Below are positions 1 to 64,000 of a stretch of 64,000 bases of DNA, piece after piece. The stretch covers positions 183,136-247,135 of the forward strand of contig CACHCK010000001.1 of the NCBI GenBank assembly GCA_902578305.1, in the 5' to 3' direction. This DNA comes from an uncultured Pelagibacteraceae bacterium (GTDB taxonomy: Bacteria > Pseudomonadota > Alphaproteobacteria > Pelagibacterales > AG-422-B15). The position numbers were made by a program, and so were the translations under genes. Numbering within the stretch: the stretch's first letter is position 1; each line of letters begins with the position of its first letter. The notes under the pieces are model-generated. The model ran no database searches, was not told where the DNA came from, and saw only the letters and a program-made list of their open reading frames with translations.

Positions 1-1
1 C

Positions 2-127
2 GGAGGAAGCATCCCATTTGTTGGCAATATTGCCAGCAATATCGTATCTCTTGTGAGCCAGTTAGGAAATGCCGGAGTTGTTGGATTAATTGCTGTTGGT
101 GTTATTCTCTGGTTATTTAGAGATTAA
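2..127 (+). CDS. C-terminal end of a small hydrophobic membrane protein (5' end outside window); paralog of the next ORF
   Basis: Frame 2 reads GGSIPFVGNIASNIVSLVSQLGNAGVVGLIAVGVILWLFRD, then TAA at 125-127. It aligns residue for residue with the C-terminal half of the 179..406 product (SSPFLGKNITQNLVGLINQLGSEGVVGIISVAIIIYLWNR). Confidence 0.55.
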   Translation, partial: GGSIPFVGNIASNIVSLVSQLGNAGVVGLIAVGVILWLFRD

Positions 128-133
128 ACATAT

Positions 134-165
134 ATCACTTCCCATGTTTGCGCATGGGAGGTGAT
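134..165 (+). promoter_or_regulatory. 13-bp intercistronic hairpin whose 3' arm contains GGAGGTGAT (perfect SD core)
   Basis: ATCACTTCCCATG (134-146) pairs with CATGGGAGGTGAT (153-165) with one G-U; the loop is TTTGCG. It lies 7 nt after the upstream stop and 13 nt before the ATG at 179. No T-run follows it. Confidence 0.6.
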
Positions 166-178
166 AAAAAATTAGAAA

Positions 179-406
179 ATGATCTCAAGAATTAAGCAAA
201 TACTAAGAGAAATCATTGATTTTGGCTTATTGTTGATAGCGATTGCTATAATTTTGGAAGTGCTCTTTGGACCATCATCACCTTTTTTGGGAAAGAATAT
301 TACTCAGAACTTGGTAGGTTTGATTAACCAACTAGGAAGTGAGGGTGTTGTGGGCATAATTTCTGTAGCAATCATTATATATCTTTGGAATAGACTTCAA
401 AAATAA
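179..406 (+). CDS. Small two-TM membrane protein, function unknown
   Basis: 75-aa ORF with two hydrophobic spans (FGLLLIAIAIILEVLF and GVVGIISVAIIIYLW). It is a paralog of the preceding partial ORF. Confidence 0.65.
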   Translation: MISRIKQILREIIDFGLLLIAIAIILEVLFGPSSPFLGKNITQNLVGLINQLGSEGVVGIISVAIIIYLWNRLQK

Positions 407-490
407 TAAGTAAAACTAACATTTTTCTTGCTCATTTAGTAATTTTAATAGACCCTATTCCTCTGTTTATTTCAATTTGGAGGAAATTTA

Positions 491-1324
491 GTGAAAAATT
501 TTAAAATATTAATAATTGGGTTCGTAATAAGCGCAATATCTTCAATGGCATTTGCTGACGGCCATTGGTCAAAAATTAGAATTGGTACGGAAGGCGCATA
601 CGAACCATGGAACTTTACGGATGCATCAGGAAATCTTGTTGGTGCTGAGCTAGATCTTGCAAGAGATCTTTGTAAGAGAATGAACGCAGAATGTGAGTTC
701 GTTCAACAGGACTGGGATGGAATCATTCCAGCATTAGTAAACGGTAAATATGATGTAATCATGGCAGGTATGTCAGTGACTGAAGAAAGAAAAAAAACGA
801 TTAGTTTTTCTAAAGCTTATATGACAGAACCAGCTAGATTTTTCACACTTAACAGTTCACCGTTAAGTACTTTTACCTCAGCAAAAAACTTAAATCTTGA
901 TGATGAAAGCAGTGCTACTTCTGGTACAATAAGTGCGTTAAATAATGCAATGAAAGGTATGAATATTGGAGTAACTGTTGCGACAATCCACGAGGATTTT
1001 GCAAATAAATACTTAGATTCAAACTTAAAGGTTTATCCGACACAAGACGAAATGAACCTTGATCTTGCTGCTGGTAGAATAGATGCGATGTTATGTGATG
1101 TCGGAACAGCAGAAGCGTTTATGGAAACTTCGGGTGGTTCTAATGTAGTAACTTTTGGTCCAAATGTGTTTGGAGGACTTTTAGGTGAAGGTGTTGGCGC
1201 AGGTATCAGACAAGGAGACGCTGATCTTAAAGCAATGTTTGATAAAGCAATAGCTGATGCGGCTGCTGATGGAACAATTTCTAAAATATCAATGCAATGG
1301 TTTGGTAAAGACCTAGCACCGTAA
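491..1324 (+). CDS. Polar amino-acid ABC transporter periplasmic substrate-binding protein (His/Lys/Arg/Orn/octopine family)
   Basis: GTG start 6 nt after GGAGGA (479-484). It has a signal peptide, and its core IRIGTEGAYEPWNF...DLARDLCKRM...DWDGIIPALVNGKYDVIMAGMSVTEERKK is typical of family-3 SBPs. Confidence 0.9.
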   Translation: MKNFKILIIGFVISAISSMAFADGHWSKIRIGTEGAYEPWNFTDASGNLVGAELDLARDLCKRMNAECEFVQQDWDGIIPALVNGKYDVIMAGMSVTEERKKTISFSKAYMTEPARFFTLNSSPLSTFTSAKNLNLDDESSATSGTISALNNAMKGMNIGVTVATIHEDFANKYLDSNLKVYPTQDEMNLDLAAGRIDAMLCDVGTAEAFMETSGGSNVVTFGPNVFGGLLGEGVGAGIRQGDADLKAMFDKAIADAAADGTISKISMQWFGKDLAP

Positions 1325-1342
1325 TTTTGAAATTAATAACGT

Positions 1343-1379
1343 AAAAAAACGGCTGACTAATACTCAGCCGTTTTTTTTT
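1343..1379 (+). terminator. Rho-independent terminator (A-run/stem/T-run, potentially bidirectional)
   Basis: CGGCTGA (1350-1356) pairs with TCAGCCG (1364-1370). A 7-A run precedes the stem and 9 T (1371-1379) follow it. Confidence 0.8.
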
Positions 1380-1391
1380 ATATAAATAAAT

Positions 1392-2105
1392 ATGTTTGAA
1401 GTATTTTCCTTTGGTTCATCTGGATGGGGAGATGAGATGCTTATGGGCGCACTGATGACAGTTCTTGTAAGTGCGTCATCTTTACTTTTAGGTATTCTGA
1501 TAGGAATTATTTTTGCTGCATGTAAACTATCAAATATTTTTATTCTAAAAATAGTAGCAAATACATACACAACAATAATAAGAGGCATACCTGAGCTTTT
1601 AGTCATATATCTTCTTTTTTTTGGTGGCAGTGGCGCAGTTATGTATATTGCTAAAATTTTTGGTTATGATGGTTATATTGAACTGAATGCATTTACAATT
1701 GGCACAATTGCTGTTGGTGCAATTTCAGGGGCTTATTCTACAGAAGTCATTCGAGGTGCGGTTAACTCCGTTCATAAAGGGCAGTTTGAGGCAGGTAAAA
1801 CACTTGGATTAAATGGATATGGTCTCTATGGAAAAGTAATATTCCCACAAGTTGCAAGAATTGCACTGCCAGGTATTGGTAATGTGTGGCAAATTACACT
1901 TAAAGATACCGCGCTCATTAGTGTTACAGGGTTAGTTGAAATTATGCGACAGTCGCGTATTGCTGCGGGCTCGACACATGAACCATTTATATTTTATACG
2001 GCTGCAATTATTCTGTATTTGGTAATTACCAGGCTTTCTAACATTTTATTTGATAGGGCTGAAAATACTTACTCTAAAGGTTTTGTATCTAAGGGGGCGC
2101 TATGA
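1392..2105 (+). CDS. Amino-acid ABC transporter permease (HisQ/OccQ-like)
   Basis: Multi-TM protein with the EAA-type loop AGKTLGLNGYGLYGKVIFPQVARIALPGIGN. Confidence 0.9.
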   Translation: MFEVFSFGSSGWGDEMLMGALMTVLVSASSLLLGILIGIIFAACKLSNIFILKIVANTYTTIIRGIPELLVIYLLFFGGSGAVMYIAKIFGYDGYIELNAFTIGTIAVGAISGAYSTEVIRGAVNSVHKGQFEAGKTLGLNGYGLYGKVIFPQVARIALPGIGNVWQITLKDTALISVTGLVEIMRQSRIAAGSTHEPFIFYTAAIILYLVITRLSNILFDRAENTYSKGFVSKGAL

Positions 2106-2785
2106 GATTTGAATTAATGTATGAGTCATTTTTCAAAATAATTGAGGGTATTCCTCTTACATTACAAGTGGTTTCTATTTCAACAGTACTCGGACTAGCA
2201 TTAGCAATAATCGTTGCATTGATGAGAATTTCTGGCAAAAAATCAATGTCAATTCCAGCATATTATTTTGTCTATTTAATTAGGGGGACACCTCTGTTAC
2301 TGCAGTTGTATTTTGTTTATTATGGTCTTGGTCAATTTTCATTTATTCGAGAAAGTATATTATGGCCAATTTTAAAAGAGCCATATTGGTGCGGTATCAT
2401 TACACTGACTATCAGCACTGGTGCTTATTCCTCTGAAATAATTCGAGGGGGTATCCTTTCTGTGTCTAAAAATTTTATAGAAGCATCAGGAGCATTAGGA
2501 CTGAATAAAATTAAGACATTTCTGCTAATTACACTTCCAATTACCGTACGACAAGCATTACCAGCTTATGGTAATGAGTTGATATTAATGGTTAAAGCCA
2601 GTTCGTTGATTTCAATTATCACGCTCATGGAAATTACTGGAATAGCTCGAACTATAATCTCAAAAACCTATGCACCTGTTGAAATATTTTTAGTAGCGGG
2701 ATCAATATATTTAATTATCAACTTCATTATCGTTTTAGCTGTTGGGTTAGCGGAGAGAAAATTAGGAACAGTGAAAGCTAATTAA
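2102..2785 (+). CDS. Amino-acid ABC transporter permease (HisM/OccM-like)
   Basis: 4-nt overlap with the previous permease. EAA loop ASGALGLNKIKTFLLITLPITVRQALPAYGNE. Confidence 0.9.
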   Translation: MRFELMYESFFKIIEGIPLTLQVVSISTVLGLALAIIVALMRISGKKSMSIPAYYFVYLIRGTPLLLQLYFVYYGLGQFSFIRESILWPILKEPYWCGIITLTISTGAYSSEIIRGGILSVSKNFIEASGALGLNKIKTFLLITLPITVRQALPAYGNELILMVKASSLISIITLMEITGIARTIISKTYAPVEIFLVAGSIYLIINFIIVLAVGLAERKLGTVKAN

Positions 2786-3251
2786 TTACTTTTTGGAAGG
2801 CATATTCAGTTGTATTGCTTATGTCATTTAACTTTCTTGTTTTTGACATTTTTTTATAATTTAATTTTTTATACATTTTGTGAGCTTCCTTGAATCTAGT
2901 ATCAGTCCATAGCACTATCTTTCTTTTTTTATATTTCTTTGCAATACTCTCAATCCTTAACATTAGTTTTTTTGCCAGGCCCTTCATTCGATAATTTTTA
3001 TCTATATATAGCTTATGTATTTCTAAGTTATTTTTTTTATATGGTAGATAACCCATGCATCCGATAATTTTATTTTTATCAACATATACCCAGAACTTTC
3101 CTTTTTTATTTTTAAAGTAAGAATAAACATCTCTTAACTCTGGAGAGTCGTTGTCTACATCAAGGTAGCAATTTTTATAATCCTTAAAACACCTTTTGAT
3201 TAAGTTGATTATTTGATTTCCGTCTTTATTTCTTGCTAGTCTTAGTTGCAT
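2778..3251 (-). CDS. GNAT family N-acetyltransferase
   Basis: 157 aa. The acetyl-CoA motif region is HKLYIDKNYRMKGLAKKLMLRIESIAKK. Confidence 0.8.
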   Translation of the reverse strand: MQLRLARNKDGNQIINLIKRCFKDYKNCYLDVDNDSPELRDVYSYFKNKKGKFWVYVDKNKIIGCMGYLPYKKNNLEIHKLYIDKNYRMKGLAKKLMLRIESIAKKYKKRKIVLWTDTRFKEAHKMYKKLNYKKMSKTRKLNDISNTTEYAFQKVIN

Positions 3252-3272
3252 AATGTTAGATTATAAGACTCT

Positions 3273-4085
3273 ATGAGCTATTTTCATAATAAAAGAATTT
3301 GGGTTACGGGCGCTTCATCTGGCATTGGCCGATCAGTTGCAATTAAGCTATCAAAATTAGGTGCAGAAGTAATATTAACTGCGCGAAATAGAGATAAATT
3401 AGAGGAAGTAAAAAAAGAATGTGGAAATGCAAAGGCGCATATTTTTGATCACGATCTCTCAAAGTTGGAGTCCATTGATGATTTAGTCAATAGAGTTACC
3501 CGTGAGGTGGGTTCAATAGATATACTCTTTAATAATGCTGGAGTATCTGCATATTCTGCGGCAAATGAAACAGATTTTAATGTTTATACACAAGTTATGA
3601 ATCTAAATTTTCTCTCTGTTGTTAAATTAACTAAGTGTTTGCTTCCACAAATGATATTAAATAAAAAAGGTCAGATAGTAACGAATACCAGTTTGTCTGG
3701 AAAATTTGGATCAAAAAAAAGAACTGTTTACGCTTCATCAAAACATGCATTGCACGGTTTTATGGACTCACTTCGAGCTGAAGTTCATGAACATAATATT
3801 AAAGTTAATACAGTCGCTCCAGGATTTGTTAACACTGAGATAGGTATGAAAGCCTTAACTGGAGATGGCACTCCTTATGGCGCTAATGATAGAGGTCATG
3901 AAAGTCAAGGCATGGATTTGGATAAAGCCTCAGAAATGATTATTAAATCAATAGAGGCAAATAAAAGAGAAGCTTATATTGTTCCTAGAATAAGCTTTCC
4001 AAAAATAGCATTATATATATCAAGATATTTCCCTGGTTTAGGAGCTATTATTGCTCGTAATTATAATGAAGAGGATAACGGCTGA
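3273..4085 (+). CDS. Short-chain dehydrogenase/reductase (SDR)
   Basis: TGASSGIGRS cofactor motif, NNAG, and the catalytic YASSKHAL (YxxxK). Confidence 0.9.
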   Translation: MSYFHNKRIWVTGASSGIGRSVAIKLSKLGAEVILTARNRDKLEEVKKECGNAKAHIFDHDLSKLESIDDLVNRVTREVGSIDILFNNAGVSAYSAANETDFNVYTQVMNLNFLSVVKLTKCLLPQMILNKKGQIVTNTSLSGKFGSKKRTVYASSKHALHGFMDSLRAEVHEHNIKVNTVAPGFVNTEIGMKALTGDGTPYGANDRGHESQGMDLDKASEMIIKSIEANKREAYIVPRISFPKIALYISRYFPGLGAIIARNYNEEDNG

Positions 4086-4673
4086 TTATTGATTTTTTAA
4101 ATATTCAACAAGAAATTTCATACTGTCAATGCCCCAATACATTTCATCATCGATGTAAAATGTTGGTACTCCAAACGCTCCTTTATTAATAGCAAATTCA
4201 GTATTTTCTCTTAATTTATTTTTAATTTCATCACTTGAAATTCCTTCAGCAAAACTATTTGCATCCATTCCAGACTCAGTAGCGACTTGGGTCAGAAGTT
4301 CCTGATCATTAAGATTCATTGCTTTTGTCCAAATAGACTCAAACATAACTTGCATGTAATTTTCTAAAATATCATTTTTTTGGGCTAAGACCGCCCCTCG
4401 CATGTGAGGCACTGTTAATATAGGAAAATAGGGATTCATCTTAAATGGAATACTGAGTGTTTTTGTCCAACGAGTAATATCTTTAAACATATATTCCCCC
4501 TTTTTTTGGACAGTTGCAGGCGGTTGATTTCCTGTAGCCTTAAATATTCCTCCCAACAGAACAGGCATAATTTCAATTTCTGCTCCTTCGTCTTTAATTA
4601 CTTTAAGATTATTGTACGCTAGGTAGGAGTAAGGACTTCCAAAATCAAAGCAAAATGTTACGTTTTTAGACAT
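4086..4673 (-). CDS. DsbA-like thioredoxin-fold protein, 2-hydroxychromene-2-carboxylate isomerase family
   Basis: The N-terminus MSKNVTFCFDFGSPYSYLAY and the C-terminal GAFGVPTFYIDDEMYWGIDSM are typical of the family. The ORF track starts 8 codons earlier (4697); the family-like start at 4673 is preferred. Confidence 0.8.
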   Translation of the reverse strand: MSKNVTFCFDFGSPYSYLAYNNLKVIKDEGAEIEIMPVLLGGIFKATGNQPPATVQKKGEYMFKDITRWTKTLSIPFKMNPYFPILTVPHMRGAVLAQKNDILENYMQVMFESIWTKAMNLNDQELLTQVATESGMDANSFAEGISSDEIKNKLRENTEFAINKGAFGVPTFYIDDEMYWGIDSMKFLVEYLKNQ

Positions 4674-4714
4674 ATATAATGCTATAAATATAAACAATTA
4701 GATCAAATAGTAAA

Positions 4715-5851
4715 ATGAAGATTGTAGTAATAACCGGTGAAGAGTCTGGCGATAAATTAGCCGCATCAGCCATAAAAGAACTGAAAAAAATTTCAAATGA
4801 GCCTCTTAAAATTTTCGGTATTGGTGGAAGAGCCCTTGAAAAAGAGGGTATTCAAAAATTTTTTGATATATCAGAAATTAACGTGATGGGATTAATTGAA
4901 GTTATTCCTAAGATATTTAAAATAAATCGCATAATAAAATCAGTGGTTAATCAAATTATTAAACTTGATCCTGATATTATTTTCACAGTTGATAGTCCGG
5001 ATTTTACATTGAGAATTGCTGAACGGATAAAAAAACGAAACAATAAATTAAAAATTCTTCATTATGTGGCTCCTAGCGTTTGGGCATGGAGGCCTGGACG
5101 TGTCCATACAGTAAAAAAATCAGTAGATCACTTGCTAACAATTCTACCCTTTGAGAAGAAAATATTTGAGAAATATGAAGTGCCGACAACTTTTGTAGGT
5201 CATCCGATAACAGAGATAAATATTGAAAACTTTAAAAAAAATCAAATTACTGAGGGAGACAGAGAAGTTATCTTAATTTTACCGGGAAGTAGAAAAAAGG
5301 AAGTTGTATCTCTTTTACCAATTTACTTAGAAGTAATAAGGGCCATGAAGTTAGATGACAAGTATGAGCTTGTAATGCCACTTACAAAAGAAATGACTTT
5401 TTATGTAGAAGATATCTTAAGTCAATTCGGTTTACAAAATACAATAAAAATAATTCTAGATGAGCATATTAAATACTCTTATTACTATCATGCAAAACTT
5501 GGTATTGTGACCTCAGGGACTGCAGCTTTAGAAGTTTCATATTTTAATACACCATATGTGACAGCATATAAATTCAATCCTGTAACCTATTTTATACTGC
5601 AATTTCTTATTAAAACTAGAATGGGTAATTTGATTAATATTATACAAGGGAAATTTATCATTCCTGAACTGCTACAAAGTAAAAGTAATAAAGATAATAT
5701 TATGTATTATTTAAATAAATTTTTAGATGATAATGATTACCTTCAAGAAGTTTTATCAAATGCAAGTGAAGCTACTGCGAAACTCAAATCTCAAAGCACG
5801 CCAAGTATAATGGCAGCAGAAAAAATTATTCAGATAGTTAATGAAAAATAA
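4715..5851 (+). CDS. lpxB: Lipid-A-disaccharide synthase
   Basis: MKIVVITGEESGDKLAA..., VAPSVWAWRPGR and ILPFEKKIFEKYEVPTTFVGHP are classic LpxB motifs. Confidence 0.9.
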   Translation: MKIVVITGEESGDKLAASAIKELKKISNEPLKIFGIGGRALEKEGIQKFFDISEINVMGLIEVIPKIFKINRIIKSVVNQIIKLDPDIIFTVDSPDFTLRIAERIKKRNNKLKILHYVAPSVWAWRPGRVHTVKKSVDHLLTILPFEKKIFEKYEVPTTFVGHPITEINIENFKKNQITEGDREVILILPGSRKKEVVSLLPIYLEVIRAMKLDDKYELVMPLTKEMTFYVEDILSQFGLQNTIKIILDEHIKYSYYYHAKLGIVTSGTAALEVSYFNTPYVTAYKFNPVTYFILQFLIKTRMGNLINIIQGKFIIPELLQSKSNKDNIMYYLNKFLDDNDYLQEVLSNASEATAKLKSQSTPSIMAAEKIIQIVNEK

Positions 5852-6371
5852 ATCTAATTATACTGAAATTGAGTCAAAAGCTTTATGGTACTTACAAAGA
5901 TACGCATCAAGTTCAGAAAACTTAAGAAATTATTTAAGACGTAAAGTTAAAGATAGCCACCTAAGTATTAACTCGGAGGAAATTATCAATGAAATAATTT
6001 TTTCTTTAGAAAGGCAACAAATTCTTAATGATCAGCTATTTTCTGATGGTAAAATTAGGAATTATCTAAATAAGGGTTGGTCACTAAAAAAAATTGAATT
6101 CAAACTTAAGGAACTAAACGTAAAGGATAATATAATTATTGATGCAATACAGAACATTAGAGATTCAGTTAAAAATATTGATCTTATAGCCGCTTGCAGG
6201 CTAGCGAAAAAGAAATCTATAGGACCTTATAGAAAAAATGAACTTACAGAAAAAATAAAAATGAGAGAACTTGGAGTTTTGTCAAGAGCAGGTTTTTCAT
6301 ATAACATCGTAAAGAAGATATTATTTGAAATGAGCAAGGAGGAGCTGGAAGATATTTATGATCAAAGATAA
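5841..6371 (+). CDS. recX: RecX-like regulatory protein
   Basis: 176 aa with a repeated helical pattern; ALWYLQRYASSSENLRNYLRRKV resembles the RecX N-terminus. 11-nt overlap with lpxB. Confidence 0.65.
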   Translation: MKNKSNYTEIESKALWYLQRYASSSENLRNYLRRKVKDSHLSINSEEIINEIIFSLERQQILNDQLFSDGKIRNYLNKGWSLKKIEFKLKELNVKDNIIIDAIQNIRDSVKNIDLIAACRLAKKKSIGPYRKNELTEKIKMRELGVLSRAGFSYNIVKKILFEMSKEELEDIYDQR

Positions 6372-7113
6372 AACAATTATTGTTACAGGTGCTGCAAGAG
6401 GCTTGGGACAGAAATATGCCCTTGAATTTGCGAAAGCAGAAGCGAATATCATTTTTGCAGATATATCTGATTGTTCTGAGACAGAGAAAAAGGTGAGCGA
6501 AGTTACAGATAAATTTTTAAGTCTAAATCTCGATGTGACAGATATAAACTCATGCAACACTATGATGGCCAAGGCTGTTGATAAATTTTCTAAAATAGAT
6601 GTATTGGTAAATAACGCTGCATTATATGGAGCATTAAAAAGCTCACGGTTTGAAGATATTGATCCAGATCAATGGGACAAAGCGATGAATGTAAATGTCA
6701 AAGGACTTTGGAATTGCTGCAGGGCAATATCTCCAATAATGAGAGAAAACAAAAGTGGCTCGATAATAAATATCGCTTCTCTAGCAGCTAAATTCGGCAT
6801 GCCTTACGCCGCAGATTACGCTACATCAAAAGCTGCCGTGATTGGATTAACTCGGGTTATGGCTAGAGAAATGGGAAAAGATAACATTCGTGTGAATGCA
6901 GTAGCGCCATCTATGGTAAGAACCGAGTCGGCAAAGGAATTTTTAGGAGAAAAAGCAGAACGTGGTTTTGAGGTTATTTCTAAAGGGCAGATATTACAAA
7001 AGACACTTGAAGTTGATGATATATATGGAACTGTTCTTTATCTTGCAAGTGATCAAAGTAAATTTGTTACAGGACAAACCCTGATGGTAGATGGAGGCAG
7101 TGTGCTTCTGTAA
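6358..7113 (+). CDS. SDR family oxidoreductase (FabG-like)
   Basis: TGAARGLGQ, NNAA, and YATSKAAVIGLTR (YxxxK). Confidence 0.9.
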   Translation: MIKDKTIIVTGAARGLGQKYALEFAKAEANIIFADISDCSETEKKVSEVTDKFLSLNLDVTDINSCNTMMAKAVDKFSKIDVLVNNAALYGALKSSRFEDIDPDQWDKAMNVNVKGLWNCCRAISPIMRENKSGSIINIASLAAKFGMPYAADYATSKAAVIGLTRVMAREMGKDNIRVNAVAPSMVRTESAKEFLGEKAERGFEVISKGQILQKTLEVDDIYGTVLYLASDQSKFVTGQTLMVDGGSVLL

Positions 7114-7116
7114 AGA

Positions 7117-7248
7117 ATGAAAAAGAAAAAAAGTAAATTAAAAAGTAATCCTATTGCAAGACAGTTAAGGACAGATAAGTTTAGACCAAAAAAGGTCGCA
7201 AATAAAAAAAAACTTCATGAAAAAAAAAGAATAAAAATTAAATTATGA
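7117..7248 (+). CDS. Unlisted 43-codon highly basic ORF; possible ArfA-like ribosome-associated peptide
   Basis: ATG 7117 to TGA 7246-7248 encodes MKKKKSKLKSNPIARQLRTDKFRPKKVANKKKLHEKKRIKIKL. The stop overlaps the ATG of the next gene (ATGA at 7245-7248). It is below the length cutoff of the ORF track. Confidence 0.4.
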   Translation: MKKKKSKLKSNPIARQLRTDKFRPKKVANKKKLHEKKRIKIKL

Positions 7249-7907
7249 CAACCGTTTCAGAGGCCGTAAACAATCGCCAATCAGTCAGAGCTTTTACAAA
7301 AAAGCAGGTATCGAATGAAATACTAGAAAGCCTAATTTATAAGTCTTCTAGATCCCCATCGGGAGGCAACTTACAGCCATGGAGAATATTTATAATAAAT
7401 GGGAACTCGATGAAACGTTTTCTTGAATTTCAGGATAAATGGAAGGGCACAGACACACCTGAGTACCCAATTTATCCTGCAAAACTTAAAGAGCCTTATA
7501 GAACTTCACGGTTTGAAGTTGGTGAACAGTTATACGGTTCCATTGGAATTGAAAGATCAGATTCGCAAGCAAGGGTAGATCAAATGCTTAAAAATTTCAC
7601 TTTTTTTGATGCGCCAGCAGCATTATTTTGTTTTGTAGACCGCCAGATGAACCAACCTCAGTGGTCAGATTTAGGAATGTTCCTACAGACATTTATGCTA
7701 CTTGCTCAAGAAGAAGGAATTGATACTTGTGCACAGGAATCTTGGTCACTTAGGCAGAAAATGGTATCTGAATTTGTTGAAGCTGACTCTGATCTCATGT
7801 TATTCTGTGGCATGGCAATTGGATACAGAGATGCCTCCTCGCCATTAAATAATTATAAAACTAATAGAAGATCACCAGCAGATTGGTGTACATTTATAAA
7901 AAAATGA
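7245..7907 (+). CDS. Nitroreductase family protein
   Basis: The N-terminus AVNNRQSVRAFTKKQV, SRSPSGGNLQPWRIFII and the C-terminal GMAIGY are typical of the NfsA/NfsB fold family. Confidence 0.85.
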   Translation: MTTVSEAVNNRQSVRAFTKKQVSNEILESLIYKSSRSPSGGNLQPWRIFIINGNSMKRFLEFQDKWKGTDTPEYPIYPAKLKEPYRTSRFEVGEQLYGSIGIERSDSQARVDQMLKNFTFFDAPAALFCFVDRQMNQPQWSDLGMFLQTFMLLAQEEGIDTCAQESWSLRQKMVSEFVEADSDLMLFCGMAIGYRDASSPLNNYKTNRRSPADWCTFIKK

Positions 7908-8764
7908 CAGAAAAAAAATTTTTTACTCATAAAAATAAAAAAATTGCATATGTCGATGTTGGCACAGGTGATCCAATAATCTTCTTTCACGGAAACCCAA
8001 GCTCATCCTATTTGTATAGAAATATTATTAAAAACTTAAATAGTGGTTACAGATGTATTGCGGCAGATATGATTGGTATGGGTGACTCTGATAAGTTAGA
8101 TAATCCTGGTCATATGACTTATACATTTGATACTCATTTTGAATACTTATCTGAATTAATAAAAAGTCTAAATTTAAATGAAAAAATTACCCTTGTAGGA
8201 CAAGACTGGGGAGGGCCATTAAGCATTAAATGGGCGAGAGAGAATTCAGATAAAGTAAGAGGCATATGTTATTTTGAAACAGTTATTGCGCCGATTAAAT
8301 CTGAAGAAATGCAAGAACCGCTTAAAAGTTTATTTATGATGCTAAGGTCCGAAAAAGGTGACAAAAAGGTTTTAGAAGAAAATTTCTTTGTTGAAAAAAT
8401 GTTGGGAACAGACCCGATTACTCCTCTAAGTGAAGAAACTATGGCTGTTTATAGAAAACCATTTCTTAATCCTGGGGAGGATAGAAGACCAACTTTGGAC
8501 TGGCCGCGACAAATTCCAATTGATAAAGAACCGAAGCACGTCCATGAAGAAGTTAAAAAAAATCTATCTTTCATGATGGAGACAGAAATACCAAAACTTT
8601 TAATCATTGCAGAGCCAGGCCGTTTAATGCCAAAGCCTCTAATTGAATTTTGCAGAAAATTTAAAAATCAATCCGAAGCGACTGTAAAAGGCAACCATTT
8701 TGTTCAAGAAGACTCACCTAACGAAATAAGTGAAAATATAGATAATTGGTTGAAGTCTATTTAA
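7904..8764 (+). CDS. Haloalkane dehalogenase-type alpha/beta hydrolase (HLD-II-like)
   Basis: HGNPSSSYLYRNII (Asn halide-stabilising motif), nucleophile elbow GQDWGG, and C-terminal GNHFVQEDSP (catalytic His). Start moved to 7904 (MTEKKFF...), which overlaps the upstream stop as ATGA. Confidence 0.8.
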   Translation: MTEKKFFTHKNKKIAYVDVGTGDPIIFFHGNPSSSYLYRNIIKNLNSGYRCIAADMIGMGDSDKLDNPGHMTYTFDTHFEYLSELIKSLNLNEKITLVGQDWGGPLSIKWARENSDKVRGICYFETVIAPIKSEEMQEPLKSLFMMLRSEKGDKKVLEENFFVEKMLGTDPITPLSEETMAVYRKPFLNPGEDRRPTLDWPRQIPIDKEPKHVHEEVKKNLSFMMETEIPKLLIIAEPGRLMPKPLIEFCRKFKNQSEATVKGNHFVQEDSPNEISENIDNWLKSI

Positions 8765-8765
8765 A

Positions 8766-9995
8766 TTAACCCTCCTCAGCGTCTGGATACAATTCCATAG
8801 AAACAGGCGAAGCTCTACTGCTTACAAGCACAGTGCTTCCTTGATCCTCTAATGGAACAGCAGTTCTGATCGTCATTCTGTATATCCCAAACAAACCTAG
8901 GCTGGTGTGAATTAGGAATAAATATATCCAAAAACCTGAAGCTCCAATTATATCGATCGCCAGCCCTCCTAAGATAGGTCCAATTGTAAGGCCTATGCCT
9001 CCTGCCAGTTGAAGCCCTGAGCTTGCTGCAACCATTTCTCTTTTTGACAAAAAGTCATTTGTATGTGCAATCGATAGCGCATAAAGAGGCACAGTCAGAC
9101 CTCCAAATATGAAAGTAATTGCTACGAGAACAGAAAAAGTATTACCAAAAATTAAAGCAAAAATAGAGAAGACACCTGCTAAAAAAGCAACAATTACGAT
9201 AATTGTTCTTCTATCATATGTATCTGACAAATAGCCGATAAGATACTGATTTAGTGCTCCTCCAATAATAAATGTAAACATAAAAATTGATACTTGCTCA
9301 ATTGATAGTCCACTTTTTAAACCATATATGGTTCCGATACCCCAAAGAGTTCCATGAGCCAAACCCGTCATCATAGCGGCAACTACTCCAAGAGGCGATG
9401 CTTCATAAAGCTGTCTGACATTTAAAAACTCAGTAACACTAAAATCTGGCTGTTTACTCACAACAATTAATATTGGTACGAGAGATATGGAAATTAGAAT
9501 TGAAACGAGCATAAACAAAGATGCGGTTTCTGGATTTGCTAAATTAAGAAATAACTGACCTACCGCACTTCCAGCCATACTAACCATCATATAAATAGAT
9601 AAAGCTTTACCTCTATTATTATTTTCCGAAAGGTCATTGATCCAGCTTTCTGCAACGGTGTACATGCCTACAAAACACATTCCAGATATAAAACGCATCA
9701 AAAACCATCCAAAGAAACTTACATGAATTGAATGCAAGAGAATTGAGATAGAGGCAATTGATGCAAGAGCTGCAAACATTCTTACATGTCCAACACTTTT
9801 TATGCGACGGGGTATCAAAAGGGCTCCAGATAAGAATCCAGCATAATATCCAGTAAGTATAATACCCGCTGATGCAGCGGAGTACCCTTCGATTGATGCT
9901 CTGACTCCAATCAAACTACCTTGAAGCCCATTCGCAAGCATTATCATTGCAACACCAAAAAATAGAGCCCACGTTCCCTTAAGCAAACTATACAT
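8766..9995 (-). CDS. MFS transporter
   Basis: 409 aa with about 12 hydrophobic spans and a loop 2-3 motif region GALLIPRRIKSVGHVR. Confidence 0.85.
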   Translation of the reverse strand: MYSLLKGTWALFFGVAMIMLANGLQGSLIGVRASIEGYSAASAGIILTGYYAGFLSGALLIPRRIKSVGHVRMFAALASIASISILLHSIHVSFFGWFLMRFISGMCFVGMYTVAESWINDLSENNNRGKALSIYMMVSMAGSAVGQLFLNLANPETASLFMLVSILISISLVPILIVVSKQPDFSVTEFLNVRQLYEASPLGVVAAMMTGLAHGTLWGIGTIYGLKSGLSIEQVSIFMFTFIIGGALNQYLIGYLSDTYDRRTIIVIVAFLAGVFSIFALIFGNTFSVLVAITFIFGGLTVPLYALSIAHTNDFLSKREMVAASSGLQLAGGIGLTIGPILGGLAIDIIGASGFWIYLFLIHTSLGLFGIYRMTIRTAVPLEDQGSTVLVSSRASPVSMELYPDAEEG

Positions 9996-10017
9996 ATTTA
10001 AAATTTATGAAGTTATT

Positions 10018-10515
10018 TCAAAGCCATCTTCTGACGGACTTCTTGTAGTCTAAGTAAACATTTCCGAATTCTTTTTCAAGATATTTTTCCTCTGGAATTA
10101 TTACTCCATAAGTCAACAGTGGTATTGATATAGCCGCACTAATTACATACCACCATGAATTGAATGCTAGTCCGCAACTTAATAGAATTATTACCATTGC
10201 TAAGTAAATTGGATTTCTTGAATATTTAAATGTTCCACCTACAAACAATTGATTTTGAACTGATTTTGGGTGAGGGTTTTCTTCATTGTCAGAAAATATT
10301 TTTAAGGTGTAAATAGCCATTAAAAAAGAGGAAACAGCAATAATTAATCCGATGATTAAAACTATCATACTTCCTTTAAAGAGAGGCAAATGTATAAAAA
10401 AACTGTCAAGGAGGCTTGATGCTATCAACCCAATCATTAGGGCATATGGAGGGAAAAACGTTGTCCTAGCGCCTTGGGCTCTGACAGGTTTTATAGGATC
10501 TTTATTGTTTGTCAT
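10018..10515 (-). CDS. Membrane methyltransferase of the isoprenylcysteine carboxyl methyltransferase (ICMT/PEMT) family
   Basis: The C-terminal signature is YSRNPIYLAMVI...EEKYLEKEFGNVYLDYKKSVRRWL. Confidence 0.75.
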   Translation of the reverse strand: MTNNKDPIKPVRAQGARTTFFPPYALMIGLIASSLLDSFFIHLPLFKGSMIVLIIGLIIAVSSFLMAIYTLKIFSDNEENPHPKSVQNQLFVGGTFKYSRNPIYLAMVIILLSCGLAFNSWWYVISAAISIPLLTYGVIIPEEKYLEKEFGNVYLDYKKSVRRWL

Positions 10516-10589
10516 ATTTATGTTTAATTAATTGAATTATTTAATTTTTTAAGTTAAACCCACCCTAAATTATTTGACAAGTATAAATT

Positions 10590-11054
10590 ATGTTTAAGAA
10601 AAGACAATCAGTGCAACAAGTAGAAGAGAGCAATGAACTAGCCCCTAAATTCGATGATAATGGTTTGATAGTTGTTACAACAGTTGACTATAGAACTAAT
10701 GAAATTTTAATGACAGGTTTTATGAATGAAGAGGCACTTGAAAAAACTATTACAACAAAAGAAGCTTTCTACTTTAGCAGAAGTCGAAATGCATTATGGC
10801 ATAAAGGAGCTAAAAGTGGATATACTCAAAAAGTAAAGGAAATCCTAATTGATGATGATCAAGATGCCCTTTGTTTGAAGGTTGATATAGGAAAAAATGG
10901 CGCTAGTTGTCATGTCGGTTATAAGTCTTGTTTTTACCGCGAAATTGACTTAGAAGATACTGCAAATAAGTCTGGATTAAGGTTCACCACAGAAGAAAAA
11001 GTTTTCGATCCTGATGAAGTTTACGGAGATGAACCAAATCCAACTAAACTATAA
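10590..11054 (+). CDS. hisI: Phosphoribosyl-AMP cyclohydrolase (monofunctional HisI)
   Basis: GFMNEEALEKT...YFSRSRNALWHKGAKSGYTQKV..DDDQDALCLKV...CHVGYKSCFYR. Confidence 0.9.
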   Translation: MFKKRQSVQQVEESNELAPKFDDNGLIVVTTVDYRTNEILMTGFMNEEALEKTITTKEAFYFSRSRNALWHKGAKSGYTQKVKEILIDDDQDALCLKVDIGKNGASCHVGYKSCFYREIDLEDTANKSGLRFTTEEKVFDPDEVYGDEPNPTKL

Positions 11055-11065
11055 AGGAAAATAAA

Positions 11066-11251
11066 ATGGCTGTCCCAAAGAGTAAGATATCGAATTCTAA
11101 AAGAGGTATGAGAAGATCTCATTTACGTCTAAAGGGAAAAAATTTTATTGAAGATAAAGAGTCTGGTGAAATGAGACTTTCTCATCATGTTGATATGACG
11201 ACCGGCACTTACAATGGAAAGAAAATTTTTACACCAAAAGCAGAAAAATAA
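11066..11251 (+). CDS. rpmF: 50S ribosomal protein L32
   Basis: The N-terminus MAVPKSKISNSKRGMRRSH is the bL32 signature. Confidence 0.95.
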   Translation: MAVPKSKISNSKRGMRRSHLRLKGKNFIEDKESGEMRLSHHVDMTTGTYNGKKIFTPKAEK

Positions 11252-11252
11252 T

Positions 11253-12236
11253 TTAACCCCAACAAAGATCTTCCTTAACTAGCATCATACCGTTTTCATA
11301 AATTAGTCCATTTTTTCTATCATTAGCTATAAAGCAAGGTCCATCGAGATCTAAAAAATCTGCGTATTCATATAGCAATAATAACGGCAACATTGATAAG
11401 GAACTGGAGACCATGCATCCAAGCATGATATTTAAATCTAACTTTTTTGCTTCTTTGACTATTTTTACTGCTTCTGAAAGGCCGCCAGTTTTGTCGAGTT
11501 TAATATTTATCGTATTATATTTATGAGCCATTTTTGCCAAATCAGAACTGTCATGAAATGACTCATCTGCACATATAGAAATAGGAAAATTTAATCCTTT
11601 TAACTCATTGTCATTTTCAGATATCAGTGGTTGTTCTATTAAATCAATCTTTGTTTTTACAAATAAATCAGCGTTTGATTTTAAGTCATCTATATTGAAT
11701 GCCTCGTTAGCATCAACGATTATTACTTTATTTGGAGAAAGCTCTCTTGTTTTTGTTAAGATTTTATGAAGATTGTTTTTATTAACTTTTAATTTTAATG
11801 TTGGAAATTCTTGATGATTACTGACATCCTCTATCATTTTTTCTGGCTCATCTAATACTACAGTATAGCTACCAGGTAATGTAGTTGGCTTTGTTACTCC
11901 CATTAATTTCCAAATCGAGGTATTTTTCATTTTGCATTTGAGATCCCACATCGCACAGTCTATTGCATTTCTTGCTGCCCCATTTTTTAAGAAATTATCA
12001 AGATTAGTTAAGTTGATATTACCTTTTTCAATATCTGGTTTTAAATTGTTAATTTCCGAAGTTACGCTATCAATAGTTTCATCATACCTTTTATAAGGAA
12101 CACACTCGCCATAACCATAAAAATTATTTGTTTCTATCTTTACTTCAATTGTTTCAGCTGTAGTTTTAGAGCCTCTAGAAATATTAAATGATTTATTTAA
12201 ATCCCAAGATATATGCTTTATCTGAATATTTGACAT
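11253..12236 (-). CDS. Enolase-superfamily racemase/epimerase (dipeptide epimerase or N-acetyl-D-Glu racemase DgcA-like)
   Basis: Capping domain plus barrel, with LKLKV, IIVDANEAF, IEQP and ICADES metal and acid/base positions. Start moved to MSNIQIKH (12236) to remove a 35-nt overlap. Confidence 0.8.
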   Translation of the reverse strand: MSNIQIKHISWDLNKSFNISRGSKTTAETIEVKIETNNFYGYGECVPYKRYDETIDSVTSEINNLKPDIEKGNINLTNLDNFLKNGAARNAIDCAMWDLKCKMKNTSIWKLMGVTKPTTLPGSYTVVLDEPEKMIEDVSNHQEFPTLKLKVNKNNLHKILTKTRELSPNKVIIVDANEAFNIDDLKSNADLFVKTKIDLIEQPLISENDNELKGLNFPISICADESFHDSSDLAKMAHKYNTINIKLDKTGGLSEAVKIVKEAKKLDLNIMLGCMVSSSLSMLPLLLLYEYADFLDLDGPCFIANDRKNGLIYENGMMLVKEDLCWG

Positions 12237-12243
12237 TAATGTT

Positions 12244-13239
12244 TCAAATTTTTTCAATAATCCGAATGAATGGGTCAAGGCTGTCTTGTAAAGGGTCTAA
12301 ACATGGTAAACCATATTCTTTGGATAATCTGTCCTTATGATCACTTGCCTCAGACTGACAATTAGATGTATTAAGTGCAATGCCAATACATTGTATTTGC
12401 TTATTAGTAAGCTTACCATTTTGTATTGTCTGATCGATAACCTCTCTGATGCTCGGTAAAGGTGTATCCACGCCCCTCATATTAGTTCGTGTTGGTTCAT
12501 GACATACAACAAATGCATCCGGTTGGCTTCCATGAAGCAATCCTAGTGAAACTCCTGCGAATGAAGGGTGAAACAGAGATCCCTGACCTTCAATAATATC
12601 CCAGTGATTATCATCATTGTCAGGCGATAACCATTCGACTGCTCCTGAGATAAAATCAGAAACAATAGCATCAATTGCAATGCCACTTTCTGCAATTAAG
12701 ATTCCAGTTTGACCAGTTGCTTTGAAAGATGCATCTATTTGATTACTCTGCATCGCTCTTTCAATTGCGAGTGCTGTATATTTCTTTCCCACAGAACAAT
12801 CTGTTCCAACAGTAAGAAGTCTTTTGCCTGATCGTTTTATGCCTTTTCCTGTCTGAAATTGTTTATTACTAAACCGTAAATCATGAAGTTGAACATTATT
12901 TCTTTCAGCCGCTTCTGCAATTTCATTAAACGAGGATAGTTTTGTATGCATTCCACTGGCTACATTCATTCCAGATGATATTGCATTAATTATAATAGAT
13001 TTCCATTCTTCAGGCATAACGCCCCCGGCATTCACCACGCCAATAACGAATGTCTTGGCGCCATTCTTAACGGCTTCTTCTATGCTCATTTCCTGTAAAC
13101 CTAAGCTAGATTTGGCATTTGGAAGGCTCATTTGACCGATACACCAATCTGGACGCCAGTAATTAACTCCTGCAGCAGTCTTTATTGCCAAATCATCTTT
13201 TGCGTCTCCAAGAAATAATAAATACGGTTTTGATATCAT
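12244..13239 (-). CDS. DUF1611-family protein (DgcN-like partner of the epimerase)
   Basis: 331 aa. It has a P-loop-like region LLTVGTDCSVGKKYTALA, sits upstream of the enolase-superfamily gene and is tightly coupled to it. Confidence 0.7.
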   Translation of the reverse strand: MISKPYLLFLGDAKDDLAIKTAAGVNYWRPDWCIGQMSLPNAKSSLGLQEMSIEEAVKNGAKTFVIGVVNAGGVMPEEWKSIIINAISSGMNVASGMHTKLSSFNEIAEAAERNNVQLHDLRFSNKQFQTGKGIKRSGKRLLTVGTDCSVGKKYTALAIERAMQSNQIDASFKATGQTGILIAESGIAIDAIVSDFISGAVEWLSPDNDDNHWDIIEGQGSLFHPSFAGVSLGLLHGSQPDAFVVCHEPTRTNMRGVDTPLPSIREVIDQTIQNGKLTNKQIQCIGIALNTSNCQSEASDHKDRLSKEYGLPCLDPLQDSLDPFIRIIEKI

Positions 13240-13339
13240 GTTAATAAGTTAATGTTTAAGTGGGGATAAGTGTGCTTAATTCGTGTGGATAACTTTTTTG
13301 CATAAATAATCCCTTGTTTCAAAAAAATACCTTCCTAAA

Positions 13340-13434
13340 ATGACCGTTCGCAATGAGACGTTCATGCGTTTCGGGGTTCGACCGGCCCCAGAAAAAGCGC
13401 TAAAGTGAGAAAATTCTTGCTTTGGCGCTTTTTT
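13340..13434 (+). promoter_or_regulatory. Candidate structured 5' leader / attenuator (or small RNA) upstream of the ferredoxin gene
   Basis: This is a locally GC-rich block in an AT-rich 250-nt spacer. It has hairpins at 13349-13368 and 13373-13389, followed by a terminator. A 22-codon ORF (13340-13408, MTVRNETFMRFGVRPAPEKALK) ends inside the terminator. Confidence 0.4.
13394..13434 (+). terminator. Intrinsic terminator between divergent genes, 55 nt upstream of the ferredoxin ATG
   Basis: GCGCTAAAG (13397-13405) pairs with CTTTGGCGC (13420-13428) with one G-U. An A-run flanks it upstream and TTTTTT (13429-13434) follows. Confidence 0.7.
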
Positions 13435-13489
13435 GATGTATTTGATCCCCTTAAGCAATGCATTTTTAAATATTCTTAAAAAAATCTCA

Positions 13490-13810
13490 ATGGCAAAGAT
13501 CAAATATATCGAATTTAGCGGCGCGGAGCACGAAATTGATGTTAGTAGTGGGCTGACTGTCATGGAGGGTGCGATTAAGAATAAAATACCTGGCATTGAT
13601 GCAGATTGTGGCGGTGCATGTGCATGTGCTACTTGTCATGTATATGTAGCAAAAGAATGGATAGAAAAACTGCCTCCAAAAGAGGACTCTGAGGAAGATA
13701 TGCTGGATTTTGCTTTCGACGTAAAAGATAACAGCAGATTAAGCTGTCAAATTACTGTTTCTGATGAGCTAGACGGTTTAGTTGTTAATATGCCTGAGAA
13801 GCAGTTTTAA
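13490..13810 (+). CDS. 2Fe-2S ferredoxin, adrenodoxin/putidaredoxin type
   Basis: [11 protein letters not shown]..., cluster ligands [13 protein letters not shown] plus a later C in SRLSCQI. Start moved from 13433 because the extension would read through the terminator. Confidence 0.9.
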
Positions 13811-14355
13811 GACCCCTCAAGTTTACAGTCTAAACTATTTTGTATCTCATTTAATTTATCAAATTTAGAACCATTTCCTATAAATTGTCTCATTAACATA
13901 AGACCTTTATTAGACGGGGAAACAACAATAAACCCATCATTTACTTTTGTTGGCATAGAATTTGGTCCAAACAAATAAATTTTAAGCTTACCAAAGTTGT
14001 GCGCATTTTCATTTATTGTAGAAAAGTTGTCAGTATTTTCTGAAAAGAATGATATCGACCAGTAAGACTCAGGTACTTCAGTTTCTATAACCAATGGAAA
14101 GTAAGTAACGTCATAAGCACATCCACCATAAAGTATGTCAGCGCTTGGTCTTATAACTTCAGTAAATTCTGAGTCAGGTAAATCGCGAGCAAAGGAATTA
14201 TTAATCATATTTTGCTCTTCCCAATTTCTACCGATAAACTTCATCATTAAACTAGGTGTGTAGTAAATTATCACTAGATGAAGTGAAAACCCAATGATCA
14301 CAAGTACAAATAATTTTTTAACTAAATTACTCATCACCACACTCCAATTTTTCAA
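13807..14355 (-). CDS. DUF1254-like membrane-anchored protein
   Basis: N-terminal TM, then [17 protein letters not shown]...[10 protein letters not shown], which resembles the short DUF1254 proteins that pair with DUF1214. An alternative start at 14334 is possible. Confidence 0.6.
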
Positions 14356-14926
14356 TAACTGGCAAATCCACCCTCTTCAATTTTGAGAAATATTCTTCAC
14401 CTGGTAAATAAATTCTTAATGCGACGGAAAAACTCTCATCACTAGGTGTTCTCATCCAATTTTTATCAGCTACTTTTGAAATAAAATTATTGTCATTAGT
14501 TAAAAAAATATCGAACCCGCCATCGATATTGAAATCAATTGTTTCACTATTTAAAGCATATATTTTTTCATTATTTTCAACTAAATAACCGTCCTCATTG
14601 TAGACGGTGATACTCCACCATCTAGATTCAATATCATTTCCGAATAAATGATAATTGCAGTTGCCTTGTAATTCTAGTTCTTCAATGTCATTAAATGCAT
14701 GGAAATATGCAGCTTCAGGCTTTGCCAAAGCAAATGTTCCTCTCATTGCGACAGCGGCCCTTGTGTAAATATCTCTATTTTTATCGCCTGGAGATGGCAA
14801 AATTTGCCAATTGTCGTTCTTAATAAATGCAAATTCTTCGTAAAGCTTGGCGGAGGCATAAGTAAAGGCTACAGCAATCAATATTACTGCAATTAAATAT
14901 AATAGGTATCTGCGCAATAAAATCAT
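14327..14926 (-). CDS. DUF1214-like membrane-anchored protein
   Basis: N-terminal TM, then DIYTRAAVAMRGTFALAKPEAAYF...GNCNYHLFG...RWWSITVYNEDGYL, which matches the DUF1214 pattern as I remember it. Confidence 0.65.
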   Translation of the reverse strand: MILLRRYLLYLIAVILIAVAFTYASAKLYEEFAFIKNDNWQILPSPGDKNRDIYTRAAVAMRGTFALAKPEAAYFHAFNDIEELELQGNCNYHLFGNDIESRWWSITVYNEDGYLVENNEKIYALNSETIDFNIDGGFDIFLTNDNNFISKVADKNWMRTPSDESFSVALRIYLPGEEYFSKLKRVDLPVIEKLECGDE

Positions 14927-14978
14927 TGTATAATCAATAAGTAATATTATTTATTATCATATAACAAGGAATAAATAT

Positions 14979-16004
14979 ATGTCTGAAACTATCAAGACAG
15001 ATTGTCTAATAATTGGAGCAGGCCCTGTGGGTCTGTTTGCAGTATTTGAGTTGGGTATATTAGGACTTGATAGTCACGTTGTAGATAATCTTGACAAAAT
15101 TGGAGGACAATGTGCTGAGTTATATCCAGACAAACCAATTTACGATATACCCGCGCTTCCAGAGTGTACTGGATTATCATTAATTGAAAATTTACAAAAA
15201 CAAATCAAGCCATTTAATACGCCGTTTCACCTAAATGAAAGAATTGATGAGATAATAAATACTGGCGACTTATGGAAACTTAAAACTACGGGCAATAAAG
15301 TTTTTGAAACTCCTAATATATTTATAGCTGGTGGCGTTGGCTCATTCGAACCACGAAAACCACCAATTGAAAATGTATCTAAATATGAAAATAAAGGTAT
15401 TCAATATTCGATACCTGATAAAAACTTTTATAGAGATAAAAAGATTATAATTTTTGGTGGAGGTGATAGCGCGCTTGACTGGACTGTTGAGCTTTCAAAA
15501 ATTGCTTCTCATGTAACATTAGTTCATAGACGCGATGAGTTTAAAGCAGCTAATCATACGGTTAATTTAATGAAACAACTTGTTAAAGAAGGTCAAGTTG
15601 ACTTAATCACAAAAAATCAGATTAGTGATGTTAAGGGCAGTGATAAAGTTGAAAAAGCAATCATAAAAGATAATGACGGAAATGAAAAAATTATAGATTG
15701 TGACGAAATCTTAATTTTTTATGGACTTAAAATGGAGCTAGGACCCATTAATGATTGGGGCCTAAATTTGAATGAAAAACAAATTGAGGTAAATACGGAA
15801 AATTTTGAAACGAATTTATCAGGTGTATTTGCAATGGGAGACATTTCTTATTACCCAGGTAAACTAAAGTTAATTCTATCAGGCTTTCATGAAGCCGCCC
15901 TAGCAGCACAGAAAGCATTTATACGCGCTAGACCAGATGAAACGCTAACTTTTCGATACACAACTTCATCAAGCGATATTCAAAAAAAATTAGGTGTAAA
16001 ATAA
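14979..16004 (+). CDS. Ferredoxin-NADP+ reductase, thioredoxin-reductase-like type
   Basis: DCLIIGAGPVGLFA...GGQCAELYPDKPIYDIP and a second GGGDSALDW dinucleotide motif. No CxxC redox centre is present. Confidence 0.9.
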   Translation: MSETIKTDCLIIGAGPVGLFAVFELGILGLDSHVVDNLDKIGGQCAELYPDKPIYDIPALPECTGLSLIENLQKQIKPFNTPFHLNERIDEIINTGDLWKLKTTGNKVFETPNIFIAGGVGSFEPRKPPIENVSKYENKGIQYSIPDKNFYRDKKIIIFGGGDSALDWTVELSKIASHVTLVHRRDEFKAANHTVNLMKQLVKEGQVDLITKNQISDVKGSDKVEKAIIKDNDGNEKIIDCDEILIFYGLKMELGPINDWGLNLNEKQIEVNTENFETNLSGVFAMGDISYYPGKLKLILSGFHEAALAAQKAFIRARPDETLTFRYTTSSSDIQKKLGVK

Positions 16005-16631
16005 TTGCTGCAAAAACTATACGATAAATATATTTGTCCGCATCTCATTAATTATGCGATGCAAATGAAACCATTCAGAAAACAAAGAGAAAAAGTAATA
16101 CCCTTTGCGTCTGGTAGAATATTAGAAATAGGTATTGGTTCAGGATTAAATTTTAATTATTACAATAAAGCAAATGTATCTGAGGTGTTTGCTGTTGAGC
16201 CAGATAGCGTATTGTTGAAAAAAGCAAAACAAAATGCAGAATTAAACAATATAGATTTGAATATCCAACAACTTAAGGCTGAGGAGTTGCCTTTCGATAA
16301 TAACTCATTTGATACAGTGATTAGCACTTACACAATGTGTTCCATTCCTGGTTTAGGCAGTGCTATGTCTGAAATAAACAGAGTTATGAAACCAAACGCT
16401 AAATTTCTATTCTCTGAACATGGCAAATCACCTGACTCAAATGTTTTGAAATGGCAAAAAAGAATGAACGGGATTCAAAAAAGGATAGCGGGTGGTTGTC
16501 ATCTTGATGTAGATATTCCAAATGAAATAACGAAAGCTAATTTTAAAATAGATAAAATAGACAGCATGTATGTTCCTGGACCAAAATTTTTAAGCTATCA
16601 TTACTGGGGCGCCGCTAGTCCGCTAAAATAA
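16005..16631 (+). CDS. Class I SAM-dependent methyltransferase (Methyltransf_11-like)
   Basis: ILEIGIGSGLN motif I. The TTG start directly abuts the upstream stop. Confidence 0.8.
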   Translation: MLQKLYDKYICPHLINYAMQMKPFRKQREKVIPFASGRILEIGIGSGLNFNYYNKANVSEVFAVEPDSVLLKKAKQNAELNNIDLNIQQLKAEELPFDNNSFDTVISTYTMCSIPGLGSAMSEINRVMKPNAKFLFSEHGKSPDSNVLKWQKRMNGIQKRIAGGCHLDVDIPNEITKANFKIDKIDSMYVPGPKFLSYHYWGAASPLK

Positions 16632-16634
16632 CTT

Positions 16635-17264
16635 ATGTTGATGCGACAAACTTTGGATTATGTTTTTTCAAATGCTGAAAGAAATAATCCGAAATCTATT
16701 CTGCAAACAATAGATAATTTTGTGTTAGAGAGCGGCCAGTTCTTAATGAATGTCGGTCCAGAAAAAGGAGAAATTTTAAAAAATCATCTTTTAAAGTCAG
16801 AACCAAATAATGTAATAGAGTTAGGAACTTTTATTGGATATTCAGCAGTATTAATCTCATCAACTATTGGAGAAAAAAGTCAATTAACTTCGATTGACTC
16901 AGACATTCACTCTATAGAAATAGCGAAAGAATTAATATACTTTGCTGGACTAGATAATAAAGTAAACTTGATGCACGGAAGTGCTGAGGAAATAATACCA
17001 AAATTAAACTTCAATGCTGATTTTGTATTTATTGATCATGCGAAGAAAAAGTATCTTTCGGATTTAAAGCTTTTGGAGTCAAAAGGCATAATTGTCAAAA
17101 ATTCTGTAGTATTTGCTGATAATGTTGGGATTTTTAAAGATGAAATGGCTGAATATTTCGACCATGTGAGAGAATCTGGGGAATATCTGTCTCAAAATTT
17201 TAGCTCGAAATTAGAGTATAGAAATAATATATATGATGCAGTGGAAATATCGATTAAGAATTAA
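16635..17264 (+). CDS. Catechol O-methyltransferase (COMT)-like SAM-dependent O-methyltransferase
   Basis: It appears collinear with my recollection of animal COMT: ILQTIDNF...MNVGPEKGEIL...VIELGTFIGYSAV...VFIDHAKKKYLSDL...ADNV...LEYRNNIYDAVEIS. Confidence 0.8.
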   Translation: MLMRQTLDYVFSNAERNNPKSILQTIDNFVLESGQFLMNVGPEKGEILKNHLLKSEPNNVIELGTFIGYSAVLISSTIGEKSQLTSIDSDIHSIEIAKELIYFAGLDNKVNLMHGSAEEIIPKLNFNADFVFIDHAKKKYLSDLKLLESKGIIVKNSVVFADNVGIFKDEMAEYFDHVRESGEYLSQNFSSKLEYRNNIYDAVEISIKN

Positions 17265-17269
17265 TATCA

Positions 17270-18721
17270 ATGGAAAATAGCAATCATTTTAATGTAATTG
17301 TAATTGGCGCTGGAATCTCGGGTATAGGAGCTGGATATTACTTAAAAAAAAATTGTCCTAATAAATCCTTTTGTATTATTGAAGGGAGAGAGAATATAGG
17401 CGGTACATGGGACTTATTTAAATATCCAGGAATAAGATCAGACTCTGATATGTTTACACTCGGGTATGCATTTAAGCCATGGAAAGAGCAAAAAACAATT
17501 GCAAACGGACCTTCCATCTTAAGTTATTTAGAAGAAACAGTTGAAGAAAATAATTTACGCGAAAAAATAAAATTTAGTCACAAAGTCTTAAGCGCAAACT
17601 GGAATTCAGCAGAGCGAAATTGGGAAGTAAGAGCTGCTCATCATGAGCAAGAAATATTATTAACAGCAAATTTTCTATTCATGGGGACAGGATACTATAA
17701 TTATGATGAAGGATACACACCTGAATTTGACGACCTAGACAAGTACGAAGGTAAATTAATACATCCTCAAAAGTGGCCTGAAGATTTTGACTACACAGAT
17801 AAGAAAATGGTTGTTATCGGTAGTGGCGCAACAGCAGCAACTATAGTTCCCGAACTATCAAAAAAAGCTAAACACGTAACGATGTTACAACGCTCACCAA
17901 CATATTATTTTCCAAGTCCAGATGAAGATAGATTTGCAAATTTTTTAAAAAAAGTTTTACCACAAAAAATGTCTTACACGCTTGTTAGGTTACGAAATGT
18001 ATTCTTTCAGCAGCTTCTCTACAGAATTTGTAGATCATATCCAAAATATGTAAAACGAAAGCTCATAGATGGAGTTAAAGAATTATTGCCTAATCACGAT
18101 ATTTCAAAACATTTTACTCCGCGATATTATCCATGGGAACAGAGAATGTGTCTTATTCCAAATGGCGATTTGTTTGAGTCCATAAGAGACAATAGAGCGT
18201 CAGTCGTTACAGATCATATCGATAAGTTTACTAGCAAGGGAATAAAGCTTAAATCAGGGCAAAATATTGAAGCTGATGTTGTCGTAACTGCTACAGGCTT
18301 AAACTTACAATCTTTTGGTGGTGTCCAAGTTCATATCGACGGCAAATTGGTCGAGCCTTCTGAAACAATGACTTATAAAAGTATGATGTTCAGCGGTATT
18401 CCAAATTTCGTAAATTCTTTTGGTTATATTAATGCATCTTGGACCTTGAAAGCAGATTTAACCTGTGAATATGCTTGTAGATTAATTAATTATCTTGATC
18501 AGAATAACTACAGTCATTGTGTACCAAGGGTTCCAGTGGATGTGAAAGCTGAAAAAGATTGGCTCGCGACTGAGTTTTCCTCAGGATATATACATCGAGC
18601 TATTCATTTATTCCCCCAACAAGGCAGCAGGTCACCATGGATTAATACACAAAATTATTTTAAAGATTTCTTTGGTATTAAATTTGGCCGACTAAACGAC
18701 GATTCTATTCATTTTTCTTAA
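17270..18721 (+). CDS. Flavin-containing / Baeyer-Villiger-type monooxygenase
   Basis: VIGAGISGIGAG (FAD), GGTWDLFKYPGIRSDS, a fingerprint-like YEGKLIHPQKWPE, and a second GSGATA (NADPH) motif. Confidence 0.85.
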   Translation: MENSNHFNVIVIGAGISGIGAGYYLKKNCPNKSFCIIEGRENIGGTWDLFKYPGIRSDSDMFTLGYAFKPWKEQKTIANGPSILSYLEETVEENNLREKIKFSHKVLSANWNSAERNWEVRAAHHEQEILLTANFLFMGTGYYNYDEGYTPEFDDLDKYEGKLIHPQKWPEDFDYTDKKMVVIGSGATAATIVPELSKKAKHVTMLQRSPTYYFPSPDEDRFANFLKKVLPQKMSYTLVRLRNVFFQQLLYRICRSYPKYVKRKLIDGVKELLPNHDISKHFTPRYYPWEQRMCLIPNGDLFESIRDNRASVVTDHIDKFTSKGIKLKSGQNIEADVVVTATGLNLQSFGGVQVHIDGKLVEPSETMTYKSMMFSGIPNFVNSFGYINASWTLKADLTCEYACRLINYLDQNNYSHCVPRVPVDVKAEKDWLATEFSSGYIHRAIHLFPQQGSRSPWINTQNYFKDFFGIKFGRLNDDSIHFS

Positions 18722-20361
18722 GCGTCGGCGGCTTTAGCCATTTCTCTCAGTTCGTATTTTAATATCTTACCTGTTGAAGTTTTTGGCAGTTCAGTAAAAA
18801 CGACTTTTTTAGGACACTTAAAACCAGCAAGAGTTTCTTTACAAAACGAAATAATATCGCCTTCACTCACGCTATCATTTTGATCTTTTAATTCGATAAA
18901 AGCACATGGTGTTTCACCCCATTTTTCATCTGGTTTTGCAACCACTGCAGCAAATAATACAGATGGATGTTTATAAAGTGTATTTTCTATTTCAACTGAT
19001 GAGACATTTTCACCACCAGAGATAATTATATCTTTACTTCTATCTTTTATTTGAATGTAACCATTAGGGTGCATTACAGCCAGATCACCTGAGTGAAACC
19101 AGCCTCCTGCCATAGCTTTATCTGTTTCTTCCTTATTTTTTAAATATCCCTTCATTACACAGTTGCCGCGTATCATGATCTCACCTATTTCTTCACCGTC
19201 ATTCTTGACGTACTCCATAGTCTCAGGGTTCATAATTGCTAGACCATCCATCATCGGAAACTTTACGCCCTGCCTTGATCTAAGCTTTGATTGTTCTTCA
19301 ACTGATAGCTCATTCCATTCATCCTGCCATGCGCATAATGAAATATGTCCGTATGTTTCAGTCAGTCCATAAACATGAGTAACGTCAAAACCCATTTTTT
19401 GAACCGCTTCTAATGTGGCTGCGGGTGGAGGAGCTCCTGCTGTGACTACATATACTTGTTGAGAGTATTCTCTTTTTTCCTCAGCTGTTGCTTGTGCTAG
19501 AAAATTTAGAACAATTGGTGCGCCACCAAAATGAGTTACTTTATGATCTGCAATAGCATCAAACATATTTTTAGCTGAAACATATCTAAGGCATACACTC
19601 GTGCCTGCTAGGGCTGTAAGTGTGTAGGGATTACCCCAACCATTACAATGAAACATTGGAACAACCCACATATAAGTAGGATGCATTGGCATACTAAAAG
19701 CAGTAACAGATCCAAGTGCCATCAAGTACGAGCCTCTGTGATGATAAACAACCCCTTTTGGTAATCCAGTGGTGCCTGACGTATAATTGAGCGCTAATGA
19801 TTGCCATTCATCATCTGGCAAACTCCATTCGAGATCACTGTCACCTGTTAAAAGAAAATCCTCATAATTAATTTCTCCAAGATTTTCTCCAGCTCCCTCA
19901 GGATGATTTGCTAGCTCATCATCAATATCTATTACAAGAATTTTATTTTTTATCTTATCGAGTACTTGTTTTATCGTCGGTGAAAGCTCATTGTCAGTAA
20001 TCAATGCTTTTGCTTCACCGTGCTCAAGAATATAGCTAATTGTATCTACATCTAATCTGATGTTTATCGTATTTAATACAGCGCCAATCATCGGAACACC
20101 AAAATGTGTCTCATATATTTCAGGAGTATTAAAACAAAGAACCGCAACAGTATCTCCCTTTCCTATACCTCTTTTAGAAAGTGCGCTCGCAAGTTGTTTG
20201 CTTCTTTTATATGTTTCAGACCATGTAAATTGTTTTTTGCCATGTATAATCGAAGTTCTATTTGGATAAACTTCCGCTGCTCGTATGAGAAAACTTAAAG
20301 GAGACAACGGTGTAAAATTTGCATCGTTTTTGTCTAAATTGGTATCATACATGTGAGCCAT
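18718..20361 (-). CDS. AMP-forming short/medium-chain acyl-CoA synthetase
   Basis: YTSGTTGLPKGV, YGLTETYG, GWFHSGDLA and KTSTGKILK motifs. It overlaps the convergent monooxygenase by 4 nt. Confidence 0.9.
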   Translation of the reverse strand: MAHMYDTNLDKNDANFTPLSPLSFLIRAAEVYPNRTSIIHGKKQFTWSETYKRSKQLASALSKRGIGKGDTVAVLCFNTPEIYETHFGVPMIGAVLNTINIRLDVDTISYILEHGEAKALITDNELSPTIKQVLDKIKNKILVIDIDDELANHPEGAGENLGEINYEDFLLTGDSDLEWSLPDDEWQSLALNYTSGTTGLPKGVVYHHRGSYLMALGSVTAFSMPMHPTYMWVVPMFHCNGWGNPYTLTALAGTSVCLRYVSAKNMFDAIADHKVTHFGGAPIVLNFLAQATAEEKREYSQQVYVVTAGAPPPAATLEAVQKMGFDVTHVYGLTETYGHISLCAWQDEWNELSVEEQSKLRSRQGVKFPMMDGLAIMNPETMEYVKNDGEEIGEIMIRGNCVMKGYLKNKEETDKAMAGGWFHSGDLAVMHPNGYIQIKDRSKDIIISGGENVSSVEIENTLYKHPSVLFAAVVAKPDEKWGETPCAFIELKDQNDSVSEGDIISFCKETLAGFKCPKKVVFTELPKTSTGKILKYELREMAKAADA

Positions 20362-22028
20362 TAAAACAATCCCTCTATGTCGCCATTTTTATTTAAGTGT
20401 ATAGCATTTGCAGCTGGAACTCTAGGCAGACCTGGCATAGTCATAATCTTATCGCATACAACTACAAGAAATTCTGCACCCGCTGCTAGTCTAACTTCTC
20501 TGATAGGAACTACATGGTCTTTTGGAGCGCCTCTTAGATTTGGATCAGTTGAGAAGCTGTATTGAGTTTTAGCTACACATATTGGGTAATGGCCATATTT
20601 TTCCTCCAAGTCGTCAAACTGCATTCTTATTTTTTGGTCAGCAATAATATCGCTCGCTCCATATATTTCTTGTGCAATTTTTTTCATCTTATCCCACAAT
20701 TTCATTTCGTCCGGATACAGGTGCTTTATCTTTGGAGCATTTTGCTCAGTAATTTCTACTATGTGCTTTGCTAGGTCCTCTGTGCCTACACCACCATTGC
20801 TCCAATGTGTGCAATTAAATGACTTTACATTTAATGAATCACAGCAATCACTGATTGCTGACAACTCTTTTTCACTGTCAGATATGAAATGATTAATTGC
20901 AACTGTAACAGGCGCCCCATATATTTGCATATTTGCAATGTGCTGCTTTAAATTTGATAAACCATTTTTTACAGCTTCAACATTTTCATTTTTTAATTCT
21001 TTTTTATCCATACCGCCATGCATTTTTAACGCTCGAACTGTTGCAACTATTACTATTGCTGAAGGATTTAATTTTCCTTTACGGCACTTTATGTCTAAAA
21101 ATTTTTCTGCTCCAAGATCTGCACCAAAGCCTGCTTCTGTTACAACATAATCACTTAATTTAAGAGCAGTTTGAGTAGCAACTAAAGAATTGCATCCATG
21201 GGCAATATTTGCAAAAGGACCCCCATGAATGATAGCAGGATTTTTCTCCAGTGTTTGAACAAGATTAGGTAAGAAAGCATCTTTTAGCAAAGTAGTCATC
21301 GCGCCGTCTGCATTTAAGTCTCGCGCCGTAATTTCTTTCTTCTCCCTTGTATAACCAACAATGATATTCCCAAGTCTATTTTGTAAATCGTCTAAACTTG
21401 TAGATAAACAAAAAATTGCCATCACTTCAGATGCAACAGTAATATCGAATTTATCCTCACGTGGGTATCCGTTGGCTATACCGCCTAAATTAACATTAAT
21501 ATTTCTTAAAGCACGATCATTTAAATCTACAACACGTCCCCAAACTACTCTTCTTGTATCAATTCCTAAATCGTTTCCCCAATAAATATGGTTATCAATC
21601 ATCGATGCAAGTAGGTTATGTGCTGATGTGATCGCATGGAAATCACCTGTGAAATGTAAATTAATTTTATCCATTGGTACTACTTGGGCGTAACCGCCTC
21701 CTGCAGCACCCCCTTTGACACCAAAGCAAGGCCCTAAACTAGGTTCTCTCAAGCATACCAATGACTGTTTTCCAATTTTATTTAAGCCATCACTGAGACC
21801 GACTGATGTAGTAGTCTTTCCTTCGCCTGCTGGGGTAGGTGAAATGGCCGTCACTAAAATGAGTTTTCCGTTCTTGTTATTACTTTCTATATGTTGAGTA
21901 TCAATTTTAGCAATGTGGTGCCCAAATTTTTGGAGATTTTGATCTTTTAAGTCTAATTTTGAAGCAATTTCTTCAATAGGAGCCATGCTATTTTCTCTAG
22001 CAATTTCAATATCTGAGAGTACAGCCAT
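20361..22028 (-). CDS. fhs: Formate-tetrahydrofolate ligase
   Basis: LSDIEIA..., [14 protein letters not shown] and [14 protein letters not shown]. Start moved to [10 protein letters not shown] (22028); the 10 extra codons in the ORF track are not family-like. The stop overlaps the next start as TAATG. Confidence 0.95.
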
Positions 22029-22145
22029 AAATAAAACTAATATTAAAAACCTAGACAACTTAAGAACTTTACAGATAGGAGTCTACAAAAATGTATTGCT
22101 ATAGAACAAATTTTTACTTAAATTTTGTTTTAGGAGACTCAAATA

Positions 22146-22195
22146 GCGCTGCAAAATTAAGCCAAGCAGTGCAATTGAAAATTCGCGTGGCTTAA
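22146..22195 (+). promoter_or_regulatory. Candidate H-type pseudoknot RNA in the leader of the metF-like operon
   Basis: Stem 1 is GCGCTGC (22146-22152) with GCAGTGC (22166-22172). The stem-1 loop segment TTAAGCCA (22157-22164) is perfectly complementary to TGGCTTAA (22188-22195), which lies 24 nt before the ATG. Confidence 0.4.
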
Positions 22196-22218
22196 GCGGT
22201 ACACTCATTTACAGCATT

Positions 22219-22959
22219 ATGGGAAATGTAAATTTTTCATTGGAAGTTACTACAAGAACAAATCTGTCTGATTTGCCTAAACTTAATGACATTTATATTA
22301 CATTTTTGCCTGGCACAAGTTATCTTGACGTTATTGAGCAAACCAAGGCGTTAGCTAGTGCAGGTTATAATCCCATTCCTCACTTTCCAGCTCGTTCAAT
22401 TACTGATTCAGATATGTTAAAATCATATATAGAGCAAGTTAAAGAGGCTGGAGTTAAACAAGTTTTAATAATTGGTGGCGATCGAGATATTTTAGGAAAA
22501 TATCATTGTTCACTACAACTTATAGAAACTGGATTGTTTGATGGAATGAAAATAGGTATTGCTGGTCATCCTGAGGGATCTCCAAATATGAGCGATGCAG
22601 CTATTGAAGAAGCAATGAAATCAAAGGCCCCATTTGCTGACTATATTGTAACACAGTGGACACAAGATACAGACGCATTATCGTCTTTTATTTCTGGAGC
22701 ACCACTTCCTGTTCATGTAGGTGTTGCGGGCCCGGCTTCTATGAAGACACTAGTAAAATTCGCTGGATTTGTTGGATTAAAGAATACGCTTAATTTCGCA
22801 AAAAAAAATGCATCTAAAATTTTTGATTTATTGACTGTTCAGACACCTGATGATGTAATTCAAGAATTAAAAGAGAACGTTGAACATTTTCACATTTATG
22901 CGTTTGGTGGAATAAAAAAAGCAAACGAATGGTTAGAAAAGGAGAACTACTATGTCTAA
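22219..22959 (+). CDS. Methylenetetrahydrofolate reductase (MetF)-like protein, short form
   Basis: Collinear with MetF landmarks: FSLEV..R (SFEFFPPR), PHFPAR (PHLTC), LIIGGD (ALRGD), IAGHPEGSP (AAYPEVHPE), VTQWTQD (ITQFFFD) and HFHIYAFGG (FHFYTLN). Confidence 0.75.
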   Translation: MGNVNFSLEVTTRTNLSDLPKLNDIYITFLPGTSYLDVIEQTKALASAGYNPIPHFPARSITDSDMLKSYIEQVKEAGVKQVLIIGGDRDILGKYHCSLQLIETGLFDGMKIGIAGHPEGSPNMSDAAIEEAMKSKAPFADYIVTQWTQDTDALSSFISGAPLPVHVGVAGPASMKTLVKFAGFVGLKNTLNFAKKNASKIFDLLTVQTPDDVIQELKENVEHFHIYAFGGIKKANEWLEKENYYV

Positions 22960-24295
22960 AAAAATAGAACATAACACTACTGTTGATCAAAGCGACAGAC
23001 ATGTTCCTTACAATTTACGCCAAAGTGGACCAACAAAAGTTGAAATGTTGATTTCAACTCGAGTGAGAAAGTCACCATATTGGCATAAGTCGATGGAGGC
23101 AGGATGCTGGAGAGCAACAGTTTATAACCGCATTTATCATCCCAGAGGTTATGTAAAGCCTGAAGATGGTGGAGCAATGGTTGAATATGAAGCAATTAAA
23201 AATCATGTGACTATGTGGAATGTTGCAGTTGAGAGACAAATACGTGTAATTGGTCCAGATGCTGAAAAATTTACAGACTATGTAATTACAAGGGATGCCA
23301 CAAAGATATCACCATTACGAGCTAGGTATGTAATATTATGTAACTATAAAGGTGGAGTCTTAAATGATCCTATTCTCTTAAGAATCTCGAAAGATGAGTT
23401 TTGGTTTAGTTTGTCAGACTCAGATATTGGACTTTATTTGCAAGGCGTAAACGCTGATAAAAGATTTGATGTGGAAATTGACGAAATTGATGCGTGCCCT
23501 GTTCAAATTCAAGGACCAAAAGCCATTGCCTTGATGAAAGACCTAGTGGGTGATCAAGTTGATCTTGATAATATTCCTTTCTATGGTTTAGCAGAAGTTA
23601 AAGTTGGTGGAAGAAGTTGTGTGATTTCTCAAACTGGTTTCTCTGGCGAGTCCGGTTATGAAATTTATTTACGAAATGCGACGCTCTATGCCGACGATAT
23701 GTGGGATGCTGTTTTAGAAGCAGGCAAGAAACATAATCTAATGGTTATAGCACCTGCTCACCACAGAAGAATACAAGCAGGTATTTTATCCTGGGGTCAG
23801 GACTTAGATCATGAGCACAATCCTTTTCAATGTAATCTTGGTTATCAGGTTTCTTTATCTGGAAAAGGTGAGTGGGCGAAAAAAGGTGATTATATCGGTA
23901 AGCAAGCGCTTGAAAAGATGAAGGCTGACTTGAAAGATGGTCATAAGCCATACAAGTTACAATTGGTGGGATTTGAGATTGGTGGCAAACCAATTGATGA
24001 GTATGCACCTGATTTTTGGCTTGTGTCTCCTGGTGACGGTGGAGACCCATGTGGCTTTATTACTTCACCTTGGTATCATCCTGAAAAAGGAAAAAATATA
24101 GCTATGGGTTATATACCTTTTGATGGAACTCTTAATCCAAATGGTTTTCCAAAATGGGAATTAGGTAAAAAATTTAAAGTTCATTTACCTGATATTTATG
24201 CTGATGAACCAGGAGTGCCAGTAGACGCCGTAACAGTTGATGTTCCGTTTACTGAGTCTTTCAACGCTAATACAAGAGAAGTTGTAAAGGGCTAG
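22952..24295 (+). CDS. GcvT-family THF-dependent aminomethyl/methyl transferase (demethylase, substrate unknown)
   Basis: RKSPYWHKS...TVYNRIYHP...VTMWNVAVERQIRVIGPDAEKF...GGVLNDPILLR...ISQTGFSGESGYEIY. 8-nt overlap with the metF-like gene. Confidence 0.85.
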   Translation: MSKKIEHNTTVDQSDRHVPYNLRQSGPTKVEMLISTRVRKSPYWHKSMEAGCWRATVYNRIYHPRGYVKPEDGGAMVEYEAIKNHVTMWNVAVERQIRVIGPDAEKFTDYVITRDATKISPLRARYVILCNYKGGVLNDPILLRISKDEFWFSLSDSDIGLYLQGVNADKRFDVEIDEIDACPVQIQGPKAIALMKDLVGDQVDLDNIPFYGLAEVKVGGRSCVISQTGFSGESGYEIYLRNATLYADDMWDAVLEAGKKHNLMVIAPAHHRRIQAGILSWGQDLDHEHNPFQCNLGYQVSLSGKGEWAKKGDYIGKQALEKMKADLKDGHKPYKLQLVGFEIGGKPIDEYAPDFWLVSPGDGGDPCGFITSPWYHPEKGKNIAMGYIPFDGTLNPNGFPKWELGKKFKVHLPDIYADEPGVPVDAVTVDVPFTESFNANTREVVKG

Positions 24296-24306
24296 TTTAT
24301 ATTAAT

Positions 24307-24334
24307 TGCTCAGCACAAATCAGCTTGCTGAGCA
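24307..24334. terminator. Hairpin between convergent genes (possible bidirectional terminator)
   Basis: TGCTCAGCA (24307-24315) pairs perfectly with TGCTGAGCA (24326-24334). Flanks are AT-rich, with no clean T-run. Confidence 0.5.
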
Positions 24335-24350
24335 TTAATAATAATACAAT

Positions 24351-24845
24351 TTAGGATTTGTGTTGTACGTAAAGTTGGTGATAGCAAACTTTACCATTTT
24401 TTTCTATGAAGTCTTGGTGGTATTCTTCAGCAGGCCAAAATTTAGCATTCTCTCTTAATTCTGTAACTACTTCGTTTTGATGTTCGCCTGAGTTATTAAT
24501 TTCATCAATTTTGCTTTCCGATATTCTTCTTTCTTCATCAGAATTACAAAAAATAACTGATTTGTATTGTTCACCAATGTCTGGACCTTGACGATTCATC
24601 TGAGTTGGATCATGAATAAAGAAAAACTTGTCTAACAATTCCTCAAACTTTACTTCACTATTATCATACTCAATCTCAACAACTTCAATGTGTCCTGACT
24701 TACCTGTACAGACTTCTTCGTATGTAGGGTTTTCTGTATGCCCGCCGGCATACCCTGAAATTACTTTTTTAACGCCAGACATTTCTTCAAAAAGAACTTC
24801 TACTCCCCAAAAACAACCTGCGCCTAGTATTAACTTTGAAATCAT
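24351..24845 (-). CDS. msrA: Peptide methionine (S)-sulfoxide reductase
   Basis: LGAGCFWGVE active-site motif, GYAGG, and HDPTQMNRQGPDIGEQYKS. Confidence 0.95.
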   Translation of the reverse strand: MISKLILGAGCFWGVEVLFEEMSGVKKVISGYAGGHTENPTYEEVCTGKSGHIEVVEIEYDNSEVKFEELLDKFFFIHDPTQMNRQGPDIGEQYKSVIFCNSDEERRISESKIDEINNSGEHQNEVVTELRENAKFWPAEEYHQDFIEKNGKVCYHQLYVQHKS

Positions 24846-24920
24846 ACCTTAACATAAGGTTTTTTTTATATATGTTAAAGATCAAATTAAATTATATTCC
24901 ATCTAATATTAATACTGATA

Positions 24921-26066
24921 ATGAATAATCAAGATATAAGCATTGGTAAACTCTCAAGGTTAAAGATCTGGATAACTGATAATCATCTGTCTGATGATCA
25001 ATGGTCAAATACAAAAAAATTTATCATCATAAAAATAACTACTGAAGATGGAATTGAAGGTTGGGGAGAAGCATTCTCTATTAATCTTAGAGAAAAGGGT
25101 ATTGCGATTATTATAAAAGAGCTATTTAGAGAAATTTCGAATATTCCAAATCTATCAATAAAGTCTTTTTATAATAAAATTTCATTGTTAAGTGATGGTC
25201 ACAGAGGTTTAGATTTCAGCTCTGCTTCAAGTGCCATTGAAATTGCATTATGGGACATATCAGGGAAGTTAAAAAATCTTCCTTTAAATTCTTTACTAAC
25301 AAAAAGTCCCAAACCAAATGTTCCCATTTATGCTACGTGTTGGAGCGATTTAAAAAAAGACACAAATGACTATTTGAGACAAATAGAAAAATTTTATGGA
25401 AAGAAATATGGGGGGATCAAGATATATCCAATGCTAGATAACGTATCAATTTCAATTCAGTTTGTTGAAAAAGTTAGAGAAATAGTAGGAGATGAATTAC
25501 CGCTAATGCTTGATTTAGCTGTACCTAAAGATTTAGATAAGACAAAATCTTTTTTAAAAGAAGTATCGTCATTTAATCCTTACTGGATAGAAGAGCCTGT
25601 TGATGGTGAGAATATAAAATTACTTACTGAGATCAAAAATGCTTTTAATATGAAAATTGTAACAGGTGAAAAGCAATCAGGCTTGGTCCATTTCAGAGAA
25701 TTAATACACAGAAATGCAGTAGATATATTTAATCCTGATATTTCAGGTATGGGCGGACTCATTGATATTATCACGATATCAAATGAAGCATCAAATAATG
25801 GCATCTCTATTTCTCCACATTGCTGGAATTCAATGTCCGTTTCAGCATCTGCGATGCTTCATGTTTGCTCAAGTATTTCTAATTCAGAAAAGGCTGAAAT
25901 ATTTCCAGATTATATAAACTTTTCAAAGAAATTTTGTGAGTTACCTTTTGATATTGTAGATAATAAAGCACATATAAATAAATCAGCTGGACTTGGTATA
26001 GTTATTCATGAAGATATTTTATCTCGGTTGAGTATTTATTCATTGGATGAAAAGAGTAATGACTGA
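24921..26066 (+). CDS. Enolase-superfamily enzyme (mandelate racemase/muconate-lactonizing family)
   Basis: GWGEAF in the capping domain; barrel positions KIYP, MLDLAV, IEEPV, TGEK and FNPDIS. Confidence 0.85.
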   Translation: MNNQDISIGKLSRLKIWITDNHLSDDQWSNTKKFIIIKITTEDGIEGWGEAFSINLREKGIAIIIKELFREISNIPNLSIKSFYNKISLLSDGHRGLDFSSASSAIEIALWDISGKLKNLPLNSLLTKSPKPNVPIYATCWSDLKKDTNDYLRQIEKFYGKKYGGIKIYPMLDNVSISIQFVEKVREIVGDELPLMLDLAVPKDLDKTKSFLKEVSSFNPYWIEEPVDGENIKLLTEIKNAFNMKIVTGEKQSGLVHFRELIHRNAVDIFNPDISGMGGLIDIITISNEASNNGISISPHCWNSMSVSASAMLHVCSSISNSEKAEIFPDYINFSKKFCELPFDIVDNKAHINKSAGLGIVIHEDILSRLSIYSLDEKSND

Positions 26067-27570
26067 ATCAAACTATCTATTTGATGAAATATTCAAATCT
26101 AACGAAACGAGTCCAAATATTTTTTTGATCAATGAAACTAAAGAGATAAGTTACTTAGAATTCAATGAAATTGTAAATCAAATTTCTAATTACTTAATAG
26201 ATATAAATTTATTACCAGGTGACCGCGTGGCCATACAGGCAGAAAAGAATGTAATTCAACTTGCTACATATGTAGCAACCGTTAAAGCTGGTGGTGTTTA
26301 TCTGCCACTCAATACTGGCTATACCCTAAGTGAATTAGAATATTTCTTCAATGACGCCAAACCTAAGGTGATAATTGTCGATGACAAAATTCAAAATGAA
26401 GTAAAAAACTTAGTGAGCTATTCTTCGGTTTCAATTTTATCATTAAATTTAGATGAAACTGGTTCATTGATTGAGCAGATAAAAAAATATCCAAAAAAAT
26501 TTCAATCTATTAAAAGAAACGAAAATGACTTAGCTGCCATTTTATATACATCCGGTACTACTGGAAAATCAAAAGGAGCGATGCTATCGCATAGAAATTT
26601 GGTTTCAAATTCTGAAGTTTTAAGAAAATTTTGGAAATTTACAGAAAATGATGTTCTTTTACATATGCTACCTATTTACCATACGCACGGTCTTTTTGTT
26701 GCATGTAATCTTCTTGCAATTGTTGGAGGATCAATGATTTTCTTGGAAAAATTTGATACTGAAAAAGCCTTGCTTTGGATGAAAAGAGCCACATCCATGA
26801 TGGGCGTGCCAACTTTTTATACAAGATTGTTGGCAAATGAAAAATTAAATAATAAGTCAGCAAAACACATCAGACTATTTATTTCTGGTTCAGCACCTTT
26901 ACTATCAGAAACTCACATTGAATTTGAAGAAAGAACTGGTAAAAAAATTCTTGAGAGATATGGCATGACAGAAACAAATATGAATATTTCAAATCCATAT
27001 GACGGATTACGAAAAGCAGGTACAGTGGGCATACCTCTTCCAGGCATTGAAATAAGAATAGTCAATGAAGAAGGCAAGGAAGTTGAAGAGGGTCAAATAG
27101 GGACTATTGAACTTAAGGGCGAAAATATTTTCAAGGGGTACTGGGGAATGGAAGAAAAGACCAAAGAATCATTTAAAGATGATGGTTTCTTCATAACAGG
27201 TGATCTCGCAAAGAAAGATGAAAATGGCTACTTTACTATTGTTGGTAGAGATAAAGATATGATTATAAGCGGTGGACTAAATGTTTATCCTAAGGAAATA
27301 GAAGACGTGATAAACGAGTTGCCAAATATCACAGAGTCAGCAGTTTTTGGTGTTCAACATGATGATTTTGGCGAAGCAGTTGTTGCGGCAGTAGTGACAA
27401 CAGATGATAAAAATGACGGTAGTCAAATATTGGATTATACAAAAAATAAAATTGCTAAATATAAACAGCCAAAAAAAATAATATTTATGTCGAATTTACC
27501 TAGAAATTCTATGGGCAAAGTTCAAAAAAATAAATTGAGAGAAAATTATAAAAGTTTATTTAAGAGTTAA
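26047..27570 (+). CDS. AMP-dependent acyl-CoA ligase (MatB/malonyl-CoA synthetase-like)
   Basis: YTSGTTGKSKGAMLSHRNL, YGMTET, FFITGDLA and MGKVQKNKL. It overlaps the enolase-family gene (start 26047 or 26059). Confidence 0.9.
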   Translation: MKRVMTESNYLFDEIFKSNETSPNIFLINETKEISYLEFNEIVNQISNYLIDINLLPGDRVAIQAEKNVIQLATYVATVKAGGVYLPLNTGYTLSELEYFFNDAKPKVIIVDDKIQNEVKNLVSYSSVSILSLNLDETGSLIEQIKKYPKKFQSIKRNENDLAAILYTSGTTGKSKGAMLSHRNLVSNSEVLRKFWKFTENDVLLHMLPIYHTHGLFVACNLLAIVGGSMIFLEKFDTEKALLWMKRATSMMGVPTFYTRLLANEKLNNKSAKHIRLFISGSAPLLSETHIEFEERTGKKILERYGMTETNMNISNPYDGLRKAGTVGIPLPGIEIRIVNEEGKEVEEGQIGTIELKGENIFKGYWGMEEKTKESFKDDGFFITGDLAKKDENGYFTIVGRDKDMIISGGLNVYPKEIEDVINELPNITESAVFGVQHDDFGEAVVAAVVTTDDKNDGSQILDYTKNKIAKYKQPKKIIFMSNLPRNSMGKVQKNKLRENYKSLFKS

Positions 27571-28552
27571 CTTCTATCCAGTTATTGATTTCCTCAACAA
27601 AGAAATCGTCTTGTGGGGAGTTTAGAATTCCAATAATATCATGATAATTAAAGCCTCCTAAATTAGTATCGTTATTAATTATTTTCTTAGGTCCTTTCCA
27701 TTTTTCAAATATTTTTTTAACTCCCTCAGCGTTTACTACTTTATCTTTTTCTTCATAAAATACTAAAAGTGGAATCTTAGTCTCTTGAAATTCAAGTTTC
27801 CTTCCAGAAAATGCCGCCACCCAAAGCTGTCTTGGGAGTTCCCTGTGAAATTCATTGACCCAAAAAGGATCCCATTCTTCATTTGGCAAGTTAAACATTC
27901 TAGGAAAATTAAACTTGTATTGGCTTTTAAAAAATAACCCAGTCGCCGCTAAGAAATAAGGAGGAGATAGCTTAGGAGTCCATGGTGCCACAAGCACCAA
28001 ATGATCAATTTTTTCACTTAATTTCTGATCTTTTGCAGCCATTAATGCAAATGAACCTCCAGCTGAAAAACCCATTAATATCACTTTGTTTCCGATTTTA
28101 TTGCCTACTGCAACAGCTTCGGCTGCATCTTCGAGAAAATTTTTGGCCTCCAGAGATTTTGTAGATTCAAAACCAGAGCCATGGCCAGCTAGTCTTGATA
28201 TAAATAAATTAGCCTTTAATTTTTTGGCAATCTTTACCAAAACTTCTTCTTGTTGACGCCCCGTCGCAAAACTTCCATGAAGATAAACAATTGAATATTC
28301 AGTTTTAATTTTCGCATCATCATGCCATATGATTTTTTTCTTTGCTCGGGGATCAGTATTCTCAAAAAGCAGTTCTTTTTCAGCAATATAGCTTTCAACA
28401 TCTTTATCAATGACAATATCAGGAAAAGTTATTTTTATTGTATTAAATAAATAGGGCAGAGTAATTCCTACAATAAAGATGACTGGTACTATTAAAACAA
28501 TAGCAACTATAAGCAATGCTCGATATAATTTAAACCTGGTAGCCCTAGACAT
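27560..28552 (-). CDS. Membrane-anchored alpha/beta hydrolase (esterase/lipase-like)
   Basis: N-terminal TM, an HG oxyanion region (VYLHGSF) and a GFSAGG nucleophile elbow. Confidence 0.75.
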   Translation of the reverse strand: MSRATRFKLYRALLIVAIVLIVPVIFIVGITLPYLFNTIKITFPDIVIDKDVESYIAEKELLFENTDPRAKKKIIWHDDAKIKTEYSIVYLHGSFATGRQQEEVLVKIAKKLKANLFISRLAGHGSGFESTKSLEAKNFLEDAAEAVAVGNKIGNKVILMGFSAGGSFALMAAKDQKLSEKIDHLVLVAPWTPKLSPPYFLAATGLFFKSQYKFNFPRMFNLPNEEWDPFWVNEFHRELPRQLWVAAFSGRKLEFQETKIPLLVFYEEKDKVVNAEGVKKIFEKWKGPKKIINNDTNLGGFNYHDIIGILNSPQDDFFVEEINNWIEVNS

Positions 28553-28928
28553 TTACACTTGTATATGAGCAAATTTTGTTACCATCTGGGTCTCTGATGT
28601 ATGCATAATAAACATTACTGTCGCTTGGTCTAAAACCTGGATCCCCTTCATTTTGTGCTCCAAGTCCTAAAGCAGTTTTGTGAAACTTATCAACTTGTTC
28701 TTTTGACTCGGTCAAAAAGGATATCTGTGTACCATTTCCAAATGTAACAGGCTTTCCATTTGCCGGTTTGGTTATATAGAACTCAACATCTTGTTTCCCC
28801 TCTCTAGCATAACCTACACACACCTCATCCTCATAAATTGAAACTATTCCCATTACTGCGAGGACAACATCGTAGAATGCTTTAGATTCTTTTAAATTAC
28901 TTGACCCAACCATTACGTATCCTCTCAT
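28545..28928 (-). CDS. VOC/glyoxalase-family protein
   Basis: 127 aa. The N-terminal beta-alpha-beta pattern (SKAFYDVVL) and the C-terminal YIRDPDGNKI are typical of the family. Confidence 0.75.
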   Translation of the reverse strand: MRGYVMVGSSNLKESKAFYDVVLAVMGIVSIYEDEVCVGYAREGKQDVEFYITKPANGKPVTFGNGTQISFLTESKEQVDKFHKTALGLGAQNEGDPGFRPSDSNVYYAYIRDPDGNKICSYTSVNV

Positions 28929-28940
28929 TATCTATCCTTT

Positions 28941-30104
28941 CTATGAATATTGCTTTGATGTTACTTCCTCAAGCATCAGAATCATTTTGGCTTTATAGTC
29001 TTCATCAGTTGCTGAGTCGGTTTCTAAAACAGAAAAAAAACTTGCAACAACATTTGTTTCTAAGTTAATCATTAAAAATTGCCCACCGTATCCAGAATGC
29101 CCAATCCAATTATTAGATTTCATAGTTTGATTTGCATAATAAACATATTTTTCATCTTTTAAGTGCATATATTTTGGACCTTTTTCAGAAACTGTATCAT
29201 CAATAAATTTACGAGAGCCAGCTAATCTATTTCTGATCCCAAGACCTTTTCTTGAGAAATGCAGTCCCATGCGTAGCAAATCTCTTGCAACAAGACAACC
29301 ACCACCGGACAGCCATGGCATCCCACCTCTATCTGTTGCCATATACAAACCATCTTCAAGACCCATTGCTTCTACTGACGAGAGAAGCCACTCTCGCAGC
29401 TCTCTTCCACTTAATTTTTCAATTAGTAGAGCAATCACATCGCTGTTTGCTGACTTATAGAATGCTTTATCAGAATTGTTTATTACAGAATTAGTTCCAT
29501 CTGTTTGAATACTGTTCAAGAAATCTTCTTGAAACTTTTCATCTTTATCTTTATCTGGTATTCGCCAGCCACCAACAGTTTCATGCATAAATGATGTTGA
29601 ATACGGATCAGTATAATCTTCGGTAAAAGCATTAATAATGTTCATATTTAATACGTTTTGAACCGTCGCTTTTGAATATCCTTCTCCAATATTGGGCAAA
29701 TAATAGCCAATAGGTTTTTCCAATTGCAATTCACCTTTCTCAACTAATTCACCGACAAATAGATTTAAAAACATCTTTGAAATTGACATTATTGTATGTG
29801 GTGTTTCAGAAGAGAAATCTTTTGCATATTTCTCAAAAAATATTTCTTGCCCTCTTCCAACTATTAAAGAACAAAAAGATTTATGGCTCGTCATTTCCCT
29901 TACTGAGTTTATTTTATCTATTTCATCTTTACTGTTCTCATTAAGCAAAAGAACGTAATCTGATCTTAACAAAAGACCATATCTGTTTATTTTATGAAGA
30001 TTCCGATAGCCAGTTCTTCTATATTCAGGAAGGTTCCATTTAGCTTTATTGTCGCGTAATGTTACAAGAGTTGGGTTTGGGGTATCGACTAACTTATTAA
30101 CCAT
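28941..30104 (-). CDS. Serine hydrolase of the beta-lactamase/transpeptidase-like family
   Basis: SxxK motif SISK within HTIMSISKMF, and a late HSGYGGQ (KTG-like position). Confidence 0.8.
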   Translation of the reverse strand: MVNKLVDTPNPTLVTLRDNKAKWNLPEYRRTGYRNLHKINRYGLLLRSDYVLLLNENSKDEIDKINSVREMTSHKSFCSLIVGRGQEIFFEKYAKDFSSETPHTIMSISKMFLNLFVGELVEKGELQLEKPIGYYLPNIGEGYSKATVQNVLNMNIINAFTEDYTDPYSTSFMHETVGGWRIPDKDKDEKFQEDFLNSIQTDGTNSVINNSDKAFYKSANSDVIALLIEKLSGRELREWLLSSVEAMGLEDGLYMATDRGGMPWLSGGGCLVARDLLRMGLHFSRKGLGIRNRLAGSRKFIDDTVSEKGPKYMHLKDEKYVYYANQTMKSNNWIGHSGYGGQFLMINLETNVVASFFSVLETDSATDEDYKAKMILMLEEVTSKQYS

Positions 30105-31521
30105 TAATTATATTAGGTTTGATTTTTGAATGATTAAAGATTTCTTCATAATATTTTCCAATTTGTATCACTTTTTCATCTGATTTATTTTTTCCAATTA
30201 ATTGCATACCCATTGGCAGTCCCTCAGCATTAAAGCCAACTGGTAATGAGATGGTAGGCAATTGAAACATGCTTGCAAATACCGTAACTTCCATCCAGCG
30301 ATGGTATGTGTCCATCTGGGTTTTTGAAATACTTTTTGGAAAATCTATTTCTTTGTTAAATGGAAATAATTGTGCTGATGGTAAAGCAATAAAATCATAT
30401 TTTTCAAATATACTATCGACATACTTTTTATAATTATTATACCAATCAATGGAATTAGAAACTTGATCGTCTGAAACTTTACTTCCTTCTTCGTATTCCC
30501 ATTTAGCTGGAAAGCTTAGTTCATTAAAATCCTTAATTTGCATTGCAGAAATATCATTAAATGTGATCTTTGACCTGAGAGTGCACCATGTATCCCATAG
30601 TTTATCTGGATCAATATTAACTTTGCATTGTTCTAAAAATATCTTTTTGTCTGTTTCCACGAGCTTGTTTAAAGAAGCTTCGCATAATTCTATAATTCCT
30701 TCTTCAAAAGAATAGTGTTCAACAAAGTTACTAATCCAACCAATCTTTATTTCACTAGATAAATTTTTAGTTATTGACTGAAATGAACCCTCAAAGTTAA
30801 ACGAGTAGGGATCTTCTATATCTTTTCCAACGACGGCATCTAAAAAAATACTTAAGTCATCAGGTGTTCTGGCAATTCCACCTGGAGTCGTCAATACAGG
30901 AAATTTACTGGTTTCTCTTTTATCAGATATCAGTCCAGGAGATGGTCTAAAGCCATATAGATTTGTGAAAGCTGCAGGGTTTCTGCAAGAGCCCATCATG
31001 TCCGTACCATCAGAAAATGGTATAAGGCAGCTGGCTACAGCTGCTGACGCTCCTCCGCTTGAGCCGCCAGGTGATAGATTATAGTTATAAGGATTTGAAA
31101 CTGGATCAAATAATTTATTCTTTGTATGAGATCCAATTGCTAGTTCTGCCATATTTGATTTTCCAATAATTGTGGCTCCTTGATGCTTTATTTTTTTTAC
31201 AATTAACGAGTCATTTTGTGGAAAATTATTTCGATATTCAAGTATTCCATAAGTAGTTGGCAGTCCAGTTACGTCGAATAATTCTTTTGAAACAAATGGA
31301 AGTCCAAATAAAATTTGTTTTCTTGTAACATCAACTTTTTGTTCATCCTTTGCCTTTGCTTTATCAATAATCCAATCTTTGTCTCTAAGTGACACAATGG
31401 CGTTAAGCTTAGGATTAAGCTTTTCAATATTGGATAAGTATTCTTGAAAAAGTTCTTCAACTTTTATTTCTTTTTTAGAAATTAAATCAATTTGATCCCG
31501 AACAGATAAATGAGTAATCAT
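30097..31521 (-). CDS. Amidase (amidase-signature family)
   Basis: GGSSGGASAAVA signature with flanking GKSNMAE and GTDMMGSCRNPAAF. Confidence 0.9.
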   Translation of the reverse strand: MITHLSVRDQIDLISKKEIKVEELFQEYLSNIEKLNPKLNAIVSLRDKDWIIDKAKAKDEQKVDVTRKQILFGLPFVSKELFDVTGLPTTYGILEYRNNFPQNDSLIVKKIKHQGATIIGKSNMAELAIGSHTKNKLFDPVSNPYNYNLSPGGSSGGASAAVASCLIPFSDGTDMMGSCRNPAAFTNLYGFRPSPGLISDKRETSKFPVLTTPGGIARTPDDLSIFLDAVVGKDIEDPYSFNFEGSFQSITKNLSSEIKIGWISNFVEHYSFEEGIIELCEASLNKLVETDKKIFLEQCKVNIDPDKLWDTWCTLRSKITFNDISAMQIKDFNELSFPAKWEYEEGSKVSDDQVSNSIDWYNNYKKYVDSIFEKYDFIALPSAQLFPFNKEIDFPKSISKTQMDTYHRWMEVTVFASMFQLPTISLPVGFNAEGLPMGMQLIGKNKSDEKVIQIGKYYEEIFNHSKIKPNIING

Positions 31522-31533
31522 CTACGAGGTTTT

Positions 31534-32724
31534 TTATCTAGCTCCAAAAATACTGACCTTGACGAGCTCTCTAACATCATCCAATGTGGCTGAACGAGGG
31601 TTAGTGCCAAAGGCTGTATCAATCATTGACTTTTCAGATATTCTCTCAATACAATCTTCTGGAACACCAATTTCATTTAAACCCTTGGGTATCTTAATTC
31701 GATCTAGTATTTTTTCCATGCTTTCGATGAAATGATTTGCAGTATGATCTTTATATTGCATTGCCTGAGCCATTCTCATCACTTTCTCTTCCATATCTGG
31801 TAGGTTGTATCTTAGAACTGCTGGCAAAATAATAGCATTAGTTAGTCCGTGATGCGTATTAAATTCTGCCCCAACCATATGCGCAATAGCGTGAACAAGA
31901 CCCAGCCCTTTTATAAAAGAAACTCCCCCCAAACACGAAGCAACAAGCATAGCCCCTCTTGCTTCAAGATTATTTGGTTCTTCTACGGCTGTAATGAGTG
32001 ATTTAGAAATTAAGTTTAGACTTTCGAGTGCGGCACCGTCACATAAGGGGTGAAAACCTGGAACACAATAACCCTCAATTGAGTGGATCATTGCATCTGC
32101 ACCTGTCCATGCTGTAAGATTTGAGGGTAATCCCAATGTTAGTTCAGGATCGAGCAATGCCAATGAAGGCTTCAATTCAGGATGCATTATACAAAGTTTA
32201 ATTCCTTGTTTGGTATCTGTTACCATTGCTGTACTTTCTGTTTCAGCGCCTGTTCCAGCTGTTGTAGGAATTGTAATAAGTTTAGGAAATTTATTATCTG
32301 GTCCAATGACTTGAGGTGTCTTTTCCCACTCAAAGTCAAATAACTCAATTTCATTATTAGCGGTTAGACAAATTGACTTGCCACCATCCATGGCACTTCC
32401 GCCGCCAATAGCAATTATTGCATCGTGATTGTTATCATTGAAAAGTTTTTTTCCTGATGCAATTTCATCATCTCTTGGGTTGGGTGAAATTTTTGAGTAA
32501 ATACCTGAATTAATTTTCGATTTTTTTAAAATTTCGACCAAGTTATCAATGAAGGGAAGATCAACACTGCCACTATCAGTGACAATAAGTGGATTGGTTA
32601 TCTCATTCTCAGAACAATAATTTCCAATTTCGGAAAATCTACCTGGACCATATGCTATCGGTACAGGGAAACCCCAATCTTGAGGGGCAAGAATTTCTTC
32701 TTTATTCAAATTGAAAAGCGTCAT
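31534..32724 (-). CDS. Iron-containing (type III) alcohol dehydrogenase, GbsB-like candidate
   Basis: GGGSAMDGGK, and metal-ligand histidines in HSIEGY and HAIAHMVGAEFNTHHG. Confidence 0.9.
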   Translation of the reverse strand: MTLFNLNKEEILAPQDWGFPVPIAYGPGRFSEIGNYCSENEITNPLIVTDSGSVDLPFIDNLVEILKKSKINSGIYSKISPNPRDDEIASGKKLFNDNNHDAIIAIGGGSAMDGGKSICLTANNEIELFDFEWEKTPQVIGPDNKFPKLITIPTTAGTGAETESTAMVTDTKQGIKLCIMHPELKPSLALLDPELTLGLPSNLTAWTGADAMIHSIEGYCVPGFHPLCDGAALESLNLISKSLITAVEEPNNLEARGAMLVASCLGGVSFIKGLGLVHAIAHMVGAEFNTHHGLTNAIILPAVLRYNLPDMEEKVMRMAQAMQYKDHTANHFIESMEKILDRIKIPKGLNEIGVPEDCIERISEKSMIDTAFGTNPRSATLDDVRELVKVSIFGAR

Positions 32725-32744
32725 GGTTTATTTATTCAAATTAA

Positions 32745-33785
32745 TTAAGATGTCATTGATTTTAAGACTATTGACCGATCAATTTCACCAATTAGTTCTC
32801 CTGAAACTGCATCGATTACAGGATATTTTTTGTCAGTGTCAGCTATCTGATTAATTAAAGTATCGATTTTAACGTCACTTTTAATACACTCATTGCCCTG
32901 GGCAAACAGAGTCTTTGTATCCTCACAGCATTCTTTTCTTGCACATTTACCCGCACTTAAAACTTTGTATTTGGGAACGTCTTCAGTGAAGTCTTTTACA
33001 TATTGATCTACGGGATTTGCAACAATTTCCTCTGGTGTACCAACTTGTGATATTTCTCCATCTTTCATAATCGCAATATGATCACCCATTTTAATAGCTT
33101 CAGAAAAATCATGTGTAATGAATACCATTGTTTTTTGAACCATTTTTTGAATGCTAATTAACTCGTCTTGCATTTCCCTTCTTATCAATGGATCCAGTGC
33201 TGAGAAAGGTTCGTCAAAAATTAGAATCTCTGGATCTACTGCTAGAGCTCTAGCTAGTCCAACTCTTTGTTGCATTCCACCTGACAATTCACGAGGGTAA
33301 TGTTGATCCCAACCTTCTAATCCTACAAGTTTAAGTGTTTCCATTGACTTATCTAATCGATCTTTTTTCTTTACTCCCCTTATTTCAAGTCCATAGCCAA
33401 TATTTTCTATCACTCTTCGATGAGGGAAAAGACCAAAGTGCTGAAATACCATACTCATTCTATTACGCCTCAGATCTGTTAAATCCCTATTGCTCATCAA
33501 TGTTACATCTTGATTGTCAATTTTTACCTCACCTGCTGTTGGCTCAATCAGTCTTGATAAACATCTTACTAATGTAGATTTACCACTACCTGATAAACCC
33601 ATTACAACGAACGTTTCACCTTTTTGAACTGAGAAACTTACATCTTTAACTGCAACCACATGTCCAGTTTTTTCTTGCACTTCACTTCTTGAAAGATTTT
33701 TGTCTAAATTTGTAAGAACATTTTTTTCATTTGGCCCAAATACCTTCCATATATTTGTGCATACTATTTTGTCATTTTTTTCCAT
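32745..33785 (-). CDS. proV: Glycine betaine/proline-type ABC transporter ATP-binding protein
   Basis: Walker A GLSGSGKST, signature LSGGMQQRV, Walker B ILIFDEP, and a C-terminal CBS-like tail. Confidence 0.9.
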   Translation of the reverse strand: MEKNDKIVCTNIWKVFGPNEKNVLTNLDKNLSRSEVQEKTGHVVAVKDVSFSVQKGETFVVMGLSGSGKSTLVRCLSRLIEPTAGEVKIDNQDVTLMSNRDLTDLRRNRMSMVFQHFGLFPHRRVIENIGYGLEIRGVKKKDRLDKSMETLKLVGLEGWDQHYPRELSGGMQQRVGLARALAVDPEILIFDEPFSALDPLIRREMQDELISIQKMVQKTMVFITHDFSEAIKMGDHIAIMKDGEISQVGTPEEIVANPVDQYVKDFTEDVPKYKVLSAGKCARKECCEDTKTLFAQGNECIKSDVKIDTLINQIADTDKKYPVIDAVSGELIGEIDRSIVLKSMTS

Positions 33786-33871
33786 TATTTTTGAGTGCTT
33801 TATCTGCTGAATGTTATACTATGTTGAAGATTTTTGAATAATTTATTTAACCTTGAGGAATACTATTTTAC

Positions 33872-35992
33872 ATGGCATTAACCCAGGATACATCGCTTTT
33901 ATCTTCTAAAAGTAGTACTCAGAGTCTAATCATACCTGGGCTAATTTTTGCTGCAATTCTAGCTTCAATCTGGCTTGCATTCCAAGGTGAAGATGTTTCA
34001 GAATTTCCTGTCTTTATAACAGATGCTTTTACTTTTACAGCTTGGGTCAATGCTGGTGAAGATTTTCTAAAAGATAATATTAAAGTTTATACAAGGATGG
34101 TTGCTGGTTATGTAAAAGACCTTTATTGGATGCTCGAAGATTTTTTACTAGATTCATCTTGGGTATTTATAGCGGCGCTATTGCTTATTCCATCACTTGC
34201 ATTTGGTGGAATTAAATTAGGTTTTCTTGTTCTTTTTGGCACCATGTATTGGGGAATGGTTGGGCTTTGGGATTCTGCTATGGAAACTCTTGCTCTTATG
34301 GGTTTATCAGTATTCTTATCTGTAGCCGTTGGAGTGATACTTGGTATTTTCTGTGCATTAAGTGATCGTTTTGAGAGAAATATGAAACCAGCTCTCGATA
34401 TAATGCAAGTGATGCCTGCGTTTGTTTATCTTATCCCCGCAATGTTTTTCTTTGGAATCGGAGGTGCACCTGCAATTCTTGCAACAATGATTTATTCAAT
34501 GCCTCCTATTATTCGTCTCACAAACTTAGGTATACGTCAGGTCCCCAATGAAACAGTAGAAACAGCAACAGCTTTTGGTTCTAGTAAAAGTCAAATTTTA
34601 TTTAAAGTACAAATTCCATTAGCTCTGCCAAGCATCATGATGGGCGTTAACCAAACAATAATGATGGCATTGGCATTGGTTGTTTTAGCAACGTTTATCG
34701 GGGCTCAAGGTCTAGGTTCAGACATTTGGGTATCGATAAAAAAACTAGAAGTCGGAGCTGCTTTGGAAGGAGGTATTTGCGTTCTTTTAATGGCAATCAT
34801 GTTCGATAGATTTGGTAAAGCCGCTAGTCGGGAGACAGTGACTTTGCCATCCGATAGTCAAAAATTTTATCTTTTACCGCAAACATGGGATATTTATCCC
34901 ATTGCTAGACAGGTTGAAAAACCTCTACAGTTAATTCATTTTGCATTTGCATTTGTATTCTCAAGCGTCATTCGAATATTTTCTTTCATTTTAAATTCAG
35001 TAATTTCTTTATTTAATAAGGATTATGGCTCAGCTATTGCACAATTTATAAATGCTCATTATTTCTTTTTCTCTGGATTATTAATATTAATTGGCATTAT
35101 TTATTATGATGCAAACGTTGCTGCAATAGGAACATTTCCTGATGCATGGAATCTGTCAATAAGAGAAGAAATTTCTGCTGGTGTAAAATCATTGGTTGTA
35201 AATGATACGTTTATTTCAATAACCAAAACAATCAGATCAACTGTTGTTATTTACCTTCTAAGACCATTTGATTTTTATCTAACATATTTACCTTACTGGT
35301 TTACAATTGGGGCATTGGTTCTAATCAGCTGGAAATCTGTTGGAATTAGATTTGCGATTATTACTGCCATCCTTCTAGCATTCATCGGCGCTTGCAATAT
35401 TTGGACTGAAGCAATGATTACTCTTTCATCAGTTCTTATATCAGTTCTTTTATGTTTTGTAATTGGTGTGCCAATAGGTATCTTAGCATCTTACAGTAAG
35501 AGATTTCAAAATATCAACGAGGTAATATTAGATGCAATGCAAACATTGCCATATTTTTGTTACCTTGTTCCAGTTTTAATGTTTTTTGGTGGTGGGGCAT
35601 TTTCTGCATTACTTGCAACAATTATATACTCCATACCTCCAATAATACGTTTAACTGTATTGGGCCTGTCTCAAGTTTCTTCCACATATTCAGAAGTATC
35701 AAAGTCATTTGGAGGCACTACAATTCAGACTCTCAATAAGATAAAATTTCCTCTAGCAGTTCCTAGTTTGGTTATGGGTTTCAATCAAACAGTCATGATG
35801 GCTTTTGCGATGCAAATTGTTACACCTCTCATTGGTGGTAAAGGGCTAGGTCTTGAGGTATTTAATGGCTTAGCTCGATCAGATACTGGTAGAGCTCTTG
35901 CTGCTGGCATAGGAATTTGTTTATTAGCCATGATAATTGACCGTATCAGTCTTGCATGGACAAAAAAGCAAAGAGATGCCCTAGGTTTATAG
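33872..35992 (+). CDS. proW: Fused double-permease of a betaine-type ABC transporter (two ProW-like halves)
   Basis: Two EAA-loop copies are present: TATAFGSSKSQILFKVQIPLALPSIMMGVNQTIMMAL and VSKSFGGTTIQTLNKIKFPLAVPSLVMGFNQTVMMAF. Confidence 0.9.
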   Translation: MALTQDTSLLSSKSSTQSLIIPGLIFAAILASIWLAFQGEDVSEFPVFITDAFTFTAWVNAGEDFLKDNIKVYTRMVAGYVKDLYWMLEDFLLDSSWVFIAALLLIPSLAFGGIKLGFLVLFGTMYWGMVGLWDSAMETLALMGLSVFLSVAVGVILGIFCALSDRFERNMKPALDIMQVMPAFVYLIPAMFFFGIGGAPAILATMIYSMPPIIRLTNLGIRQVPNETVETATAFGSSKSQILFKVQIPLALPSIMMGVNQTIMMALALVVLATFIGAQGLGSDIWVSIKKLEVGAALEGGICVLLMAIMFDRFGKAASRETVTLPSDSQKFYLLPQTWDIYPIARQVEKPLQLIHFAFAFVFSSVIRIFSFILNSVISLFNKDYGSAIAQFINAHYFFFSGLLILIGIIYYDANVAAIGTFPDAWNLSIREEISAGVKSLVVNDTFISITKTIRSTVVIYLLRPFDFYLTYLPYWFTIGALVLISWKSVGIRFAIITAILLAFIGACNIWTEAMITLSSVLISVLLCFVIGVPIGILASYSKRFQNINEVILDAMQTLPYFCYLVPVLMFFGGGAFSALLATIIYSIPPIIRLTVLGLSQVSSTYSEVSKSFGGTTIQTLNKIKFPLAVPSLVMGFNQTVMMAFAMQIVTPLIGGKGLGLEVFNGLARSDTGRALAAGIGICLLAMIIDRISLAWTKKQRDALGL

Positions 35993-36113
35993 ATCTAATT
36001 TATATACATATTTCCTGATACTTTTCTTCAAAAAATGTTGATAAAGCGGTTTACTTATTCATCTTTTTTGGTCTAAAATTATTTATTAATTAATTAATAA
36101 AAAGGGGAAATTA

Positions 36114-37118
36114 ATGAAAAATTCATTATTTGCAAAAACTTTTGCTGCCCTGATTTTGTCTTCTTTTTTAGTTCTTTCGGCAGGTACTGCCAACGCTAAG
36201 CGTTTAACAGCTGCTGTTGCTGACTGGACTGGTGGAGAATTAACATGTCAGGTTGCAGTTGCTATCCTTGAAGAAGAGCTAGGCTACAGAGTTGATAGAA
36301 TAGAATTCGCTTCAGGAACAGGTCTATGGGAAGCTATTGCCGCTGGCGATATTGACTTCGCATGTGAAAGTTGGCCAAGTTATGCTGAGGCTGACGATGT
36401 AATGATCAACATGAATCTTGTTTATGACGGAGAAGTTGTAAAAGAGTATTCTGGTGATGGATCTGTTGATGCGTACACAAGTGGTATCATTGGAATGTCA
36501 GATTACTATGTTCCAAAATACTTTGTTGACGCTAACCCAGATTTTAAAGACTGGTCAGATTTAAATAAATTCAAAGATCAATTTGCGACACCTGAAACAG
36601 GTTCAAAAGGTAGATTGATTGGATGTCCAGTTGCTGGTTGGAACTGTCATGACCAAAAAAGATTAGATCTTTTAGGAATTGATTTTGAAGCATCAGAACT
36701 AGGTACTGAGGTTGCAGCTCTAGCGGAAGCTCAAGGAGCTTATGATAGAGGTGAAGCATTCCTTCTGTATCTTTGGGAACCACACTTTTTCTTCGGTAAG
36801 AATGAAATGGTTGGTGTAAAACTACCAGCATACAAATACTGTGATAGTTTTACTGAAGCTAATAACTGGCAAGATTGTGGAACTGCAGCATGGCCTGCTA
36901 CAGGTTGGGATAAAGACTACACGATGAATTATATGAATCCTGAAGTTATGTCTAGACCTGAGAACGCTGAAGCAGTTGCATTCTTCAAAAAAATGGCTTT
37001 CTCTAACACGGATCAAGCAAAAATGCTTGTAAGAGTTGGTGACGACGGATTATCTGTCGAAGAAGCTGTTGCTGAATGGAAAAACAGTACAGACGAATGG
37101 AAAGCTTGGCTTCCGTAA
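36114..37118 (+). CDS. proX: Periplasmic glycine betaine/quaternary amine-binding protein (ProX/OpuAC family)
   Basis: Signal peptide; Trp-rich ligand-box candidates (ADWTGGE, CESWPSY, LYLWEPHF). Confidence 0.85.
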   Translation: MKNSLFAKTFAALILSSFLVLSAGTANAKRLTAAVADWTGGELTCQVAVAILEEELGYRVDRIEFASGTGLWEAIAAGDIDFACESWPSYAEADDVMINMNLVYDGEVVKEYSGDGSVDAYTSGIIGMSDYYVPKYFVDANPDFKDWSDLNKFKDQFATPETGSKGRLIGCPVAGWNCHDQKRLDLLGIDFEASELGTEVAALAEAQGAYDRGEAFLLYLWEPHFFFGKNEMVGVKLPAYKYCDSFTEANNWQDCGTAAWPATGWDKDYTMNYMNPEVMSRPENAEAVAFFKKMAFSNTDQAKMLVRVGDDGLSVEEAVAEWKNSTDEWKAWLP

Positions 37119-37143
37119 GTCTAAATAGCTAAATCAGAAAATT

Positions 37144-37178
37144 AAGGCCTTGTTACTTTTGTGCAAGGCCTTTTTTTT
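37144..37178 (+). terminator. Rho-independent terminator after proX
   Basis: AAGGCCTTG (37144-37152) pairs with CAAGGCCTT (37164-37172), and the T-run continues through 37178. Confidence 0.85.
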
Positions 37179-37189
37179 AGTTAATTTTT

Positions 37190-38101
37190 ATGATCACCTC
37201 ATCAAGACATCCTTACTATTATACAATTAGCTTTGCATTATTAATCGCTGCGGGTATGTGGGGTTTATTCTGGATCCCTCAAAGAGCGTTAGAGGCTGGT
37301 GGTTTAACAGGCGGATGGGCAACGATTTCTCAAATGGTTATACCTTTTGCAATGCTGCTTCCAATATCACTTTGGAGGCTCTATAAAGGTCAGTCTTTTG
37401 GCCTAGAGTATCCTCTAATTGGACTTTTGTTTGGAGGAGGTATTGCTTGCTACGCTAATAGTTTTTTACTGACAGATGTAGTTAGAGCTTTAATACTCTT
37501 TTATATAACCCCAGTTTGGACAACTATTTTTGAAATAGTATTTCTTAGACAAATTCCACGTTTTTATAGATACATAACATTAGCTCTTGCACTATCTGGT
37601 GTTTGGATAGTTTTTGGTCAAGAAGGCGTGATACCCTTACCACAAAATTCTGGTGATTGGATTGCTTTATTAGGCGGAATTCTTATTGCCGCATCAGCAG
37701 TTAGAATGGAAATAAAAAAGCCAGAGGGAATATATCCTATATTATTTTCATTCTTTTTTTATGGAGGCTTATTTACATTATTACAATCATATTTCTTGAG
37801 CGACTACCTAGGTGATGCTCCATCAATAGAGTCATGGGTTGCAATGATGCCGTGGCTAATCTTAATTGCAATTTTATTTCATATACCGACAAATATAGTG
37901 ATCTTAGGTGCACCAAGTAGAATTGGTGCAGGCATATTTTCTATAATTATACTTTTTGAAATAGTTGTAGGAACTTTCAGTGCCGCGGTATTAACAGATG
38001 AGCTTATTGGATGGCGAGAAATATTAGGCAGCTCTTTCATTATATTTGCTGGATTAACAGAAATAATATTTGCATCAAAGACTGAAGAAGATACGGGCTA
38101 A
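37190..38101 (+). CDS. DMT superfamily (EamA-like) transporter
   Basis: 303 aa, about 10 TM spans, with two-repeat architecture. Confidence 0.8.
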   Translation: MITSSRHPYYYTISFALLIAAGMWGLFWIPQRALEAGGLTGGWATISQMVIPFAMLLPISLWRLYKGQSFGLEYPLIGLLFGGGIACYANSFLLTDVVRALILFYITPVWTTIFEIVFLRQIPRFYRYITLALALSGVWIVFGQEGVIPLPQNSGDWIALLGGILIAASAVRMEIKKPEGIYPILFSFFFYGGLFTLLQSYFLSDYLGDAPSIESWVAMMPWLILIAILFHIPTNIVILGAPSRIGAGIFSIIILFEIVVGTFSAAVLTDELIGWREILGSSFIIFAGLTEIIFASKTEEDTG

Positions 38102-39028
38102 CTATAATTGATTGAGTACTTTAATGTGTTCAACTGTAGTACCGCAACATCCACCTATAATTTGCGCTCCAGCATCCTTCCACTTTTTTGCTTCAATTAA
38201 ATAATCATCAGGAGAAATTACATTGCTCATGTCGTAGTGTGGAAAATTAAATACCGCTACTTCTGGATACGCCATAACAGGAAGGTCATATACTTCTTTA
38301 AGTTCTTTAATACTTTGTTCTATTACATTAATTTCACAATGCATTATTCCTACAGCATCCAATTTATGATGTTTGACATTACTAATCATTTTTTTAAAAC
38401 TATAGTCATAGTCTGTAGTAAGGGCTATTAACCCGTCTTTATTTCTAGATGAGAATCCAGCCCACACAGGCAATCCAGCCTTACTTGCTGAGTCAAAAAT
38501 TATTTCAATTCGATCTGGTCGATACATTAACTCTAGTAGAATAAAATCACACCCATTATCGGCTAGAAAAAAAGCGAGCTCATCAAAAGACTTTTGAAAA
38601 TATTCGGGTGTGAGTTTTTTTTTAAATTTCTCTCTTTCCTCTTGTGTTTCAAAAGCATCCTCATACGGTATTTGATGAGACAAGGACCCAGCTATAAGTA
38701 CATCATCTCTACCACATTCTTCCCTTGCTTCCAGAGCTGCATTTATTGCACTTAGATTTATTTCTTTGAATTGATTATCTACCCCCGCGGTTTCTAAGAT
38801 CATTCGATTTGTTGCATAAGTATTTGTAGTTATAATACTTGAGCCAGCCTCAATATAATCTTTATGTATTTGCTTTAATGTATCACTCTCTAAGGAAGCT
38901 GTGCCACACCAAGAATTATCCATTTTAATACCACGGTTTTCAAGCTCCGAACCAGTGGCCCCATCAAGAAGAATATTTTCTCCGGCATGAATACGTTTCA
39001 TTAAATTTTCATATCTTTTGCTCATCAT
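38102..39028 (-). CDS. Homocysteine S-methyltransferase family (betaine- or SMM-homocysteine methyltransferase candidate)
   Basis: LLDGATGSELE N-terminus, NTY, and zinc-ligand motifs including IIGGCCGTTVEHI. Confidence 0.85.
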   Translation of the reverse strand: MMSKRYENLMKRIHAGENILLDGATGSELENRGIKMDNSWCGTASLESDTLKQIHKDYIEAGSSIITTNTYATNRMILETAGVDNQFKEINLSAINAALEAREECGRDDVLIAGSLSHQIPYEDAFETQEEREKFKKKLTPEYFQKSFDELAFFLADNGCDFILLELMYRPDRIEIIFDSASKAGLPVWAGFSSRNKDGLIALTTDYDYSFKKMISNVKHHKLDAVGIMHCEINVIEQSIKELKEVYDLPVMAYPEVAVFNFPHYDMSNVISPDDYLIEAKKWKDAGAQIIGGCCGTTVEHIKVLNQL

Positions 39029-39133
39029 TATTTTTTAGCATTTATAGTTTTAATTAGTAAGTAGAAACTTAGGAAAAGGATTTACTTTTTATGACTTTAT
39101 GGTCTATAAGGTCTGATCATTAAGGAGAACAGA

Positions 39134-40270
39134 ATGTCAAAAGGTATTATATACACCCCAAGGATTAGAAAATCACCTTTCTTTGAAGAGACACTAAAAT
39201 ACGGCGCTACCAATTTTACAACTTATAACCGTATGACGATGCCTGTTGGCTATACGACTCCTGAGGAGGAATACCAATCATTAATAAACGATGTAACATT
39301 ATGGGATGTGGCAGCAGAGAGACAAATTGAAATTATTGGAGAAGACGCCGCTAAATTTGTTCAGTATATGACGCCAAGAAATCTATCAACTTTTAAAGAT
39401 GGGTTTTGTCGTTACGCATTTATGACAGATGAAAATGGTGGAATCATAAATGATCCATTAATTTTAAAGTTTAATGAAAATAAGTATTGGCTGAGTATTG
39501 CAGATTCTGATGCGATACTATGGTGTAAAGGCGTTGCTTTATCTGGTAAGTTTAATGTTAAAATTTCGGAGCCTGAAGCTTGTCCGCTTTCATTGCAAGG
39601 TCCGCGCGCAAAAGAACTCATGAGAAAAGCTACAAATGATGATCCAGTTATTATGGGATTAAAATATTATCAATTTATCGAAACTAACTTATTTGGATTA
39701 GATATCATCATTGCACGCAGCGGTTGGAGTAATCAGTTTGGATACGAAATTTATATAACAAGAGAAGTAGATGGTCCGGCATTATGGAATGCATTAATGG
39801 AAGCAGGAAAAGAGTTTAAAATTGTACCAAGTTGTCCTAATCAAATAGATAGAATTGAAGCCGGTATGATTTCCCACCAAGGAGATACCTCATTAGCTGA
39901 GAACCCTTTAGAACTAAACTTGCCAAAATTTTATGATCTTGATCAAGAAGCGGACTTTGTAGGAAAAGATGCTCTCTTAAAAATAAGAGAAGAGGGCATT
40001 AAAAAACAATTCACTGGTTTTAAAATTTCAGGAAAGAAAATTGGTTATAATATGGCAAGAATACCATTGTTTGACAATAACTCTGAAAAAAAAGGATTTG
40101 TAACCAGCTGTATTTATAGCCCAAACTTTGGATGCAATATTGCCTTAGGGTTCATTGATATTAATTTAATTAATTCAGAAGAAGTTTATCAGATTGATCA
40201 TGATGGAGAAAAACGAGAAGTTGAAGTTGTCCCTTTACCATTTAGTTCTAGACTCGAAAAAATGGAATAA
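39134..40270 (+). CDS. GcvT-family THF-dependent demethylase, DmdA (DMSP demethylase)-like
   Basis: PRIRKSPFFE...FTTYNRM..., VTLWDVAAERQIEIIGEDA, GGIINDPLILK and YWLSIADSD resemble the DmdA pattern as I recall it. Confidence 0.8.
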   Translation: MSKGIIYTPRIRKSPFFEETLKYGATNFTTYNRMTMPVGYTTPEEEYQSLINDVTLWDVAAERQIEIIGEDAAKFVQYMTPRNLSTFKDGFCRYAFMTDENGGIINDPLILKFNENKYWLSIADSDAILWCKGVALSGKFNVKISEPEACPLSLQGPRAKELMRKATNDDPVIMGLKYYQFIETNLFGLDIIIARSGWSNQFGYEIYITREVDGPALWNALMEAGKEFKIVPSCPNQIDRIEAGMISHQGDTSLAENPLELNLPKFYDLDQEADFVGKDALLKIREEGIKKQFTGFKISGKKIGYNMARIPLFDNNSEKKGFVTSCIYSPNFGCNIALGFIDINLINSEEVYQIDHDGEKREVEVVPLPFSSRLEKME

Positions 40271-40920
40271 TGATTTCAAGAAGTAGAGTTAATCAACTTT
40301 TATTCCTTTCAATAATTATATTAGCAGTCGTCGCTGGTTGGGCAGTTTCTGAATTATTTAGAGACAATACTTCAGAAGTATCAAACAACATTGATTTAAA
40401 ATTTACCGCAGTTGACCATTTTGGAGTTGATGTAAGCGAAAGAACTTACAGAGGATATAGTAAAGTATTCTTTTTTGGCTTTACTCATTGTCCAGATATT
40501 TGTCCAATAAGTGCGAATCTTATGAGCAATGCCATTGATCAATTAAATAGAGAAAATCATTCAATAGAAAATATAAAATTTTTCTTTGTAACAGTTGATC
40601 CTGCTAGGGATAACCCTGATCGGTTAAAAGAATTTCTCAGCAACTTTAGCAATAATTTAATTGGTTTAACGGGGACACATGAAAATCTTATGCCAATATG
40701 GAAAGATTTTTTTGTACATGTAGAGCCGGCTACAAATTCAGAACATCAAAATTATTTAGGTACGTCTGAACAATCTGATGAAATAAGTAATAAAGAAAAA
40801 AACTACATGGTTCAACATACTGCTTTCTATTATATTTTTGATGATAATGATGTATTAGTAAGCATACTTCCGTTTGGTTCTAGTATTGAACAAATGGTTG
40901 AAGATTTAAAAAATCTATAA
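40270..40920 (+). CDS. SCO1/SenC copper chaperone (thioredoxin fold)
   Basis: FGFTHCPDICP CxxxC motif, with a later His in MVQHTAFYYIFD. The start overlaps the upstream stop (TAATG). Confidence 0.85.
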   Translation: MISRSRVNQLLFLSIIILAVVAGWAVSELFRDNTSEVSNNIDLKFTAVDHFGVDVSERTYRGYSKVFFFGFTHCPDICPISANLMSNAIDQLNRENHSIENIKFFFVTVDPARDNPDRLKEFLSNFSNNLIGLTGTHENLMPIWKDFFVHVEPATNSEHQNYLGTSEQSDEISNKEKNYMVQHTAFYYIFDDNDVLVSILPFGSSIEQMVEDLKNL

Positions 40921-40922
40921 CA

Positions 40923-41168
40923 ATGTATAAAATATCAATATTTATTTTTTTTGTTTTATTTTCTTGTTCCGAAATAATTGAAACAAATAAATATAGAGCA
41001 TTGGCATCTGAACAAGCATCAAAAAAAAATTGTGATGCTAACGTTGAGCTTCTTTTAAAACATGAAAAGACTGAATTATGGGCATCTTATCATAACAAAG
41101 ATAAAAACTTATTATGCGTTTTAACTTGTGTTAACGATGTCTGTATGTTTTCGACAGAGAGAGATTAA
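40923..41168 (+). CDS. Small Cys-rich putative lipoprotein
   Basis: Lipobox-like FVLFSC at residues 10-15, and a C-terminal CVLTCVNDVC cluster. Confidence 0.5.
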   Translation: MYKISIFIFFVLFSCSEIIETNKYRALASEQASKKNCDANVELLLKHEKTELWASYHNKDKNLLCVLTCVNDVCMFSTERD

Positions 41169-41171
41169 GGG

Positions 41172-41627
41172 TTGTATAAAGCACTAATAATAGTTTTGTT
41201 TTTAGTTTCTACAATAATTGGAGCTGCTCACCAATTTCAAAAAGATCATATTAATATAAATCACCCACACATAAAGTTTGTAATTTCATCAGGCCCTGCA
41301 GCTGGATATATGAAAATAGTAAACATGGGTTTCGAGACAGATCGTTTAATTAAAGTTGTTACTGACTTTGCAGATGCTGAGTTACATTATTCAAGTATAG
41401 AGAGTGGAATGGTTGCAATGAGTAAAGTTGATTTTATTGAAATCCCTCCACAAAAAGCTAAATCGCTCAAACCCGGCACGCACCATATAATGTTTTCAAA
41501 TTTTAGTGTTGAATTAACTCATGGAATTAGTTTAGAAGGGTCTTTAGTATTTGAAAATGCCGGCGAGATCAAAGTGCTTTTTGAGGTTGAAACTCAAAAA
41601 AGTATAGATGACCATACGGAACATTAA
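41172..41627 (+). CDS. Periplasmic copper chaperone PCu(A)C (DUF461)
   Basis: TTG start; AAGYMKIVNMG, ELHYSS..GMVAMSKV and PGTHHIMFSN match the His/Met copper-site pattern. Confidence 0.8.
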   Translation: MYKALIIVLFLVSTIIGAAHQFQKDHININHPHIKFVISSGPAAGYMKIVNMGFETDRLIKVVTDFADAELHYSSIESGMVAMSKVDFIEIPPQKAKSLKPGTHHIMFSNFSVELTHGISLEGSLVFENAGEIKVLFEVETQKSIDDHTEH

Positions 41628-42508
41628 TGAAAACATTTAAAATTGAATATATCACCACACTTTTTTTTCTCACCTTGCTAATTGCTTTAGCTTGGTACTA
41701 TTTATTCCTCATGGCATCTAATCCAATGGACACAATGATGCAAAATAAAAACCCAATGACAATGTCAATGGAAACTGCATCAGAAAATGAAATGTCAATG
41801 AACTCGATGTCTGATGCGGAAATGACTATGGACTCAATGAATATGAATGAAAAAAACTCATCAATCAATTTTCTTATGATGCCAATGACAGGAATGTGGA
41901 CAATAAATGATTTTATCGTGATGTTCGTAATGTGGACCGTCATGATGTTTGCGATGATGCTTCCATCTACATTTATCTTTTTAAATATTTTTAGAATGAT
42001 GAGATCGAACATGCAGATATCATCGAATATTATTATTGAGATGATAGTGATTTCATTCACTTATATTTTAATTTGGATAATTTTTTCACTTATTGCATGT
42101 ACTCTTCAATATATTTTTCACAACAACGGGGTAGTCGATATGATGGGAACATTACAAAATAATATTCTTGCAGGATTATTTCTCGTTGGAGCAGGTGCAT
42201 TTCAATTTACAAGTTTGAAAGATACATGCCTTGAGAAATGCAGAAACCCCTTATCGTTTCTAATGGCTGGTCCTATTAAAGGATACGGAAATGTTGCCTA
42301 TGTGGGTCTAAAGCATGGTATATTTTGCTTAGGGTGCTGCTGGGTTCTTATGCTTCTGCTTTTTGTAAATGGAGTTATGAATTTACTATGGGTTGTCGCA
42401 ATAACAATAATTGTATTGGCTGAAAAAATGCTGCCTTACGAGAAACTTAGCTCTAGATTTCTGGGCATTCTTCTTGTAGGTTGGGGGGCCTATTTAATAT
42501 TTATTTAA
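41627..42508 (+). CDS. DUF2182-family predicted metal-binding membrane protein with Met-rich N-terminal loop
   Basis: Multi-TM core (VMWTVMMFAMMLPS...). Residues ~35-90 are MxM-type repeats. Confidence 0.7.
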   Translation: MKTFKIEYITTLFFLTLLIALAWYYLFLMASNPMDTMMQNKNPMTMSMETASENEMSMNSMSDAEMTMDSMNMNEKNSSINFLMMPMTGMWTINDFIVMFVMWTVMMFAMMLPSTFIFLNIFRMMRSNMQISSNIIIEMIVISFTYILIWIIFSLIACTLQYIFHNNGVVDMMGTLQNNILAGLFLVGAGAFQFTSLKDTCLEKCRNPLSFLMAGPIKGYGNVAYVGLKHGIFCLGCCWVLMLLLFVNGVMNLLWVVAITIIVLAEKMLPYEKLSSRFLGILLVGWGAYLIFI

Positions 42509-42512
42509 CTAT

Positions 42513-43193
42513 ATGACTGTAAATCCACTAAACTTACATTGGGAAATAAAAGGAAATTTTTTGCTGAATTGTAACTGCGATGTATTTTGCAATTGCCCGA
42601 TGTCCCTGGGAAGAGCGGTTCCAAATTCACCAAACGGTAAATGCTTTTCATGGTGGGGAATTAATATCGAAGAAGGATACGCAGAAGAAAAGTGGTCTGG
42701 ATTTAATCCTATCAAAAGAGAGTCTAAAGGAATTATGGATTTAAGTGGTTTAAATGTTGCTATTCTTTTAGAAGTTCCTGGCCCTTTAGGTTCAGGCGGT
42801 TGGACAGCAGGATTATATATTGATGAAAAAGCATCTGATGATGCAGCTGATGCGCTCGCAGTTATTTTTTCAGGTCAAGCAGGTGGACAAACAGGTTGGT
42901 TTAGACATATGATTGCAAACTTCCTTGGCGTAAAAAGATGTTCTATATCATATAAAGAAACCGACGATGGATGGTCGTTTACAATTCCAGAAATCTTAGA
43001 TGGTCGAATTGAACATGAGCCAGGAAAAGAGAGAGGCGAAGTAGTAAAAGTATCAAACTTAAAATATTGGGTTGCTCCAGAAATAATTGTTTGCAAAGGA
43101 TCAAAAAGAAGTAGGATTAGAGATCACGGCCGTAATTGGGATTTCACAGGTGGAAGTGCCGAATATTGTGCTGTTGATTGGGCCGGACCATAA
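42513..43193 (+). CDS. DUF1326-family protein
   Basis: WEIKGNFLLNCNCDVFCNCP Cys cluster, LSGLNVAILLEV and ALAVIFSGQAGG, as in DUF1326 proteins that usually neighbour DUF2182. Confidence 0.75.
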   Translation: MTVNPLNLHWEIKGNFLLNCNCDVFCNCPMSLGRAVPNSPNGKCFSWWGINIEEGYAEEKWSGFNPIKRESKGIMDLSGLNVAILLEVPGPLGSGGWTAGLYIDEKASDDAADALAVIFSGQAGGQTGWFRHMIANFLGVKRCSISYKETDDGWSFTIPEILDGRIEHEPGKERGEVVKVSNLKYWVAPEIIVCKGSKRSRIRDHGRNWDFTGGSAEYCAVDWAGP

Positions 43194-43198
43194 TTCAT

Positions 43199-45634
43199 AT
43201 GAAAAACAAAGCTAAAGTTGTCGTCATCGGTGGCGGTGTAGTTGGAGTTAGTACGCTTTACCACCTTGCAAAAAAAGGATGGTCTGATGTAGTTTTGTGC
43301 GAACGCAAAGAACTTACATCAGGTTCGACGTGGCACGCTGCGGGTTTGATGCCTTTATTCAACATGAGTTACTCTGTTGGTCAAATCCATAAATACTCAG
43401 TTAAATTTTATCAAGAACTTGAAAAAGAAACTGGTCAAGATGTTGGCTTTAGGCAAGTAAGTAATATTCGACTTGCTGAAAACCAGGATAGAATGGATGA
43501 ATATCGTCAATATGCAGGTGTTGCAGAAACAATAGGTGTTAAAGTCAATTTTTTAACTCCAGAGGAAGTTCAAAAAGTTTGGCCGCTTTGTTCAACTGAG
43601 GGCTTAGTGGGTGCTATACAGCACCCTGAGGATGGATACATACAACCCAATGATCTTACGCAAGCTCTAGCAAAAGGAGCAAGAGCGCTTGGAGCTGAAA
43701 TTTACAGACAAACAGCAGTCATAGGACTTGAACAGTTACCAGATGATAGTTGGATTGTTACAACTGATAAAGGTGAAATCAAATGTGATATTGTTGTTTC
43801 ATGCTCGGGAAATTTTGTCAGGCAAACCGGAGAAATGGTTGGATTAGATATCCCAGTGATACCTGTTGAGCATCAATATATCGTTACAGAAGCTCATCCT
43901 AAAATTCTAGAAAGACAAAAAGAAGGCCTTCCTGAAATGGGTGTACTTAGAGGATCTGACGGCGCATGGTATATGCGTGAGGAAGCTGGAGGATTAATTC
44001 TTGGACCATATGAAAATGGTGCACCATGTTGCTATGTCAATGGACCTAGCAAAGACTGTGAGTATGAATTATTCCAAGAAGACTTAGACAGACTTGGCCC
44101 CCATATAGAGCATGCCATTCACAGAGTTCCTATTTTTGGAGAAGCAGGAATTAAGAAAGTTTATAATGGTGCTATTTGTTATACTCCAGATGGAAGCCCA
44201 ATTATCGGTCCAGCATGGGATAGAAAAAATTTATATTTAAATGACGGTCATTCGTTTGGCGTTACAGCTGCTGGTGGTGCAGGCTGGCAGATCGCAGAAT
44301 GGATTGTTGATGGCGAACCGACCATTGATATGCTCGGGGTTGAACCCAGAAGGTTTGGCGATTACGCATCAAAATCATATTTAATCAAAAAAAATGAAGA
44401 GGCTTATGCTAACGTTTTCACAATCCATTATCCTGATGAAGAAAGGCCCGCAGGCCGGCCATTAAGACAAGCACCTTGTTATGATAGGCTGAAAAATTTA
44501 GGTGCAGTGTTTGGTCAAAAGTTTGGTTGGGAGCGCGCAAACTGGTTTGCTCCTGAAGGAGTTCCACAAGAAGACGATTGGTCATTCAGGCGATCAGCTT
44601 GGTTTGAGCACATTGGAAATGAATGTAAAAATGTAACAGAAAATGTAGGTCTTTTAGATATGACCGCATTTGCAAAATGTAGAATTAGCGGACCAGGAGC
44701 AGAAGAATTCCTAGATAATTTAGTTGCTAATAAATTACCAAAAAAGATAGGAAGGACAAATCTCTGTCATGCTTTGAATTCTAAAGGAGGAGTACACTCA
44801 GAATTTACAATAATGAGAGAGTCTCATGACAGTTTTTATTGTGTTTCTGCTGGAGCTTGGCAGCGGCTGGACCATGATTGGGTAAAAAAACATATGCCCG
44901 ATGACAGAAGTGTAAAATTTGAAAATATTACAAATCAAATTGGAGTATTAGTTGTCGCTGGTCCGAAGTCAAGAGAACTTCTTCAAAGAGTATCTGAGGA
45001 TGATTTCACAAATGAGGGTTTCCCATGGCTATCTGGTAAAAAAGTAAAAATTGGCGCTGCAGAAACACTTGCAATAAGAGTAAATTTCGTTGGCGAATTA
45101 GGATGGGAAATCCACTCACCAATTGAAGTACAAAATCATATATTCGATACATTAATGGATGCAGGAAAAGATCTGGGTTTAAAGCCTTTTGGCATAAGAG
45201 CAATGGACTCTTTGAGAATTGAGAAATCCTACAAACTAATTGGTACAGAATTATCAATTGAATACGCGGGATATGAGTCAGGAATAGACAGGTTCATTCA
45301 CCCAAACAAAGGTCAATTCATAGGTAGAGATGCATTAGTTCAGTGGAGAGAAAAAGGTTTTGAGAATTCCTTCGTAACTCTTGAAGTTCATGGTGTCAAA
45401 GATGCTGATGTACTTGGCAATAATCCAATATATGCTGATGGCAAAGTTATTGGTCGCGCTACAGGTGGAAATTTTGGCTTTCGAGTTAATAAGTCTCTCG
45501 CTTTAGCTATGGTCAATCCAGCTCATTCAGATGTAGGCACAAAGTTAAAGATCGATATTTTGGGAGATATGTTTGATGTAACGGTAATACCCGAAAGTCC
45601 TTACGATCCTGATAATCAGAAACTTAGATCTTAG
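43199..45634 (+). CDS. Dimethylglycine/sarcosine dehydrogenase (DAO domain fused to GcvT-like THF domain)
   Basis: VVVIGGGVVGVS, the covalent-FAD His context SGSTWHAAGL, and a C-terminal aminomethyltransferase fold. Start moved to MKNKAKV (43199). Confidence 0.9.
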   Translation: MKNKAKVVVIGGGVVGVSTLYHLAKKGWSDVVLCERKELTSGSTWHAAGLMPLFNMSYSVGQIHKYSVKFYQELEKETGQDVGFRQVSNIRLAENQDRMDEYRQYAGVAETIGVKVNFLTPEEVQKVWPLCSTEGLVGAIQHPEDGYIQPNDLTQALAKGARALGAEIYRQTAVIGLEQLPDDSWIVTTDKGEIKCDIVVSCSGNFVRQTGEMVGLDIPVIPVEHQYIVTEAHPKILERQKEGLPEMGVLRGSDGAWYMREEAGGLILGPYENGAPCCYVNGPSKDCEYELFQEDLDRLGPHIEHAIHRVPIFGEAGIKKVYNGAICYTPDGSPIIGPAWDRKNLYLNDGHSFGVTAAGGAGWQIAEWIVDGEPTIDMLGVEPRRFGDYASKSYLIKKNEEAYANVFTIHYPDEERPAGRPLRQAPCYDRLKNLGAVFGQKFGWERANWFAPEGVPQEDDWSFRRSAWFEHIGNECKNVTENVGLLDMTAFAKCRISGPGAEEFLDNLVANKLPKKIGRTNLCHALNSKGGVHSEFTIMRESHDSFYCVSAGAWQRLDHDWVKKHMPDDRSVKFENITNQIGVLVVAGPKSRELLQRVSEDDFTNEGFPWLSGKKVKIGAAETLAIRVNFVGELGWEIHSPIEVQNHIFDTLMDAGKDLGLKPFGIRAMDSLRIEKSYKLIGTELSIEYAGYESGIDRFIHPNKGQFIGRDALVQWREKGFENSFVTLEVHGVKDADVLGNNPIYADGKVIGRATGGNFGFRVNKSLALAMVNPAHSDVGTKLKIDILGDMFDVTVIPESPYDPDNQKLRS

Positions 45635-45646
45635 CTACTTGAAAAA

Positions 45647-46702
45647 GTGTCAGAAGCTTTAAAAGTTTACGAACAGCTCTGTAAAGATAAGCACATTGAA
45701 CATAATATAAAGCAAAAAGATCTAGTTATTGAATTAGATAAATTTTTGTCAGGTTCGAGCAGAAATTTTATAAAAAAACTATTTCGATATAATTTATATC
45801 AAAAGAAATGCTTTTATTTATACGGGGGAGTGGGCATTGGAAAGACTCTCATTATAGATTTATTCTATGATGACGTAAATCTAAAAGAAAAACAAAGAGT
45901 CCATTTTCATGAGTTTATGATTGATATACATGATCAATTACACCAACTCAGAAATGAAAAAAATTCAAGAGATTTTATAATTTCAAAACTTGTAAAAGGC
46001 ATTAAATCGAAATCAAGTCTCATATTTTTTGATGAATTCCAGGTTACAAATATAGCTGACGCAATGATTCTAGGGCATTTATTCGAGGAGTTTTTTAAAA
46101 ATAATATTTTAATTGTATTAACTTCTAATTCCAGCCCAGAAGACTTATACAAAGAAGGGCTGCAAAGAGAACTTTTTATTCCATTTATTAATTTAATTAA
46201 AAATAACTCTCTAATTCATCATCTATCAATAGACATTGACTATAGAACAAGATCATTAAAAGAAGAAAAGAACTTTTTTTTATCAAATTCACCGGTTAGC
46301 AAGCTTAAAATAAATGATATTTTTTCTATCCATTCAAATAAAACTTCAGTCGAGGATAAAGTAATAAGTGTGAAGAAGAGAAATTTTATTGTTAAGAATT
46401 TGTCTAATAGAATAGCTCGTTTTCAATTCAATGAAATTTGTGGCGATAATAGAGGCACTGAAGACTACCTCGAGTTAATTAAATTAATTGATAGATTAAT
46501 CATTGAAAATGTTCCAAATTTTGGAAATACAAATTCTAATCTTCAAGAAAGATTTATTAATTTAATTGATGTTCTCTATGATAATAAAATTAAATTATAT
46601 TTAAGCACAGAAAAAGAAATAAGCGATCTTGGCAGTGCATATCATTTGAAAGATAAATTTAATAGAACCATAAGTAGACTTCTAGAAATGAAATCACAAT
46701 AG
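45647..46702 (+). CDS. zapE: AFG1/ZapE family ATPase
   Basis: GTG start; Walker A YLYGGVGIGKT and Walker B LIFFDEFQV. Confidence 0.85.
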   Translation: MSEALKVYEQLCKDKHIEHNIKQKDLVIELDKFLSGSSRNFIKKLFRYNLYQKKCFYLYGGVGIGKTLIIDLFYDDVNLKEKQRVHFHEFMIDIHDQLHQLRNEKNSRDFIISKLVKGIKSKSSLIFFDEFQVTNIADAMILGHLFEEFFKNNILIVLTSNSSPEDLYKEGLQRELFIPFINLIKNNSLIHHLSIDIDYRTRSLKEEKNFFLSNSPVSKLKINDIFSIHSNKTSVEDKVISVKKRNFIVKNLSNRIARFQFNEICGDNRGTEDYLELIKLIDRLIIENVPNFGNTNSNLQERFINLIDVLYDNKIKLYLSTEKEISDLGSAYHLKDKFNRTISRLLEMKSQ

Positions 46703-46708
46703 TTACAA

Positions 46709-47944
46709 ATGAAAATAGCAGTAATAGGAGCGGGAATTGTTGGCATTTCTTCAGCCAATTGGCTTAAGAAGTACGGTCAAGATGTGACCTTGTATGACAT
46801 GAATGATCCTGGATCACAAGCAAGTTACGGCAATGCTGGAACTTATGCAAAATATGCAAATATACCAACTAATTCATCATCCTATTTTTATTTATTTCCA
46901 TATTTATTGCTAAACAAAAACAGTCCATTATTCATTAGCTTAAAACGATTAAACGAGACATTTCCATGGATTATTAAATACTTGAGCAATTGCAGAAATG
47001 AAAAAGTTAACCACACTGTTCAACATTTAACAACTTTACTGTCACATATGGATGATGGTTATGAAGATCTATTCAACGAAGCAAATGCAGAAGATTATAT
47101 ATCAAGAGAGTCTATCATGTATGGATGGTCTACAAAATTATTTTTTAATGCTGCAAAACAAGATTTTCCTAAAAGAGAAGAAACAGGTGTTAAAATAACA
47201 ACTCTGAGTCGAGATGATATTTCTGATCTTGAACCTAATATTAATAATATCTTTTATAAAGGAGCCTTATTTGAAGGTAGTTATTTTGCAAAAAGTCCGA
47301 TCAAGGTTAGCGAAGCATTAATGAAACTGTTTATTAGAAAAGGAGGAAAATTCAAAAAACAGAAAGTTATATCCATTAAAAAAACTGAAACTAATCAAAT
47401 AAATATTAAAACAAACTCAGAAGAGACCCTGCACGATAGAGTCGTGATTACATCTGGAGTATGGTCTAATGATCTGCTTAAACATATAGGCGACAAAGTG
47501 CCACTGGAAGCTGAAAGGGGTTACCATTTGATCAATCCAGAATTGAAGAATATTGTAAAAAGACCAATATCTTGGCAAGAACGAGGAACATATTTTACAC
47601 CTATGTCTGACGGTCTAAGAACGGGTGGAATTGTTGAATTTGGAGCGTTAAATGAAACAAAAAATGAAAGAGTCCTTAACTTTTTAAACCGGGCATTAAA
47701 GGAAGTTTTTCCCTCAGCAGACCTTCCTAAAAAAACATGGGTAGGGTTCAGGCCATCGGTGCCTGACTCTCTTCCAGTGATTGGACAATCTCCAAAAAAC
47801 CCTTATATTTATTATAATTTTGGTCATCAACATATTGGGTGGTCATTAGGTGGCATATCAGGAAAACTGGTTGCACAACAAATTTGCGCAAACAATACAG
47901 ATTTAGATTTGTCACCGTATTCTGTAAAGAGGTTTAAGTTATGA
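46709..47944 (+). CDS. FAD-dependent oxidoreductase (D-amino-acid dehydrogenase/DAO family)
   Basis: MKIAVIGAGIVGISSA dinucleotide fold and C-terminal GHQHIGWSLG. Confidence 0.85.
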   Translation: MKIAVIGAGIVGISSANWLKKYGQDVTLYDMNDPGSQASYGNAGTYAKYANIPTNSSSYFYLFPYLLLNKNSPLFISLKRLNETFPWIIKYLSNCRNEKVNHTVQHLTTLLSHMDDGYEDLFNEANAEDYISRESIMYGWSTKLFFNAAKQDFPKREETGVKITTLSRDDISDLEPNINNIFYKGALFEGSYFAKSPIKVSEALMKLFIRKGGKFKKQKVISIKKTETNQINIKTNSEETLHDRVVITSGVWSNDLLKHIGDKVPLEAERGYHLINPELKNIVKRPISWQERGTYFTPMSDGLRTGGIVEFGALNETKNERVLNFLNRALKEVFPSADLPKKTWVGFRPSVPDSLPVIGQSPKNPYIYYNFGHQHIGWSLGGISGKLVAQQICANNTDLDLSPYSVKRFKL

Positions 47945-49182
47945 AATACTCACTATACAATTTAGTTAAGAATTCATTTTCTTATCATGAGAATTGGGAA
48001 AAAGCATGGAGCAGTCCCGATCTTAAACCTGAATATGATGTAGTAATAGTTGGAGGCGGTGGTCATGGATTAGGAACTGCCTATTACCTAGCAAAAGAAT
48101 TTGGTGTTAAAAATATTGCTGTTCTTGAGAAGGGATGGATTGGTGGAGGTAATACTGGACGTAACACAACCATAATAAGATCTAATTACTTATGGGATGA
48201 AAGTGCAGCTCTTTATAATCATGCTGTTAATTTATGGGAAGGCCTATCTAGTGAGCTTAATTTTAATGTAATGTTTTCACAAAGAGGTTTATTTCACTTA
48301 GCGCATTCAGTTCATGACATGCAAGAAATCACAAGGAGAGGTTACTCTAATTATTTAAATGGTATTGACGCTGAAATTCTAAATCAGGATCAAGTTGCAA
48401 AAAAAATACCTCATATTAATGTTAATGGCAGGTATCCTGTTTTAGGAGCTTTACTTCAGAGGCGAGCGGGAACGGCGCGTCATGATGCTGTAGCATGGGG
48501 GTATGCAAGAGCGGCAGAAAATCTTGGTGTCGATATAATTCAAAACTGTGAGGTTAAAGGAATAGATATATCAAATGGCAAGGTTGTTGGATTACAAACA
48601 ACAAAAGGTTCTGTTAAAGTTGATAAAGTTGGTCTCGTACCTGCTGGACACTCCTCAGTATTAGCTAATATGGCAGGTTTTTCTCTTCCAATAAACTCTG
48701 TGCCCTTACAGGCTTTAGTAAGCGAGCCGGTTAAACCAATTCTGGATTGTGTCATCATGTCAAACTCCGTTCATGTTTATGTAAGTCAATCAGATAAAGG
48801 TGAACTAGTTGTTGGAGCAGGTTCTGATGCCTATAACTCATATTCTCAGCGAGGATCCTTTGATATGATTGAACATATGATGGCTCCTTTAGTTGAATTA
48901 TTTCCAATATTCTCAAGACTTAAAATGCTTCGCAGCTGGGGAGGCATTGTAGATGTAACTCCAGATAGAAGCCCAATAATAGGCAAGACCCCTGTAAAAG
49001 ACTTATTTATTAACTGCGGTTGGGGAACTGGGGGTTTCAAAGCAACTCCAGGGTCAGCTCATGTATTTGCTGAGACAGTTTTTAGAGGAGAGCCAAATGA
49101 TATTGCAGCTCCTTTTTCATTAGAAAGACATTTCTCAGGAGCCTTAGTTGATGAAGCTGCAGCGGCAGCAGTTGCTCATTAA
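47941..49182 (+). CDS. soxB: Sarcosine oxidase beta subunit
   Basis: VVIVGGGGHGLGTAYYLA, GGGNTGRNTTIIRSNY, and WGTGGFKATP. Confidence 0.95.
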   Translation: MKYSLYNLVKNSFSYHENWEKAWSSPDLKPEYDVVIVGGGGHGLGTAYYLAKEFGVKNIAVLEKGWIGGGNTGRNTTIIRSNYLWDESAALYNHAVNLWEGLSSELNFNVMFSQRGLFHLAHSVHDMQEITRRGYSNYLNGIDAEILNQDQVAKKIPHINVNGRYPVLGALLQRRAGTARHDAVAWGYARAAENLGVDIIQNCEVKGIDISNGKVVGLQTTKGSVKVDKVGLVPAGHSSVLANMAGFSLPINSVPLQALVSEPVKPILDCVIMSNSVHVYVSQSDKGELVVGAGSDAYNSYSQRGSFDMIEHMMAPLVELFPIFSRLKMLRSWGGIVDVTPDRSPIIGKTPVKDLFINCGWGTGGFKATPGSAHVFAETVFRGEPNDIAAPFSLERHFSGALVDEAAAAAVAH

Positions 49183-49193
49183 TAATTTTTTTT

Positions 49194-49478
49194 ATGTTTA
49201 TAATTAATTGTCCATATTGTGGGGAAAGAGATCAGACAGAATTCACATGTCACGGCGAAGCTCACATTGCAAGGCCAGATAACCCATCTGAAATAAGTGA
49301 TGAAGAATGGGGCAGGTATCTTTTTTTTAGAGAAAATCCAAAAGGAACCCATTTTGAAAGATGGACACACGATCATGGATGCAGACGATGGTTTAATGTA
49401 ATGAGAGACACTGTCACAGATCAAATAATAAAAACATATAAAATGGGTGAAGCAAAGCCGGAGATATCAAATGAGTAA
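49194..49478 (+). CDS. soxD: Sarcosine oxidase delta subunit
   Basis: CPYCGERDQTEF...HGCRRWFN zinc-site pattern. Confidence 0.95.
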   Translation: MFIINCPYCGERDQTEFTCHGEAHIARPDNPSEISDEEWGRYLFFRENPKGTHFERWTHDHGCRRWFNVMRDTVTDQIIKTYKMGEAKPEISNE

Positions 49479-52476
49479 TCAAAATAGGACAATTTACGGC
49501 GGTAAAGTGAATAGGGAAAAGCCAATTAACTTTATTTTTAACGGAAAGTCTTATATTGGGTATCAGGGTGATACGTTAGCTTCTGCGTTATTAGCTAACG
49601 ATGTTCATTTAATAGGTAGAAGTTTTAAGTATCATCGCGCAAGAGGAATATTAACTGCAGGTTCAGAGGAGCCAAATGCAATTGTTCAATTAGGACTTGG
49701 AGCACGAACAGAGCCAAATATTCGTGCAACAGAAGTAGAGCTTTATGAAGGTCTAGAAGCTTCTAGCCAAAATTGTTGGCCATCAGTTAATTTTGACATT
49801 GGAGCAATGAACAACTTTCTATCAAGAATATTCCCTGCAGGTTTTTATTACAAAACATTTAAATGGCCTCCAAGCATGTGGTTATTTTATGAGCATTTCA
49901 TAAGAAAAGCTGCTGGGTTAGGTCAGTCACCTACAGCAAAAAACCCAGATAGATATGAACAGAAATTTTATTACACTGATATCACTATTGTAGGTGGTGG
50001 CATCTCAGGTTTACTCGCAGCTTTGGGCGCAGGTCGATCGGGGTGTAAAGTTTTGCTTATAGATGAAAATCCCGAATTAGGAGGATATCTACTCGATTAT
50101 AATTTTAGTATCAATGAAAAAGACGGAAAAAAATGGCTGAAAAAAATCATAGATGAATTAAACGACTTAGCTAATGTTGTAATTCTCAAAAGAACCACCG
50201 CAATGGGGTATTATGATTACAACTATTTAACGGCTTTAGAAAAAGTTACTAATCACCATGCAGAATTTTCAAGTACTTTACCGAGAGAGAGATATTGGCG
50301 CATACGTTCAAAAAAAGTTATTTTGGCACAAGGAGCTTTTGAAAGACCACTTGTTTTTGCCGACAATGATAGACCTGGTATCATGATGGCATCTGCAGGT
50401 CAAAAGTATCTCTCTAGGTACGGAGTATTACCAGGTAAGTCAGTTGTACTTTTTACAAACAATGACCATGCTTATTTAACCGCTTTTGAGTTTGTTGAAA
50501 AGGGGGCTAAAGTAACAGTCGTAGATACAAGAGATCTTTTAAATGCAAGAATTAGTGAAAAATGTAAATCATTAAATATAACAGTTTTTAAATCATATTC
50601 AGTTATTAAGACCTATGGTGATAAGAAAGTAAATAGAATAGAAATACAGCAAGTTGATAAAAATACAAATAAACTAACAGGAGAAGTTGAAAATATTCTT
50701 ACTGATTGTGTATTAATGTCTGGTGGTTGGAATCCAGCAGTCCAACTGTTTAGCCAATCAAGAGGTAAACTAAAATATGATCTAAAGATAAATACTTTTG
50801 TTCCTGATAAAATCATCGAAAACCAAAAAATAATTGGTTCGAATAATGGTCAGTTTAATCTGCAAGAAAATCTTAATGAATCTTTTGAAGCAGGAATAGC
50901 AGCAGCTAATGAACTTAATTTCAATAGCGTTGAAAAAGTTAATTGGACTGGAAAAGAAGAGATAGAGTTCACACATTCTGATATTGAGCCATATATGTTA
51001 GGTAAGAAAAAAGTTACAAAAGGATCTAAACATTTCATTGATTTTCAAAACGATGTAACTGCTGCAGATATTTTTCTAGCGCAACGAGAAGGTTATATCA
51101 GTGTAGAACATACAAAAAGGTACACAACAACAGGGATGGGCACTGACCAAGGAAAAACATCCAATGTTAATGCATTGGCTTTGATGTCTCATATTCATAA
51201 TAAACCTGTCGACGAAATAGGACACACAACTTTTAGACCGCCTTATGCTCCTCAGACGATTGGAGCTATAGCCGGAAGAAGCGTTGACAAGCTTTTTGAA
51301 CCTGAACGAAAAACATCAATGCATGAATGGCATGTTGAAAATAAAGCTGTATTTGAGGATGTTGGGCAATGGAAAAGACCATATTATTTTCCTCAAAACA
51401 AAGAGGATATTCACCAAGCAGTTAAAAGAGAATGTTTAGCAGTAAGAAATAGCTTGGGCATATTAGATGCATCAACTCTTGGAAAGATTGATCTACAAGG
51501 GCCTGATGCCGCTAAATTCCTAAACATGATTTATACAAACGCTTGGTCAAAACTTGAAATTGGCTCATGCAGATACGGATTAATGTGCAATGAGCATGGC
51601 ATGATATTTGATGATGGGGTGACAAGTAGGTTGGGAGAAAATCATTATCACATGACAACGACAACTGGTGGCGCTGCGAGAGTAATGTCCTGGTTAGAAG
51701 AATTTCTACAAACAGAATGGCTTGATATGAAAGTGTTTTGCACCTCAGTTACTGAACAGTGGGCTGTGCTGTCTATATCGGGACCAAATTCAAGAGAATT
51801 TTTAAAAGATTTAACAAATATTGATTTATCAAAAGAAAATTTTCCATTCATGAAATTTAGAGAAGGGGAAGTTTGCGGAGTTAAAGCAAGAGTATTCAGA
51901 ATTAGCTTTACTGGAGAGTTAAGCTATGAAGTTAATGTTCCTGCGCGTTATGGACGTTATGTTTGGGAAAAATTTATGGAACATGGGAAAAAATACAATA
52001 TCACTCCATATGGTACAGAGACAATGCATGTATTACGAGCTGAGAAAGGATTTATAATCGTTGGACAAGATACAGATGGAAGTGTCACGCCAAGTGATAT
52101 GAATATGGATTGGATCGTTTCAAAGAAGAAAGAAGATTTTCTTGGAAAGAGATCCTTTACGAGACCTGATACCGCTAGACATGATAGAAAAAAATTTGTT
52201 GGACTCTTAGTTAATGACAAAAAAACAATTCTTCCAGAAGGATCACATATCGTTGAAAAGGCATTAAAACAACCACCGATGAAAATGTTAGGACATGTTA
52301 CATCTAGTTATTACAGTCCTACTTTAGGTTATCCAATCGCTCTAGCGATGTTAAAAGATGGCTTTAGTAAAATGGGTGAACAAGTAGTAGTACCACTTAT
52401 GAATGGCAAGATTATTGAAGCTACTGTGACAGATACAATATTCTACGACAAAGAAGGTAAGAGAAATAATGAGTAA
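49471..52476 (+). CDS. soxA: Sarcosine oxidase alpha subunit
   Basis: About 1000 aa with GDTLASALLANDV, IVGGGISGL and a C-terminal GcvT-like domain. Start moved to MSNQNRT (49471), an 8-nt overlap with soxD. Confidence 0.95.
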   Translation: MSNQNRTIYGGKVNREKPINFIFNGKSYIGYQGDTLASALLANDVHLIGRSFKYHRARGILTAGSEEPNAIVQLGLGARTEPNIRATEVELYEGLEASSQNCWPSVNFDIGAMNNFLSRIFPAGFYYKTFKWPPSMWLFYEHFIRKAAGLGQSPTAKNPDRYEQKFYYTDITIVGGGISGLLAALGAGRSGCKVLLIDENPELGGYLLDYNFSINEKDGKKWLKKIIDELNDLANVVILKRTTAMGYYDYNYLTALEKVTNHHAEFSSTLPRERYWRIRSKKVILAQGAFERPLVFADNDRPGIMMASAGQKYLSRYGVLPGKSVVLFTNNDHAYLTAFEFVEKGAKVTVVDTRDLLNARISEKCKSLNITVFKSYSVIKTYGDKKVNRIEIQQVDKNTNKLTGEVENILTDCVLMSGGWNPAVQLFSQSRGKLKYDLKINTFVPDKIIENQKIIGSNNGQFNLQENLNESFEAGIAAANELNFNSVEKVNWTGKEEIEFTHSDIEPYMLGKKKVTKGSKHFIDFQNDVTAADIFLAQREGYISVEHTKRYTTTGMGTDQGKTSNVNALALMSHIHNKPVDEIGHTTFRPPYAPQTIGAIAGRSVDKLFEPERKTSMHEWHVENKAVFEDVGQWKRPYYFPQNKEDIHQAVKRECLAVRNSLGILDASTLGKIDLQGPDAAKFLNMIYTNAWSKLEIGSCRYGLMCNEHGMIFDDGVTSRLGENHYHMTTTTGGAARVMSWLEEFLQTEWLDMKVFCTSVTEQWAVLSISGPNSREFLKDLTNIDLSKENFPFMKFREGEVCGVKARVFRISFTGELSYEVNVPARYGRYVWEKFMEHGKKYNITPYGTETMHVLRAEKGFIIVGQDTDGSVTPSDMNMDWIVSKKKEDFLGKRSFTRPDTARHDRKKFVGLLVNDKKTILPEGSHIVEKALKQPPMKMLGHVTSSYYSPTLGYPIALAMLKDGFSKMGEQVVVPLMNGKIIEATVTDTIFYDKEGKRNNE

Positions 52477-53053
52477 TCAACCGCAAATTTTTTCCCCTCT
52501 TACACAAAAAGAAAAAATCGCTTCGGATAATATTACATTGGAGCTAATTGAGTTTTTAGGAAAAATTAATTTGAGATTAAAGGAAAATGATTCTCAAGCA
52601 AGAGATGCAGTAGAAAAATACCTTACATATAGCCTTCCAAAAAGTGCTGGTGAAGTCACTGGAAATAATGAGACTAGAGTTTTGTGGTTAGGACCAAATG
52701 AATATTTGTTATTAAGTGAAGATGAAAAAAAAGACAATGTTATCAATGAATTAAGAGAAATACTCTCAGATTTATTTTGCGCAATTACCGATGTATCTGA
52801 TTATTATTTGACGATGAGGCTTAGTGGCCCAAAAAGTATTGAAGTCTTAACAAAAGCTTGCCCTCTTAATTTTGATCAATATCTCACAAAAGGGAATTCT
52901 TGCGCTCAATCATATATAAGTAAGGCAACAGTCCTCATTGACAGATTATCAGATGACCTAGTTTTTGATATATCAGTTAGATGGAGTTTCGCTGATTATT
53001 TATGGGATTGGTTAGCAGATTCAAGCAATGAATTTATTTTAAGCAAAAAGTAA
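52469..53053 (+). CDS. soxG: Sarcosine oxidase gamma subunit
   Basis: Position and size in the soxBDAG order; WLGPNEYLLLS motif. Confidence 0.85.
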   Translation: MSNQPQIFSPLTQKEKIASDNITLELIEFLGKINLRLKENDSQARDAVEKYLTYSLPKSAGEVTGNNETRVLWLGPNEYLLLSEDEKKDNVINELREILSDLFCAITDVSDYYLTMRLSGPKSIEVLTKACPLNFDQYLTKGNSCAQSYISKATVLIDRLSDDLVFDISVRWSFADYLWDWLADSSNEFILSKK

Positions 53054-53058
53054 TTATT

Positions 53059-53406
53059 GTGAAAGTATCATTATTACTTGCCTTATCTCGATCAGTTTTT
53101 AAAAAATGCCCGCAATGCGGAGAAGAAAAAATTTATAAGCAATATTTGAAACTGAAGCCTAATTGCAATAATTGTAATGAAAAGCTCTCAATTTACAGAA
53201 CGGATGATTTTGGTCCTTGGCTTACAATTATTATTGTTGGACACATCATTGTTCCCTTAGTTTTGTATATAGAACAAAACTATTCACCTCAGTTATGGTT
53301 GCAGGCAATTACATGGATACCAATTACAATACTGACCGTACTTTATATGCTTCCAATATCAAAAAGTATATGCCTGGCTATATTGTGGAGCTTAAGGGAT
53401 AAATAA
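53059..53406 (+). CDS. DUF983-family zinc-ribbon membrane protein
   Basis: GTG start; CPQCGE...CNNCNE ribbon followed by two TM spans. Confidence 0.75.
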   Translation: MKVSLLLALSRSVFKKCPQCGEEKIYKQYLKLKPNCNNCNEKLSIYRTDDFGPWLTIIIVGHIIVPLVLYIEQNYSPQLWLQAITWIPITILTVLYMLPISKSICLAILWSLRDK

Positions 53407-53408
53407 TT

Positions 53409-54431
53409 GTGAGATTAGTTTTATTGATCTTATTTTTATTTTATGCTGCATCAGCAAGTACCGAAAACCTGCCACAATCCCCCGCACATCATTTATCGGA
53501 TGGAACTTATGCAAACACTAATGGAGTACCATATGAAAGTAGTTTTAAAAAATTAATGCAATGGAGTTGGGAGAGAAGAAGTAAAGATTTATCGACATTT
53601 AAATTTGAAATGGAGAAACCAAATTACAAAGAAATATATAACAATGATAACATTGTTACTACATGGATTGGGCATGAAACTTTTTTATATCAAAACAAGG
53701 ATATAAATGTGCTTACAGATCCACATTTTACTGATCGAGCCTCACCATTAAGTTTTGCCGGACCAAAGAGATATATGCCGCCCGGTATGGAAATTGAAGA
53801 TTTACCAATCATTGATGTCGTAACAATTTCTCATAGTCATTATGACCACCTTGATTATAGAAGCGTGAAATTAATCGCGGAAAAATACGAAGATGTACTT
53901 TTTTTGGTCCCTTTGGGTCTCGAAGATTGGTTCATAAATAAAGGTATAAAAAATGTGAGAGAACTTGATTGGTGGGACTCAATTAAAGTAAGTGATACAG
54001 AAATTACTTTTGCTCCTGTACAGCATTGGTCGGCAAGGGGCTTATTTGATAGAAATGAAACTTTATGGGGAGCTTGGCATTTTAAAAACTATTATCATAG
54101 TTTTATTCATTTAGGTGATACAGGCTATTCTGATGATTTTAAAGAAATCAGAAAAAGATTAGGGTCAGTTGATTTAGCTGCTATTCCAATCGGTGCTTAC
54201 GAGCCAAGATGGATCATGGAAGTTTCACACATGAATCCTGAAGAGGCAGTTATGTCTTTCTTGGATTTAGAAGCTTCTAAAGCCATTGGCATGTCTTGGG
54301 GAACATTTATTTTGACCGATGAGCCTGTAAGAGAGCCACCTCAAAAGTTAATTGAAGTCGTCTCAAAATATAATATTTCTCAAGATAGATTTTTCACATT
54401 AAAGCATGGAGAAACCTACTTAGATAATTGA
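53409..54431 (+). CDS. MBL-fold metallo-hydrolase (NAPE-PLD-like)
   Basis: GTG start, signal peptide, and ISHSHYDHLD metal motif. Confidence 0.8.
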   Translation: MRLVLLILFLFYAASASTENLPQSPAHHLSDGTYANTNGVPYESSFKKLMQWSWERRSKDLSTFKFEMEKPNYKEIYNNDNIVTTWIGHETFLYQNKDINVLTDPHFTDRASPLSFAGPKRYMPPGMEIEDLPIIDVVTISHSHYDHLDYRSVKLIAEKYEDVLFLVPLGLEDWFINKGIKNVRELDWWDSIKVSDTEITFAPVQHWSARGLFDRNETLWGAWHFKNYYHSFIHLGDTGYSDDFKEIRKRLGSVDLAAIPIGAYEPRWIMEVSHMNPEEAVMSFLDLEASKAIGMSWGTFILTDEPVREPPQKLIEVVSKYNISQDRFFTLKHGETYLDN

Positions 54432-55306
54432 AGTTTAATTTTTGAAAGTAAGTAAAGAGACAAAAAAGAAATAAAAAAGCCTAATATTAATGAACTTAAA
54501 GCCGTTTCAAGCTCTATAGGTAAGTTCACTTTTTCAAAAGCTAAATTTAGAAATTCATTAAACAAAAGAAATAAAACTAATGCCAAAAAGCATGATGTGT
54601 AGTGAGCAAATACATTTGAAGTACGAACAAAATTAAATTGTTTGTAGTCAATATCTTTGCCGATAAAGAAACCAATCATTAGACCTCCTATTGCTATTGC
54701 TGCTTCATTTCCATGTGCAGTCGGCCATGTAAGATAAAATAAAAGAAAGATTACGACTAATGATAAATACCTTGTAAAGGTATTAAATTTAATATTTCCT
54801 CTTTCAATGTTTTTGTAGATGAGGTCTGCAATGTAAAGAGTAACTAATCCAACAACCAAGCCTCCTAAAATATCTCCAATGTCATGAACTCCCAAGTAAA
54901 CTCGGCTTAGAGGCACTCCAAAGAGAAAAATTATTGAGAGTGACTTCACAAATAAATTCTTTACATTTAAGGCTATATAAAGCCAAATCACGACCGCAAT
55001 TTGAGTGTGACCACTTGGAAACCCGAATGAAGTTTCAGTTTGAAGCCATGGATCAATATTAAGAGCAAAATCCGGCCTAGGATCTTGAAAAATATCTTTC
55101 AGAAATGAATTTATAATTGCGGAAAAGAAAACTATTACAAGAAGTTTGCCAAAAACTTTTCGGTCATAACACCAATAAATAAATGGGATAAACATGAATA
55201 AAAAATCTCGATATCCCAACCATGTAAAAAATTCAAATATAGGAGTTAAATAGGGTGTTCGAATATTGACTACCCAACTAATGTCATTAAGTAAACTATA
55301 AATCAT
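54416..55306 (-). CDS. PAP2-family membrane phosphatase
   Basis: KDIFQDPRP, PSGH and SRVYLGVHDIGD (the three PAP2 motifs). Confidence 0.8.
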   Translation of the reverse strand: MIYSLLNDISWVVNIRTPYLTPIFEFFTWLGYRDFLFMFIPFIYWCYDRKVFGKLLVIVFFSAIINSFLKDIFQDPRPDFALNIDPWLQTETSFGFPSGHTQIAVVIWLYIALNVKNLFVKSLSIIFLFGVPLSRVYLGVHDIGDILGGLVVGLVTLYIADLIYKNIERGNIKFNTFTRYLSLVVIFLLFYLTWPTAHGNEAAIAIGGLMIGFFIGKDIDYKQFNFVRTSNVFAHYTSCFLALVLFLLFNEFLNLAFEKVNLPIELETALSSLILGFFISFLSLYLLSKIKLQLSK

Positions 55307-55370
55307 GAATATCTGTTGTATTTGTGGTTTTATTAATTATATATCAAAAAATCATTAATTAGATATTTAA

Positions 55371-56321
55371 ATGAAAGCAATAGGATACAACTCTTACGGA
55401 GATATTGATAATCTTGAAATTTTAGAGGTTGCTGAGCCAAGACCTAAAAGATCAGAAGTAATTGTAAAGATCGAGGCCGTATCGCTTAATCCAGTTGATA
55501 TCAAAAAAATGCAAGGTGGGTTTAAGCCCATAACCAATCTGAATAAATTTCCTATATTCACTGCATGTGATTTCAGTGGTGAAATTACTGAAATTGGAAG
55601 AGATGTAGGAGCTTTTAAAGTTGGTGATAAAGTATTTGGCATGACAGATATATTATTTAATGGAAGTGCTGCAGAAAAAATTAAAATTTCTCAAAAGTTA
55701 ATTTCACTCGTACCAAAAAATATCAAGTTACACGAAGCGGCCGCTATTCCTCAAGTAGCAAATACATCGTTGCTAGCATTGAGAAATATTGCTTCAATTC
55801 GAAAGGGACACAAGATCTTAATTAATGGCGCATCCGGAGGAGTGGGTTCTTTTGCAATTCAAATGGCTAAAATATATGAAACAGAAATAACTGCGGTAAC
55901 AAGTGATAGAAATTACGAATGGATCAAAAATGATTTTAATATAGATGACGTTGTTGATTATACAAAAGAAGATATTTTATCTTCATCAAAAAAATATGAT
56001 ATCGTTTTTGATGCAAATGGAAATCTATCTTTTCCTAAGGCATCAAAAATCTTATCGGCTAACGGAATATATGTAACTACAAAAAATAATATCTACAATA
56101 ATATAGATGTAGCAAAACAGTTATTTCAAAGAAAAAAATCAAGAGTCGTATTATCTGGTAGAACATCAACTGCAAATTTAGATTTATTTAGAATGTGGAT
56201 TGAAGACGGAAAGATTAAGCCCATTATCGAAAAAATATTTTCTTTTGATCAATACCTTGATGCTTACAATCATCTCAAAAGTGGTCGCGCAAAAGGCAAA
56301 ATACTTTTAACCTTTAATTAA
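55371..56321 (+). CDS. NADPH:quinone oxidoreductase / MDR-family zinc-type dehydrogenase
   Basis: INGASGGVGSFAIQMAK cofactor motif and C-terminal GRAKGKILL. Confidence 0.85.
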   Translation: MKAIGYNSYGDIDNLEILEVAEPRPKRSEVIVKIEAVSLNPVDIKKMQGGFKPITNLNKFPIFTACDFSGEITEIGRDVGAFKVGDKVFGMTDILFNGSAAEKIKISQKLISLVPKNIKLHEAAAIPQVANTSLLALRNIASIRKGHKILINGASGGVGSFAIQMAKIYETEITAVTSDRNYEWIKNDFNIDDVVDYTKEDILSSSKKYDIVFDANGNLSFPKASKILSANGIYVTTKNNIYNNIDVAKQLFQRKKSRVVLSGRTSTANLDLFRMWIEDGKIKPIIEKIFSFDQYLDAYNHLKSGRAKGKILLTFN

Positions 56322-56324
56322 AAT

Positions 56325-57161
56325 ATGTCTGACATTGAGGTAAAAAATATCATTAATCCTATTCCCGCAACAGACGGTGCTGGAGTAAAATTAAAAAGAA
56401 GTATAGGTGTGGAGCCAAACTATTTTGATCCTTTTTTAATGTTGGATGAATTTGGTTCTGAAGACAGTAAGGACTATATAGCTGGTTTTCCATCACATCC
56501 TCATAGAGGAATAGAGACGGTGACATATATGCTGGCTGGAGAATTTGAGCATAAAGATAGTACTGGTGGAGAAGGAAGAATGACAGCAGGCGATGTACAG
56601 TGGATGAAAACTGGCAGTGGAATTATTCACTCCGAAATGCCTGCTATGAAGGAGGGCAAGCTTCATGGTTTTCAGTTATGGATTAATATGCCTGCTAGCT
56701 TAAAAATGAGTAAGCCTGAATATCATTATATTGATGCCAATGAGATGAGTATACATCATGATAAAGATAAAAAAATCAAAGTAATTGCTGGAAAATTTGG
56801 GAACGCTGAAGGGCCAATCAAAAAGCATAATGTTGAGCCAATATTCTTTGATGTTGAACTTAAACAAAATAAACAGTTTAGTTTTTCAATACCTAAATCG
56901 CATAACAGTTTTGTTTACTTGGTTGATGGCAGAATAAAAATCGGTAACCTATCTCATGATAATATTGAGGGATCTAAACTAGTATTGTTGACGAATGGTA
57001 ATAATTTGAAAGTATCCGCTGAAACCAATGCTAAATTTTTATTAATCGCAGGTGAACCAATTGGTGAAAGTATTGCTCGTGGCGGACCATTTGTAATGAA
57101 TACCAAAAGTGAGATCATACAAGCGATTAATGACTATAATAACGGAACATTTGTAAGATAA
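56325..57161 (+). CDS. Pirin family protein
   Basis: GFPSHPHRGIETVTYML.GEFEHKDS cupin metal site. Confidence 0.9.
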   Translation: MSDIEVKNIINPIPATDGAGVKLKRSIGVEPNYFDPFLMLDEFGSEDSKDYIAGFPSHPHRGIETVTYMLAGEFEHKDSTGGEGRMTAGDVQWMKTGSGIIHSEMPAMKEGKLHGFQLWINMPASLKMSKPEYHYIDANEMSIHHDKDKKIKVIAGKFGNAEGPIKKHNVEPIFFDVELKQNKQFSFSIPKSHNSFVYLVDGRIKIGNLSHDNIEGSKLVLLTNGNNLKVSAETNAKFLLIAGEPIGESIARGGPFVMNTKSEIIQAINDYNNGTFVR

Positions 57162-57169
57162 GGAAAAAT

Positions 57170-57631
57170 ATGAGCATTTATGACATTGAAGTAAAAGACA
57201 TTGATATGAACTCGATCAAAATGGAAGAATTTAAGGGAAAAACTTTATTAATTGTAAACGTAGCAAGTGCATGTGGATTTACACCGCAATATACTGGCTT
57301 ACAAAATCTCTATGATAGATATAAAGACAAAGGGTTAGAAATTTTAGCATTTCCCTGTAATCAATTTGGTGCCCAAGAAAAAGGGACGAATGAGGAAATA
57401 AAAGATTTTTGTGACACAAAGTATAATGTATCCTTTCGCCTGTTTGATAAGATTGATGTAAATGGAGAGAATGCATCACCTCTTTTTGTTAAGCTTACTG
57501 AAGAAGCTGGCAGAGAGATACAGTGGAATTTTACAAAGTTTTTAATCAATAAAGAAGGTGAATTTGTTAGAGGTTTTGGTACACAAAAAAAACCTGAAGA
57601 GATTGAAGAGCATATAAAAGCTATTATTTAA
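57170..57631 (+). CDS. Glutathione peroxidase (Cys type)
   Basis: LIVNVASACGFT, FPCNQFGAQE and WNFTKFL. Confidence 0.95.
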   Translation: MSIYDIEVKDIDMNSIKMEEFKGKTLLIVNVASACGFTPQYTGLQNLYDRYKDKGLEILAFPCNQFGAQEKGTNEEIKDFCDTKYNVSFRLFDKIDVNGENASPLFVKLTEEAGREIQWNFTKFLINKEGEFVRGFGTQKKPEEIEEHIKAII

Positions 57632-57632
57632 G

Positions 57633-58208
57633 ATGTCAGACAGATTAAAAGAAATTTTTGTTGAACCACAAACTTGCTATAAATTTACTAAAAAGGAAGT
57701 TGCAAACGACACGCTCAATGAACTTTATAATCTTGTTAAGTGGGGCCCAACCTCGTTTAACTCTAGTCCAATGAGATTAAAGTTTCTTAAAAGTAGTTCC
57801 TCAAAGGAAAAGCTATCAAAATTAGTGAGTGATGATAATATTAGCAAAGTTATCAACGCACCTGTATGTACAATTATTGGAATGGATATAGAATTTTGGC
57901 GTGATCTTCCCAGAAACTATTTACGTGAGGATGCTAAGCAATATTTTGAAAATGATACAACCAAGTCTGAGGTTACAGCTTTTAGAAACTCATCAATTCA
58001 GGGAGGTTACTTTATAAAAGCAGCTAATTCCCTTGGTTTATCAGTTGGACCAATGTCAGGCTTCTCAAATGATCTGGTTGATAAAGAATTTTTTTATGGC
58101 ACAACAATTAAAAGCAATTTTTTATGTAATTTGGGATACGCTGCTGAAGGTGGTTTTTATGAGAGAGCTCCGAGGTATGACTTTTCTGATATTGCTGAAA
58201 TAATTTAA
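57633..58208 (+). CDS. Nitroreductase-fold protein (RutE/malonic semialdehyde reductase-like)
   Basis: 191 aa; WGPTSFNSSPMR motif. Confidence 0.75.
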   Translation: MSDRLKEIFVEPQTCYKFTKKEVANDTLNELYNLVKWGPTSFNSSPMRLKFLKSSSSKEKLSKLVSDDNISKVINAPVCTIIGMDIEFWRDLPRNYLREDAKQYFENDTTKSEVTAFRNSSIQGGYFIKAANSLGLSVGPMSGFSNDLVDKEFFYGTTIKSNFLCNLGYAAEGGFYERAPRYDFSDIAEII

Positions 58209-59176
58209 GCGGCAATCAAATTTAGATAAGTATCTTCTAACTTATTGATATCTCTCGCTCTTATTAGTTCATTCACTTCTTGTTTAAATTTTTTAGATCC
58301 TGGAACTCCAAAACAAAGTGAAAGTAATGGACTGAGCAATTCATAGGTAGATACAGTTTCAATATTCAATTTAATATAATCAAAATACTTTTTCACGACA
58401 TCGGACTTGTTAACTTGAATATTACTTTGACCATAAAAAATATGATCCACGTCTTTAATAAAAAAAGGGTTTGCCTGTATTGCTCTACCTACCATCACTC
58501 CATCTAAATATTTCAATTGTTCAATACAGTCATCAATATTTGTCAAACCTCCATTCATGATAAATTTAATATCAGGAAATTCTTTTTTGATATTGTAAAC
58601 AAATTCATATTTAAGTTCAGGCAATGTGCGATTTTTTTTTGGATCAAGACCCTTTAGAAAAGCTTTACGGGCATGAATAAAAATAACTTTCACATCACTC
58701 TCAAGAACTGTAGAAATGAAATTTTTAAAAAAATCATAAGAGTCAAATTCATCAACACCAATTCTACATTTTAATGAAACATCCATTGAAGTCTCTTCTC
58801 TCATTCCACTTAAGCAATCTCTAACCAGTTCAGCTTCTTTCATCAAACACGCCCCCATTTTCCCTTGAGAAACTTTTTTAGAGGGGCAGCCAACATTTAA
58901 ATTGATACCCTGATAATCAAACTTATTTGCTAAACTTGTTGAATATTTTAATAAGCCTATATCAGAACCACCAACCTGTAGAATGACAGGTTTTTCGATA
59001 TTTTCTTTTCTAAGAAGTTTTTTGTAATCGCCTCTGTGTAAAGCTTGACTGGCTATCATTTCAGTAAATAAAACAGCTTCTTTTGAGATAAGACGGTACA
59101 TGTACCTTGCGCTTGGAGTTGTTACCCCCATCATTGGTGCTACAGAAAAGCGATAGTCAACGTTCAAATTATTCAT
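58205..59176 (-). CDS. dusA: tRNA-dihydrouridine synthase A
   Basis: RFSVAPMMGVTT, LNVGCP, and the catalytic Cys context. Confidence 0.9.
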   Translation of the reverse strand: MNNLNVDYRFSVAPMMGVTTPSARYMYRLISKEAVLFTEMIASQALHRGDYKKLLRKENIEKPVILQVGGSDIGLLKYSTSLANKFDYQGINLNVGCPSKKVSQGKMGACLMKEAELVRDCLSGMREETSMDVSLKCRIGVDEFDSYDFFKNFISTVLESDVKVIFIHARKAFLKGLDPKKNRTLPELKYEFVYNIKKEFPDIKFIMNGGLTNIDDCIEQLKYLDGVMVGRAIQANPFFIKDVDHIFYGQSNIQVNKSDVVKKYFDYIKLNIETVSTYELLSPLLSLCFGVPGSKKFKQEVNELIRARDINKLEDTYLNLIAA

Positions 59177-60038
59177 AATTTAGTTTTTGCCTAACAGTTA
59201 TAAGTACTCCGCTACTCACAATACAAAGAATTCCAAAGCACACTATTATGTTTGGAATATCTCTAAAAAATAAGACGCTTATTAGCATATTACTGACGAT
59301 TTCAAAATAGTGAAATGGAGCCAAAATGCTTGCTTCAGCATTTTGATAAGCTTTTATAAATATAAAATGCACCAGAATCACAACTAAACCAATTGAGCCC
59401 ATCAAAATAATCTGACTAAAATTAGGATCACTGTCCCAATAAAAAGGAAGAAAGATAGTCATTATTAGTGCCCCAGGAATAGCGGTATAACACAGGCTTA
59501 CCCATGGATCAGAAGTAAAGTTTACGCGGCGCGTGTAAACAAGATACATTGCATAAAAGAATCCTGAAAATAAGGCAAATAAAGAAAAATAATTAAACTC
59601 ACTAAATCCTGGCTGTATTACTAACAGAGTTCCAAAAAAACCAAAAAATGTACAAAAGATCTTTAGTGAATTTAATTTTTCTCCCAAAATAAATGAAGAC
59701 ATGAATACCACCACAATGGGAGCAATGAGCATTATGCTTAATGCATTAGCAAGAGGGATTTGTGAAATTGATGCATAAAAGAATGCCGTCGCAAGAAATA
59801 TAAAAGTACCTCTGATTAATTGATGTTTCGTTGATTGATTAACAAATTCTTTTTTTCCTTTTAAAAAATAAACAAGTGGCACTAAGAAAATAAAATGGCT
59901 GAAAAAACGTCCCCAAATTATTTCAAGTATACCAATGTCCTCGCTTAAGTACTTAGCAAGCGCATCATATAAAGGAGCTATTAATAATCCAAGGCATAAC
60001 AAAGATATGCCTAAAATAACGTTCTGCTCTTTAAGCAT
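59169..60038 (-). CDS. DMT superfamily (EamA-like) transporter
   Basis: 289 aa, 10 TM, two-repeat architecture. Confidence 0.8.
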   Translation of the reverse strand: MLKEQNVILGISLLCLGLLIAPLYDALAKYLSEDIGILEIIWGRFFSHFIFLVPLVYFLKGKKEFVNQSTKHQLIRGTFIFLATAFFYASISQIPLANALSIMLIAPIVVVFMSSFILGEKLNSLKIFCTFFGFFGTLLVIQPGFSEFNYFSLFALFSGFFYAMYLVYTRRVNFTSDPWVSLCYTAIPGALIMTIFLPFYWDSDPNFSQIILMGSIGLVVILVHFIFIKAYQNAEASILAPFHYFEIVSNMLISVLFFRDIPNIIVCFGILCIVSSGVLITVRQKLNYE

Positions 60039-60041
60039 GGT

Positions 60042-61220
60042 TTATTTATTTAGTTCACGCATGGCCTGATCAATTCCCTCAATTGTGAGAGGAAACATTC
60101 GATCAGAAAAGATCTGCTTTATAATGGAAGTCGATGCAATTCTATCCCAATATCGTTCAGGTATCGGATTAAGCCAAATCGCATTTTCGTATACGTTTAA
60201 CATTCTAGTTAGCCAAGTTTCACCAGACTCTTCGTTCCAGAACTCTACACTTCCGCCAGGGTAGGTTATTTCATACGGGCTCATTTCAGCGTCTCCAACA
60301 AATATTACTTTATAATCAGATGGGTATGTGTGCAGAACGTCCCATGTTTTGATATTGTCATTGTATCTACGATTATTATCTTTCCAAACCGCATCATACA
60401 AGCAATTGTGGTAGTAGAAATATTCCATATGTTTAAATTCTGTTCTTGCTGCAGAAAATAGCTCCTCACAGATTTTAACATGCGCATCCATTGATCCACC
60501 AACATCAAAAAAAAGTAATACTTTGATTTTATTTCTTCGTTCAGGCATCATTTTAACGTCAATGTAACCTTTATGAGCAGTAGATTTAATTGTATTATCT
60601 AAATCTAACTCAGTTTCAGCTCCTTCTCGCGCAAACTTTCTCAACCTTCTAAGAGCAATCTTTATATTTCTAGTACCAAGTTCTACGTCGCCATCTAAGT
60701 TGCTAAATTCTCTTTTATCCCAAACTTTTACTGCCTTTTTATTTTTTCCTTCTTTCTGACCAATTCTTATTCCTTCAGGGTTATAGCCGTATGCTCCAAA
60801 TGGAGATGTTCCACCTGTTCCAATCCATTTGCTTCCACCTTGGTGCCTCTTTTTTTGCTCTTCCAACCTCTGTTTAAGCGTTTCCATTAACTTGTCCCAA
60901 CCACCCAAGGACTCAATCATCTTTTTTTCTTCATCAGTTAAATATTTTTGCCCCATCAATTTTAACCATTCTTCTGGTATTTCTTTTGTTGTTTCACCTT
61001 CAGGGTTCTCTAACCCCTTAAATGAATGGCCAAAAACTCGATCAAATTTATCTAAATATCTCTCATCTTTGACTAATGCTGAGCGGCTTAGATAATAAAA
61101 GTCGTTAACATTGAATGAGTCAACAACACGCTTATTCATCGCTTCCATCAACATTAAGTATTCTTTTAATGATACGGGTAAGCTCGCTTGTTTGAGGTCA
61201 AAAAAGAAATTAATAAACAT
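60042..61220 (-). CDS. vWA-domain protein, CoxE-like partner of the MoxR ATPase
   Basis: N-terminal FFFDLKQASLPVSLKEYL, and a C-terminal vWA with DVGGSM (MIDAS DxSxS-like). Confidence 0.75.
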   Translation of the reverse strand: MFINFFFDLKQASLPVSLKEYLMLMEAMNKRVVDSFNVNDFYYLSRSALVKDERYLDKFDRVFGHSFKGLENPEGETTKEIPEEWLKLMGQKYLTDEEKKMIESLGGWDKLMETLKQRLEEQKKRHQGGSKWIGTGGTSPFGAYGYNPEGIRIGQKEGKNKKAVKVWDKREFSNLDGDVELGTRNIKIALRRLRKFAREGAETELDLDNTIKSTAHKGYIDVKMMPERRNKIKVLLFFDVGGSMDAHVKICEELFSAARTEFKHMEYFYYHNCLYDAVWKDNNRRYNDNIKTWDVLHTYPSDYKVIFVGDAEMSPYEITYPGGSVEFWNEESGETWLTRMLNVYENAIWLNPIPERYWDRIASTSIIKQIFSDRMFPLTIEGIDQAMRELNK

Positions 61221-61248
61221 ATAATATTATTTTATAGAGATTCTTACT

Positions 61249-62103
61249 CTACTCAACACTCTCATTTTCTCTACGAGATATGAAAGCTAAACGCTCAAAT
61301 AAATGAACATCTTGTTCATTCTTTAGCAAAGCCCCATGAAGAGGTGGTATTAGCTTTTTCGGATCCTTTTCTCTGAGGATTTTAGCATCTACATCATCCG
61401 TCATGAGCAACTTTAGCCAATCAATTAGTTCAGATGTAGATGGCTTCTTTTTAATTCCTGGAACTTCTCTAATATCGTAAAATATTTTAAATGCTTCTTG
61501 AATTAGATCTTTTTTTATATCTGGATAATGCACTTCAACGATCTCTTCCATCGTATTTGGATCAGGAAACTTAATATAATGAAAAAAGCACCTTCTAAGA
61601 AACGCGTCTGGTAATTCCTTTTCATTGTTTGATGTTATAATTACTATTGGCCTATTTTGCGCCTTAATTGTCTCACCAGTTTCGTAAACAAAAAATTCCA
61701 TTTTATCTAGTTCTAGTAGCAGATCGTTTGGAAATTCGATATCAGCCTTGTCAATTTCATCTATTAGTAGGACTGGCCTTTTATCGCTCTCAAAAGCATT
61801 CCATAACTTACCTTTGCTAATATAATTTTTGATATCCTTAACTTTTTCATCTCCAAGCTGCGAATCTCGCAATCTTGTAACAGCATCATATTCGTAGAGA
61901 CCCTGTTGAGCTTTAGTTGTGGACTTAATATGCCAAGTGATTATTTCAGCATCTAGAGATTTTGCTACCTCATGAGCTAGCATTGTTTTACCTGTGCCTG
62001 GCTCACCTTTAACTATTATCGGTCTTTCAAGAGTAATAGCGGCATTAACTGCTACTTTAAGATCCTCTGTTGCAATATAGGAGCTGGTTCCTTCAAACTT
62101 CAT
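61249..62103 (-). CDS. MoxR/CoxD-like AAA+ ATPase
   Basis: Walker A GEPGTGKT and Walker B LLIDEIDK; 284 aa. Confidence 0.85.
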   Translation of the reverse strand: MKFEGTSSYIATEDLKVAVNAAITLERPIIVKGEPGTGKTMLAHEVAKSLDAEIITWHIKSTTKAQQGLYEYDAVTRLRDSQLGDEKVKDIKNYISKGKLWNAFESDKRPVLLIDEIDKADIEFPNDLLLELDKMEFFVYETGETIKAQNRPIVIITSNNEKELPDAFLRRCFFHYIKFPDPNTMEEIVEVHYPDIKKDLIQEAFKIFYDIREVPGIKKKPSTSELIDWLKLLMTDDVDAKILREKDPKKLIPPLHGALLKNEQDVHLFERLAFISRRENESVE

Positions 62104-62244
62104 ATAATTAAGATTAATTTTAGAGAAACATATTATATTTCAGTGATTTATCAATCATAAAAATTGTAATGATCCGTTGACTTAAATAATAAAAACCACT
62201 AAAAGCACCCAACTGTTTTTAATCTTAATTCTCAAGGAGTAAAT

Positions 62245-62655
62245 ATGGTCAAACTTCCAAAAACCTACAAGCCAACAAAATCTGAAAAATTCATGAATGC
62301 AAAGCAAAAAGAATATTTTAGAACCAAGCTTAAAAATTGGAAGGATGAGATTTACAGAGAAAGTAGAGAAACAGTCGAAAATCTACAAGACTCAATTGCT
62401 CCAGCTGACATGTCTGATAGAGCTACCCAAGAGTCAGAGAAATCACTTGAGTTAAAGTCTCGAGATAGGCAACGTAAATTAATCGCCAAGATAGATGCTG
62501 CGCTTGCTAGGATAGAAAATGGAAGCTATGGCTATTGCGAAGTTACTGGAGAACCCATAAACATCGAAAGATTGGACGCTAGGCCAGTAACTACTCTTAG
62601 TATTGAAGCTCAAGAAATGCACGAGAGAGACGAAAAGCTTCATTCTGACGATTAA
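62245..62655 (+). CDS. dksA: RNA polymerase-binding transcription factor DksA (cysteine-poor variant)
   Basis: AAGGAG precedes the ATG. The coiled-coil tip has the DxxDxA-like PADMSDRATQE, and the C-terminal region is YGYCEVTGEPINIERLDARP. Confidence 0.9.
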   Translation: MVKLPKTYKPTKSEKFMNAKQKEYFRTKLKNWKDEIYRESRETVENLQDSIAPADMSDRATQESEKSLELKSRDRQRKLIAKIDAALARIENGSYGYCEVTGEPINIERLDARPVTTLSIEAQEMHERDEKLHSDD

Positions 62656-62766
62656 ATAGTTATTAACAGCGAAAATCAGCCAATTTTAGATATATATTTA
62701 AGTTAATCTAATTGAGTTATATCATTAGATATAGAATCACCTGTTGATAAAAACTATAAAATTTAA

Positions 62767-62781
62767 GAACATTAATTGAAC
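62767..62781. promoter_or_regulatory. Candidate alphaproteobacterial LexA (SOS) box GAAC-N7-GAAC
   Basis: GAACATTAATTGAAC is an exact direct repeat, 107 nt upstream of the recA ATG. Confidence 0.5.
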
Positions 62782-62833
62782 AAATTATATTTTATCGTTA
62801 TTTAACAATAGTTTATAAGGTATTGTAAAATGA

Positions 62834-62857
62834 GAACAAAATGTGTACAAATGGAAC
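62834..62857. promoter_or_regulatory. Second, imperfect SOS-box-like element
   Basis: GAACAAAATGTGTACAAATGGAAC has the form GAAC-N7-GTAC-N5-GAAC, 31 nt upstream of the recA ATG. Confidence 0.3.
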
Positions 62858-62887
62858 ATATATTAAAACTTAGTTTGGAGAAAGCAC

Positions 62888-63967
62888 ATGACAAAAGCAA
62901 ATTTAAAAGTGGTAGACGATAAAAAGATGGATAACTCAGAAAAAGCAAAAGCTTTAGACGTAGCAATGTCACAAATTGAGCAAACTTACGGAAAAGGCTC
63001 AATTATGAAACTTGGCCAAAGGACCGTTATGGATGTTGAGGCTATTTCAACTGGGTCGTTATCTTTAGATGTAGCTTTAGGCATAGGTGGACTGCCAAAA
63101 GGTAGAATAGTAGAAATTTATGGACCAGAGTCATCGGGTAAAACAACTCTTGCATTACATGTTATTGCCGAAGCGCAGAAAAAAGGTGAGAATTGCGCAT
63201 TTATTGATGCTGAGCATGCATTGGATCCTGCTTATGCAAAAAAACTCGGCGTAAACATTGATGAACTTATCATTTCGCAGCCAGATACAGGTGAGCAAGC
63301 TCTTGAAATAACTGACTCACTTGTTAGATCGAAAGCAATATCAGTTCTAGTTGTCGACTCAGTTGCAGCATTAACCCCTAAAGCAGAAATTGAGGGTGAA
63401 ATGGGAGATGCGCACATGGGTCTTCAAGCAAGATTAATGAGTCAAGCATTAAGAAAACTTACAGGCTCAGTTTCTAAATCTAATTGTATGGTAATATTCA
63501 TCAACCAAATTCGAATGAAAATTGGTGTGATGTTTGGTAGTCCTGAAACAACAGCTGGTGGTAATGCCTTGAAGTTTTACTCATCGTGCAGATTAGATAT
63601 AAGAAGGATAGGAGCAATAAAAGATAAAGACGAAATTATTGGAAACCAAACAAGAGTAAAGGTTGTAAAAAATAAAGTTGCCCCGCCGTTCCGCGTAGTG
63701 GAGTTTGACATTATGTACGGTGAAGGAATCTCAAAATTGGGTGAGCTCATTGATTTGGGTGTAAAAGTCGGCACCATTGAAAAGTCAGGTGCATGGTTTT
63801 CTTATAAAGGAAATAAGATTGGCCAAGGACGAGAAAACTCCAAGATCTTTTTAAAGGATAATCCTGCAGTAGCTAATGAAATTGAGTCAATAATTAGAGG
63901 ACAATCTGAGGAAATACCTGAGCAAATTGGAGAAAATGAAGAAGTTGAAGATACTCCAGAAGAATAA
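62888..63967 (+). CDS. recA: Recombinase A
   Basis: GGAGA precedes the ATG. Walker [10 protein letters not shown], then [10 protein letters not shown] and the L1/L2 regions. Confidence 0.98.
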
Positions 63968-64000
63968 GAAATTCATATAAATTGATCATAGCAAAAAGGC

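What the first reader, a model, noticed from the sequence alone, without database searches (positions are those of the whole stretch)
7117..7248. Unlisted 43-codon poly-lysine ORF (ArfA-like?) ATGA-coupled to a nitroreductase
The 131-nt apparent spacer after the SDR gene is fully occupied by ATG 7117 to TGA 7248, encoding MKKKKSKLKSNPIARQLRTDKFRPKKVANKKKLHEKKRIKIKL. The stop overlaps the next start as ATGA. The central segment NPIARQLRTDKFRPKKVANKKK resembles the conserved core of alternative ribosome-rescue factor ArfA, N.IA.LL.DPLF+QR+...KKGKG, quoted from my memory of the family rather than a search. The DNA contains two 9-A runs (7204-7212 and 7220-7228) plus A5GA7 at 7120-7132. Long AAA-lysine tracks are known to promote ribosome sliding or frameshifting, which would be an odd feature to retain in a streamlined genome unless it is functional.
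Basis: partly seen in the sequence, partly recalled or inferred. Interest (0 to 1): 0.6.

Follow-up and report, generated by a model that had tools for sequence, protein, structure and literature searches.

The report
ArfA-like small basic protein in SAR11
The apparent spacer is a real, conserved gene for a 43-residue lysine-rich protein found in SAR11 bacteria and their phages; it is a distant relative of the ribosome-rescue factor ArfA and probably helps free stalled ribosomes, while its long A-runs are only a by-product of lysine codon usage.

Summary
The window is SAR11 (Pelagibacteraceae).

The ORF is a real gene. It stays in frame in at least seven peptide types from SAR11 loci (flanking SDR 75-100% identical, nitroreductase 64-99%), with synonymous changes at invariant residues, no frame-breaking indels and no RNA structure.

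It is not a nitroreductase leader. It persists where that gene is absent, and homologues lie in unrelated phage and cellular contexts.

A profile search finds a large family of 30-77 aa marine proteins with the core NP[IV]AK[ED]LRTxK[YF]..NKKK. About half match Pfam DUF7230.

The ArfA idea holds only as remote homology. The peptide hits no Pfam model. Family profiles align with ArfA in one ungapped register, beyond 0/300 and 0/200 shuffles. Two bridge proteins (P0020; pelagiphage HTVC027P gp30) join this core to ArfA's KKGKGS tail.

ArfA's KGKGS motif, most of its RF2-binding patch and its non-stop-mRNA regulation are absent.

The A-runs match genomic AAA usage, never vary in length and are not conserved. 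Ribosome rescue is inferred, not shown.

The parts
7117..7248 (+). Small protein gene of 43 codons plus stop. Product: MKKKKSKLKSNPIARQLRTDKFRPKKVANKKKLHEKKRIKIKL (16 Lys, 4 Arg, 2 acidic residues).
   Evidence: sequence and ORF. (in-frame conservation in all syntenic SAR11 loci; at least seven peptide types). (identical protein deposited as hypothetical protein, 143 contigs).
7147..7212 (+). Conserved core module, residues N11-K32 (NPIARQLRTDKFRPKKVANKKK). N11, A14, T19, K21 and K30 are invariant, and P12, L17, R18 and K31 are at least 90% conserved across 57 family members. It aligns without gaps to E. coli ArfA N14-G35.
   Evidence: invariant columns. (hhalign register and shuffle controls). 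(MAFFT alignment with ArfA and the bridge proteins). (synonymous codon changes at invariant L17, R18, T19 and P12).
7198..7245 (+). Basic C-terminal tail, residues 28-43 (ANKKKLHEKKRIKIKL; 8 of 16 residues Lys/Arg). It is the inferred counterpart of the ArfA segment (aa 31-48) that fills the empty mRNA tunnel. AlphaFold2 predicts a helix for residues 30-42.
   Evidence: Composition read from the sequence. ArfA tunnel segment and minimal length from PMC5378476. AlphaFold2 model, pLDDT 86. The function is inferred, not shown.
7111..7119 (+). Upstream junction: SDR stop TAA (7111-7113), 3 nt, then ATG (7117-7119). There is no Shine-Dalgarno sequence at normal spacing, so translational coupling to the SDR gene is likely.
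   Evidence: The stop-to-start spacing stays between -1 and +6 nt across all SAR11 types.
7245..7248 (+). ATGA overlap: the nitroreductase start ATG (7245-7247) and the small-ORF stop TGA (7246-7248).
   Evidence: The 4-nt overlap is conserved in types 1-3, is a 17-nt overlap in types 4-5, and is absent where the nitroreductase is missing (L085).
7204..7212 (+). First A9 run, codons K30-K31-K32 (AAA AAA AAA). The NKK[KR] residues are conserved. The homopolymer is not: it reads AAG AAA AGA and AAA AAA AGA in types 4 and 5.
7220..7228 (+). Second A9 run (GAA AAA AAA AGA, residues E35-R38). It is present only in the window's own subgroup and is broken by substitution in L019 and in all other types.
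7120..7132 (+). A5GA7 run encoding the N-terminal K2-K5. This N-terminal stretch is variable between types (MKKKK, MVNKK, MVEKR, MTKVK).
6358..7113 (+). Upstream short-chain dehydrogenase/reductase gene. It is the constant upstream partner of the small gene in SAR11.
   Evidence: Pfam. (the SDR precedes the peptide in all SAR11 loci, including L085, which lacks the nitroreductase).
7245..7907 (+). Downstream nitroreductase-family gene. It is a frequent but dispensable neighbour.
   Evidence: Pfam. (orthologues). (absent in L085).

Best explanation
ORF 7117-7248 is a genuine, constitutively co-translated gene of a SAR11 bacterium. It encodes a 43-residue, roughly +18-charged protein. The protein belongs to a large, uncharacterised family of marine bacterial and phage mini-proteins (an extended Pfam DUF7230) that is a divergent branch of the ArfA superfamily. 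The most likely mechanism, inferred by homology, has three steps. The Lys-rich C-terminal tail (residues ~28-43) enters the empty mRNA tunnel of a ribosome stalled at the 3' end of a truncated mRNA. The extended middle part (LRTxK[FY]R) lies in the vacant A site. The conserved NP[IV]AK head then helps a class-I release factor adopt its active form and hydrolyse the peptidyl-tRNA without a stop codon. Unlike E. coli arfA, the gene has its own stop codon and no RNase III hairpin, so it is probably made at a low constant level by translational coupling within the recX-like/SDR/nitroreductase gene string, rather than being switched on when tmRNA fails. What is shown: the gene is real and under purifying selection, the family exists in cells and phages, and there is order-specific sequence similarity to ArfA plus bridging sequences. 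What is inferred: ribosome binding, release-factor recruitment and which release factor is used.
For: Real gene: the frame is kept in 33 of 33 syntenic genome loci and in the metagenome loci, across at least seven peptide types, while the flanking SDR falls to 75% and the nitroreductase to 64% identity. The invariant Leu is encoded by TTA, TTG, CTA and CTT, and Pro, Arg and Thr also vary only synonymously. There is no RNA structure (z = -1.2; 0 consensus pairs). Independence from the nitroreductase: L085 has SDR, peptide, then a convergent MFS gene. Relatives lie after PolA or after an OmpR-type regulator and in phage genomes. Family: the profile search gives 305 proteins at E<=10, and 30 of 57 members hit DUF7230. 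ArfA link: hhalign of the family (bridge excluded) against enterobacterial ArfA scores 17.7 with P = 0.0019 over 23 ungapped columns, against a column-shuffle null of 7.3 +/- 1.7 (max 13.3; 0 of 300) and 10.4 for the reversed alignment. The SAR11 chromosomal types alone score 16.8 against a null of 8.1 +/- 1.8 (0 of 200). Against an enterobacterial ArfA HMM, 28% of 187 family peptides exceed the 99th percentile of their own shuffles. P0020 copy 1 (NLIAKDLRTTKYKPRIVKPKKGKGSFKRK) passes the Pfam ArfA gathering score, 27.4 against 25.5 bits. Pelagiphage HTVC027P gp30 (NPVAKEVRTPKYKSQIIKPKKGRGSFKR) hits Pfam ArfA at E = 4e-4. It is annotated as ArfA and transcribed during infection (PMC12753301). 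Its close relatives P0055 and P0101 share its N-terminal extension but carry the NKKK-type tail and hit DUF7230. E. coli ArfA hits DUF7230 at E = 0.11. Size and charge: at the +3 offset the peptide ends at ArfA residue 46, close to the minimal active ArfA(1-47), and its tail is 50% basic like ArfA aa 31-48 (PMC5378476).
Against: The window peptide itself matches neither Pfam ArfA nor DUF7230, nor any NCBIfam model. Profiles of the family do not retrieve E. coli ArfA from the PDB by HMMER. The hhalign probability is only 9-14%. Alone, the peptide scores 4.0 bits against an ArfA HMM, the 97.8th percentile of shuffles. Two of the three residues of ArfA's RF2-binding hydrophobic patch are charged here (L19 to E/Q, L24 to an invariant K), A18 is K/R, and the KGKGS and KH motifs are missing. 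There is no sign of non-stop mRNA regulation. Some phage members carry long acidic or hydrophobic C-terminal extensions that are not obviously compatible with a tunnel-filling tail. No functional data exist for any DUF7230-type member, and I could not check whether this genome has ssrA, smpB, arfB or prfB.
Confidence: 0.5

Rival explanations
1. The peptide is a real small basic protein that binds the ribosome or another nucleic acid but does something other than release-factor-dependent rescue. Examples would be a translation modulator, a hibernation or assembly factor, a ribosomal-protein-like accessory or, in phages, a host-takeover factor. Under this reading the similarity to ArfA reflects only shared ancestry of, or convergence on, an rRNA-binding basic segment.
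For: The residues ArfA uses to contact RF2 are mostly not conserved (L19, L24, A18). C-terminal tails in phage members are very diverse. The strongest ArfA-like signal lies in the basic mid and C-terminal segment, which can converge, as the literature assumes for ArfA, ArfT and BrfA. There is a weak local resemblance to the rRNA-binding N-terminus of zinc-type uS14.
Against: The similarity to ArfA depends on residue order, not only on composition (0 of 300 and 0 of 200 shuffles). It extends into the N-terminal head (N, I, L, P, F/Y in one ungapped register). Bridging proteins carry both signatures in a single polypeptide.
Confidence: 0.3
2. The ORF is a leader or coupling uORF. Its translation, with possible ribosome stalling or sliding on the poly-lysine AAA tracts, would set the expression of the downstream nitroreductase, and the peptide product itself would be irrelevant.
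For: The ATGA overlap with the nitroreductase start and the 3-nt gap from the SDR stop. Two A9 runs lie within 132 nt.
Against: The amino-acid sequence is conserved, not the nucleotides or the A-runs. The ORF persists with the same length and core where the nitroreductase is absent (L085) and where a 13-nt gap replaces the overlap (L130). Homologues sit in unrelated cellular and phage contexts. The second A9 is confined to one subgroup and the first is broken in two. AAA usage equals the genomic background, 81% against 78%.
Confidence: 0.05
3. The A-runs are programmed slippery sites, for ribosomal frameshifting or transcriptional slippage, that yield alternative C-termini or phase-variable expression.
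For: Rare database variants carry frameshifted ends: P0002 ends '...NKKTS' and P0260 ends '...EKKINKIKILKHFKRP'.
Against: All 18 independent group-1 loci have identical run lengths (7, 6, 9, 9), and the differences are substitutions only. The frameshift products would be short truncated tails with no conserved alternative frame. P0002 comes from an assembly at 0.03x coverage whose neighbouring genes are also fragmented, so it is a homopolymer sequencing error. P0260 is a single 724-nt contig among roughly 600 cluster members.
Confidence: 0.03
4. The ORF is a chance open frame in an A-rich intergenic spacer and is not translated.
For: It is short and of low complexity, it matches no curated model, and many gene callers skip it (only 2 hits for the single-sequence search).
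Against: The frame, length (42-44 codons) and core motif are conserved across at least seven diverged types with synonymous substitutions. There are hundreds of homologues, including in cultured pelagiphages.
Confidence: 0.01

Closest known systems
ArfA (alternative ribosome-rescue factor A; Pfam PF03889; E. coli YhdL; PDB 5H5U, 5U4I, 5MDV)
   Same: A very small basic protein whose active form is of similar size (43 aa here; ArfA is active as residues 1-47). One ungapped register aligns N14, I16, L20, P23 (in most family members), F25, R26, R28 and N32-K33-K34 of ArfA with N11, I13, L17, P/D20, F/Y22, R/K23, K/R25 and N29-K30-K31 here. The C-terminal segment is half basic, like ArfA's mRNA-tunnel segment. 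Bridging proteins combine this family's head with ArfA's KKGKGS[YF]xRK tail.
   Different: The peptide gets no Pfam ArfA hit. It lacks the KGKGS and KH motifs. ArfA's RF2-binding patch L19/L24/F25 reads E-or-Q/K/F-or-Y here, and A18 is K/R. The gene has an in-frame stop, no hairpin and no terminator, and it overlaps the next gene, so there is no non-stop-mRNA/tmRNA control. [quoted passage not shown]
Pfam DUF7230 (PF23876), with the phage families phrog_20887, phrog_6310 and phrog_2701, all of unknown function
   Same: The same core, NP[IV]AKELRTPK[YF][KR]x[KR]V[IV]xNKKK. My SAR11-based profile retrieves DUF7230 proteins at E of 1e-6 to 1e-7. 30 of 57 family members hit DUF7230 and several hit phrog_20887.
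   Different: The window peptide and the other SAR11 chromosomal types fall below the model's reporting threshold. The typical DUF7230 tail 'KKKYDRKK' is replaced by 'KKKLHEKKRIKIKL'. DUF7230 has no assigned function, and I found no paper that mentions it.
Pelagibacter phage HTVC027P gp30 (QGZ17811.1), annotated as ArfA in PMC12753301
   Same: It contains NPVAKEVRTPKYKSQIIK, which is the family core. It infects SAR11 and is transcribed early and late in infection.
   Different: It is 58 aa with a 25-residue N-terminal extension and an ArfA-type PKKGRGSFKR tail. It hits Pfam ArfA (E = 4e-4, 20.2 bits, below the 25.5-bit gathering score in this Pfam copy). It is phage-encoded, not chromosomal.
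ArfT (Francisella tularensis FTA_0865, 40 aa)
   Same: A tiny (40 aa) release-factor-dependent rescue factor that was missed by annotation. It has its own stop codon and no ArfA-type RNase III regulation (PMC6299226). This shows that ArfA-like activity is possible without ArfA's regulation, and with RF1 or RF2.
   Different: ArfT's signature is KKGGSTNKK, and Burroughs and Aravind place it in a separate, repeat-forming family (PMC6514570). It has no NPxAKxLRT core. I did not obtain the ArfT sequence, so I made no direct alignment.
C-terminal tails of SmpB and ArfB
   Same: These are basic tails that sense the empty mRNA tunnel and form alpha-helices there (PMC5378476). AlphaFold2 predicts a basic helix for residues 30-42 of the SAR11 peptide.
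   Different: SmpB and ArfB are larger proteins with globular domains, and there is no sequence similarity. The resemblance is functional only.

Membership tests
ArfA (PF03889) | Sequence matches the Pfam ArfA HMM at or above the gathering score (25.5 bits) | tested here: not met
   No ArfA hit for the window peptide even at E<=10. 1 of 57 family members hits the model (P0020, 27.4 bits). Phage gp30 scores 20.2 bits.
ArfA (PF03889) | Profile-level similarity to ArfA in a consistent register, beyond what composition gives | tested here: met
   hhalign score 17.7 (P = 0.0019) against a shuffle null of 7.3 +/- 1.7 (0 of 300), and 10.4 for the reversed alignment. SAR11-only profile: 16.8 against 8.1 +/- 1.8 (0 of 200). 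The hhalign probability is only 9-14%.
ArfA (PF03889) | Conserved KGKGS motif in the tunnel-binding tail | tested here: not met
   The tail reads NKKKLHEKKR. The motif is present only in the bridge proteins P0020 and gp30.
ArfA (PF03889) | Hydrophobic patch L19/L24/F25 that binds RF2 Trp319, and a small residue at A18 (PMC5378476) | tested here: not met
   The aligned positions are Q/E16, invariant K21, F/Y22 and R/K15. Only the aromatic residue is kept.
ArfA (PF03889) | Basic C-terminal segment long enough to fill the mRNA tunnel (ArfA is active when truncated at residue 47 and inactive when truncated after residue 40) | tested here: met
   In the ungapped register the peptide ends at ArfA position 46. 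Residues 28-43 are 50% Lys/Arg.
ArfA (PF03889) | Synthesis from a non-stop mRNA made by RNase III cleavage or termination at an internal hairpin, so that tmRNA represses it | tested here: not met
   There is an in-frame stop overlapping the next gene's start. The fold has z = -1.2. There is no terminator-like site on the + strand. The consensus fold of 7 diverged orthologues has 0 pairs.
ArfA (PF03889) | RF2-dependent, stop-codon-independent peptidyl-tRNA hydrolysis on non-stop ribosomes | not testable with these tools
   This needs a biochemical assay or genetic complementation.
ArfA (PF03889) | Back-up role alongside tmRNA-SmpB in the same genome | not testable with these tools
   There is no tmRNA, tRNA or Rfam hit in the 64-kb window.
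DUF7230 (PF23876) | Matches the Pfam DUF7230 HMM at or above the gathering score (27 bits) | tested here: not met
   No hit for the window peptide at E<=1. P0064 scores 32.4 bits, and 30 of 57 profile-defined relatives hit at E<=1.
DUF7230 (PF23876) | Core motif NP[IV]AKELRTPKY..V..NKKK near the N-terminus of a protein of 30-80 aa | tested here: met
   The window has NPIARQLRTDKFRPKKVANKKK at residues 11-32. A profile built from SAR11 types retrieves DUF7230-positive proteins at E of 1e-6 to 1e-7.
ArfT | KKGGSTNKK-type C-terminal motif / KGG-repeat family (PMC6299226, PMC6514570) | tested here: not met
   There is no such motif in the peptide. The ArfT sequence itself was not available for alignment.
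Leader peptide / regulatory uORF of the nitroreductase | Always linked to the regulated downstream gene, with the peptide sequence itself unconstrained | tested here: not met
   It is present without the nitroreductase in L085. The amino-acid sequence is under purifying selection. Homologues occur in phages and at other cellular loci.

The most novel reading that the evidence does not exclude
DUF7230 and the SAR11 mini-proteins together form a previously unrecognised, very abundant branch of the ArfA superfamily. On this reading, release-factor-dependent ribosome rescue operates in SAR11 (Alphaproteobacteria), outside ArfA's accepted beta/gamma-proteobacterial range. It would do so without tmRNA-coupled regulation and with a different release-factor-contact surface, possibly allowing RF1 as well as RF2 as for ArfT. 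It would also be widely carried by marine phages, which could use it to keep ribosomes available while host mRNAs are being degraded.
Probability: 0.4. Interest if true: 0.7.

Novelty: new variant of a known kind. Interest (0 to 1): 0.55.

Why it matters
ArfA-type rescue is regarded as a late, narrow invention of some beta- and gamma-proteobacteria (PMC8012679). [quoted passage not shown] It would also give a first functional hypothesis for Pfam DUF7230 and several PHROG families of unknown function. It offers a natural experiment in how the release-factor-activating surface can change while the tunnel-sensing tail is kept. It suggests that phages commonly carry ribosome-rescue factors as auxiliary genes. 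On the practical side, it shows that a 43-codon gene sits in what looks like a spacer in a streamlined genome. It is also hidden from representative-based protein searches, because its 90% cluster is represented by the neighbouring 251-aa SDR.

Tried and rejected
1. Direct family assignment of the peptide gave nothing significant. I tried Pfam, NCBIfam and PHROGs, phmmer against the PDB, and phmmer against 1.84 billion representatives. The best hits were SelA at E about 0.3 and phrog_20887 at E = 0.14, and only three near relatives were found.
2. HMMER profiles of the family against the PDB did not retrieve ArfA. They gave only weak local hits to SelA, uS14 and uL14 (E of 0.2-1.5). I regard these as chance or local resemblance.
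3. tblastn of the peptide and of the bridge against the phage collection was mostly removed by the low-complexity filter. Only HTVC115P was found.
4. The ArfA homologue search returned only enterobacterial sequences at 80% identity or more among the listed hits, so my ArfA profile is narrow.
5. Foldseek of the AlphaFold2 model against the PDB gave no matches, and the peptide is too short for fold comparison.
6. ArfT as the closest relative: rejected on its different motif and on the published family assignment.
7. A PTH1 link suggested by a 'PTH1 family' protein in the same 90% cluster: rejected. P0265 is an unrelated Pth fragment, so this is a clustering artefact.
8. Functional A-run slippage, a nitroreductase leader peptide and a conserved RNA element: tested and rejected.
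9. Literature searches found nothing on DUF7230 or on rescue factors in SAR11 beyond the pelagiphage gp30 annotation.
Full report
OBSERVATION. The ORF is exactly as described. ATG 7117-7119 runs to TGA 7246-7248 and its 43 codons encode MKKKKSKLKSNPIARQLRTDKFRPKKVANKKKLHEKKRIKIKL. The upstream gene (6358-7113) is a short-chain dehydrogenase and the downstream gene (7245-7907) a nitroreductase-family protein. The SDR stop lies 3 nt before the ATG, and the small ORF's stop overlaps the nitroreductase start as ATGA. The A-runs are at the stated coordinates: A5GA7 at 7120-7132, and A9 at 7204-7212 and 7220-7228. The window is about 34% G+C. The nitroreductase is 95-99% identical to those of Pelagibacteraceae single-cell genomes, so the source is SAR11. 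The window has no tRNA, tmRNA or Rfam match.

IS IT A GENE? I fetched 80 genome loci through the nitroreductase and 80 metagenome loci through the peptide profile. All 33 Pelagibacteraceae genome loci with SDR-nitroreductase synteny have an open frame of 42-44 codons in the same place. The SAR11 metagenome loci agree, while the flanking SDR falls to 75% and the nitroreductase to 64% identity. At least seven peptide types occur:
- MKKKKSKLKSNPIARQLRTDKFRPKKVANKKKLHEKKRIKIKL
- MVNKKEILKSNPVAKELRTVKFRSQKIKNKKKSEEMKRIKVKL
- MVEKRRLKSNPIARELRTTKYKPHKIQNKKKIQERKRVKIKV
- MKKKKETKKNPIAKDLRTPKYRQKKIPNKKREIINKKYKYENCN
- MKIKKKSRSNPVAKELRTPKYQAKKIPNKKRKIINKKYKYEECI
- MTKVKANKKSNPVAKELRTSKFKKRVIPNKKKIIEKKRIKLRF
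- MNSSNRLKSNPVAKELRTKKFRSQKLPNKKKQLEKKRIKVNKV

The types differ by substitutions, not by frame-breaking indels. Third codon positions change most. Invariant residues change synonymously: Leu17 is TTA, TTG, CTA or CTT, Arg18 is AGG or AGA, Thr19 is ACA, ACT or ACC, and Pro12 is CCT, CCA or CCC. The RNA shows no structure (z = -1.2; no consensus pairs in seven diverged orthologues). Conservation is therefore at the protein level. The identical peptide is deposited as 'hypothetical protein' in Pelagibacterales MAGs and was seen on 143 contigs.

IS IT TIED TO THE NITROREDUCTASE? No. In L085 the SDR is followed 6 nt later by a 43-codon orthologue and then directly by a convergent MFS transporter gene, with no nitroreductase. 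The constant features in SAR11 are the SDR upstream and very tight packing. The stop-to-start spacing is -1 to +6 nt upstream. Downstream there is a 4-nt overlap, a 17-nt overlap or a short gap. This fits translational coupling in a streamlined operon. The window's recX-like, SDR, small-ORF, nitroreductase and hydrolase genes all overlap or abut.

THE WIDER FAMILY. Single-sequence searches found almost nothing. One reason is that the peptide's 90% cluster is represented by the 251-aa SDR. A profile of eight SAR11 types retrieved 305 proteins at E<=10. These are mostly 30-77 aa and share NP[IV]AK[ED]LRT[PST]K[YF][KR]x[KR]V[IV]xNKKK near the N-terminus, followed by variable tails that are basic, acidic or hydrophobic. 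Of 57 representatives, 30 match Pfam DUF7230 (unknown function; P0064 reaches 32.4 bits against a 27-bit gathering score), and several match phrog_20887.

Many members are phage-encoded:
- A T7-like podovirus early region, with a 50%-identical homologue in Pelagibacter phage HTVC115P.
- Contigs with capsid or terminase genes.
- A 74-kb phage contig where the gene lies two genes upstream of a PTH2 peptidyl-tRNA hydrolase.
- Three viral contigs of about 120 kb and 62-63% G+C.
- More than 600 motif matches in IMG/VR.

A second type of AT-rich locus places the gene after polA (L094), or after an OmpR-type regulator next to a YkuD transpeptidase (L086). In both it faces the same glutaredoxin-RNR cluster. 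The YkuD and regulator neighbours suggest that L086 at least is cellular. No public source names any member, and no paper mentions DUF7230.

THE ArfA QUESTION. The peptide has no Pfam ArfA hit at E<=10 and no NCBIfam hit, and HMMER family profiles do not retrieve ArfA from the PDB. Four other results point to a real but remote relationship.

(i) Profile-profile alignment. I first verified my recalled E. coli ArfA sequence against PDB 5H5U and built an ArfA profile from enterobacterial homologues. hhalign of the family (104 sequences, bridge excluded) against that profile gives a single ungapped alignment, residues 9-31 with ArfA 12-34, score 17.7, P = 0.0019. Three hundred column-shuffled versions of the family alignment give 7.3 +/- 1.7 (max 13.3), and the reversed alignment gives 10.4. 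The eight SAR11 chromosomal sequences alone give 16.8 over 27 columns, against 8.1 +/- 1.8 (max 14.6; 0 of 200). The similarity therefore depends on residue order, not on lysine content. The hhalign probabilities are low (9-14%).

(ii) An HMM built only from enterobacterial ArfA scores 28% of 187 family peptides above the 99th percentile of their own shuffles. The window peptide alone is marginal, at 4.0 bits (97.8th percentile).

(iii) Bridging proteins. P0020 is a tandem duplicate. Its first copy, NLIAKDLRTTKYKPRIVKPKKGKGSFKRK, has this family's head and ArfA's KKGKGS[YF]xRK tail, and it passes the Pfam ArfA gathering score (27.4 against 25.5 bits). Its second copy is a typical DUF7230-type unit. 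Pelagiphage HTVC027P gp30 reads ...NPVAKEVRTPKYKSQIIKPKKGRGSFKR... and hits Pfam ArfA at E = 4e-4. A 2025 transcriptome study already annotated it as ArfA and found it highly expressed (PMC12753301). P0055 and P0101 share gp30's unusual N-terminal extension but carry NKKKDYF in place of PKKGRGSF and hit DUF7230 instead. The two tail types therefore interchange among close relatives.

(iv) E. coli ArfA itself gives a weak DUF7230 hit (E = 0.11).

MAPPING TO ArfA FUNCTION. ArfA aa 31-48 fill the mRNA tunnel, aa 21-30 lie in the A site, and the N-terminal minidomain activates RF2. L19, L24 and F25 bind RF2 Trp319, and A18T inactivates ArfA. ArfA remains active when truncated at residue 47 but not after residue 40 (PMC5378476). 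In the ungapped register (offset +3) the SAR11 peptide ends at ArfA position 46, and its tail (residues 28-43) is 50% Lys/Arg. N14, I16, L20, F25, R26, R28 and N32-K33-K34 have identical or similar counterparts, and P23 does in most family members. However, L19 becomes E/Q, L24 becomes an invariant K and A18 becomes K/R. The KGKGS motif is absent, and so is the KH motif noted in the review PMC8012679. AlphaFold2 (pLDDT 86) predicts a short helix at 12-16, an extended stretch at 17-29 and a basic helix at 30-42. Foldseek finds nothing, as expected for 43 residues. The tunnel-sensing part therefore looks equivalent, while the release-factor-contact surface has changed. Which release factor would be recruited, if any, is open. 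ArfT shows that such factors can use RF1 or RF2 and need no ArfA-type regulation (PMC6299226). ArfT itself has a different motif and a different published family assignment.

REGULATION. ArfA is made from a non-stop mRNA produced at an internal hairpin. Here there is an in-frame stop, no significant fold, no terminator-like site on the coding strand and no conserved pairing. The gene is probably expressed constitutively by coupling to the SDR.

THE A-RUNS. AAA accounts for 78% of Lys codons in the window's 47 long ORFs and 81% (13 of 16) in the peptide. With 16 Lys in 43 codons, long A-runs are expected. The run lengths (7, 6, 9, 9) are identical in all 18 group-1 loci, and every deviation is a substitution. 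The second A9 is absent from all other types. The first is A9-A10 in types 1-3 but reads AAG AAA AGA or AAA AAA AGA in types 4 and 5, while NKK[KR] is kept. Frameshifting at the runs would only give short truncated tails. The two frameshifted database variants are a homopolymer error in a 0.03x-coverage assembly and a singleton contig. There is no evidence that the A-runs are functional in themselves.

VERDICT. The gene is real (confidence about 0.95). It belongs to an extended DUF7230 family shared by SAR11 and marine phages (about 0.85), and that family is probably a divergent branch of the ArfA superfamily (about 0.7). Function in release-factor-dependent ribosome rescue is the best-supported mechanism, but it rests on inference alone (about 0.5). 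ArfA is described as restricted to some beta- and gamma-proteobacteria (PMC8012679), so an alphaproteobacterial and phage branch with altered hallmarks is a new variant of a known kind. I could not examine the rest of this genome for ssrA, smpB, arfB or prfB.

Noticed in passing
window 4715-8764: There is a chain of overlapping or abutting genes. lpxB (4715-5851) overlaps the recX-like gene (5841-6371) by 11 nt, and that gene overlaps the SDR (6358-) by 14 nt. The nitroreductase stop and the alpha/beta-hydrolase start form a second ATGA at 7904-7907, so the TTG start at 7883 listed for the hydrolase ORF is probably not the real start.
   Followed up: partly
protein collection, cluster of the window peptide: The 43-aa peptide sits in a 90%-identity cluster of 608 members whose representative is the neighbouring 251-aa SDR. 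This hides it from representative-based searches and explains why the single-sequence searches found almost nothing.
   Followed up: partly
L087 2883-3011 and 3662-4195 (74-kb phage contig Ga0643765_0000203): A family member (P0074) lies two genes upstream of a PTH2-type peptidyl-tRNA hydrolase (Pfam 4e-21) in a large phage that also carries a transaldolase. This could be a translation-rescue gene neighbourhood or a coincidence.
   Followed up: partly
L086 1206-1418 (P0020): A 70-aa tandem duplicate: an ArfA-type unit (KKGKGSF tail) fused to a DUF7230-type unit (KSKKIYNRKK tail) in one ORF. It overlaps the upstream OmpR-type regulator gene by 4 nt and faces a glutaredoxin-RNR cluster. The locus is 26% G+C.
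   Followed up: partly
L099, L107, L109 (IMG/VR contigs of about 120 kb, 62-63% G+C): High-GC large phages encode a homologue (…RRSPIARDLRTPKYKPRVVPNKKRKAK…), so the family is not confined to AT-rich SAR11 and pelagiphage genomes.
   Followed up: no
window peptide residues 8-24, compared with Bacillus zinc-type uS14 residues 3-19 (PDB 3J9W chain AN): There is a local resemblance, KsNPiAKeLRTtKYrpk against KKSMIAKQQRTPKFKVQ, at E of 0.4-0.7. It is not significant, but the uS14 segment is an rRNA-binding N-terminus. A similar chance-level match exists to SelA (KKNPIARALRIDK).
   Followed up: no
L001 (ERZ28548055 NODE_1644, coverage 0.03): This syntenic contig has nearly every gene broken into fragments (lpxB, nitroreductase and hydrolase are all split). 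Its version of the peptide (P0002) is the -1 frameshift product at the first A-run. It is an error-rich assembly, not biology.
   Followed up: yes
L120-L123 (metagenome contigs, type-3 peptide): Downstream of the nitroreductase, the alpha/beta-hydrolase is replaced by a gene on the opposite strand that is only 29% identical to it. The gene content downstream of the small ORF therefore varies among SAR11 lineages, while recX-like/SDR/peptide stays constant.
   Followed up: no
L044, L082 (Pelagibacteraceae) and L038-L084 (SAR86 and others): Nitroreductase homologues at 57-62% identity occur in SAR86 and in other SAR11 contexts. In the three such loci I examined (L044, L063, L082) there is no SDR or small ORF upstream, so the nitroreductase moves independently of the peptide gene. 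The SAR86 loci themselves were not inspected.
   Followed up: partly

What the first reader, a model, noticed from the sequence alone, without database searches (positions are those of the whole stretch)
13240..13489. GC-rich structured leader with terminator and 22-codon ORF upstream of a 2Fe-2S ferredoxin
This 250-nt spacer between divergent genes is the longest non-coding gap in the window. Within AT-rich sequence sits a GC-rich block. It contains hairpin CGCA(A)TGA/TCATGCG (13349-13368), hairpin GGGGTT/GGCCCC (13373-13389), and a 9-bp stem plus T6 (13397-13434). That stem reads as an intrinsic terminator on the plus strand, 55 nt before the ferredoxin ATG. No upstream plus-strand gene exists for it to terminate. 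The order structure, terminator, gene is that of a riboswitch or attenuator, or of an independent small RNA. The GCGC at 13397-13400 could alternatively pair with GCG at 13366-13368, a possible antiterminator. A short ORF (13340-13408, MTVRNETFMRFGVRPAPEKALK) stops inside the terminator stem-loop, so a terminating or stalled ribosome would block the terminator. I do not recognise it as any known riboswitch class.
Basis: seen in the sequence. Interest (0 to 1): 0.7.

Follow-up and report, generated by a model that had tools for sequence, protein, structure and literature searches.

The report
Conserved SAR11 small RNA before ferredoxin
A GC-rich block in front of a ferredoxin gene in one lineage of the abundant ocean bacterium SAR11 is a real, conserved, non-coding RNA unit of about 87 nt with its own promoter, two hairpins and a strong terminator; it matches no catalogued RNA family, and the sequence alone cannot say whether it switches ferredoxin on and off or acts as a free small RNA.

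Summary
Window 13346-13434 (+) folds into P1 (13349-13368), P2 (13373-13389) and an intrinsic terminator (13397-13428 plus U6); folding z = -5.4.

The block lies between dgcN and fdx in every locus recovered from this Pelagibacteraceae lineage: 85 loci, 44 unique sequences. It is absent from eight other SAR11 species and from non-SAR11 alphaproteobacterial fdx loci.

- **Conservation:** P2 is nearly invariant (0.96 identity). Flanking spacer scores 0.43-0.49 and fdx third codon positions 0.50.
- **Structure:** The terminator has four compensatory pairs. G·U pairs mark the + strand as the functional one.
- **Promoter:** A TAnnnT -10 box sits 5-8 nt upstream of P1 in 44/44 sequences.
- **Coding:** The 22-codon ORF is not conserved.
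- **Antiterminator:** The proposed helix shows no covariation, and it breaks where the terminator covaries.
- **Second promoter:** A conserved TAnnnT follows the terminator in all 30 unique spacers, a possible fdx promoter.
- **Known families:** Rfam 15 and ARAGORN find nothing.

My best reading is an independently transcribed small RNA (about 0.45). A factor-controlled attenuator of fdx is the main rival (about 0.3). It is a new member of a known kind, of moderate interest.

The parts
13314..13319 (+). -35-like hexamer TTGTTT of the RNA promoter
   Evidence: It lies 16 nt upstream of the -10. TTGT(T/A)(T/A/G) at 16-17 nt spacing recurs in groups A, B, D, E and L008. It is weaker or absent in groups C, F-I. 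This is an inference from sequence, not a mapped promoter.
   Evidence: A TAnnnT hexamer ends 5-8 nt upstream of the first P1 base in 44 of 44 unique sequences, although the surrounding spacer is at neutral identity. The implied start is about 13346-13349.
13349..13368 (+). P1 hairpin: CGCA(A)UGA / UCAUGCG
   Evidence: There are no compensatory changes, only compatible ones (C>U giving U·G; A>G giving G·U). The outer pair is broken in group C. Groups F-H replace the apical part with a U-rich loop and keep a perfect CGCAU/AUGCG stem.
13369..13372 (+). U-rich linker between P1 and P2
   Evidence: Its length is 1, 4, 5 or 6 nt in different groups. This shifts any reading frame.
13373..13389 (+). 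P2 hairpin GGGGUU-CGACC-GGCCCC, the nearly invariant core
   Evidence: Mean pairwise identity is 0.96 among 9 representatives retrieved by protein. It is invariant in 39/39 further protein-retrieved loci where the region is present. It pairs in 100% of cells. The only changes are U·G>C-G, U·G>U-A and G-C>G·U.
13390..13396 (+). A-rich linker (AGAAAAA); also the 5' side of the A/U extension of the terminator stem
   Evidence: identity 0.73.
13397..13434 (+). P3 intrinsic terminator: 13-bp stem (13397-13409 / 13416-13428), loop, U6 tract (13429-13434)
   Evidence: Found by the terminator scan. It pairs in 96-97% of cells, and 4 pairs carry compensatory double changes (GC/AU, CG/UA, UG/AU). The G·U pairs would be C·A mismatches on the - strand.
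13463..13477 (+). Conserved AT-rich box TTTTTAAATATTCTT; its 3' end TATTCT (13471-13476) is a candidate fdx -10
   Evidence: Identity is 0.76 against 0.43-0.49 for the spacer on either side. A TAnnnT lies at offset 39-44 from the U-tract in all 30 unique spacers. It is 13 nt before the ATG in groups A-E and I, and 31-34 nt before it in F-H.
13490..13810 (+). 2Fe-2S ferredoxin gene (106 aa), the gene downstream
   Evidence: PF00111. It scores below the NCBIfam ISC-Fdx cut-off.

Best explanation
**Core claim (about 0.85-0.9).** Window 13314-13434 is a small non-coding transcription unit on the + strand. A sigma-70-type promoter (-35 at 13314-19, -10 at 13336-41) starts transcription at about 13346-13349. 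The roughly 87-nt RNA folds into a 5' hairpin P1, a nearly invariant hairpin P2 (GGGGUUCGACCGGCCCC), an A-rich linker and a strong Rho-independent terminator, where most transcripts end at 13434.

**Mechanism I think most likely (inferred).** This is a stand-alone small RNA gene.
- fdx is transcribed mainly from its own promoter. Its -10 is the conserved TAnnnT at 13471-76.
- The terminator insulates fdx from the RNA's promoter.
- The released RNA acts through P2, whose stem and loop are both fixed in sequence. That pattern fits a site read by a specific protein or by base-pairing better than a helix that is merely structural.
- P1 and the terminator hairpin would serve as 5' and 3' stabilisers.
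- The A-rich linker plus the U tail is the arrangement seen in chaperone-bound sRNAs.

The partner and the targets are unknown.
For: - **Folding:** + strand z = -5.4 against -2.9 for the - strand.
- **Distribution:** Present in every dgcN-fdx locus of the lineage, namely 9/9 species genomes, 31 metagenome loci and 47 protein-retrieved contigs.
- **Conservation:** P2 at 0.96 and the terminator at 0.75, against 0.43-0.49 for flanking spacer and 0.50 for fdx third codon positions.
- **Terminator:** Four compensatory pairs in the stem.
- **Promoter:** -10 TAnnnT in 44/44 unique sequences, just upstream of P1.
- **Non-coding:** Frame-shifting indels, and the start codon is missing in most groups.
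- **No switch helix:** The tested antiterminator shows no covariation. The terminator's changes are compensated within the terminator, not in the alternative helix.
- **Second promoter candidate:** A positionally fixed TAnnnT downstream of the terminator in 30/30 unique spacers. In several spacers it is the only such hexamer, and its internal bases vary (TATTCT, TAATCT, TAAACT, TATATT, TATGAT, TATAGT).
- **Copy number:** One copy per locus. The metagenome pattern scan found no SAR11-like hit outside this locus.
Against: - No transcript data were available, so both promoters and the RNA ends are inferred from sequence.
- The whole 6-kb neighbourhood is syntenic in all loci. The RNA was never seen away from fdx, as it might be if it were an independent gene.
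- The candidate fdx -10 would leave a 5' UTR of only about 6-9 nt in groups A-E. It has no convincing -35.
- No target or seed complementarity was found in the 64-kb window.
- In SAR11, most conserved GC-rich intergenic RNAs described so far are cis-regulatory (PMC2704228).
- P2 and P1 show no compensatory changes, so their pairing rests on compatible changes and on an indel pattern.
- The metagenome hits were retrieved with a P2-based pattern. Only the protein-retrieved loci are unbiased for P2 conservation.
Confidence: 0.45

Rival explanations
1. Cis-acting 5' leader (attenuator or riboswitch) of fdx. fdx is transcribed from the RNA's promoter. The terminator is the default OFF state. A ligand or an RNA-binding protein that recognises the invariant P2 hairpin, which lies only 7 nt from the terminator base, modulates read-through.
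For: - The order promoter, structure, terminator, gene is kept in all loci, with the element always co-oriented and 55-80 nt from the fdx ATG.
- P2 is invariant, as expected of a sensor core.
- Folding the nascent transcript without the 3' arm gives a helix GCGUUUU/AAAAGCGC stacked on P2 as the MFE in groups B, C and D. That helix excludes both P1 and the terminator, and it can form in about 90% of cells.
- There is no strong -35/-10 pair between the terminator and the ATG in group A.
- SAR11 relies heavily on cis-regulatory RNAs (PMC2704228; PMC5069720).
Against: - The alternative helix has no covariation. It is disrupted in the 8 sequences where terminator position G>A is compensated on the terminator's own 3' arm, and in the 5 where P1's 3' strand changes.
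- The alternative pairings differ between groups.
- There is no multi-helix junction or covarying aptamer stems, and no Rfam riboswitch match even at E<=10.
- The 13-20 bp terminator is far more stable than any competitor.
- A conserved candidate -10 lies downstream of the terminator.
Confidence: 0.3
2. Constitutive promoter-terminator cassette or insulator with no specific RNA function. One version is a decayed remnant of an older gene or leader, kept only because the terminator shields fdx or dgcN from stray transcription.
For: The only helix with compensatory evolution is the terminator. Other SAR11 lineages also place fdx directly behind a strong terminator, that of the proteorhodopsin-like gene.
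Against: An insulator does not explain a conserved promoter feeding it. It also does not explain a 17-nt hairpin at 0.96 identity while neutral sites sit at about 0.5. Nor does it explain retention of about 90 extra bases in a genome with very short spacers.
Confidence: 0.08
3. Leader-peptide (ribosome-mediated) attenuator or small protein gene. Translation of the 22-codon ORF (13340-13408), or of the internal 14-codon ORF from ATG 13364, controls terminator formation.
For: The ORFs exist in the window, and the 22-codon ORF ends inside the terminator's 5' arm. The peptide start MRFGVRPAP recurs in several groups.
Against: - ATG 13340 lies in the -10 box and is present in only 13/44 unique sequences.
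- Linker indels of 1-2 nt shift the frame in group C, and peptide lengths run from 1 to 62 aa.
- P2 is invariant at synonymous positions too, which is not a codon-like pattern.
- There is no Shine-Dalgarno sequence.
Confidence: 0.02
4. DNA-level element: P2 and/or P1 are operator palindromes for a transcription factor, not RNA structure.
For: P1 and P2 are imperfect palindromes. The same spacer carries conserved DnaA-box-like 9-mers, so the region is used by DNA-binding proteins.
Against: - Two of the six P2 pairs are U·G. The substitutions seen are those tolerated by RNA pairing on the + strand only (U·G>C-G, U·G>U-A, G-C>G·U).
- The element lies between a conserved -10 and a terminator, that is, inside a transcript.
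Confidence: 0.05

Closest known systems
Trans-acting small RNAs of Alphaproteobacteria that end in an intrinsic terminator (e.g. AbcR1/2; the 'cuckoo' RNAs, Rfam RF02344, PMC4615179)
   Same: Size of about 70-160 nt, own promoter, adjacent hairpins, terminal stem-loop with a U tail, lineage-restricted distribution, conserved intergenic neighbourhood.
   Different: No sequence or covariance-model similarity. No C-rich anti-Shine-Dalgarno loop motif (CCUCCUCCC). Single copy. Expression, chaperone and targets are all untested here.
Terminator-type riboswitches and attenuators, including those of SAR11 (glycine, SAM-V, and small hairpin classes such as preQ1-I)
   Same: The order promoter, conserved structure, intrinsic terminator, gene. 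A very highly conserved core. The transcript appears to start at the first helix, as reported for the SAR11 glycine riboswitch (PMC5069720).
   Different: No conserved mutually exclusive antiterminator. No junction or covarying aptamer helices. No Rfam match. A candidate promoter lies between the terminator and the gene.
Candidate SAR11 RNA motifs found in long GC-rich intergenic regions (Meyer et al. 2009, PMC2704228), especially the pntA-associated motif of two stems in series
   Same: Found by the same signature: a long, GC-rich spacer in an AT-rich streamlined genome. Hairpins in series with one very conserved element. About 60 nt of spacer lacking supported structure before the gene. Known only from SAR11 and marine metagenomes.
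   Different: A different sequence, a different neighbouring gene and a different SAR11 lineage. None of the eight motifs described there is next to ferredoxin. This one has a clear terminator and a clear promoter.
ANTAR-type and guanidine-II (mini-ykkC) dual-hairpin elements
   Same: Two short tandem hairpins upstream of a terminator.
   Different: The loops are not ACGR tetraloops or A1/G4 hexaloops. The P1 loop is not conserved (GACGU against UUUUAC/UUUUC/UUUUU). P2 does not overlap the terminator.

Membership tests
Any Rfam 15 family | Reaches the family's gathering score, or at least a meaningful E-value, against its covariance model | tested here: not met
   No match at gathering score in the whole window. 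Only chance-level hits at E 0.6-9 in 12800-14000, none covering the block coherently. No hit at E<=1 in six divergent representative loci.
tRNA / tmRNA (P2 resembles a T-arm: GGUUCGA) | Cloverleaf or tRNA-like domain detectable by ARAGORN; 7-nt T-loop closed by G53-C61 | tested here: not met
   ARAGORN finds no tRNA or tmRNA in the window. With UUCGACC read as the loop, the closing position would be G-G (read).
Terminator-type riboswitch / attenuator | Intrinsic terminator between a conserved structure and the regulated gene | tested here: met
Terminator-type riboswitch / attenuator | Conserved alternative (antiterminator) helix mutually exclusive with the terminator, maintained by compatible or compensatory change | tested here: not met
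   The GCGUUU x AAGCGC helix has 0 compensatory pairs, equals column shuffles (500/500), and breaks in 8 + 5 sequences where its partners changed. Other registers or a protein-mediated mechanism are not excluded.
Terminator-type riboswitch / attenuator | Downstream gene depends on read-through (no promoter of its own) | tested here: inconclusive
   The consensus scan finds no -35/-10 pair. A positionally conserved TAnnnT lies after the terminator in 30/30 spacers.
Terminator-type riboswitch / attenuator | Binding of a ligand or factor that changes termination | not testable with these tools
   Needs in-line probing or in vitro transcription.
Leader-peptide attenuator | Conserved translated short ORF inside the leader transcript | tested here: not met
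   The ATG lies in the -10 box and is present in 13/44 unique sequences. There are frame-shifting indels, and peptides run from 1 to 62 aa.
Independent (trans-acting) small RNA gene | Own promoter and own intrinsic terminator delimiting a short non-coding transcript | tested here: met
   -10 in 44/44 unique sequences; terminator with covariation; non-coding. All of this is from sequence, and no transcript was observed.
Independent (trans-acting) small RNA gene | Neighbouring gene has a separate promoter | tested here: inconclusive
   Candidate -10 at 13471-76, conserved in position. There is no -35, and the implied leader is very short.
Independent (trans-acting) small RNA gene | Conserved accessible seed with conserved targets; detectable RNA | not testable with these tools
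   Only 64 kb of the genome is held. Complementarity searches gave nothing above chance.
Guanidine-II (mini-ykkC) | Two hairpins, each capped by a conserved ACGR tetraloop | tested here: not met
   The P2 loop is CGACC. The P1 loop is GACGU or U-rich and is not conserved. No Rfam hit.
ANTAR antiterminator target | Two hairpins with hexaloops (A at position 1, G at position 4), the second overlapping the terminator's 5' arm | tested here: not met
   Loops are 5 nt and of variable sequence. P2 ends 7 nt before the terminator stem.

The most novel reading that the evidence does not exclude
A previously unrecognised class of cis-regulatory RNA in SAR11. The invariant 17-nt hairpin P2, next to a terminator, would be the sensor for a small ligand or an RNA-binding protein reporting iron, Fe-S or redox status. 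It would gate ferredoxin expression by controlled read-through, in an organism that has almost no protein transcription factors.
Probability: 0.25. Interest if true: 0.7.

Novelty: new member of a known kind. Interest (0 to 1): 0.5.

Why it matters
SAR11 is among the most abundant organisms in the ocean. Its genome is streamlined to the point that almost every non-coding base is under selection. It has very few protein regulators and depends heavily on RNA elements.

A ~90-nt unit with a 17-nt hairpin conserved well above the adjacent ferredoxin's coding sequence is therefore very likely functional. Its place next to a 2Fe-2S ferredoxin and a nearby ferredoxin-NADP reductase-like gene would make it a candidate handle on iron or redox economy in a sizeable SAR11 lineage.

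It also gives a compact, testable case: an ~87-nt RNA with one invariant hairpin. No free-standing regulatory sRNA of SAR11 turned up in the paper searches made here. The practical yield is a seed alignment and covariance model for a family absent from Rfam.

Tried and rejected
- **Known RNA families:** Rfam at gathering and permissive thresholds on the window and on six divergent loci found nothing. ARAGORN found nothing.
- **Viral contigs:** The pattern scan gave 0 hits.
- **Extra copies:** None in the window by P2 pattern with 3 mismatches or by covariance model. The only other model hits were antisense or terminator-only matches of 33 bits or less.
- **Leader peptide:** Rejected.
Not supported.
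- **Pseudoknot or kissing-loop:** I looked by eye for pairing of the P2 loop (CGACC) with the 5' leader or the P1 loop. The candidate partners are not conserved between groups.
- **Target search:** Exact complementarity and duplex folding against 64 putative start regions gave only chance-level or meaningless long-loop duplexes.
- **Replication origin (prompted by the DnaA boxes):** There is no GC-skew switch near 13 kb. Near-consensus boxes occur across the window at chance frequency.
- **-10 to ATG spacing:** I looked for a genome-typical spacing among other genes of the window. The result was too noisy to use.
- **Literature:** Meyer et al. 2009, the later GC-rich-IGR surveys returned by the search, and a Red Sea TSS study describe no ferredoxin-associated SAR11 motif.

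Full report
**What is in the sequence.** The window is from a Pelagibacteraceae (SAR11) genome. Its ferredoxin is 99-100% identical to those of single-cell genomes AG-426-I21 and AG-891-J04.

The finding lies in the 250-nt spacer between two divergent genes. One is dgcN (12244-13239, minus strand; NCBIfam DgcN 491.5 bits, above its cut-off). The other is a 106-aa 2Fe-2S ferredoxin (13490-13810, plus strand). This is the longest gap in the window and the most GC-rich of the long gaps. GC reaches 0.52-0.57 across 13340-13429, against 0.23-0.30 on either side.

The plus strand of 13335-13440 folds at -43.1 kcal/mol with z = -5.4. The minus strand gives only z = -2.9.

**Distribution.** I retrieved fdx loci by protein from one genome per species. 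All nine Pelagibacteraceae genomes that share the dgcN/fdx arrangement (L001-L009) carry the block. Eight other Pelagibacteraceae species lack it; in six of them fdx follows a proteorhodopsin-like gene. The non-SAR11 alphaproteobacterial loci lack it too.

A metagenome scan with a P2-plus-A-run pattern gave 38 loci. Of these, 31 are AT-rich SAR11-like contigs, all with fdx 113-144 nt downstream of the P2 start. The other seven are chance matches in GC-rich contigs.

Contigs retrieved through seven fdx protein clusters gave 48 more loci, independently of the RNA motif. Every one in which the region is present has the block. That set includes a further sequence group (I), which the DNA pattern had missed.

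In total 85 loci give 44 unique promoter-to-terminator sequences, in about ten sequence groups. The gene order hisI, rpmF, dgcA, dgcN, RNA, fdx, DUF1254, DUF1214, a thioredoxin-reductase-like flavoprotein and a methyltransferase is identical in all of them. Context therefore cannot separate a cis element from an independent gene.

**Strength of selection.** I compared nine representatives that were all retrieved by protein.

| Segment | Mean pairwise identity |
|---|---|
| fdx third codon positions | 0.50 |
| Spacer segments around the element | 0.43-0.49 |
| P2 | 0.96 |
| U-tract and following TTG | 0.94 |
| P1 | 0.74 (an underestimate, because groups F-H are misaligned) |
| Terminator | 0.75 |
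| AT-rich box 13463-13477 | 0.76 |

The block is under purifying selection, and P2 is under sequence-specific selection.

**Structure.**
- RNAalifold on the MAFFT alignment recovers P2 and the terminator independently.
- On 29 unique sequences, the terminator and its A/U extension pair in 96% of cells. Four pairs show changes on both sides (GC/AU, CG/UA, UG/AU). Sliding the partners by one to three columns drops pairing for the whole tested structure (P2 plus terminator) from 97% to 45-69%.
- P2 pairs in 100% of cells. Its only variation is one-sided and compatible: U·G to C-G, U·G to U-A, G-C to G·U.
- P1 has no compensatory change and a few disruptive singletons. Groups F-H have lost the apical part and the bulged A, yet keep a perfect CGCAU/AUGCG stem with a U-rich loop.
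- The many G·U pairs in P2 and P3 would be C·A mismatches in a minus-strand RNA, so the functional strand is plus.

**Not coding.** The ORF's ATG (13340) overlaps the -10 hexamer TAAAAT (13336-13341). It exists in only 13 of 44 unique sequences. The P1-P2 linker is 1, 4, 5 or 6 nt long, even among close relatives within group C. Frames therefore shift, and predicted peptides range from 1 to 62 residues. P2 is invariant at positions that would be synonymous. The leader-peptide idea is rejected.

**Promoter and 5' end.** A TAnnnT hexamer ends 5-8 nt upstream of the first P1 base in 44 of 44 unique sequences. The variants are TAAAAT, TAGAAT, TAAGAT, TAATAT, TATTCT, TATCAT, TATGAT and TAATTT. In most groups a TTGTxx hexamer lies 16-17 nt upstream of it. 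The surrounding spacer is at neutral identity. I infer a transcription start at about 13346-13349 and an RNA of about 86-89 nt ending at 13434. This is inference from sequence; no transcript data were available.

**The antiterminator.** It would enclose P2 and exclude both P1 and the terminator. It is the MFE of the nascent transcript in groups B, C and D and can form in 89.5% of cells.

Against it, the helix has no covariation and is matched by every column shuffle. It breaks in the eight sequences where the terminator's G changed to A, a change compensated on the terminator's own 3' arm. It also breaks in the five sequences where P1's 3' strand changed. In the other groups the best alternative pairings use different partners. 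A classical RNA-only switch in this register is therefore not supported. A protein or ligand acting at P2, 7 nt from the terminator base, cannot be excluded.

**A second promoter?** Between the terminator and the ATG, only the box TTTTTAAATATTCTT (13463-13477) is conserved. It keeps a fixed distance from the terminator. Its distance to the ATG differs between groups.

Its 3' end is a TAnnnT hexamer in all 30 unique spacers, and often the only one. It reads TATTCT, TAATCT or TAAACT, 13 nt before the ATG, in groups A-E and I. It reads TATATT, TATGAT, TATGGT or TATAGT, 31-34 nt before the ATG, in groups F-H. Fixed T, A and T with variable internal bases is how a -10 element evolves.

If this is the fdx -10, fdx has its own promoter and the RNA is a separate gene. 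The caveats are that there is no convincing -35, that the implied 5' UTR is very short in groups A-E, and that the simple consensus scan finds no plus-strand promoter here.

**Comparison with what is known.**
- Rfam 15 gives nothing for the window or for six divergent representatives.
- ARAGORN gives nothing, although P2 looks a little like a T-arm.
- The loops rule out guanidine-II and ANTAR-type dual hairpins.
- Meyer et al. 2009 used the same signature, long GC-rich spacers, to find SAR11 RNAs. None of their eight motifs is next to ferredoxin.
- Later GC-rich-spacer surveys and a Red Sea TSS study returned by the literature search mention no such element.
- The alphaproteobacterial 'cuckoo' sRNAs share the architecture but not the motif.

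**Verdict.** The core claim is well supported (about 0.85-0.9). It is a conserved, non-coding, plus-strand transcription unit with a promoter, P1, an invariant P2 and an intrinsic terminator.

For function I rank the readings as follows.
- An independently transcribed small RNA acting through P2: about 0.45.
- A factor-controlled attenuator of fdx: about 0.3.
- A functionless insulator: about 0.08.
- A DNA operator: about 0.05.
- A leader peptide: about 0.02.

The ranking rests on two points. The terminator is maintained at the expense of the alternative helix, and a conserved -10-like element follows it. Pulling the other way are the prior that SAR11 intergenic RNAs are usually cis-regulatory and the invariable position in front of fdx.

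It is a new family of a known kind, restricted to one SAR11 lineage, with no known partner, target or signal.

**Limits.**
- There is no expression evidence.
- Covariation in P1 and P2 is absent because they barely vary.
- The metagenome loci were selected with a P2 pattern, so conservation figures use protein-retrieved loci only.
- Target prediction was limited to 64 kb.

Noticed in passing
window 13261-13269 and 13284-13292 (+): There are two DnaA-box-like 9-mers in direct orientation, 23 nt apart, between the dgcN start and the RNA promoter: TGGGGATAA and TGTGGATAA. The second is the only perfect match to the consensus TGTGGATAA in the 64-kb window. At least one box with 1 mismatch or fewer sits at the aligned position in all nine group representatives. 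There is no GC-skew switch here, so this looks like a DnaA-type operator for dgcN or the RNA promoter and not an origin.
   Followed up: partly
window 13463-13477 (+); all related loci: A conserved AT-rich box TTTTTAAWTAWTCTT lies at a fixed distance (about 35 nt) from the terminator U-tract. Its distance to the fdx ATG varies (13 nt, or 31-34 nt after a ~24-nt insertion in groups F-H). It may be the fdx -10 region, an operator, or both.
   Followed up: partly
L019, L044, L047, L056, L063, L075 (upstream of fdx, about locus 2900-3000): In other SAR11 species the fdx homologue (68-73% identity) follows a proteorhodopsin-like gene and its strong terminator. In four of them (L019, L044, L063, L075) only about 17-25 nt separate the T-run from the ATG, with TTATAT/TATATA 6-8 nt upstream of the ATG. 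That arrangement suggests a leaderless or read-through fdx mRNA. In these lineages too, fdx sits directly behind a strong terminator.
   Followed up: no
L003 about 2858-2870 and 2990-3005 (group B); window 13349-13355 and 13485-13493: The 5' end of the RNA and the fdx start region share same-sense sequence: CGCAATGG in group B and CAATG in groups A-E and I. In groups F-H both lack it (CGCATTTTT and TATATG/CATATG). The 3' strand of P1 could therefore in principle pair with the fdx start region. This rests on a single evolutionary split, so it has no statistical weight.
   Followed up: no
window 14724-14751 (minus-strand sense of the DUF1214 gene, 14327-14926): The mRNA-sense strand contains TCGCAATGAGA and TTGCTTTGGC. 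These are identical, not complementary, to the RNA's 5' end and to the terminator's 3' arm. About two 11-mers of this kind are expected by chance.
   Followed up: no
window 22059-22218: This is the second long spacer between divergent genes (160 nt, GC 0.34) and was not examined. Rfam finds nothing anywhere in the window, and there are no tRNA genes in 64 kb.
   Followed up: no
L102 (LULJ01005631.1) and L116 (LULV01001933.1): In these two near-identical metagenome contigs the dgcN matches are split into two tblastn pieces. In L102 dgcA is also split and rpmF is truncated. This means frameshifts, deletions or assembly errors in the genes next to an intact RNA block.
   Followed up: no
L094, L098, L118 (GC about 0.6): Three soil-type metagenome contigs share an identical ~280-nt stretch that matches the P2 search pattern by chance. 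They are unrelated to the SAR11 element.
   Followed up: no

Follow-up and report, generated by a model that had tools for sequence, protein, structure and literature searches.

Three genes of one-carbon metabolism lie side by side in a genome of the Pelagibacteraceae (SAR11), and this arrangement raises the question of which methylated compound they act upon and what becomes of its methyl group. The locus is part of a 64,000-nucleotide stretch of DNA, hereafter the window, to which all positions refer. The initial annotation had described a trio of fhs, a metF-like gene and a gene for a GcvT-like protein, with fhs transcribed divergently from a two-gene operon; all three genes were found where they had been placed, and the coordinates and strands bear out their orientation. 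The features of the locus are as follows:

18718..20361, minus strand: acyl-CoA synthetase, 547 aa (NCBIfam PRK08162, 866 bits, cut-off 677)
20361..22028, minus strand: fhs, formate-tetrahydrofolate ligase (555 aa, ATG start at 22028)
22131..22206, plus strand: conserved, pseudoknot-like candidate structured RNA between fhs and metF, 5' of metF
22219..22959, plus strand: short MTHFR of 246 aa, ortholog of SAR11_1264 'metF' (Pfam MTHFR and PDB matches)
22952..24295, plus strand: GcvT-fold, THF-binding protein of 447 aa, ortholog of SAR11_1265 (Pfam GCV_T, 140 bits)
8 nt, plus strand: overlap of the metF-like gene and the 447-aa gene, ATGTCTAA

We propose, with a probability of about 0.7, that the trio is a methyl 'strip and burn' unit of SAR11, in which demethylation to THF is followed by methyl-THF oxidation and ATP harvest. 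The idea of such a module is not new; the gene pair entered the literature in 2011, when Sun et al. described SAR11_1264/1265 of 'Ca. Pelagibacter ubique' HTCC1062 as metF and an aminomethyltransferase (AMT) of unknown substrate (PMC3160333). Their reading, oxidation of methyl-THF by MetF beside an AMT close to DmdA, anticipates the demethylate-and-burn module suggested for the window (PMC3160333), a suggestion that our analysis supports in part. The window pair likewise comes from the Pelagibacteraceae and has the identical gene order, and its AMT is 85-87% identical to metF-adjacent Pelagibacter orthologs.

The adjacency of fhs is new, and it applies to the window's subclade only. In HTCC1062 the fhs gene (SAR11_1285) lies about 20 genes away, and only one of 62 Ia-type loci has fhs within 8 kb, whereas in the window's own subclade the divergent fhs stands next to the pair in 12/12 genome loci and 6/6 metagenome contigs. 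Adjacency of metF and AMT was observed in all 79 Pelagibacteraceae genome loci with an upstream flank (80 loci in total). Since both features are conserved across loci, the gene arrangement is not due to chance. The overlap of 8 nt between the two operon genes was confirmed in the sequence ...TACTATGTCTAA, where the 447-aa gene starts with the ATG at 22952, closely preceded by the Shine-Dalgarno motif AAGGAGA, and the metF-like gene ends with a TAA at 22959; the same overlap is present in the directly read ortholog of HTCC9565 (Pelagibacter communis, L043).

The identity of fhs is clear from scores of 858 bits against Pfam FTHFS and 875 bits against the NCBIfam equivalog PRK13505 (cut-off 652). 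Its mechanical open reading frame on the minus strand spans 20361..22058 from a TTG start at 22058, whereas gene callers start it at the ATG at 22028, and the product has 555 aa in six metagenome contigs. The fhs stop codon shares 1 nt with the start of the acyl-CoA synthetase gene that follows; this second gene is apparently co-transcribed downstream of fhs and keeps its position in the window subclade.

The MetF-like protein scores just 29.3 bits against Pfam MTHFR, where the gathering score is 24, and 25-30 bits against the metF equivalogs of NCBIfam (cut-offs near 300), and is thus a real but very divergent MTHFR. Its closest relative of known structure is the "type 4" MTHFR of Sphingobium SYK-6, an enzyme that oxidises methyl-THF: the SYK-6 MetF (7XG9/7XLF) is the sole significant phmmer match in PDB (E = 2e-34), and with the AlphaFold model (pLDDT 86, eight beta-strands) Foldseek ranks 7XG9 first at E = 1e-17, versus 1e-12 for canonical MTHFRs. 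SYK-6 MetF is the founding member of the type 4 enzymes, whose partners are THF-dependent demethylases (PMC11868366). The window protein holds most type 4 motifs, including the catalytic E9, D88 and Q146, T28-F-L30-P31, F181 and F229-G-G. It shares with S6MTHFR 33% identity, the catalytic E/D/Q, the T-x-L-P loop, Phe215 and the F-G-G loop, but is about 40 residues shorter. A lack of FAD- and folate-binding residues had been named as grounds for rejecting the module; E9/D88/Q146 and the residues common with FAD-dependent MTHFRs are in fact kept. The Leu-Pro loop, which prevents NADH binding in S6MTHFR (PMC11868366), is present in the window MetF together with the F-G-G loop. However, loss of NADH reactivity is not assured, because three published type 4 residues are replaced (Arg78 by Ser, Cys219 by Val and Pro268 by Ala).

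The 447-aa protein is not a member of the GcvT, DmdA or LigM families. Its best NCBIfam model is DmdA (PRK12486, 236 bits, cut-off 410); the GcvT models give 109-148 bits (cut-offs 236-459) and those of LigM and DesA 37-46 bits (cut-offs 580-800), and with these HMM scores below the cut-offs, the three assignments were rejected. The alternative raised earlier, that it is a bona fide GcvT, is also at odds with the genes around it, as neither gcvH nor gcvP was found among the scanned ORFs of the window (about 55 of 67). Phylogenetic analysis places the protein in a separate clade that is sister to DmdA (clade support 87%) and is marked by a long N-terminal NLRQSG arm common to relatives at 49-53% identity. 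DmdA is its closest characterized relative and the top fold match of its structure model (pLDDT 85; 3TFH, TM 0.93), both having the same three-domain GcvT fold, although the two proteins are only about 31% identical, and the 447-aa protein is extended by about 30 residues at the N-terminus (the VPxNLRQSG... arm) and by about 50 at the C-terminus and carries an insertion around residues 300-335. It had been considered a longer paralog of the DmdA-like gene at 39134; this gene exists (378 aa, 34% identical), but it falls inside the DmdA clade, whereas the 447-aa protein belongs to a separate and widespread one.

We propose that the 447-aa protein is a methyl-onium:THF methyltransferase. It would move a methyl group from an activated donor to N5 of THF, giving 5-methyl-THF in a cobalamin-independent manner, as DmdA does with DMSP; DmdA carries out a redox-neutral methyl transfer to THF with 5-methyl-THF as product (PMC5395565), and the same is expected here. 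The translationally coupled MetF, judging from homology and motifs, would then oxidise 5-methyl-THF to 5,10-methylene-THF using FAD and an acceptor other than NAD(P), as in the SYK-6 type 4 enzyme. FolD, encoded elsewhere, would carry the carbon unit on to 10-formyl-THF, from which the divergently encoded Fhs would release formate with a gain of ATP. The direction of the MetF step can be argued from the absence of MetE, MetH and MtgBCDE in SAR11 (PMC12478193): there is no known consumer of methyl-THF, and therefore MetF could usefully only oxidise it. SAR11_1264 and SAR11_1265 are also co-regulated (PMC5069961).

Relatives outside SAR11 tie the two enzymes together covalently. Two natural MTHFR::AMT fusion proteins were identified, P0395 and, from Facilibium subflavum, P0394, whose gene is directly followed by fhs; the order AMT-MTHFR-FTHFS is found again in the unrelated metagenome contigs L133 and L162. 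The clade extends beyond marine DMSP degraders to Chloroflexota, Francisellaceae and unclassified metagenome contigs. Among the neighbours of its members at 49-53% identity are DMGDH-like genes (17 loci), GbdR-like AraC regulators (8), BCCT transporters (6-7), ProV-like ATPases (6), aldehyde dehydrogenases (6) and carnitine-to-betaine genes, all of them beside proteins only about 50% identical to the window protein and many on short contigs. These neighbourhoods tentatively suggest a quaternary-ammonium osmolyte as the methyl donor, glycine betaine being the foremost candidate, in the reaction glycine betaine + THF -> dimethylglycine + methyl-THF. In the window itself, genes of an opuA-type betaine transporter, a DMGDH-like gene and soxBAG genes lie 9-30 kb downstream, but the transporter adjoins the other AMT (378 aa) rather than the 447-aa gene. 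Other points also count against betaine: SAR11 Bhmt has already been assigned its demethylation and is treated as sufficient (PMC12478193), and we found no literature precedent for a GcvT-fold enzyme that passes a methyl group straight from a quaternary amine to THF. The Pelagibacter Ia pair is transcribed divergently from the gene of a Rieske (ring-hydroxylating) oxygenase, with an enoyl-CoA hydratase gene and one for a CoA-binding protein close by, a setting that would fit other substrates too.

It is unlikely, though it comes next in our ranking, that the 447-aa enzyme takes the second methyl group of DMSP (methylmercaptopropionate, MMPA -> mercaptopropionate) or that of another sulfonium or thioether compound, with MetF and Fhs oxidising it. 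Besides the kinship with DmdA in sequence, fold and phylogeny, the acyl-CoA synthetase gene after fhs and the CoA-related genes of Pelagibacter Ia would suit such a pathway. However, a thioether gives up its methyl group much less readily than a sulfonium or ammonium centre does. The adjacent acyl-CoA synthetase scores far under the DmdB model PRK07008 (323 bits, cut-off 822), and the clade is widespread beyond marine DMSP degraders, where its recurrent neighbours, in a survey that did not screen for dmdB, dmdC or dmdD, are the DMGDH, BCCT/ProV, GbdR-like and betaine-pathway genes. The MMPA-type idea goes back to Sun et al. 2011, who put it forward as a speculation and found SAR11_1265 about as abundant as dmdA in metagenomes (PMC3160333).

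Still less probable is a stand-alone THF 'formaldehyde trap' without methyltransferase activity, similar to the C-terminal domains of DMGDH, SoxA and Tdm. It would capture, as methylene-THF, the iminium or formaldehyde set free by an oxidase or oxygenase partner, which would leave MetF with a different role. These three proteins do employ the GcvT fold for this purpose, and the 447-aa protein matches all of them; in addition, genes for Rieske oxygenases and for oxidases of the DAO type are repeatedly found near its relatives. But an MTHFR has a use only where methyl-THF is made or wanted, so the strict pairing and covalent fusion would go unexplained; SAR11 lacks a methionine synthase that uses methyl-THF (PMC12478193), and DmdA, the nearest characterized relative, is a true methyltransferase. 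Kinship with DmdA and the consistent pairing with MTHFR thus favour, by inference, an AMT that forms methyl-THF.

We consider a methoxy-aromatic O-demethylation unit like LigM/DesA-MetF-LigH very improbable. In its favour, the same three functions are clustered, the MetF is of SYK-6 type, plasmid-borne MetF homologs adjoin LigM-type aminomethyltransferases, purU and folD, and the oxygenase divergent from the Pelagibacter Ia pair is of the Rieske ring-hydroxylating kind. Against it, the LigM/DesA HMM scores are far below the cut-offs, the Foldseek TM-score to LigM is 0.58-0.60 versus 0.93 to DmdA, the scanned window ORFs include no genes for ring cleavage, and the relatives' neighbourhoods point to N-methyl osmolytes.

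The analogy with ligM-metF-ligH drawn in the initial annotation nevertheless holds for the functional logic, since in Sphingobium lignivorans SYK-6 a demethylase also yields methyl-THF, which is oxidised by an FAD-dependent MTHFR ahead of formyl-THF processing, and it is stronger on the MetF side than the initial annotation could tell, as the window MetF has its best solved-structure match in that very MetF; it does not extend to the demethylase, which is of DmdA/GcvT type. The type 4 survey of Yu et al. 2025, seeded with LigM, DesA, CmuAB and Dmt, mentions neither SAR11 nor DmdA (PMC11868366). Closer to the proposed net reaction is MtgBCD with MetF2 of Ruegeria pomeroyi (Mausz et al. 2025, PMC12478193), which converts glycine betaine to dimethylglycine and methyl-H4F; there, too, a dedicated MetF paralog oxidises methyl-H4F, and the genes often lie together with those for the later steps of betaine demethylation. 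In contrast to this multi-subunit, cobalamin-dependent system, and in line with the absence of MtgBCD and of cobalamin-dependent methyl transfer from SAR11, the window enzyme is a putative single cobalamin-independent GcvT-fold protein.

The window's subclade differs from the Ia type in further respects. Its MetF shares no more than about 53% identity with the Ia-type protein and keeps the catalytic Asp (D88), which is Gly or Ser in 97 of 98 Ia-type MetFs. The RNA candidate 5' of metF, which matches no Rfam family, comprises a 7-bp hairpin with compensatory changes at two pairs and a loop able to base-pair with an invariant stretch further downstream, this 8-bp pairing being invariant as well. 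The element is confined to the window's subclade, with its exact core in 18/18 subclade loci versus 0/157 others.

All three reading frames proposed in the initial annotation, with the 8-nt overlap between two of them, were recovered at the same positions. The trio is arranged with its neighbours as follows (window coordinates):

18718-20361, same direction as fhs: acyl-CoA synthetase of the PRK08162 family, downstream of fhs with a 1-nt overlap
20361-22028, minus strand: fhs, formate-tetrahydrofolate ligase, 555 aa from the ATG at 22028
22131-22206, plus strand: conserved structured-RNA candidate in the fhs/metF spacer, 5' of metF
22219-22959, plus strand: MTHFR-like gene (MetF), 246 aa
22952-24295, plus strand: GcvT-fold aminomethyltransferase-family gene (AMT), 447 aa

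The mechanical reading frame of fhs spans 20361-22058 and opens with TTG, and the gene callers in six metagenome contigs with the identical locus choose the ATG at 22028. Fhs belongs to its family by the NCBIfam equivalog PRK13505 (875 bits; cut-off 652) and by Pfam FTHFS (858 bits, covering profile positions 2-556 of 556). A spacer of 190 nt separates fhs from metF. The 8-nt overlap of metF and AMT is ATGTCTAA, with a Shine-Dalgarno sequence within the metF 3' end, which reads as a signature of translational coupling, and because msrA converges on the 3' end the two genes constitute a two-gene operon. Downstream of fhs, a flavin monooxygenase gene (17270-18721) converges on the acyl-CoA synthetase gene, and two SAM-methyltransferase-like genes (16005-17264) likewise converge on the fhs/acyl-CoA synthetase unit; the block 16635-20361 beside fhs is conserved in the subclade of the window only.

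Identity and synteny with Pelagibacter genomes identify the MetF/AMT pair as orthologs of SAR11_1264/1265. AMT is 84-87% identical to Candidatus Pelagibacter proteins of 452 aa annotated as "aminomethyltransferase family"; in 62 loci, Ca. P. ubique and P. communis records among them, the genes of these proteins lie directly 3' of one for a MetF of 242-245 aa. The initial annotation had taken the module for an unrecognized one; since Sun et al. 2011 (PMC3160333) describe the same pair in HTCC1062, the trio is a real observation whose core was already published. In that study methyl-THF oxidation was proposed for SAR11_1264 ("metF") by analogy with Methylobacterium CM4, whereas SAR11_1265 was presented as a gcvT-like aminomethyltransferase closest to dmdA, with no substrate given, a metagenome abundance similar to that of recA and a speculative role in stripping the second methyl group of DMSP (PMC3160333). 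The two genes are co-regulated, and stationary phase lowers both of them 5-10-fold (PMC5069961). SAR11_1265 counts among the core genes and is highly conserved; the question of its substrate dates from 2011.

A scan with AMT of one genome per species gave Pelagibacteraceae in all of the best 80 loci and placed the window with single-cell genomes of this family; sample names of the metagenomes had raised the idea of a freshwater origin. In a tblastn survey a MetF homolog was found directly 5' of AMT in every Pelagibacteraceae locus for which the 5' flank was available. The divergent fhs occurs only in the 12 genome loci and 6 metagenome contigs of the window's subclade, where AMT is 91-99% identical; among mainstream, HTCC1062-like (Ia-type) loci, fhs lies within 8 kb of the pair in one of 62, and in HTCC1062 it is SAR11_1285, apart from SAR11_1264/1265 (PMC3160333). 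The juxtaposition of fhs is a subclade-specific rearrangement joining regions that are separate in HTCC1062. Between subclades AMT retains 85% identity, compared with about 53% for MetF and 69% for Fhs. The context of the pair in the Ia-type strain P. communis HTCC9565 (locus L043) is unlike that of the window: the pair is divergent from a 410-aa alpha subunit of a Rieske ring-hydroxylating-type oxygenase (5958-7190, minus strand), and an enoyl-CoA hydratase, a CoA-binding protein and a DMGDH-like gene are found within 7 kb. This Rieske-containing context might bear on the AMT substrate.

The family placement of AMT was assessed by profile, structure and phylogeny. It scores 140 bits against Pfam GCV_T and below the cut-off of every curated family model. 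Its AlphaFold model (pLDDT 85) adopts a three-domain fold of the GcvT type that includes a THF site, and residues D139, E237, Y239 and R272-R273 are invariant in 44 clade members. The closest characterized relative is P. ubique DmdA (about 31% identity), which is both the best PDB sequence match (3TFH, 159 bits) and the top Foldseek match (target-normalized TM 0.93, rmsd 2.3 A). AMT is nevertheless not a true DmdA, as it reaches 236 bits against the PRK12486 cut-off of 410 and is placed outside the DmdA clade. In a neighbour-joining tree with 200 bootstraps, one clade (87% support) unites AMT and its Pelagibacter orthologs with 49-53%-identical proteins of Francisellaceae, Gamma- and Alphaproteobacteria and Chloroflexota, and its sister clade (also 87%) contains DmdA and the product of the 378-aa gene at 39134. 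AMT, taken earlier for a longer paralog of the latter gene, falls in the separate sister clade. AMT-clade proteins have in common an N-terminal arm, VPxNLRQSG...STRVRKSPYWH, that is absent from DmdA, with N21, R23, Q24, S25 and G26 (numbering of the window AMT) invariant across 44 sequences; clustered at 50%, the clade takes up little sequence space. The AMT model superposes on T-proteins with a TM of about 0.88. A bona fide GcvT is rejected: the scores are 127 vs 236 bits (TIGR00528), 148 vs 300 (PRK00389) and 109 vs 459 (PRK13579), and the absence of gcvH and gcvP among the window ORFs scanned (about 55 of 67) counts against it as well. The LigM/DesA type of O-demethylase, toward which the initial annotation leaned, is dismissed by the LigM (36.9 vs 580 bits) and DesA (46.3 vs 800 bits) models and by the poor superposition on LigM (Foldseek TM 0.58-0.61, rmsd 5-9 A).

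Three relatives from the long AMT and DmdA clades (P0242, P0293 and P0298) have N-terminal extensions resembling organellar transit peptides, and one of them, P0242, groups with the SAR11 AMT sequences at 52% identity. These extensions hint that eukaryotic plankton may also encode enzymes of the AMT and DmdA clades.

MetF barely reaches the Pfam MTHFR threshold (29 bits) and falls below the metF equivalog cut-offs. Its sole strong phmmer match in PDB is S6MTHFR of Sphingobium lignivorans SYK-6 (7XG9/7XLF, E = 2e-34; next MTHFR, E = 0.5). The proposed analogy with SYK-6 is borne out for MetF and for the overall three-function logic. The AlphaFold model of MetF (pLDDT 86) has eight TIM-barrel strands despite its 246 residues, and Foldseek ranks 7XG9 first (E = 1e-17, 33% identity), compared with about 1e-12 and 18% identity for E. 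coli, Thermus and eukaryotic MTHFRs. S6MTHFR oxidizes methyl-THF with a kcat of 29 per second, has a scarce NADH reaction, and defines the type 4 MTHFR family, which is found together with THF-dependent demethylases, namely LigM, DesA, CmuAB and Dmt (Yu et al. 2025, PMC11868366); that paper makes no mention of SAR11 or DmdA. The present analysis connects the SAR11 MetF to this recently defined methyl-THF-oxidizing type.

Comparison of the published type 4 motifs gave a graded picture. The catalytic residues E9/D88/Q146 (Glu21/Asp107/Gln175 in S6MTHFR, E28/D120/Q183 in E. coli) are kept in MetF and throughout the 17 subclade sequences, and T28-F-L30-P31-G aligns with the sphingomonad T-F-L-P-G, which includes Leu48-Pro49 of the NADH-blocking loop beta2-alpha3, as opposed to T-Y-G-A-N in E. 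coli. Arg78, which buttresses Leu48 in S6MTHFR, is replaced by Ser60 in all 115 of the 115 SAR11 MetFs, a departure from the motif, and the neighbouring Arg (S6 R77) is retained. In helix alpha8, Phe215 is kept as Phe181, and Cys219 is replaced by Val185 in the window MetF and by Ile in the fused forms described below. The loop beta8-alpha11 (Tyr-Pro268-Phe269-Gly-Gly-Leu in S6MTHFR) reads Y227-A-F229-G-G-I, retaining Phe-Gly-Gly; at the position of Pro268 the window MetF has Ala, while Ia-type MetFs and the fused forms have Thr, as do MTHFR types 1 and 2. By these alignments MetF appears to be a type 4 relative with most, not all, of the published motifs.

The codon of the catalytic Asp D88 is at window positions 22480-22482, and the residue is kept in 17/17 MetFs of the subclade. 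Ia-type MetFs (e.g., L043:7256-7984) have Gly or Ser instead in 97 of 98 cases, usually with Glu, Asp or Gln two positions after the lost Asp. It would follow that mainstream SAR11 MetF either uses the shifted acid or differs in chemistry.

The oxidative direction of MetF is independently supported because SAR11 bacteria lack MetE, MetH and MtgBCDE and have no known methyl-THF consumer (Mausz et al., PMC12478193). Together with the type 4 motifs, the same absences (PMC12478193) lead us to reject a reductive, methionine-supplying role in SAR11. MetF is also genetically coupled to AMT, the candidate THF-dependent demethylase, by the 8-nt overlap, by adjacency in each Pelagibacteraceae locus that extends far enough 5' and by fusion in two proteins from outside SAR11, P0394 of Facilibium subflavum (736 aa) and the 755-aa P0395. 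Both fusions have the architecture MTHFR-GCV_T-GCV_T_C, in the order of the SAR11 genes, and their MTHFR halves bear the T-x-L-P and F-G-G motifs. Immediately 3' of the Facilibium fusion gene (L089:8001-10211) lies fhs, and 5' of it lie DMGDH-like, ETF alpha, ETF beta and ETF-QO genes. AMT, MTHFR and FTHFS genes stand in a row in two metagenome contigs (L133 and L162), in the first of which DMGDH then follows. MTHFR-like genes flank AMT in 15 non-SAR11 loci, five of them with full type 4 motifs (FLPG, the helix alpha8 Cys, and PFGG or CFGG). These fusions and recurrent neighbours show that the trio came together more than once, in several independent events. Sphingomonad and rhizobial plasmid-borne MetF homologs adjoin LigM-type AMTs, purU and folD.

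The trio is a subclade-specific arrangement of a known kind of system, which comprises a THF-dependent demethylase, a methyl-THF-oxidizing MTHFR and formyl-THF processing. In the proposed pathway AMT would move a donor methyl group to N5 of THF, as suggested by its kinship with DmdA and pairing with an MTHFR, and MetF would oxidize the resulting 5-methyl-THF, consistent with its S6MTHFR homology and motifs and with the lack, in SAR11, of any known enzyme that uses up methyl-THF. FolD, whose gene is outside the window, would act third; Fhs, identified with confidence as a gene, would then convert formyl-THF to formate and ATP, a direction that follows SAR11 C1 physiology (PMC3160333), and a formate dehydrogenase encoded elsewhere would complete the oxidation.

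Genomic context outside SAR11 was used to narrow the substrate. We examined 86 non-SAR11 AMT loci, 53 of them with 2.5 kb or more of flanking sequence to one side, drawn from a protein search, contig look-ups and one metagenome scan, in which many contigs are short.

Genes found near non-SAR11 AMTs
DMGDH-like dehydrogenase: 17 loci, typically the next gene 3' in the same orientation
MTHFR-like: 15 loci
IclR regulator: 10 loci
GbdR-like DJ-1/AraC regulator: 8 loci
BCCT transporter: 6-7 loci, usually divergent
ProV-like ABC ATPase: 6 loci
Aldehyde dehydrogenase: 6 loci

One contig carries AMT with a carnitine/butyrobetaine-to-betaine set (GBBH-like, BKACE, a 3-hydroxyacyl-CoA dehydrogenase-type enzyme and a Rieske protein), another has the order BCCT / AMT / GbdR-like / DMGDH, and a Chloroflexota contig has ProV(CBS) / AMT / DAO. 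Such neighbourhoods are as expected of a gene for the opening step in glycine betaine breakdown, and AMT holds the place taken elsewhere by GbcAB, Bhmt or MtgBCD, the three known routes of betaine demethylation. Each betaine demethylation by Bhmt is tied to one homocysteine. Judging from the neighbourhoods of proteins about 50% identical to it, glycine betaine is our leading candidate for the AMT substrate, at somewhat less than even odds. Direct demethylation of betaine by AMT would parallel DmdA, which acts on the sulfonium DMSP. AMT could also possibly act on other onium compounds, on MMPA, as in the idea of Sun et al., or on something unforeseen. Our literature search found no assigned substrate for SAR11_1265 or the AMT clade, and no GcvT-fold betaine:THF methyltransferase. 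The net reaction proposed for AMT on betaine is that of Ruegeria MtgBCD, which converts betaine and THF to dimethylglycine and methyl-THF via cobalamin, with a dedicated MetF2 oxidizing the methyl-H4F (PMC12478193), in contrast to the single GcvT-fold enzyme proposed here. The view in the literature is that SAR11 demethylates glycine betaine through Bhmt alone (PMC12478193).

The RNA candidate upstream of metF has a 7-bp hairpin (GCGCTGC / GCAGTGC) with compensatory changes in two pairs, and an invariant loop, AAAAUUAAGCCAA, 8 nt of which are complementary to the invariant downstream segment UGGCUUAA, a possible H-type pseudoknot. Its exact core occurs in each of the 18 loci that represent the window's subclade and is absent from the 157 other loci compared; its single-sequence fold z-score is only -1.8. 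A known riboswitch in the spacer was rejected, as Rfam 15 gave no match at the gathering threshold or at E <= 5. The element may be an unclassified riboswitch-like leader of the metF-AMT operon.

These observations also leave room for a more far-reaching, speculative reading, to which we assign a probability of about 0.3. The long AMT clade would represent a fourth, cobalamin-independent class of glycine betaine (N-osmolyte) demethylase, in which a single GcvT-fold enzyme passes the methyl group directly from a quaternary amine to THF and the product is drained by a methyl-THF-oxidizing MTHFR that is dedicated to it and in some cases fused; in SAR11 most of the betaine methyl flux that yields energy would run through AMT and not through Bhmt, and in the window's subclade the upstream RNA would be a new riboswitch class for a folate or methyl-donor metabolite. 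If this reading is true, a betaine:THF methyltransferase frees SAR11 demethylation from the homocysteine constraint, and one cobalamin-independent route is added to GbcAB, Bhmt and MtgBCD. The candidate AMT substrates are reduced to a short, assayable list by the MTHFR fusion, by the recurrence of AMT-MTHFR-Fhs-DMGDH operons and by the neighbouring transporter and regulator genes.

Around positions 31534-53053 the window gathers methyl-group catabolism genes that are scattered in HTCC1062; with the 447-aa AMT counted, they are Fe-ADH, opuA, two AMTs, DMGDH-like and sox genes. Features there include:

32745-37118: opuA-type betaine/DMSP transporter (ATPase, fused double permease of 706 aa, OpuAC), close to the 378-aa gene
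38102-39028, minus strand: homocysteine S-methyltransferase-family gene, divergent from the 378-aa gene
39134-40270, plus strand: 378-aa DmdA-like AMT gene
40270-43193: copper-chaperone cluster (SCO1, PCuAC, PpoB2, DUF1326) between methyl-catabolism genes
43178-45634: DMGDH-like gene
46709-49182: two DAO/soxB-like genes
49447-52476: soxA
52469-53053: soxG

The 378-aa protein shares 43.5% identity with P. ubique DmdA, and its score with the DmdA HMM, 352 bits, is below the cut-off of 410; it may be the DMSP demethylase of the subclade or another onium demethylase.
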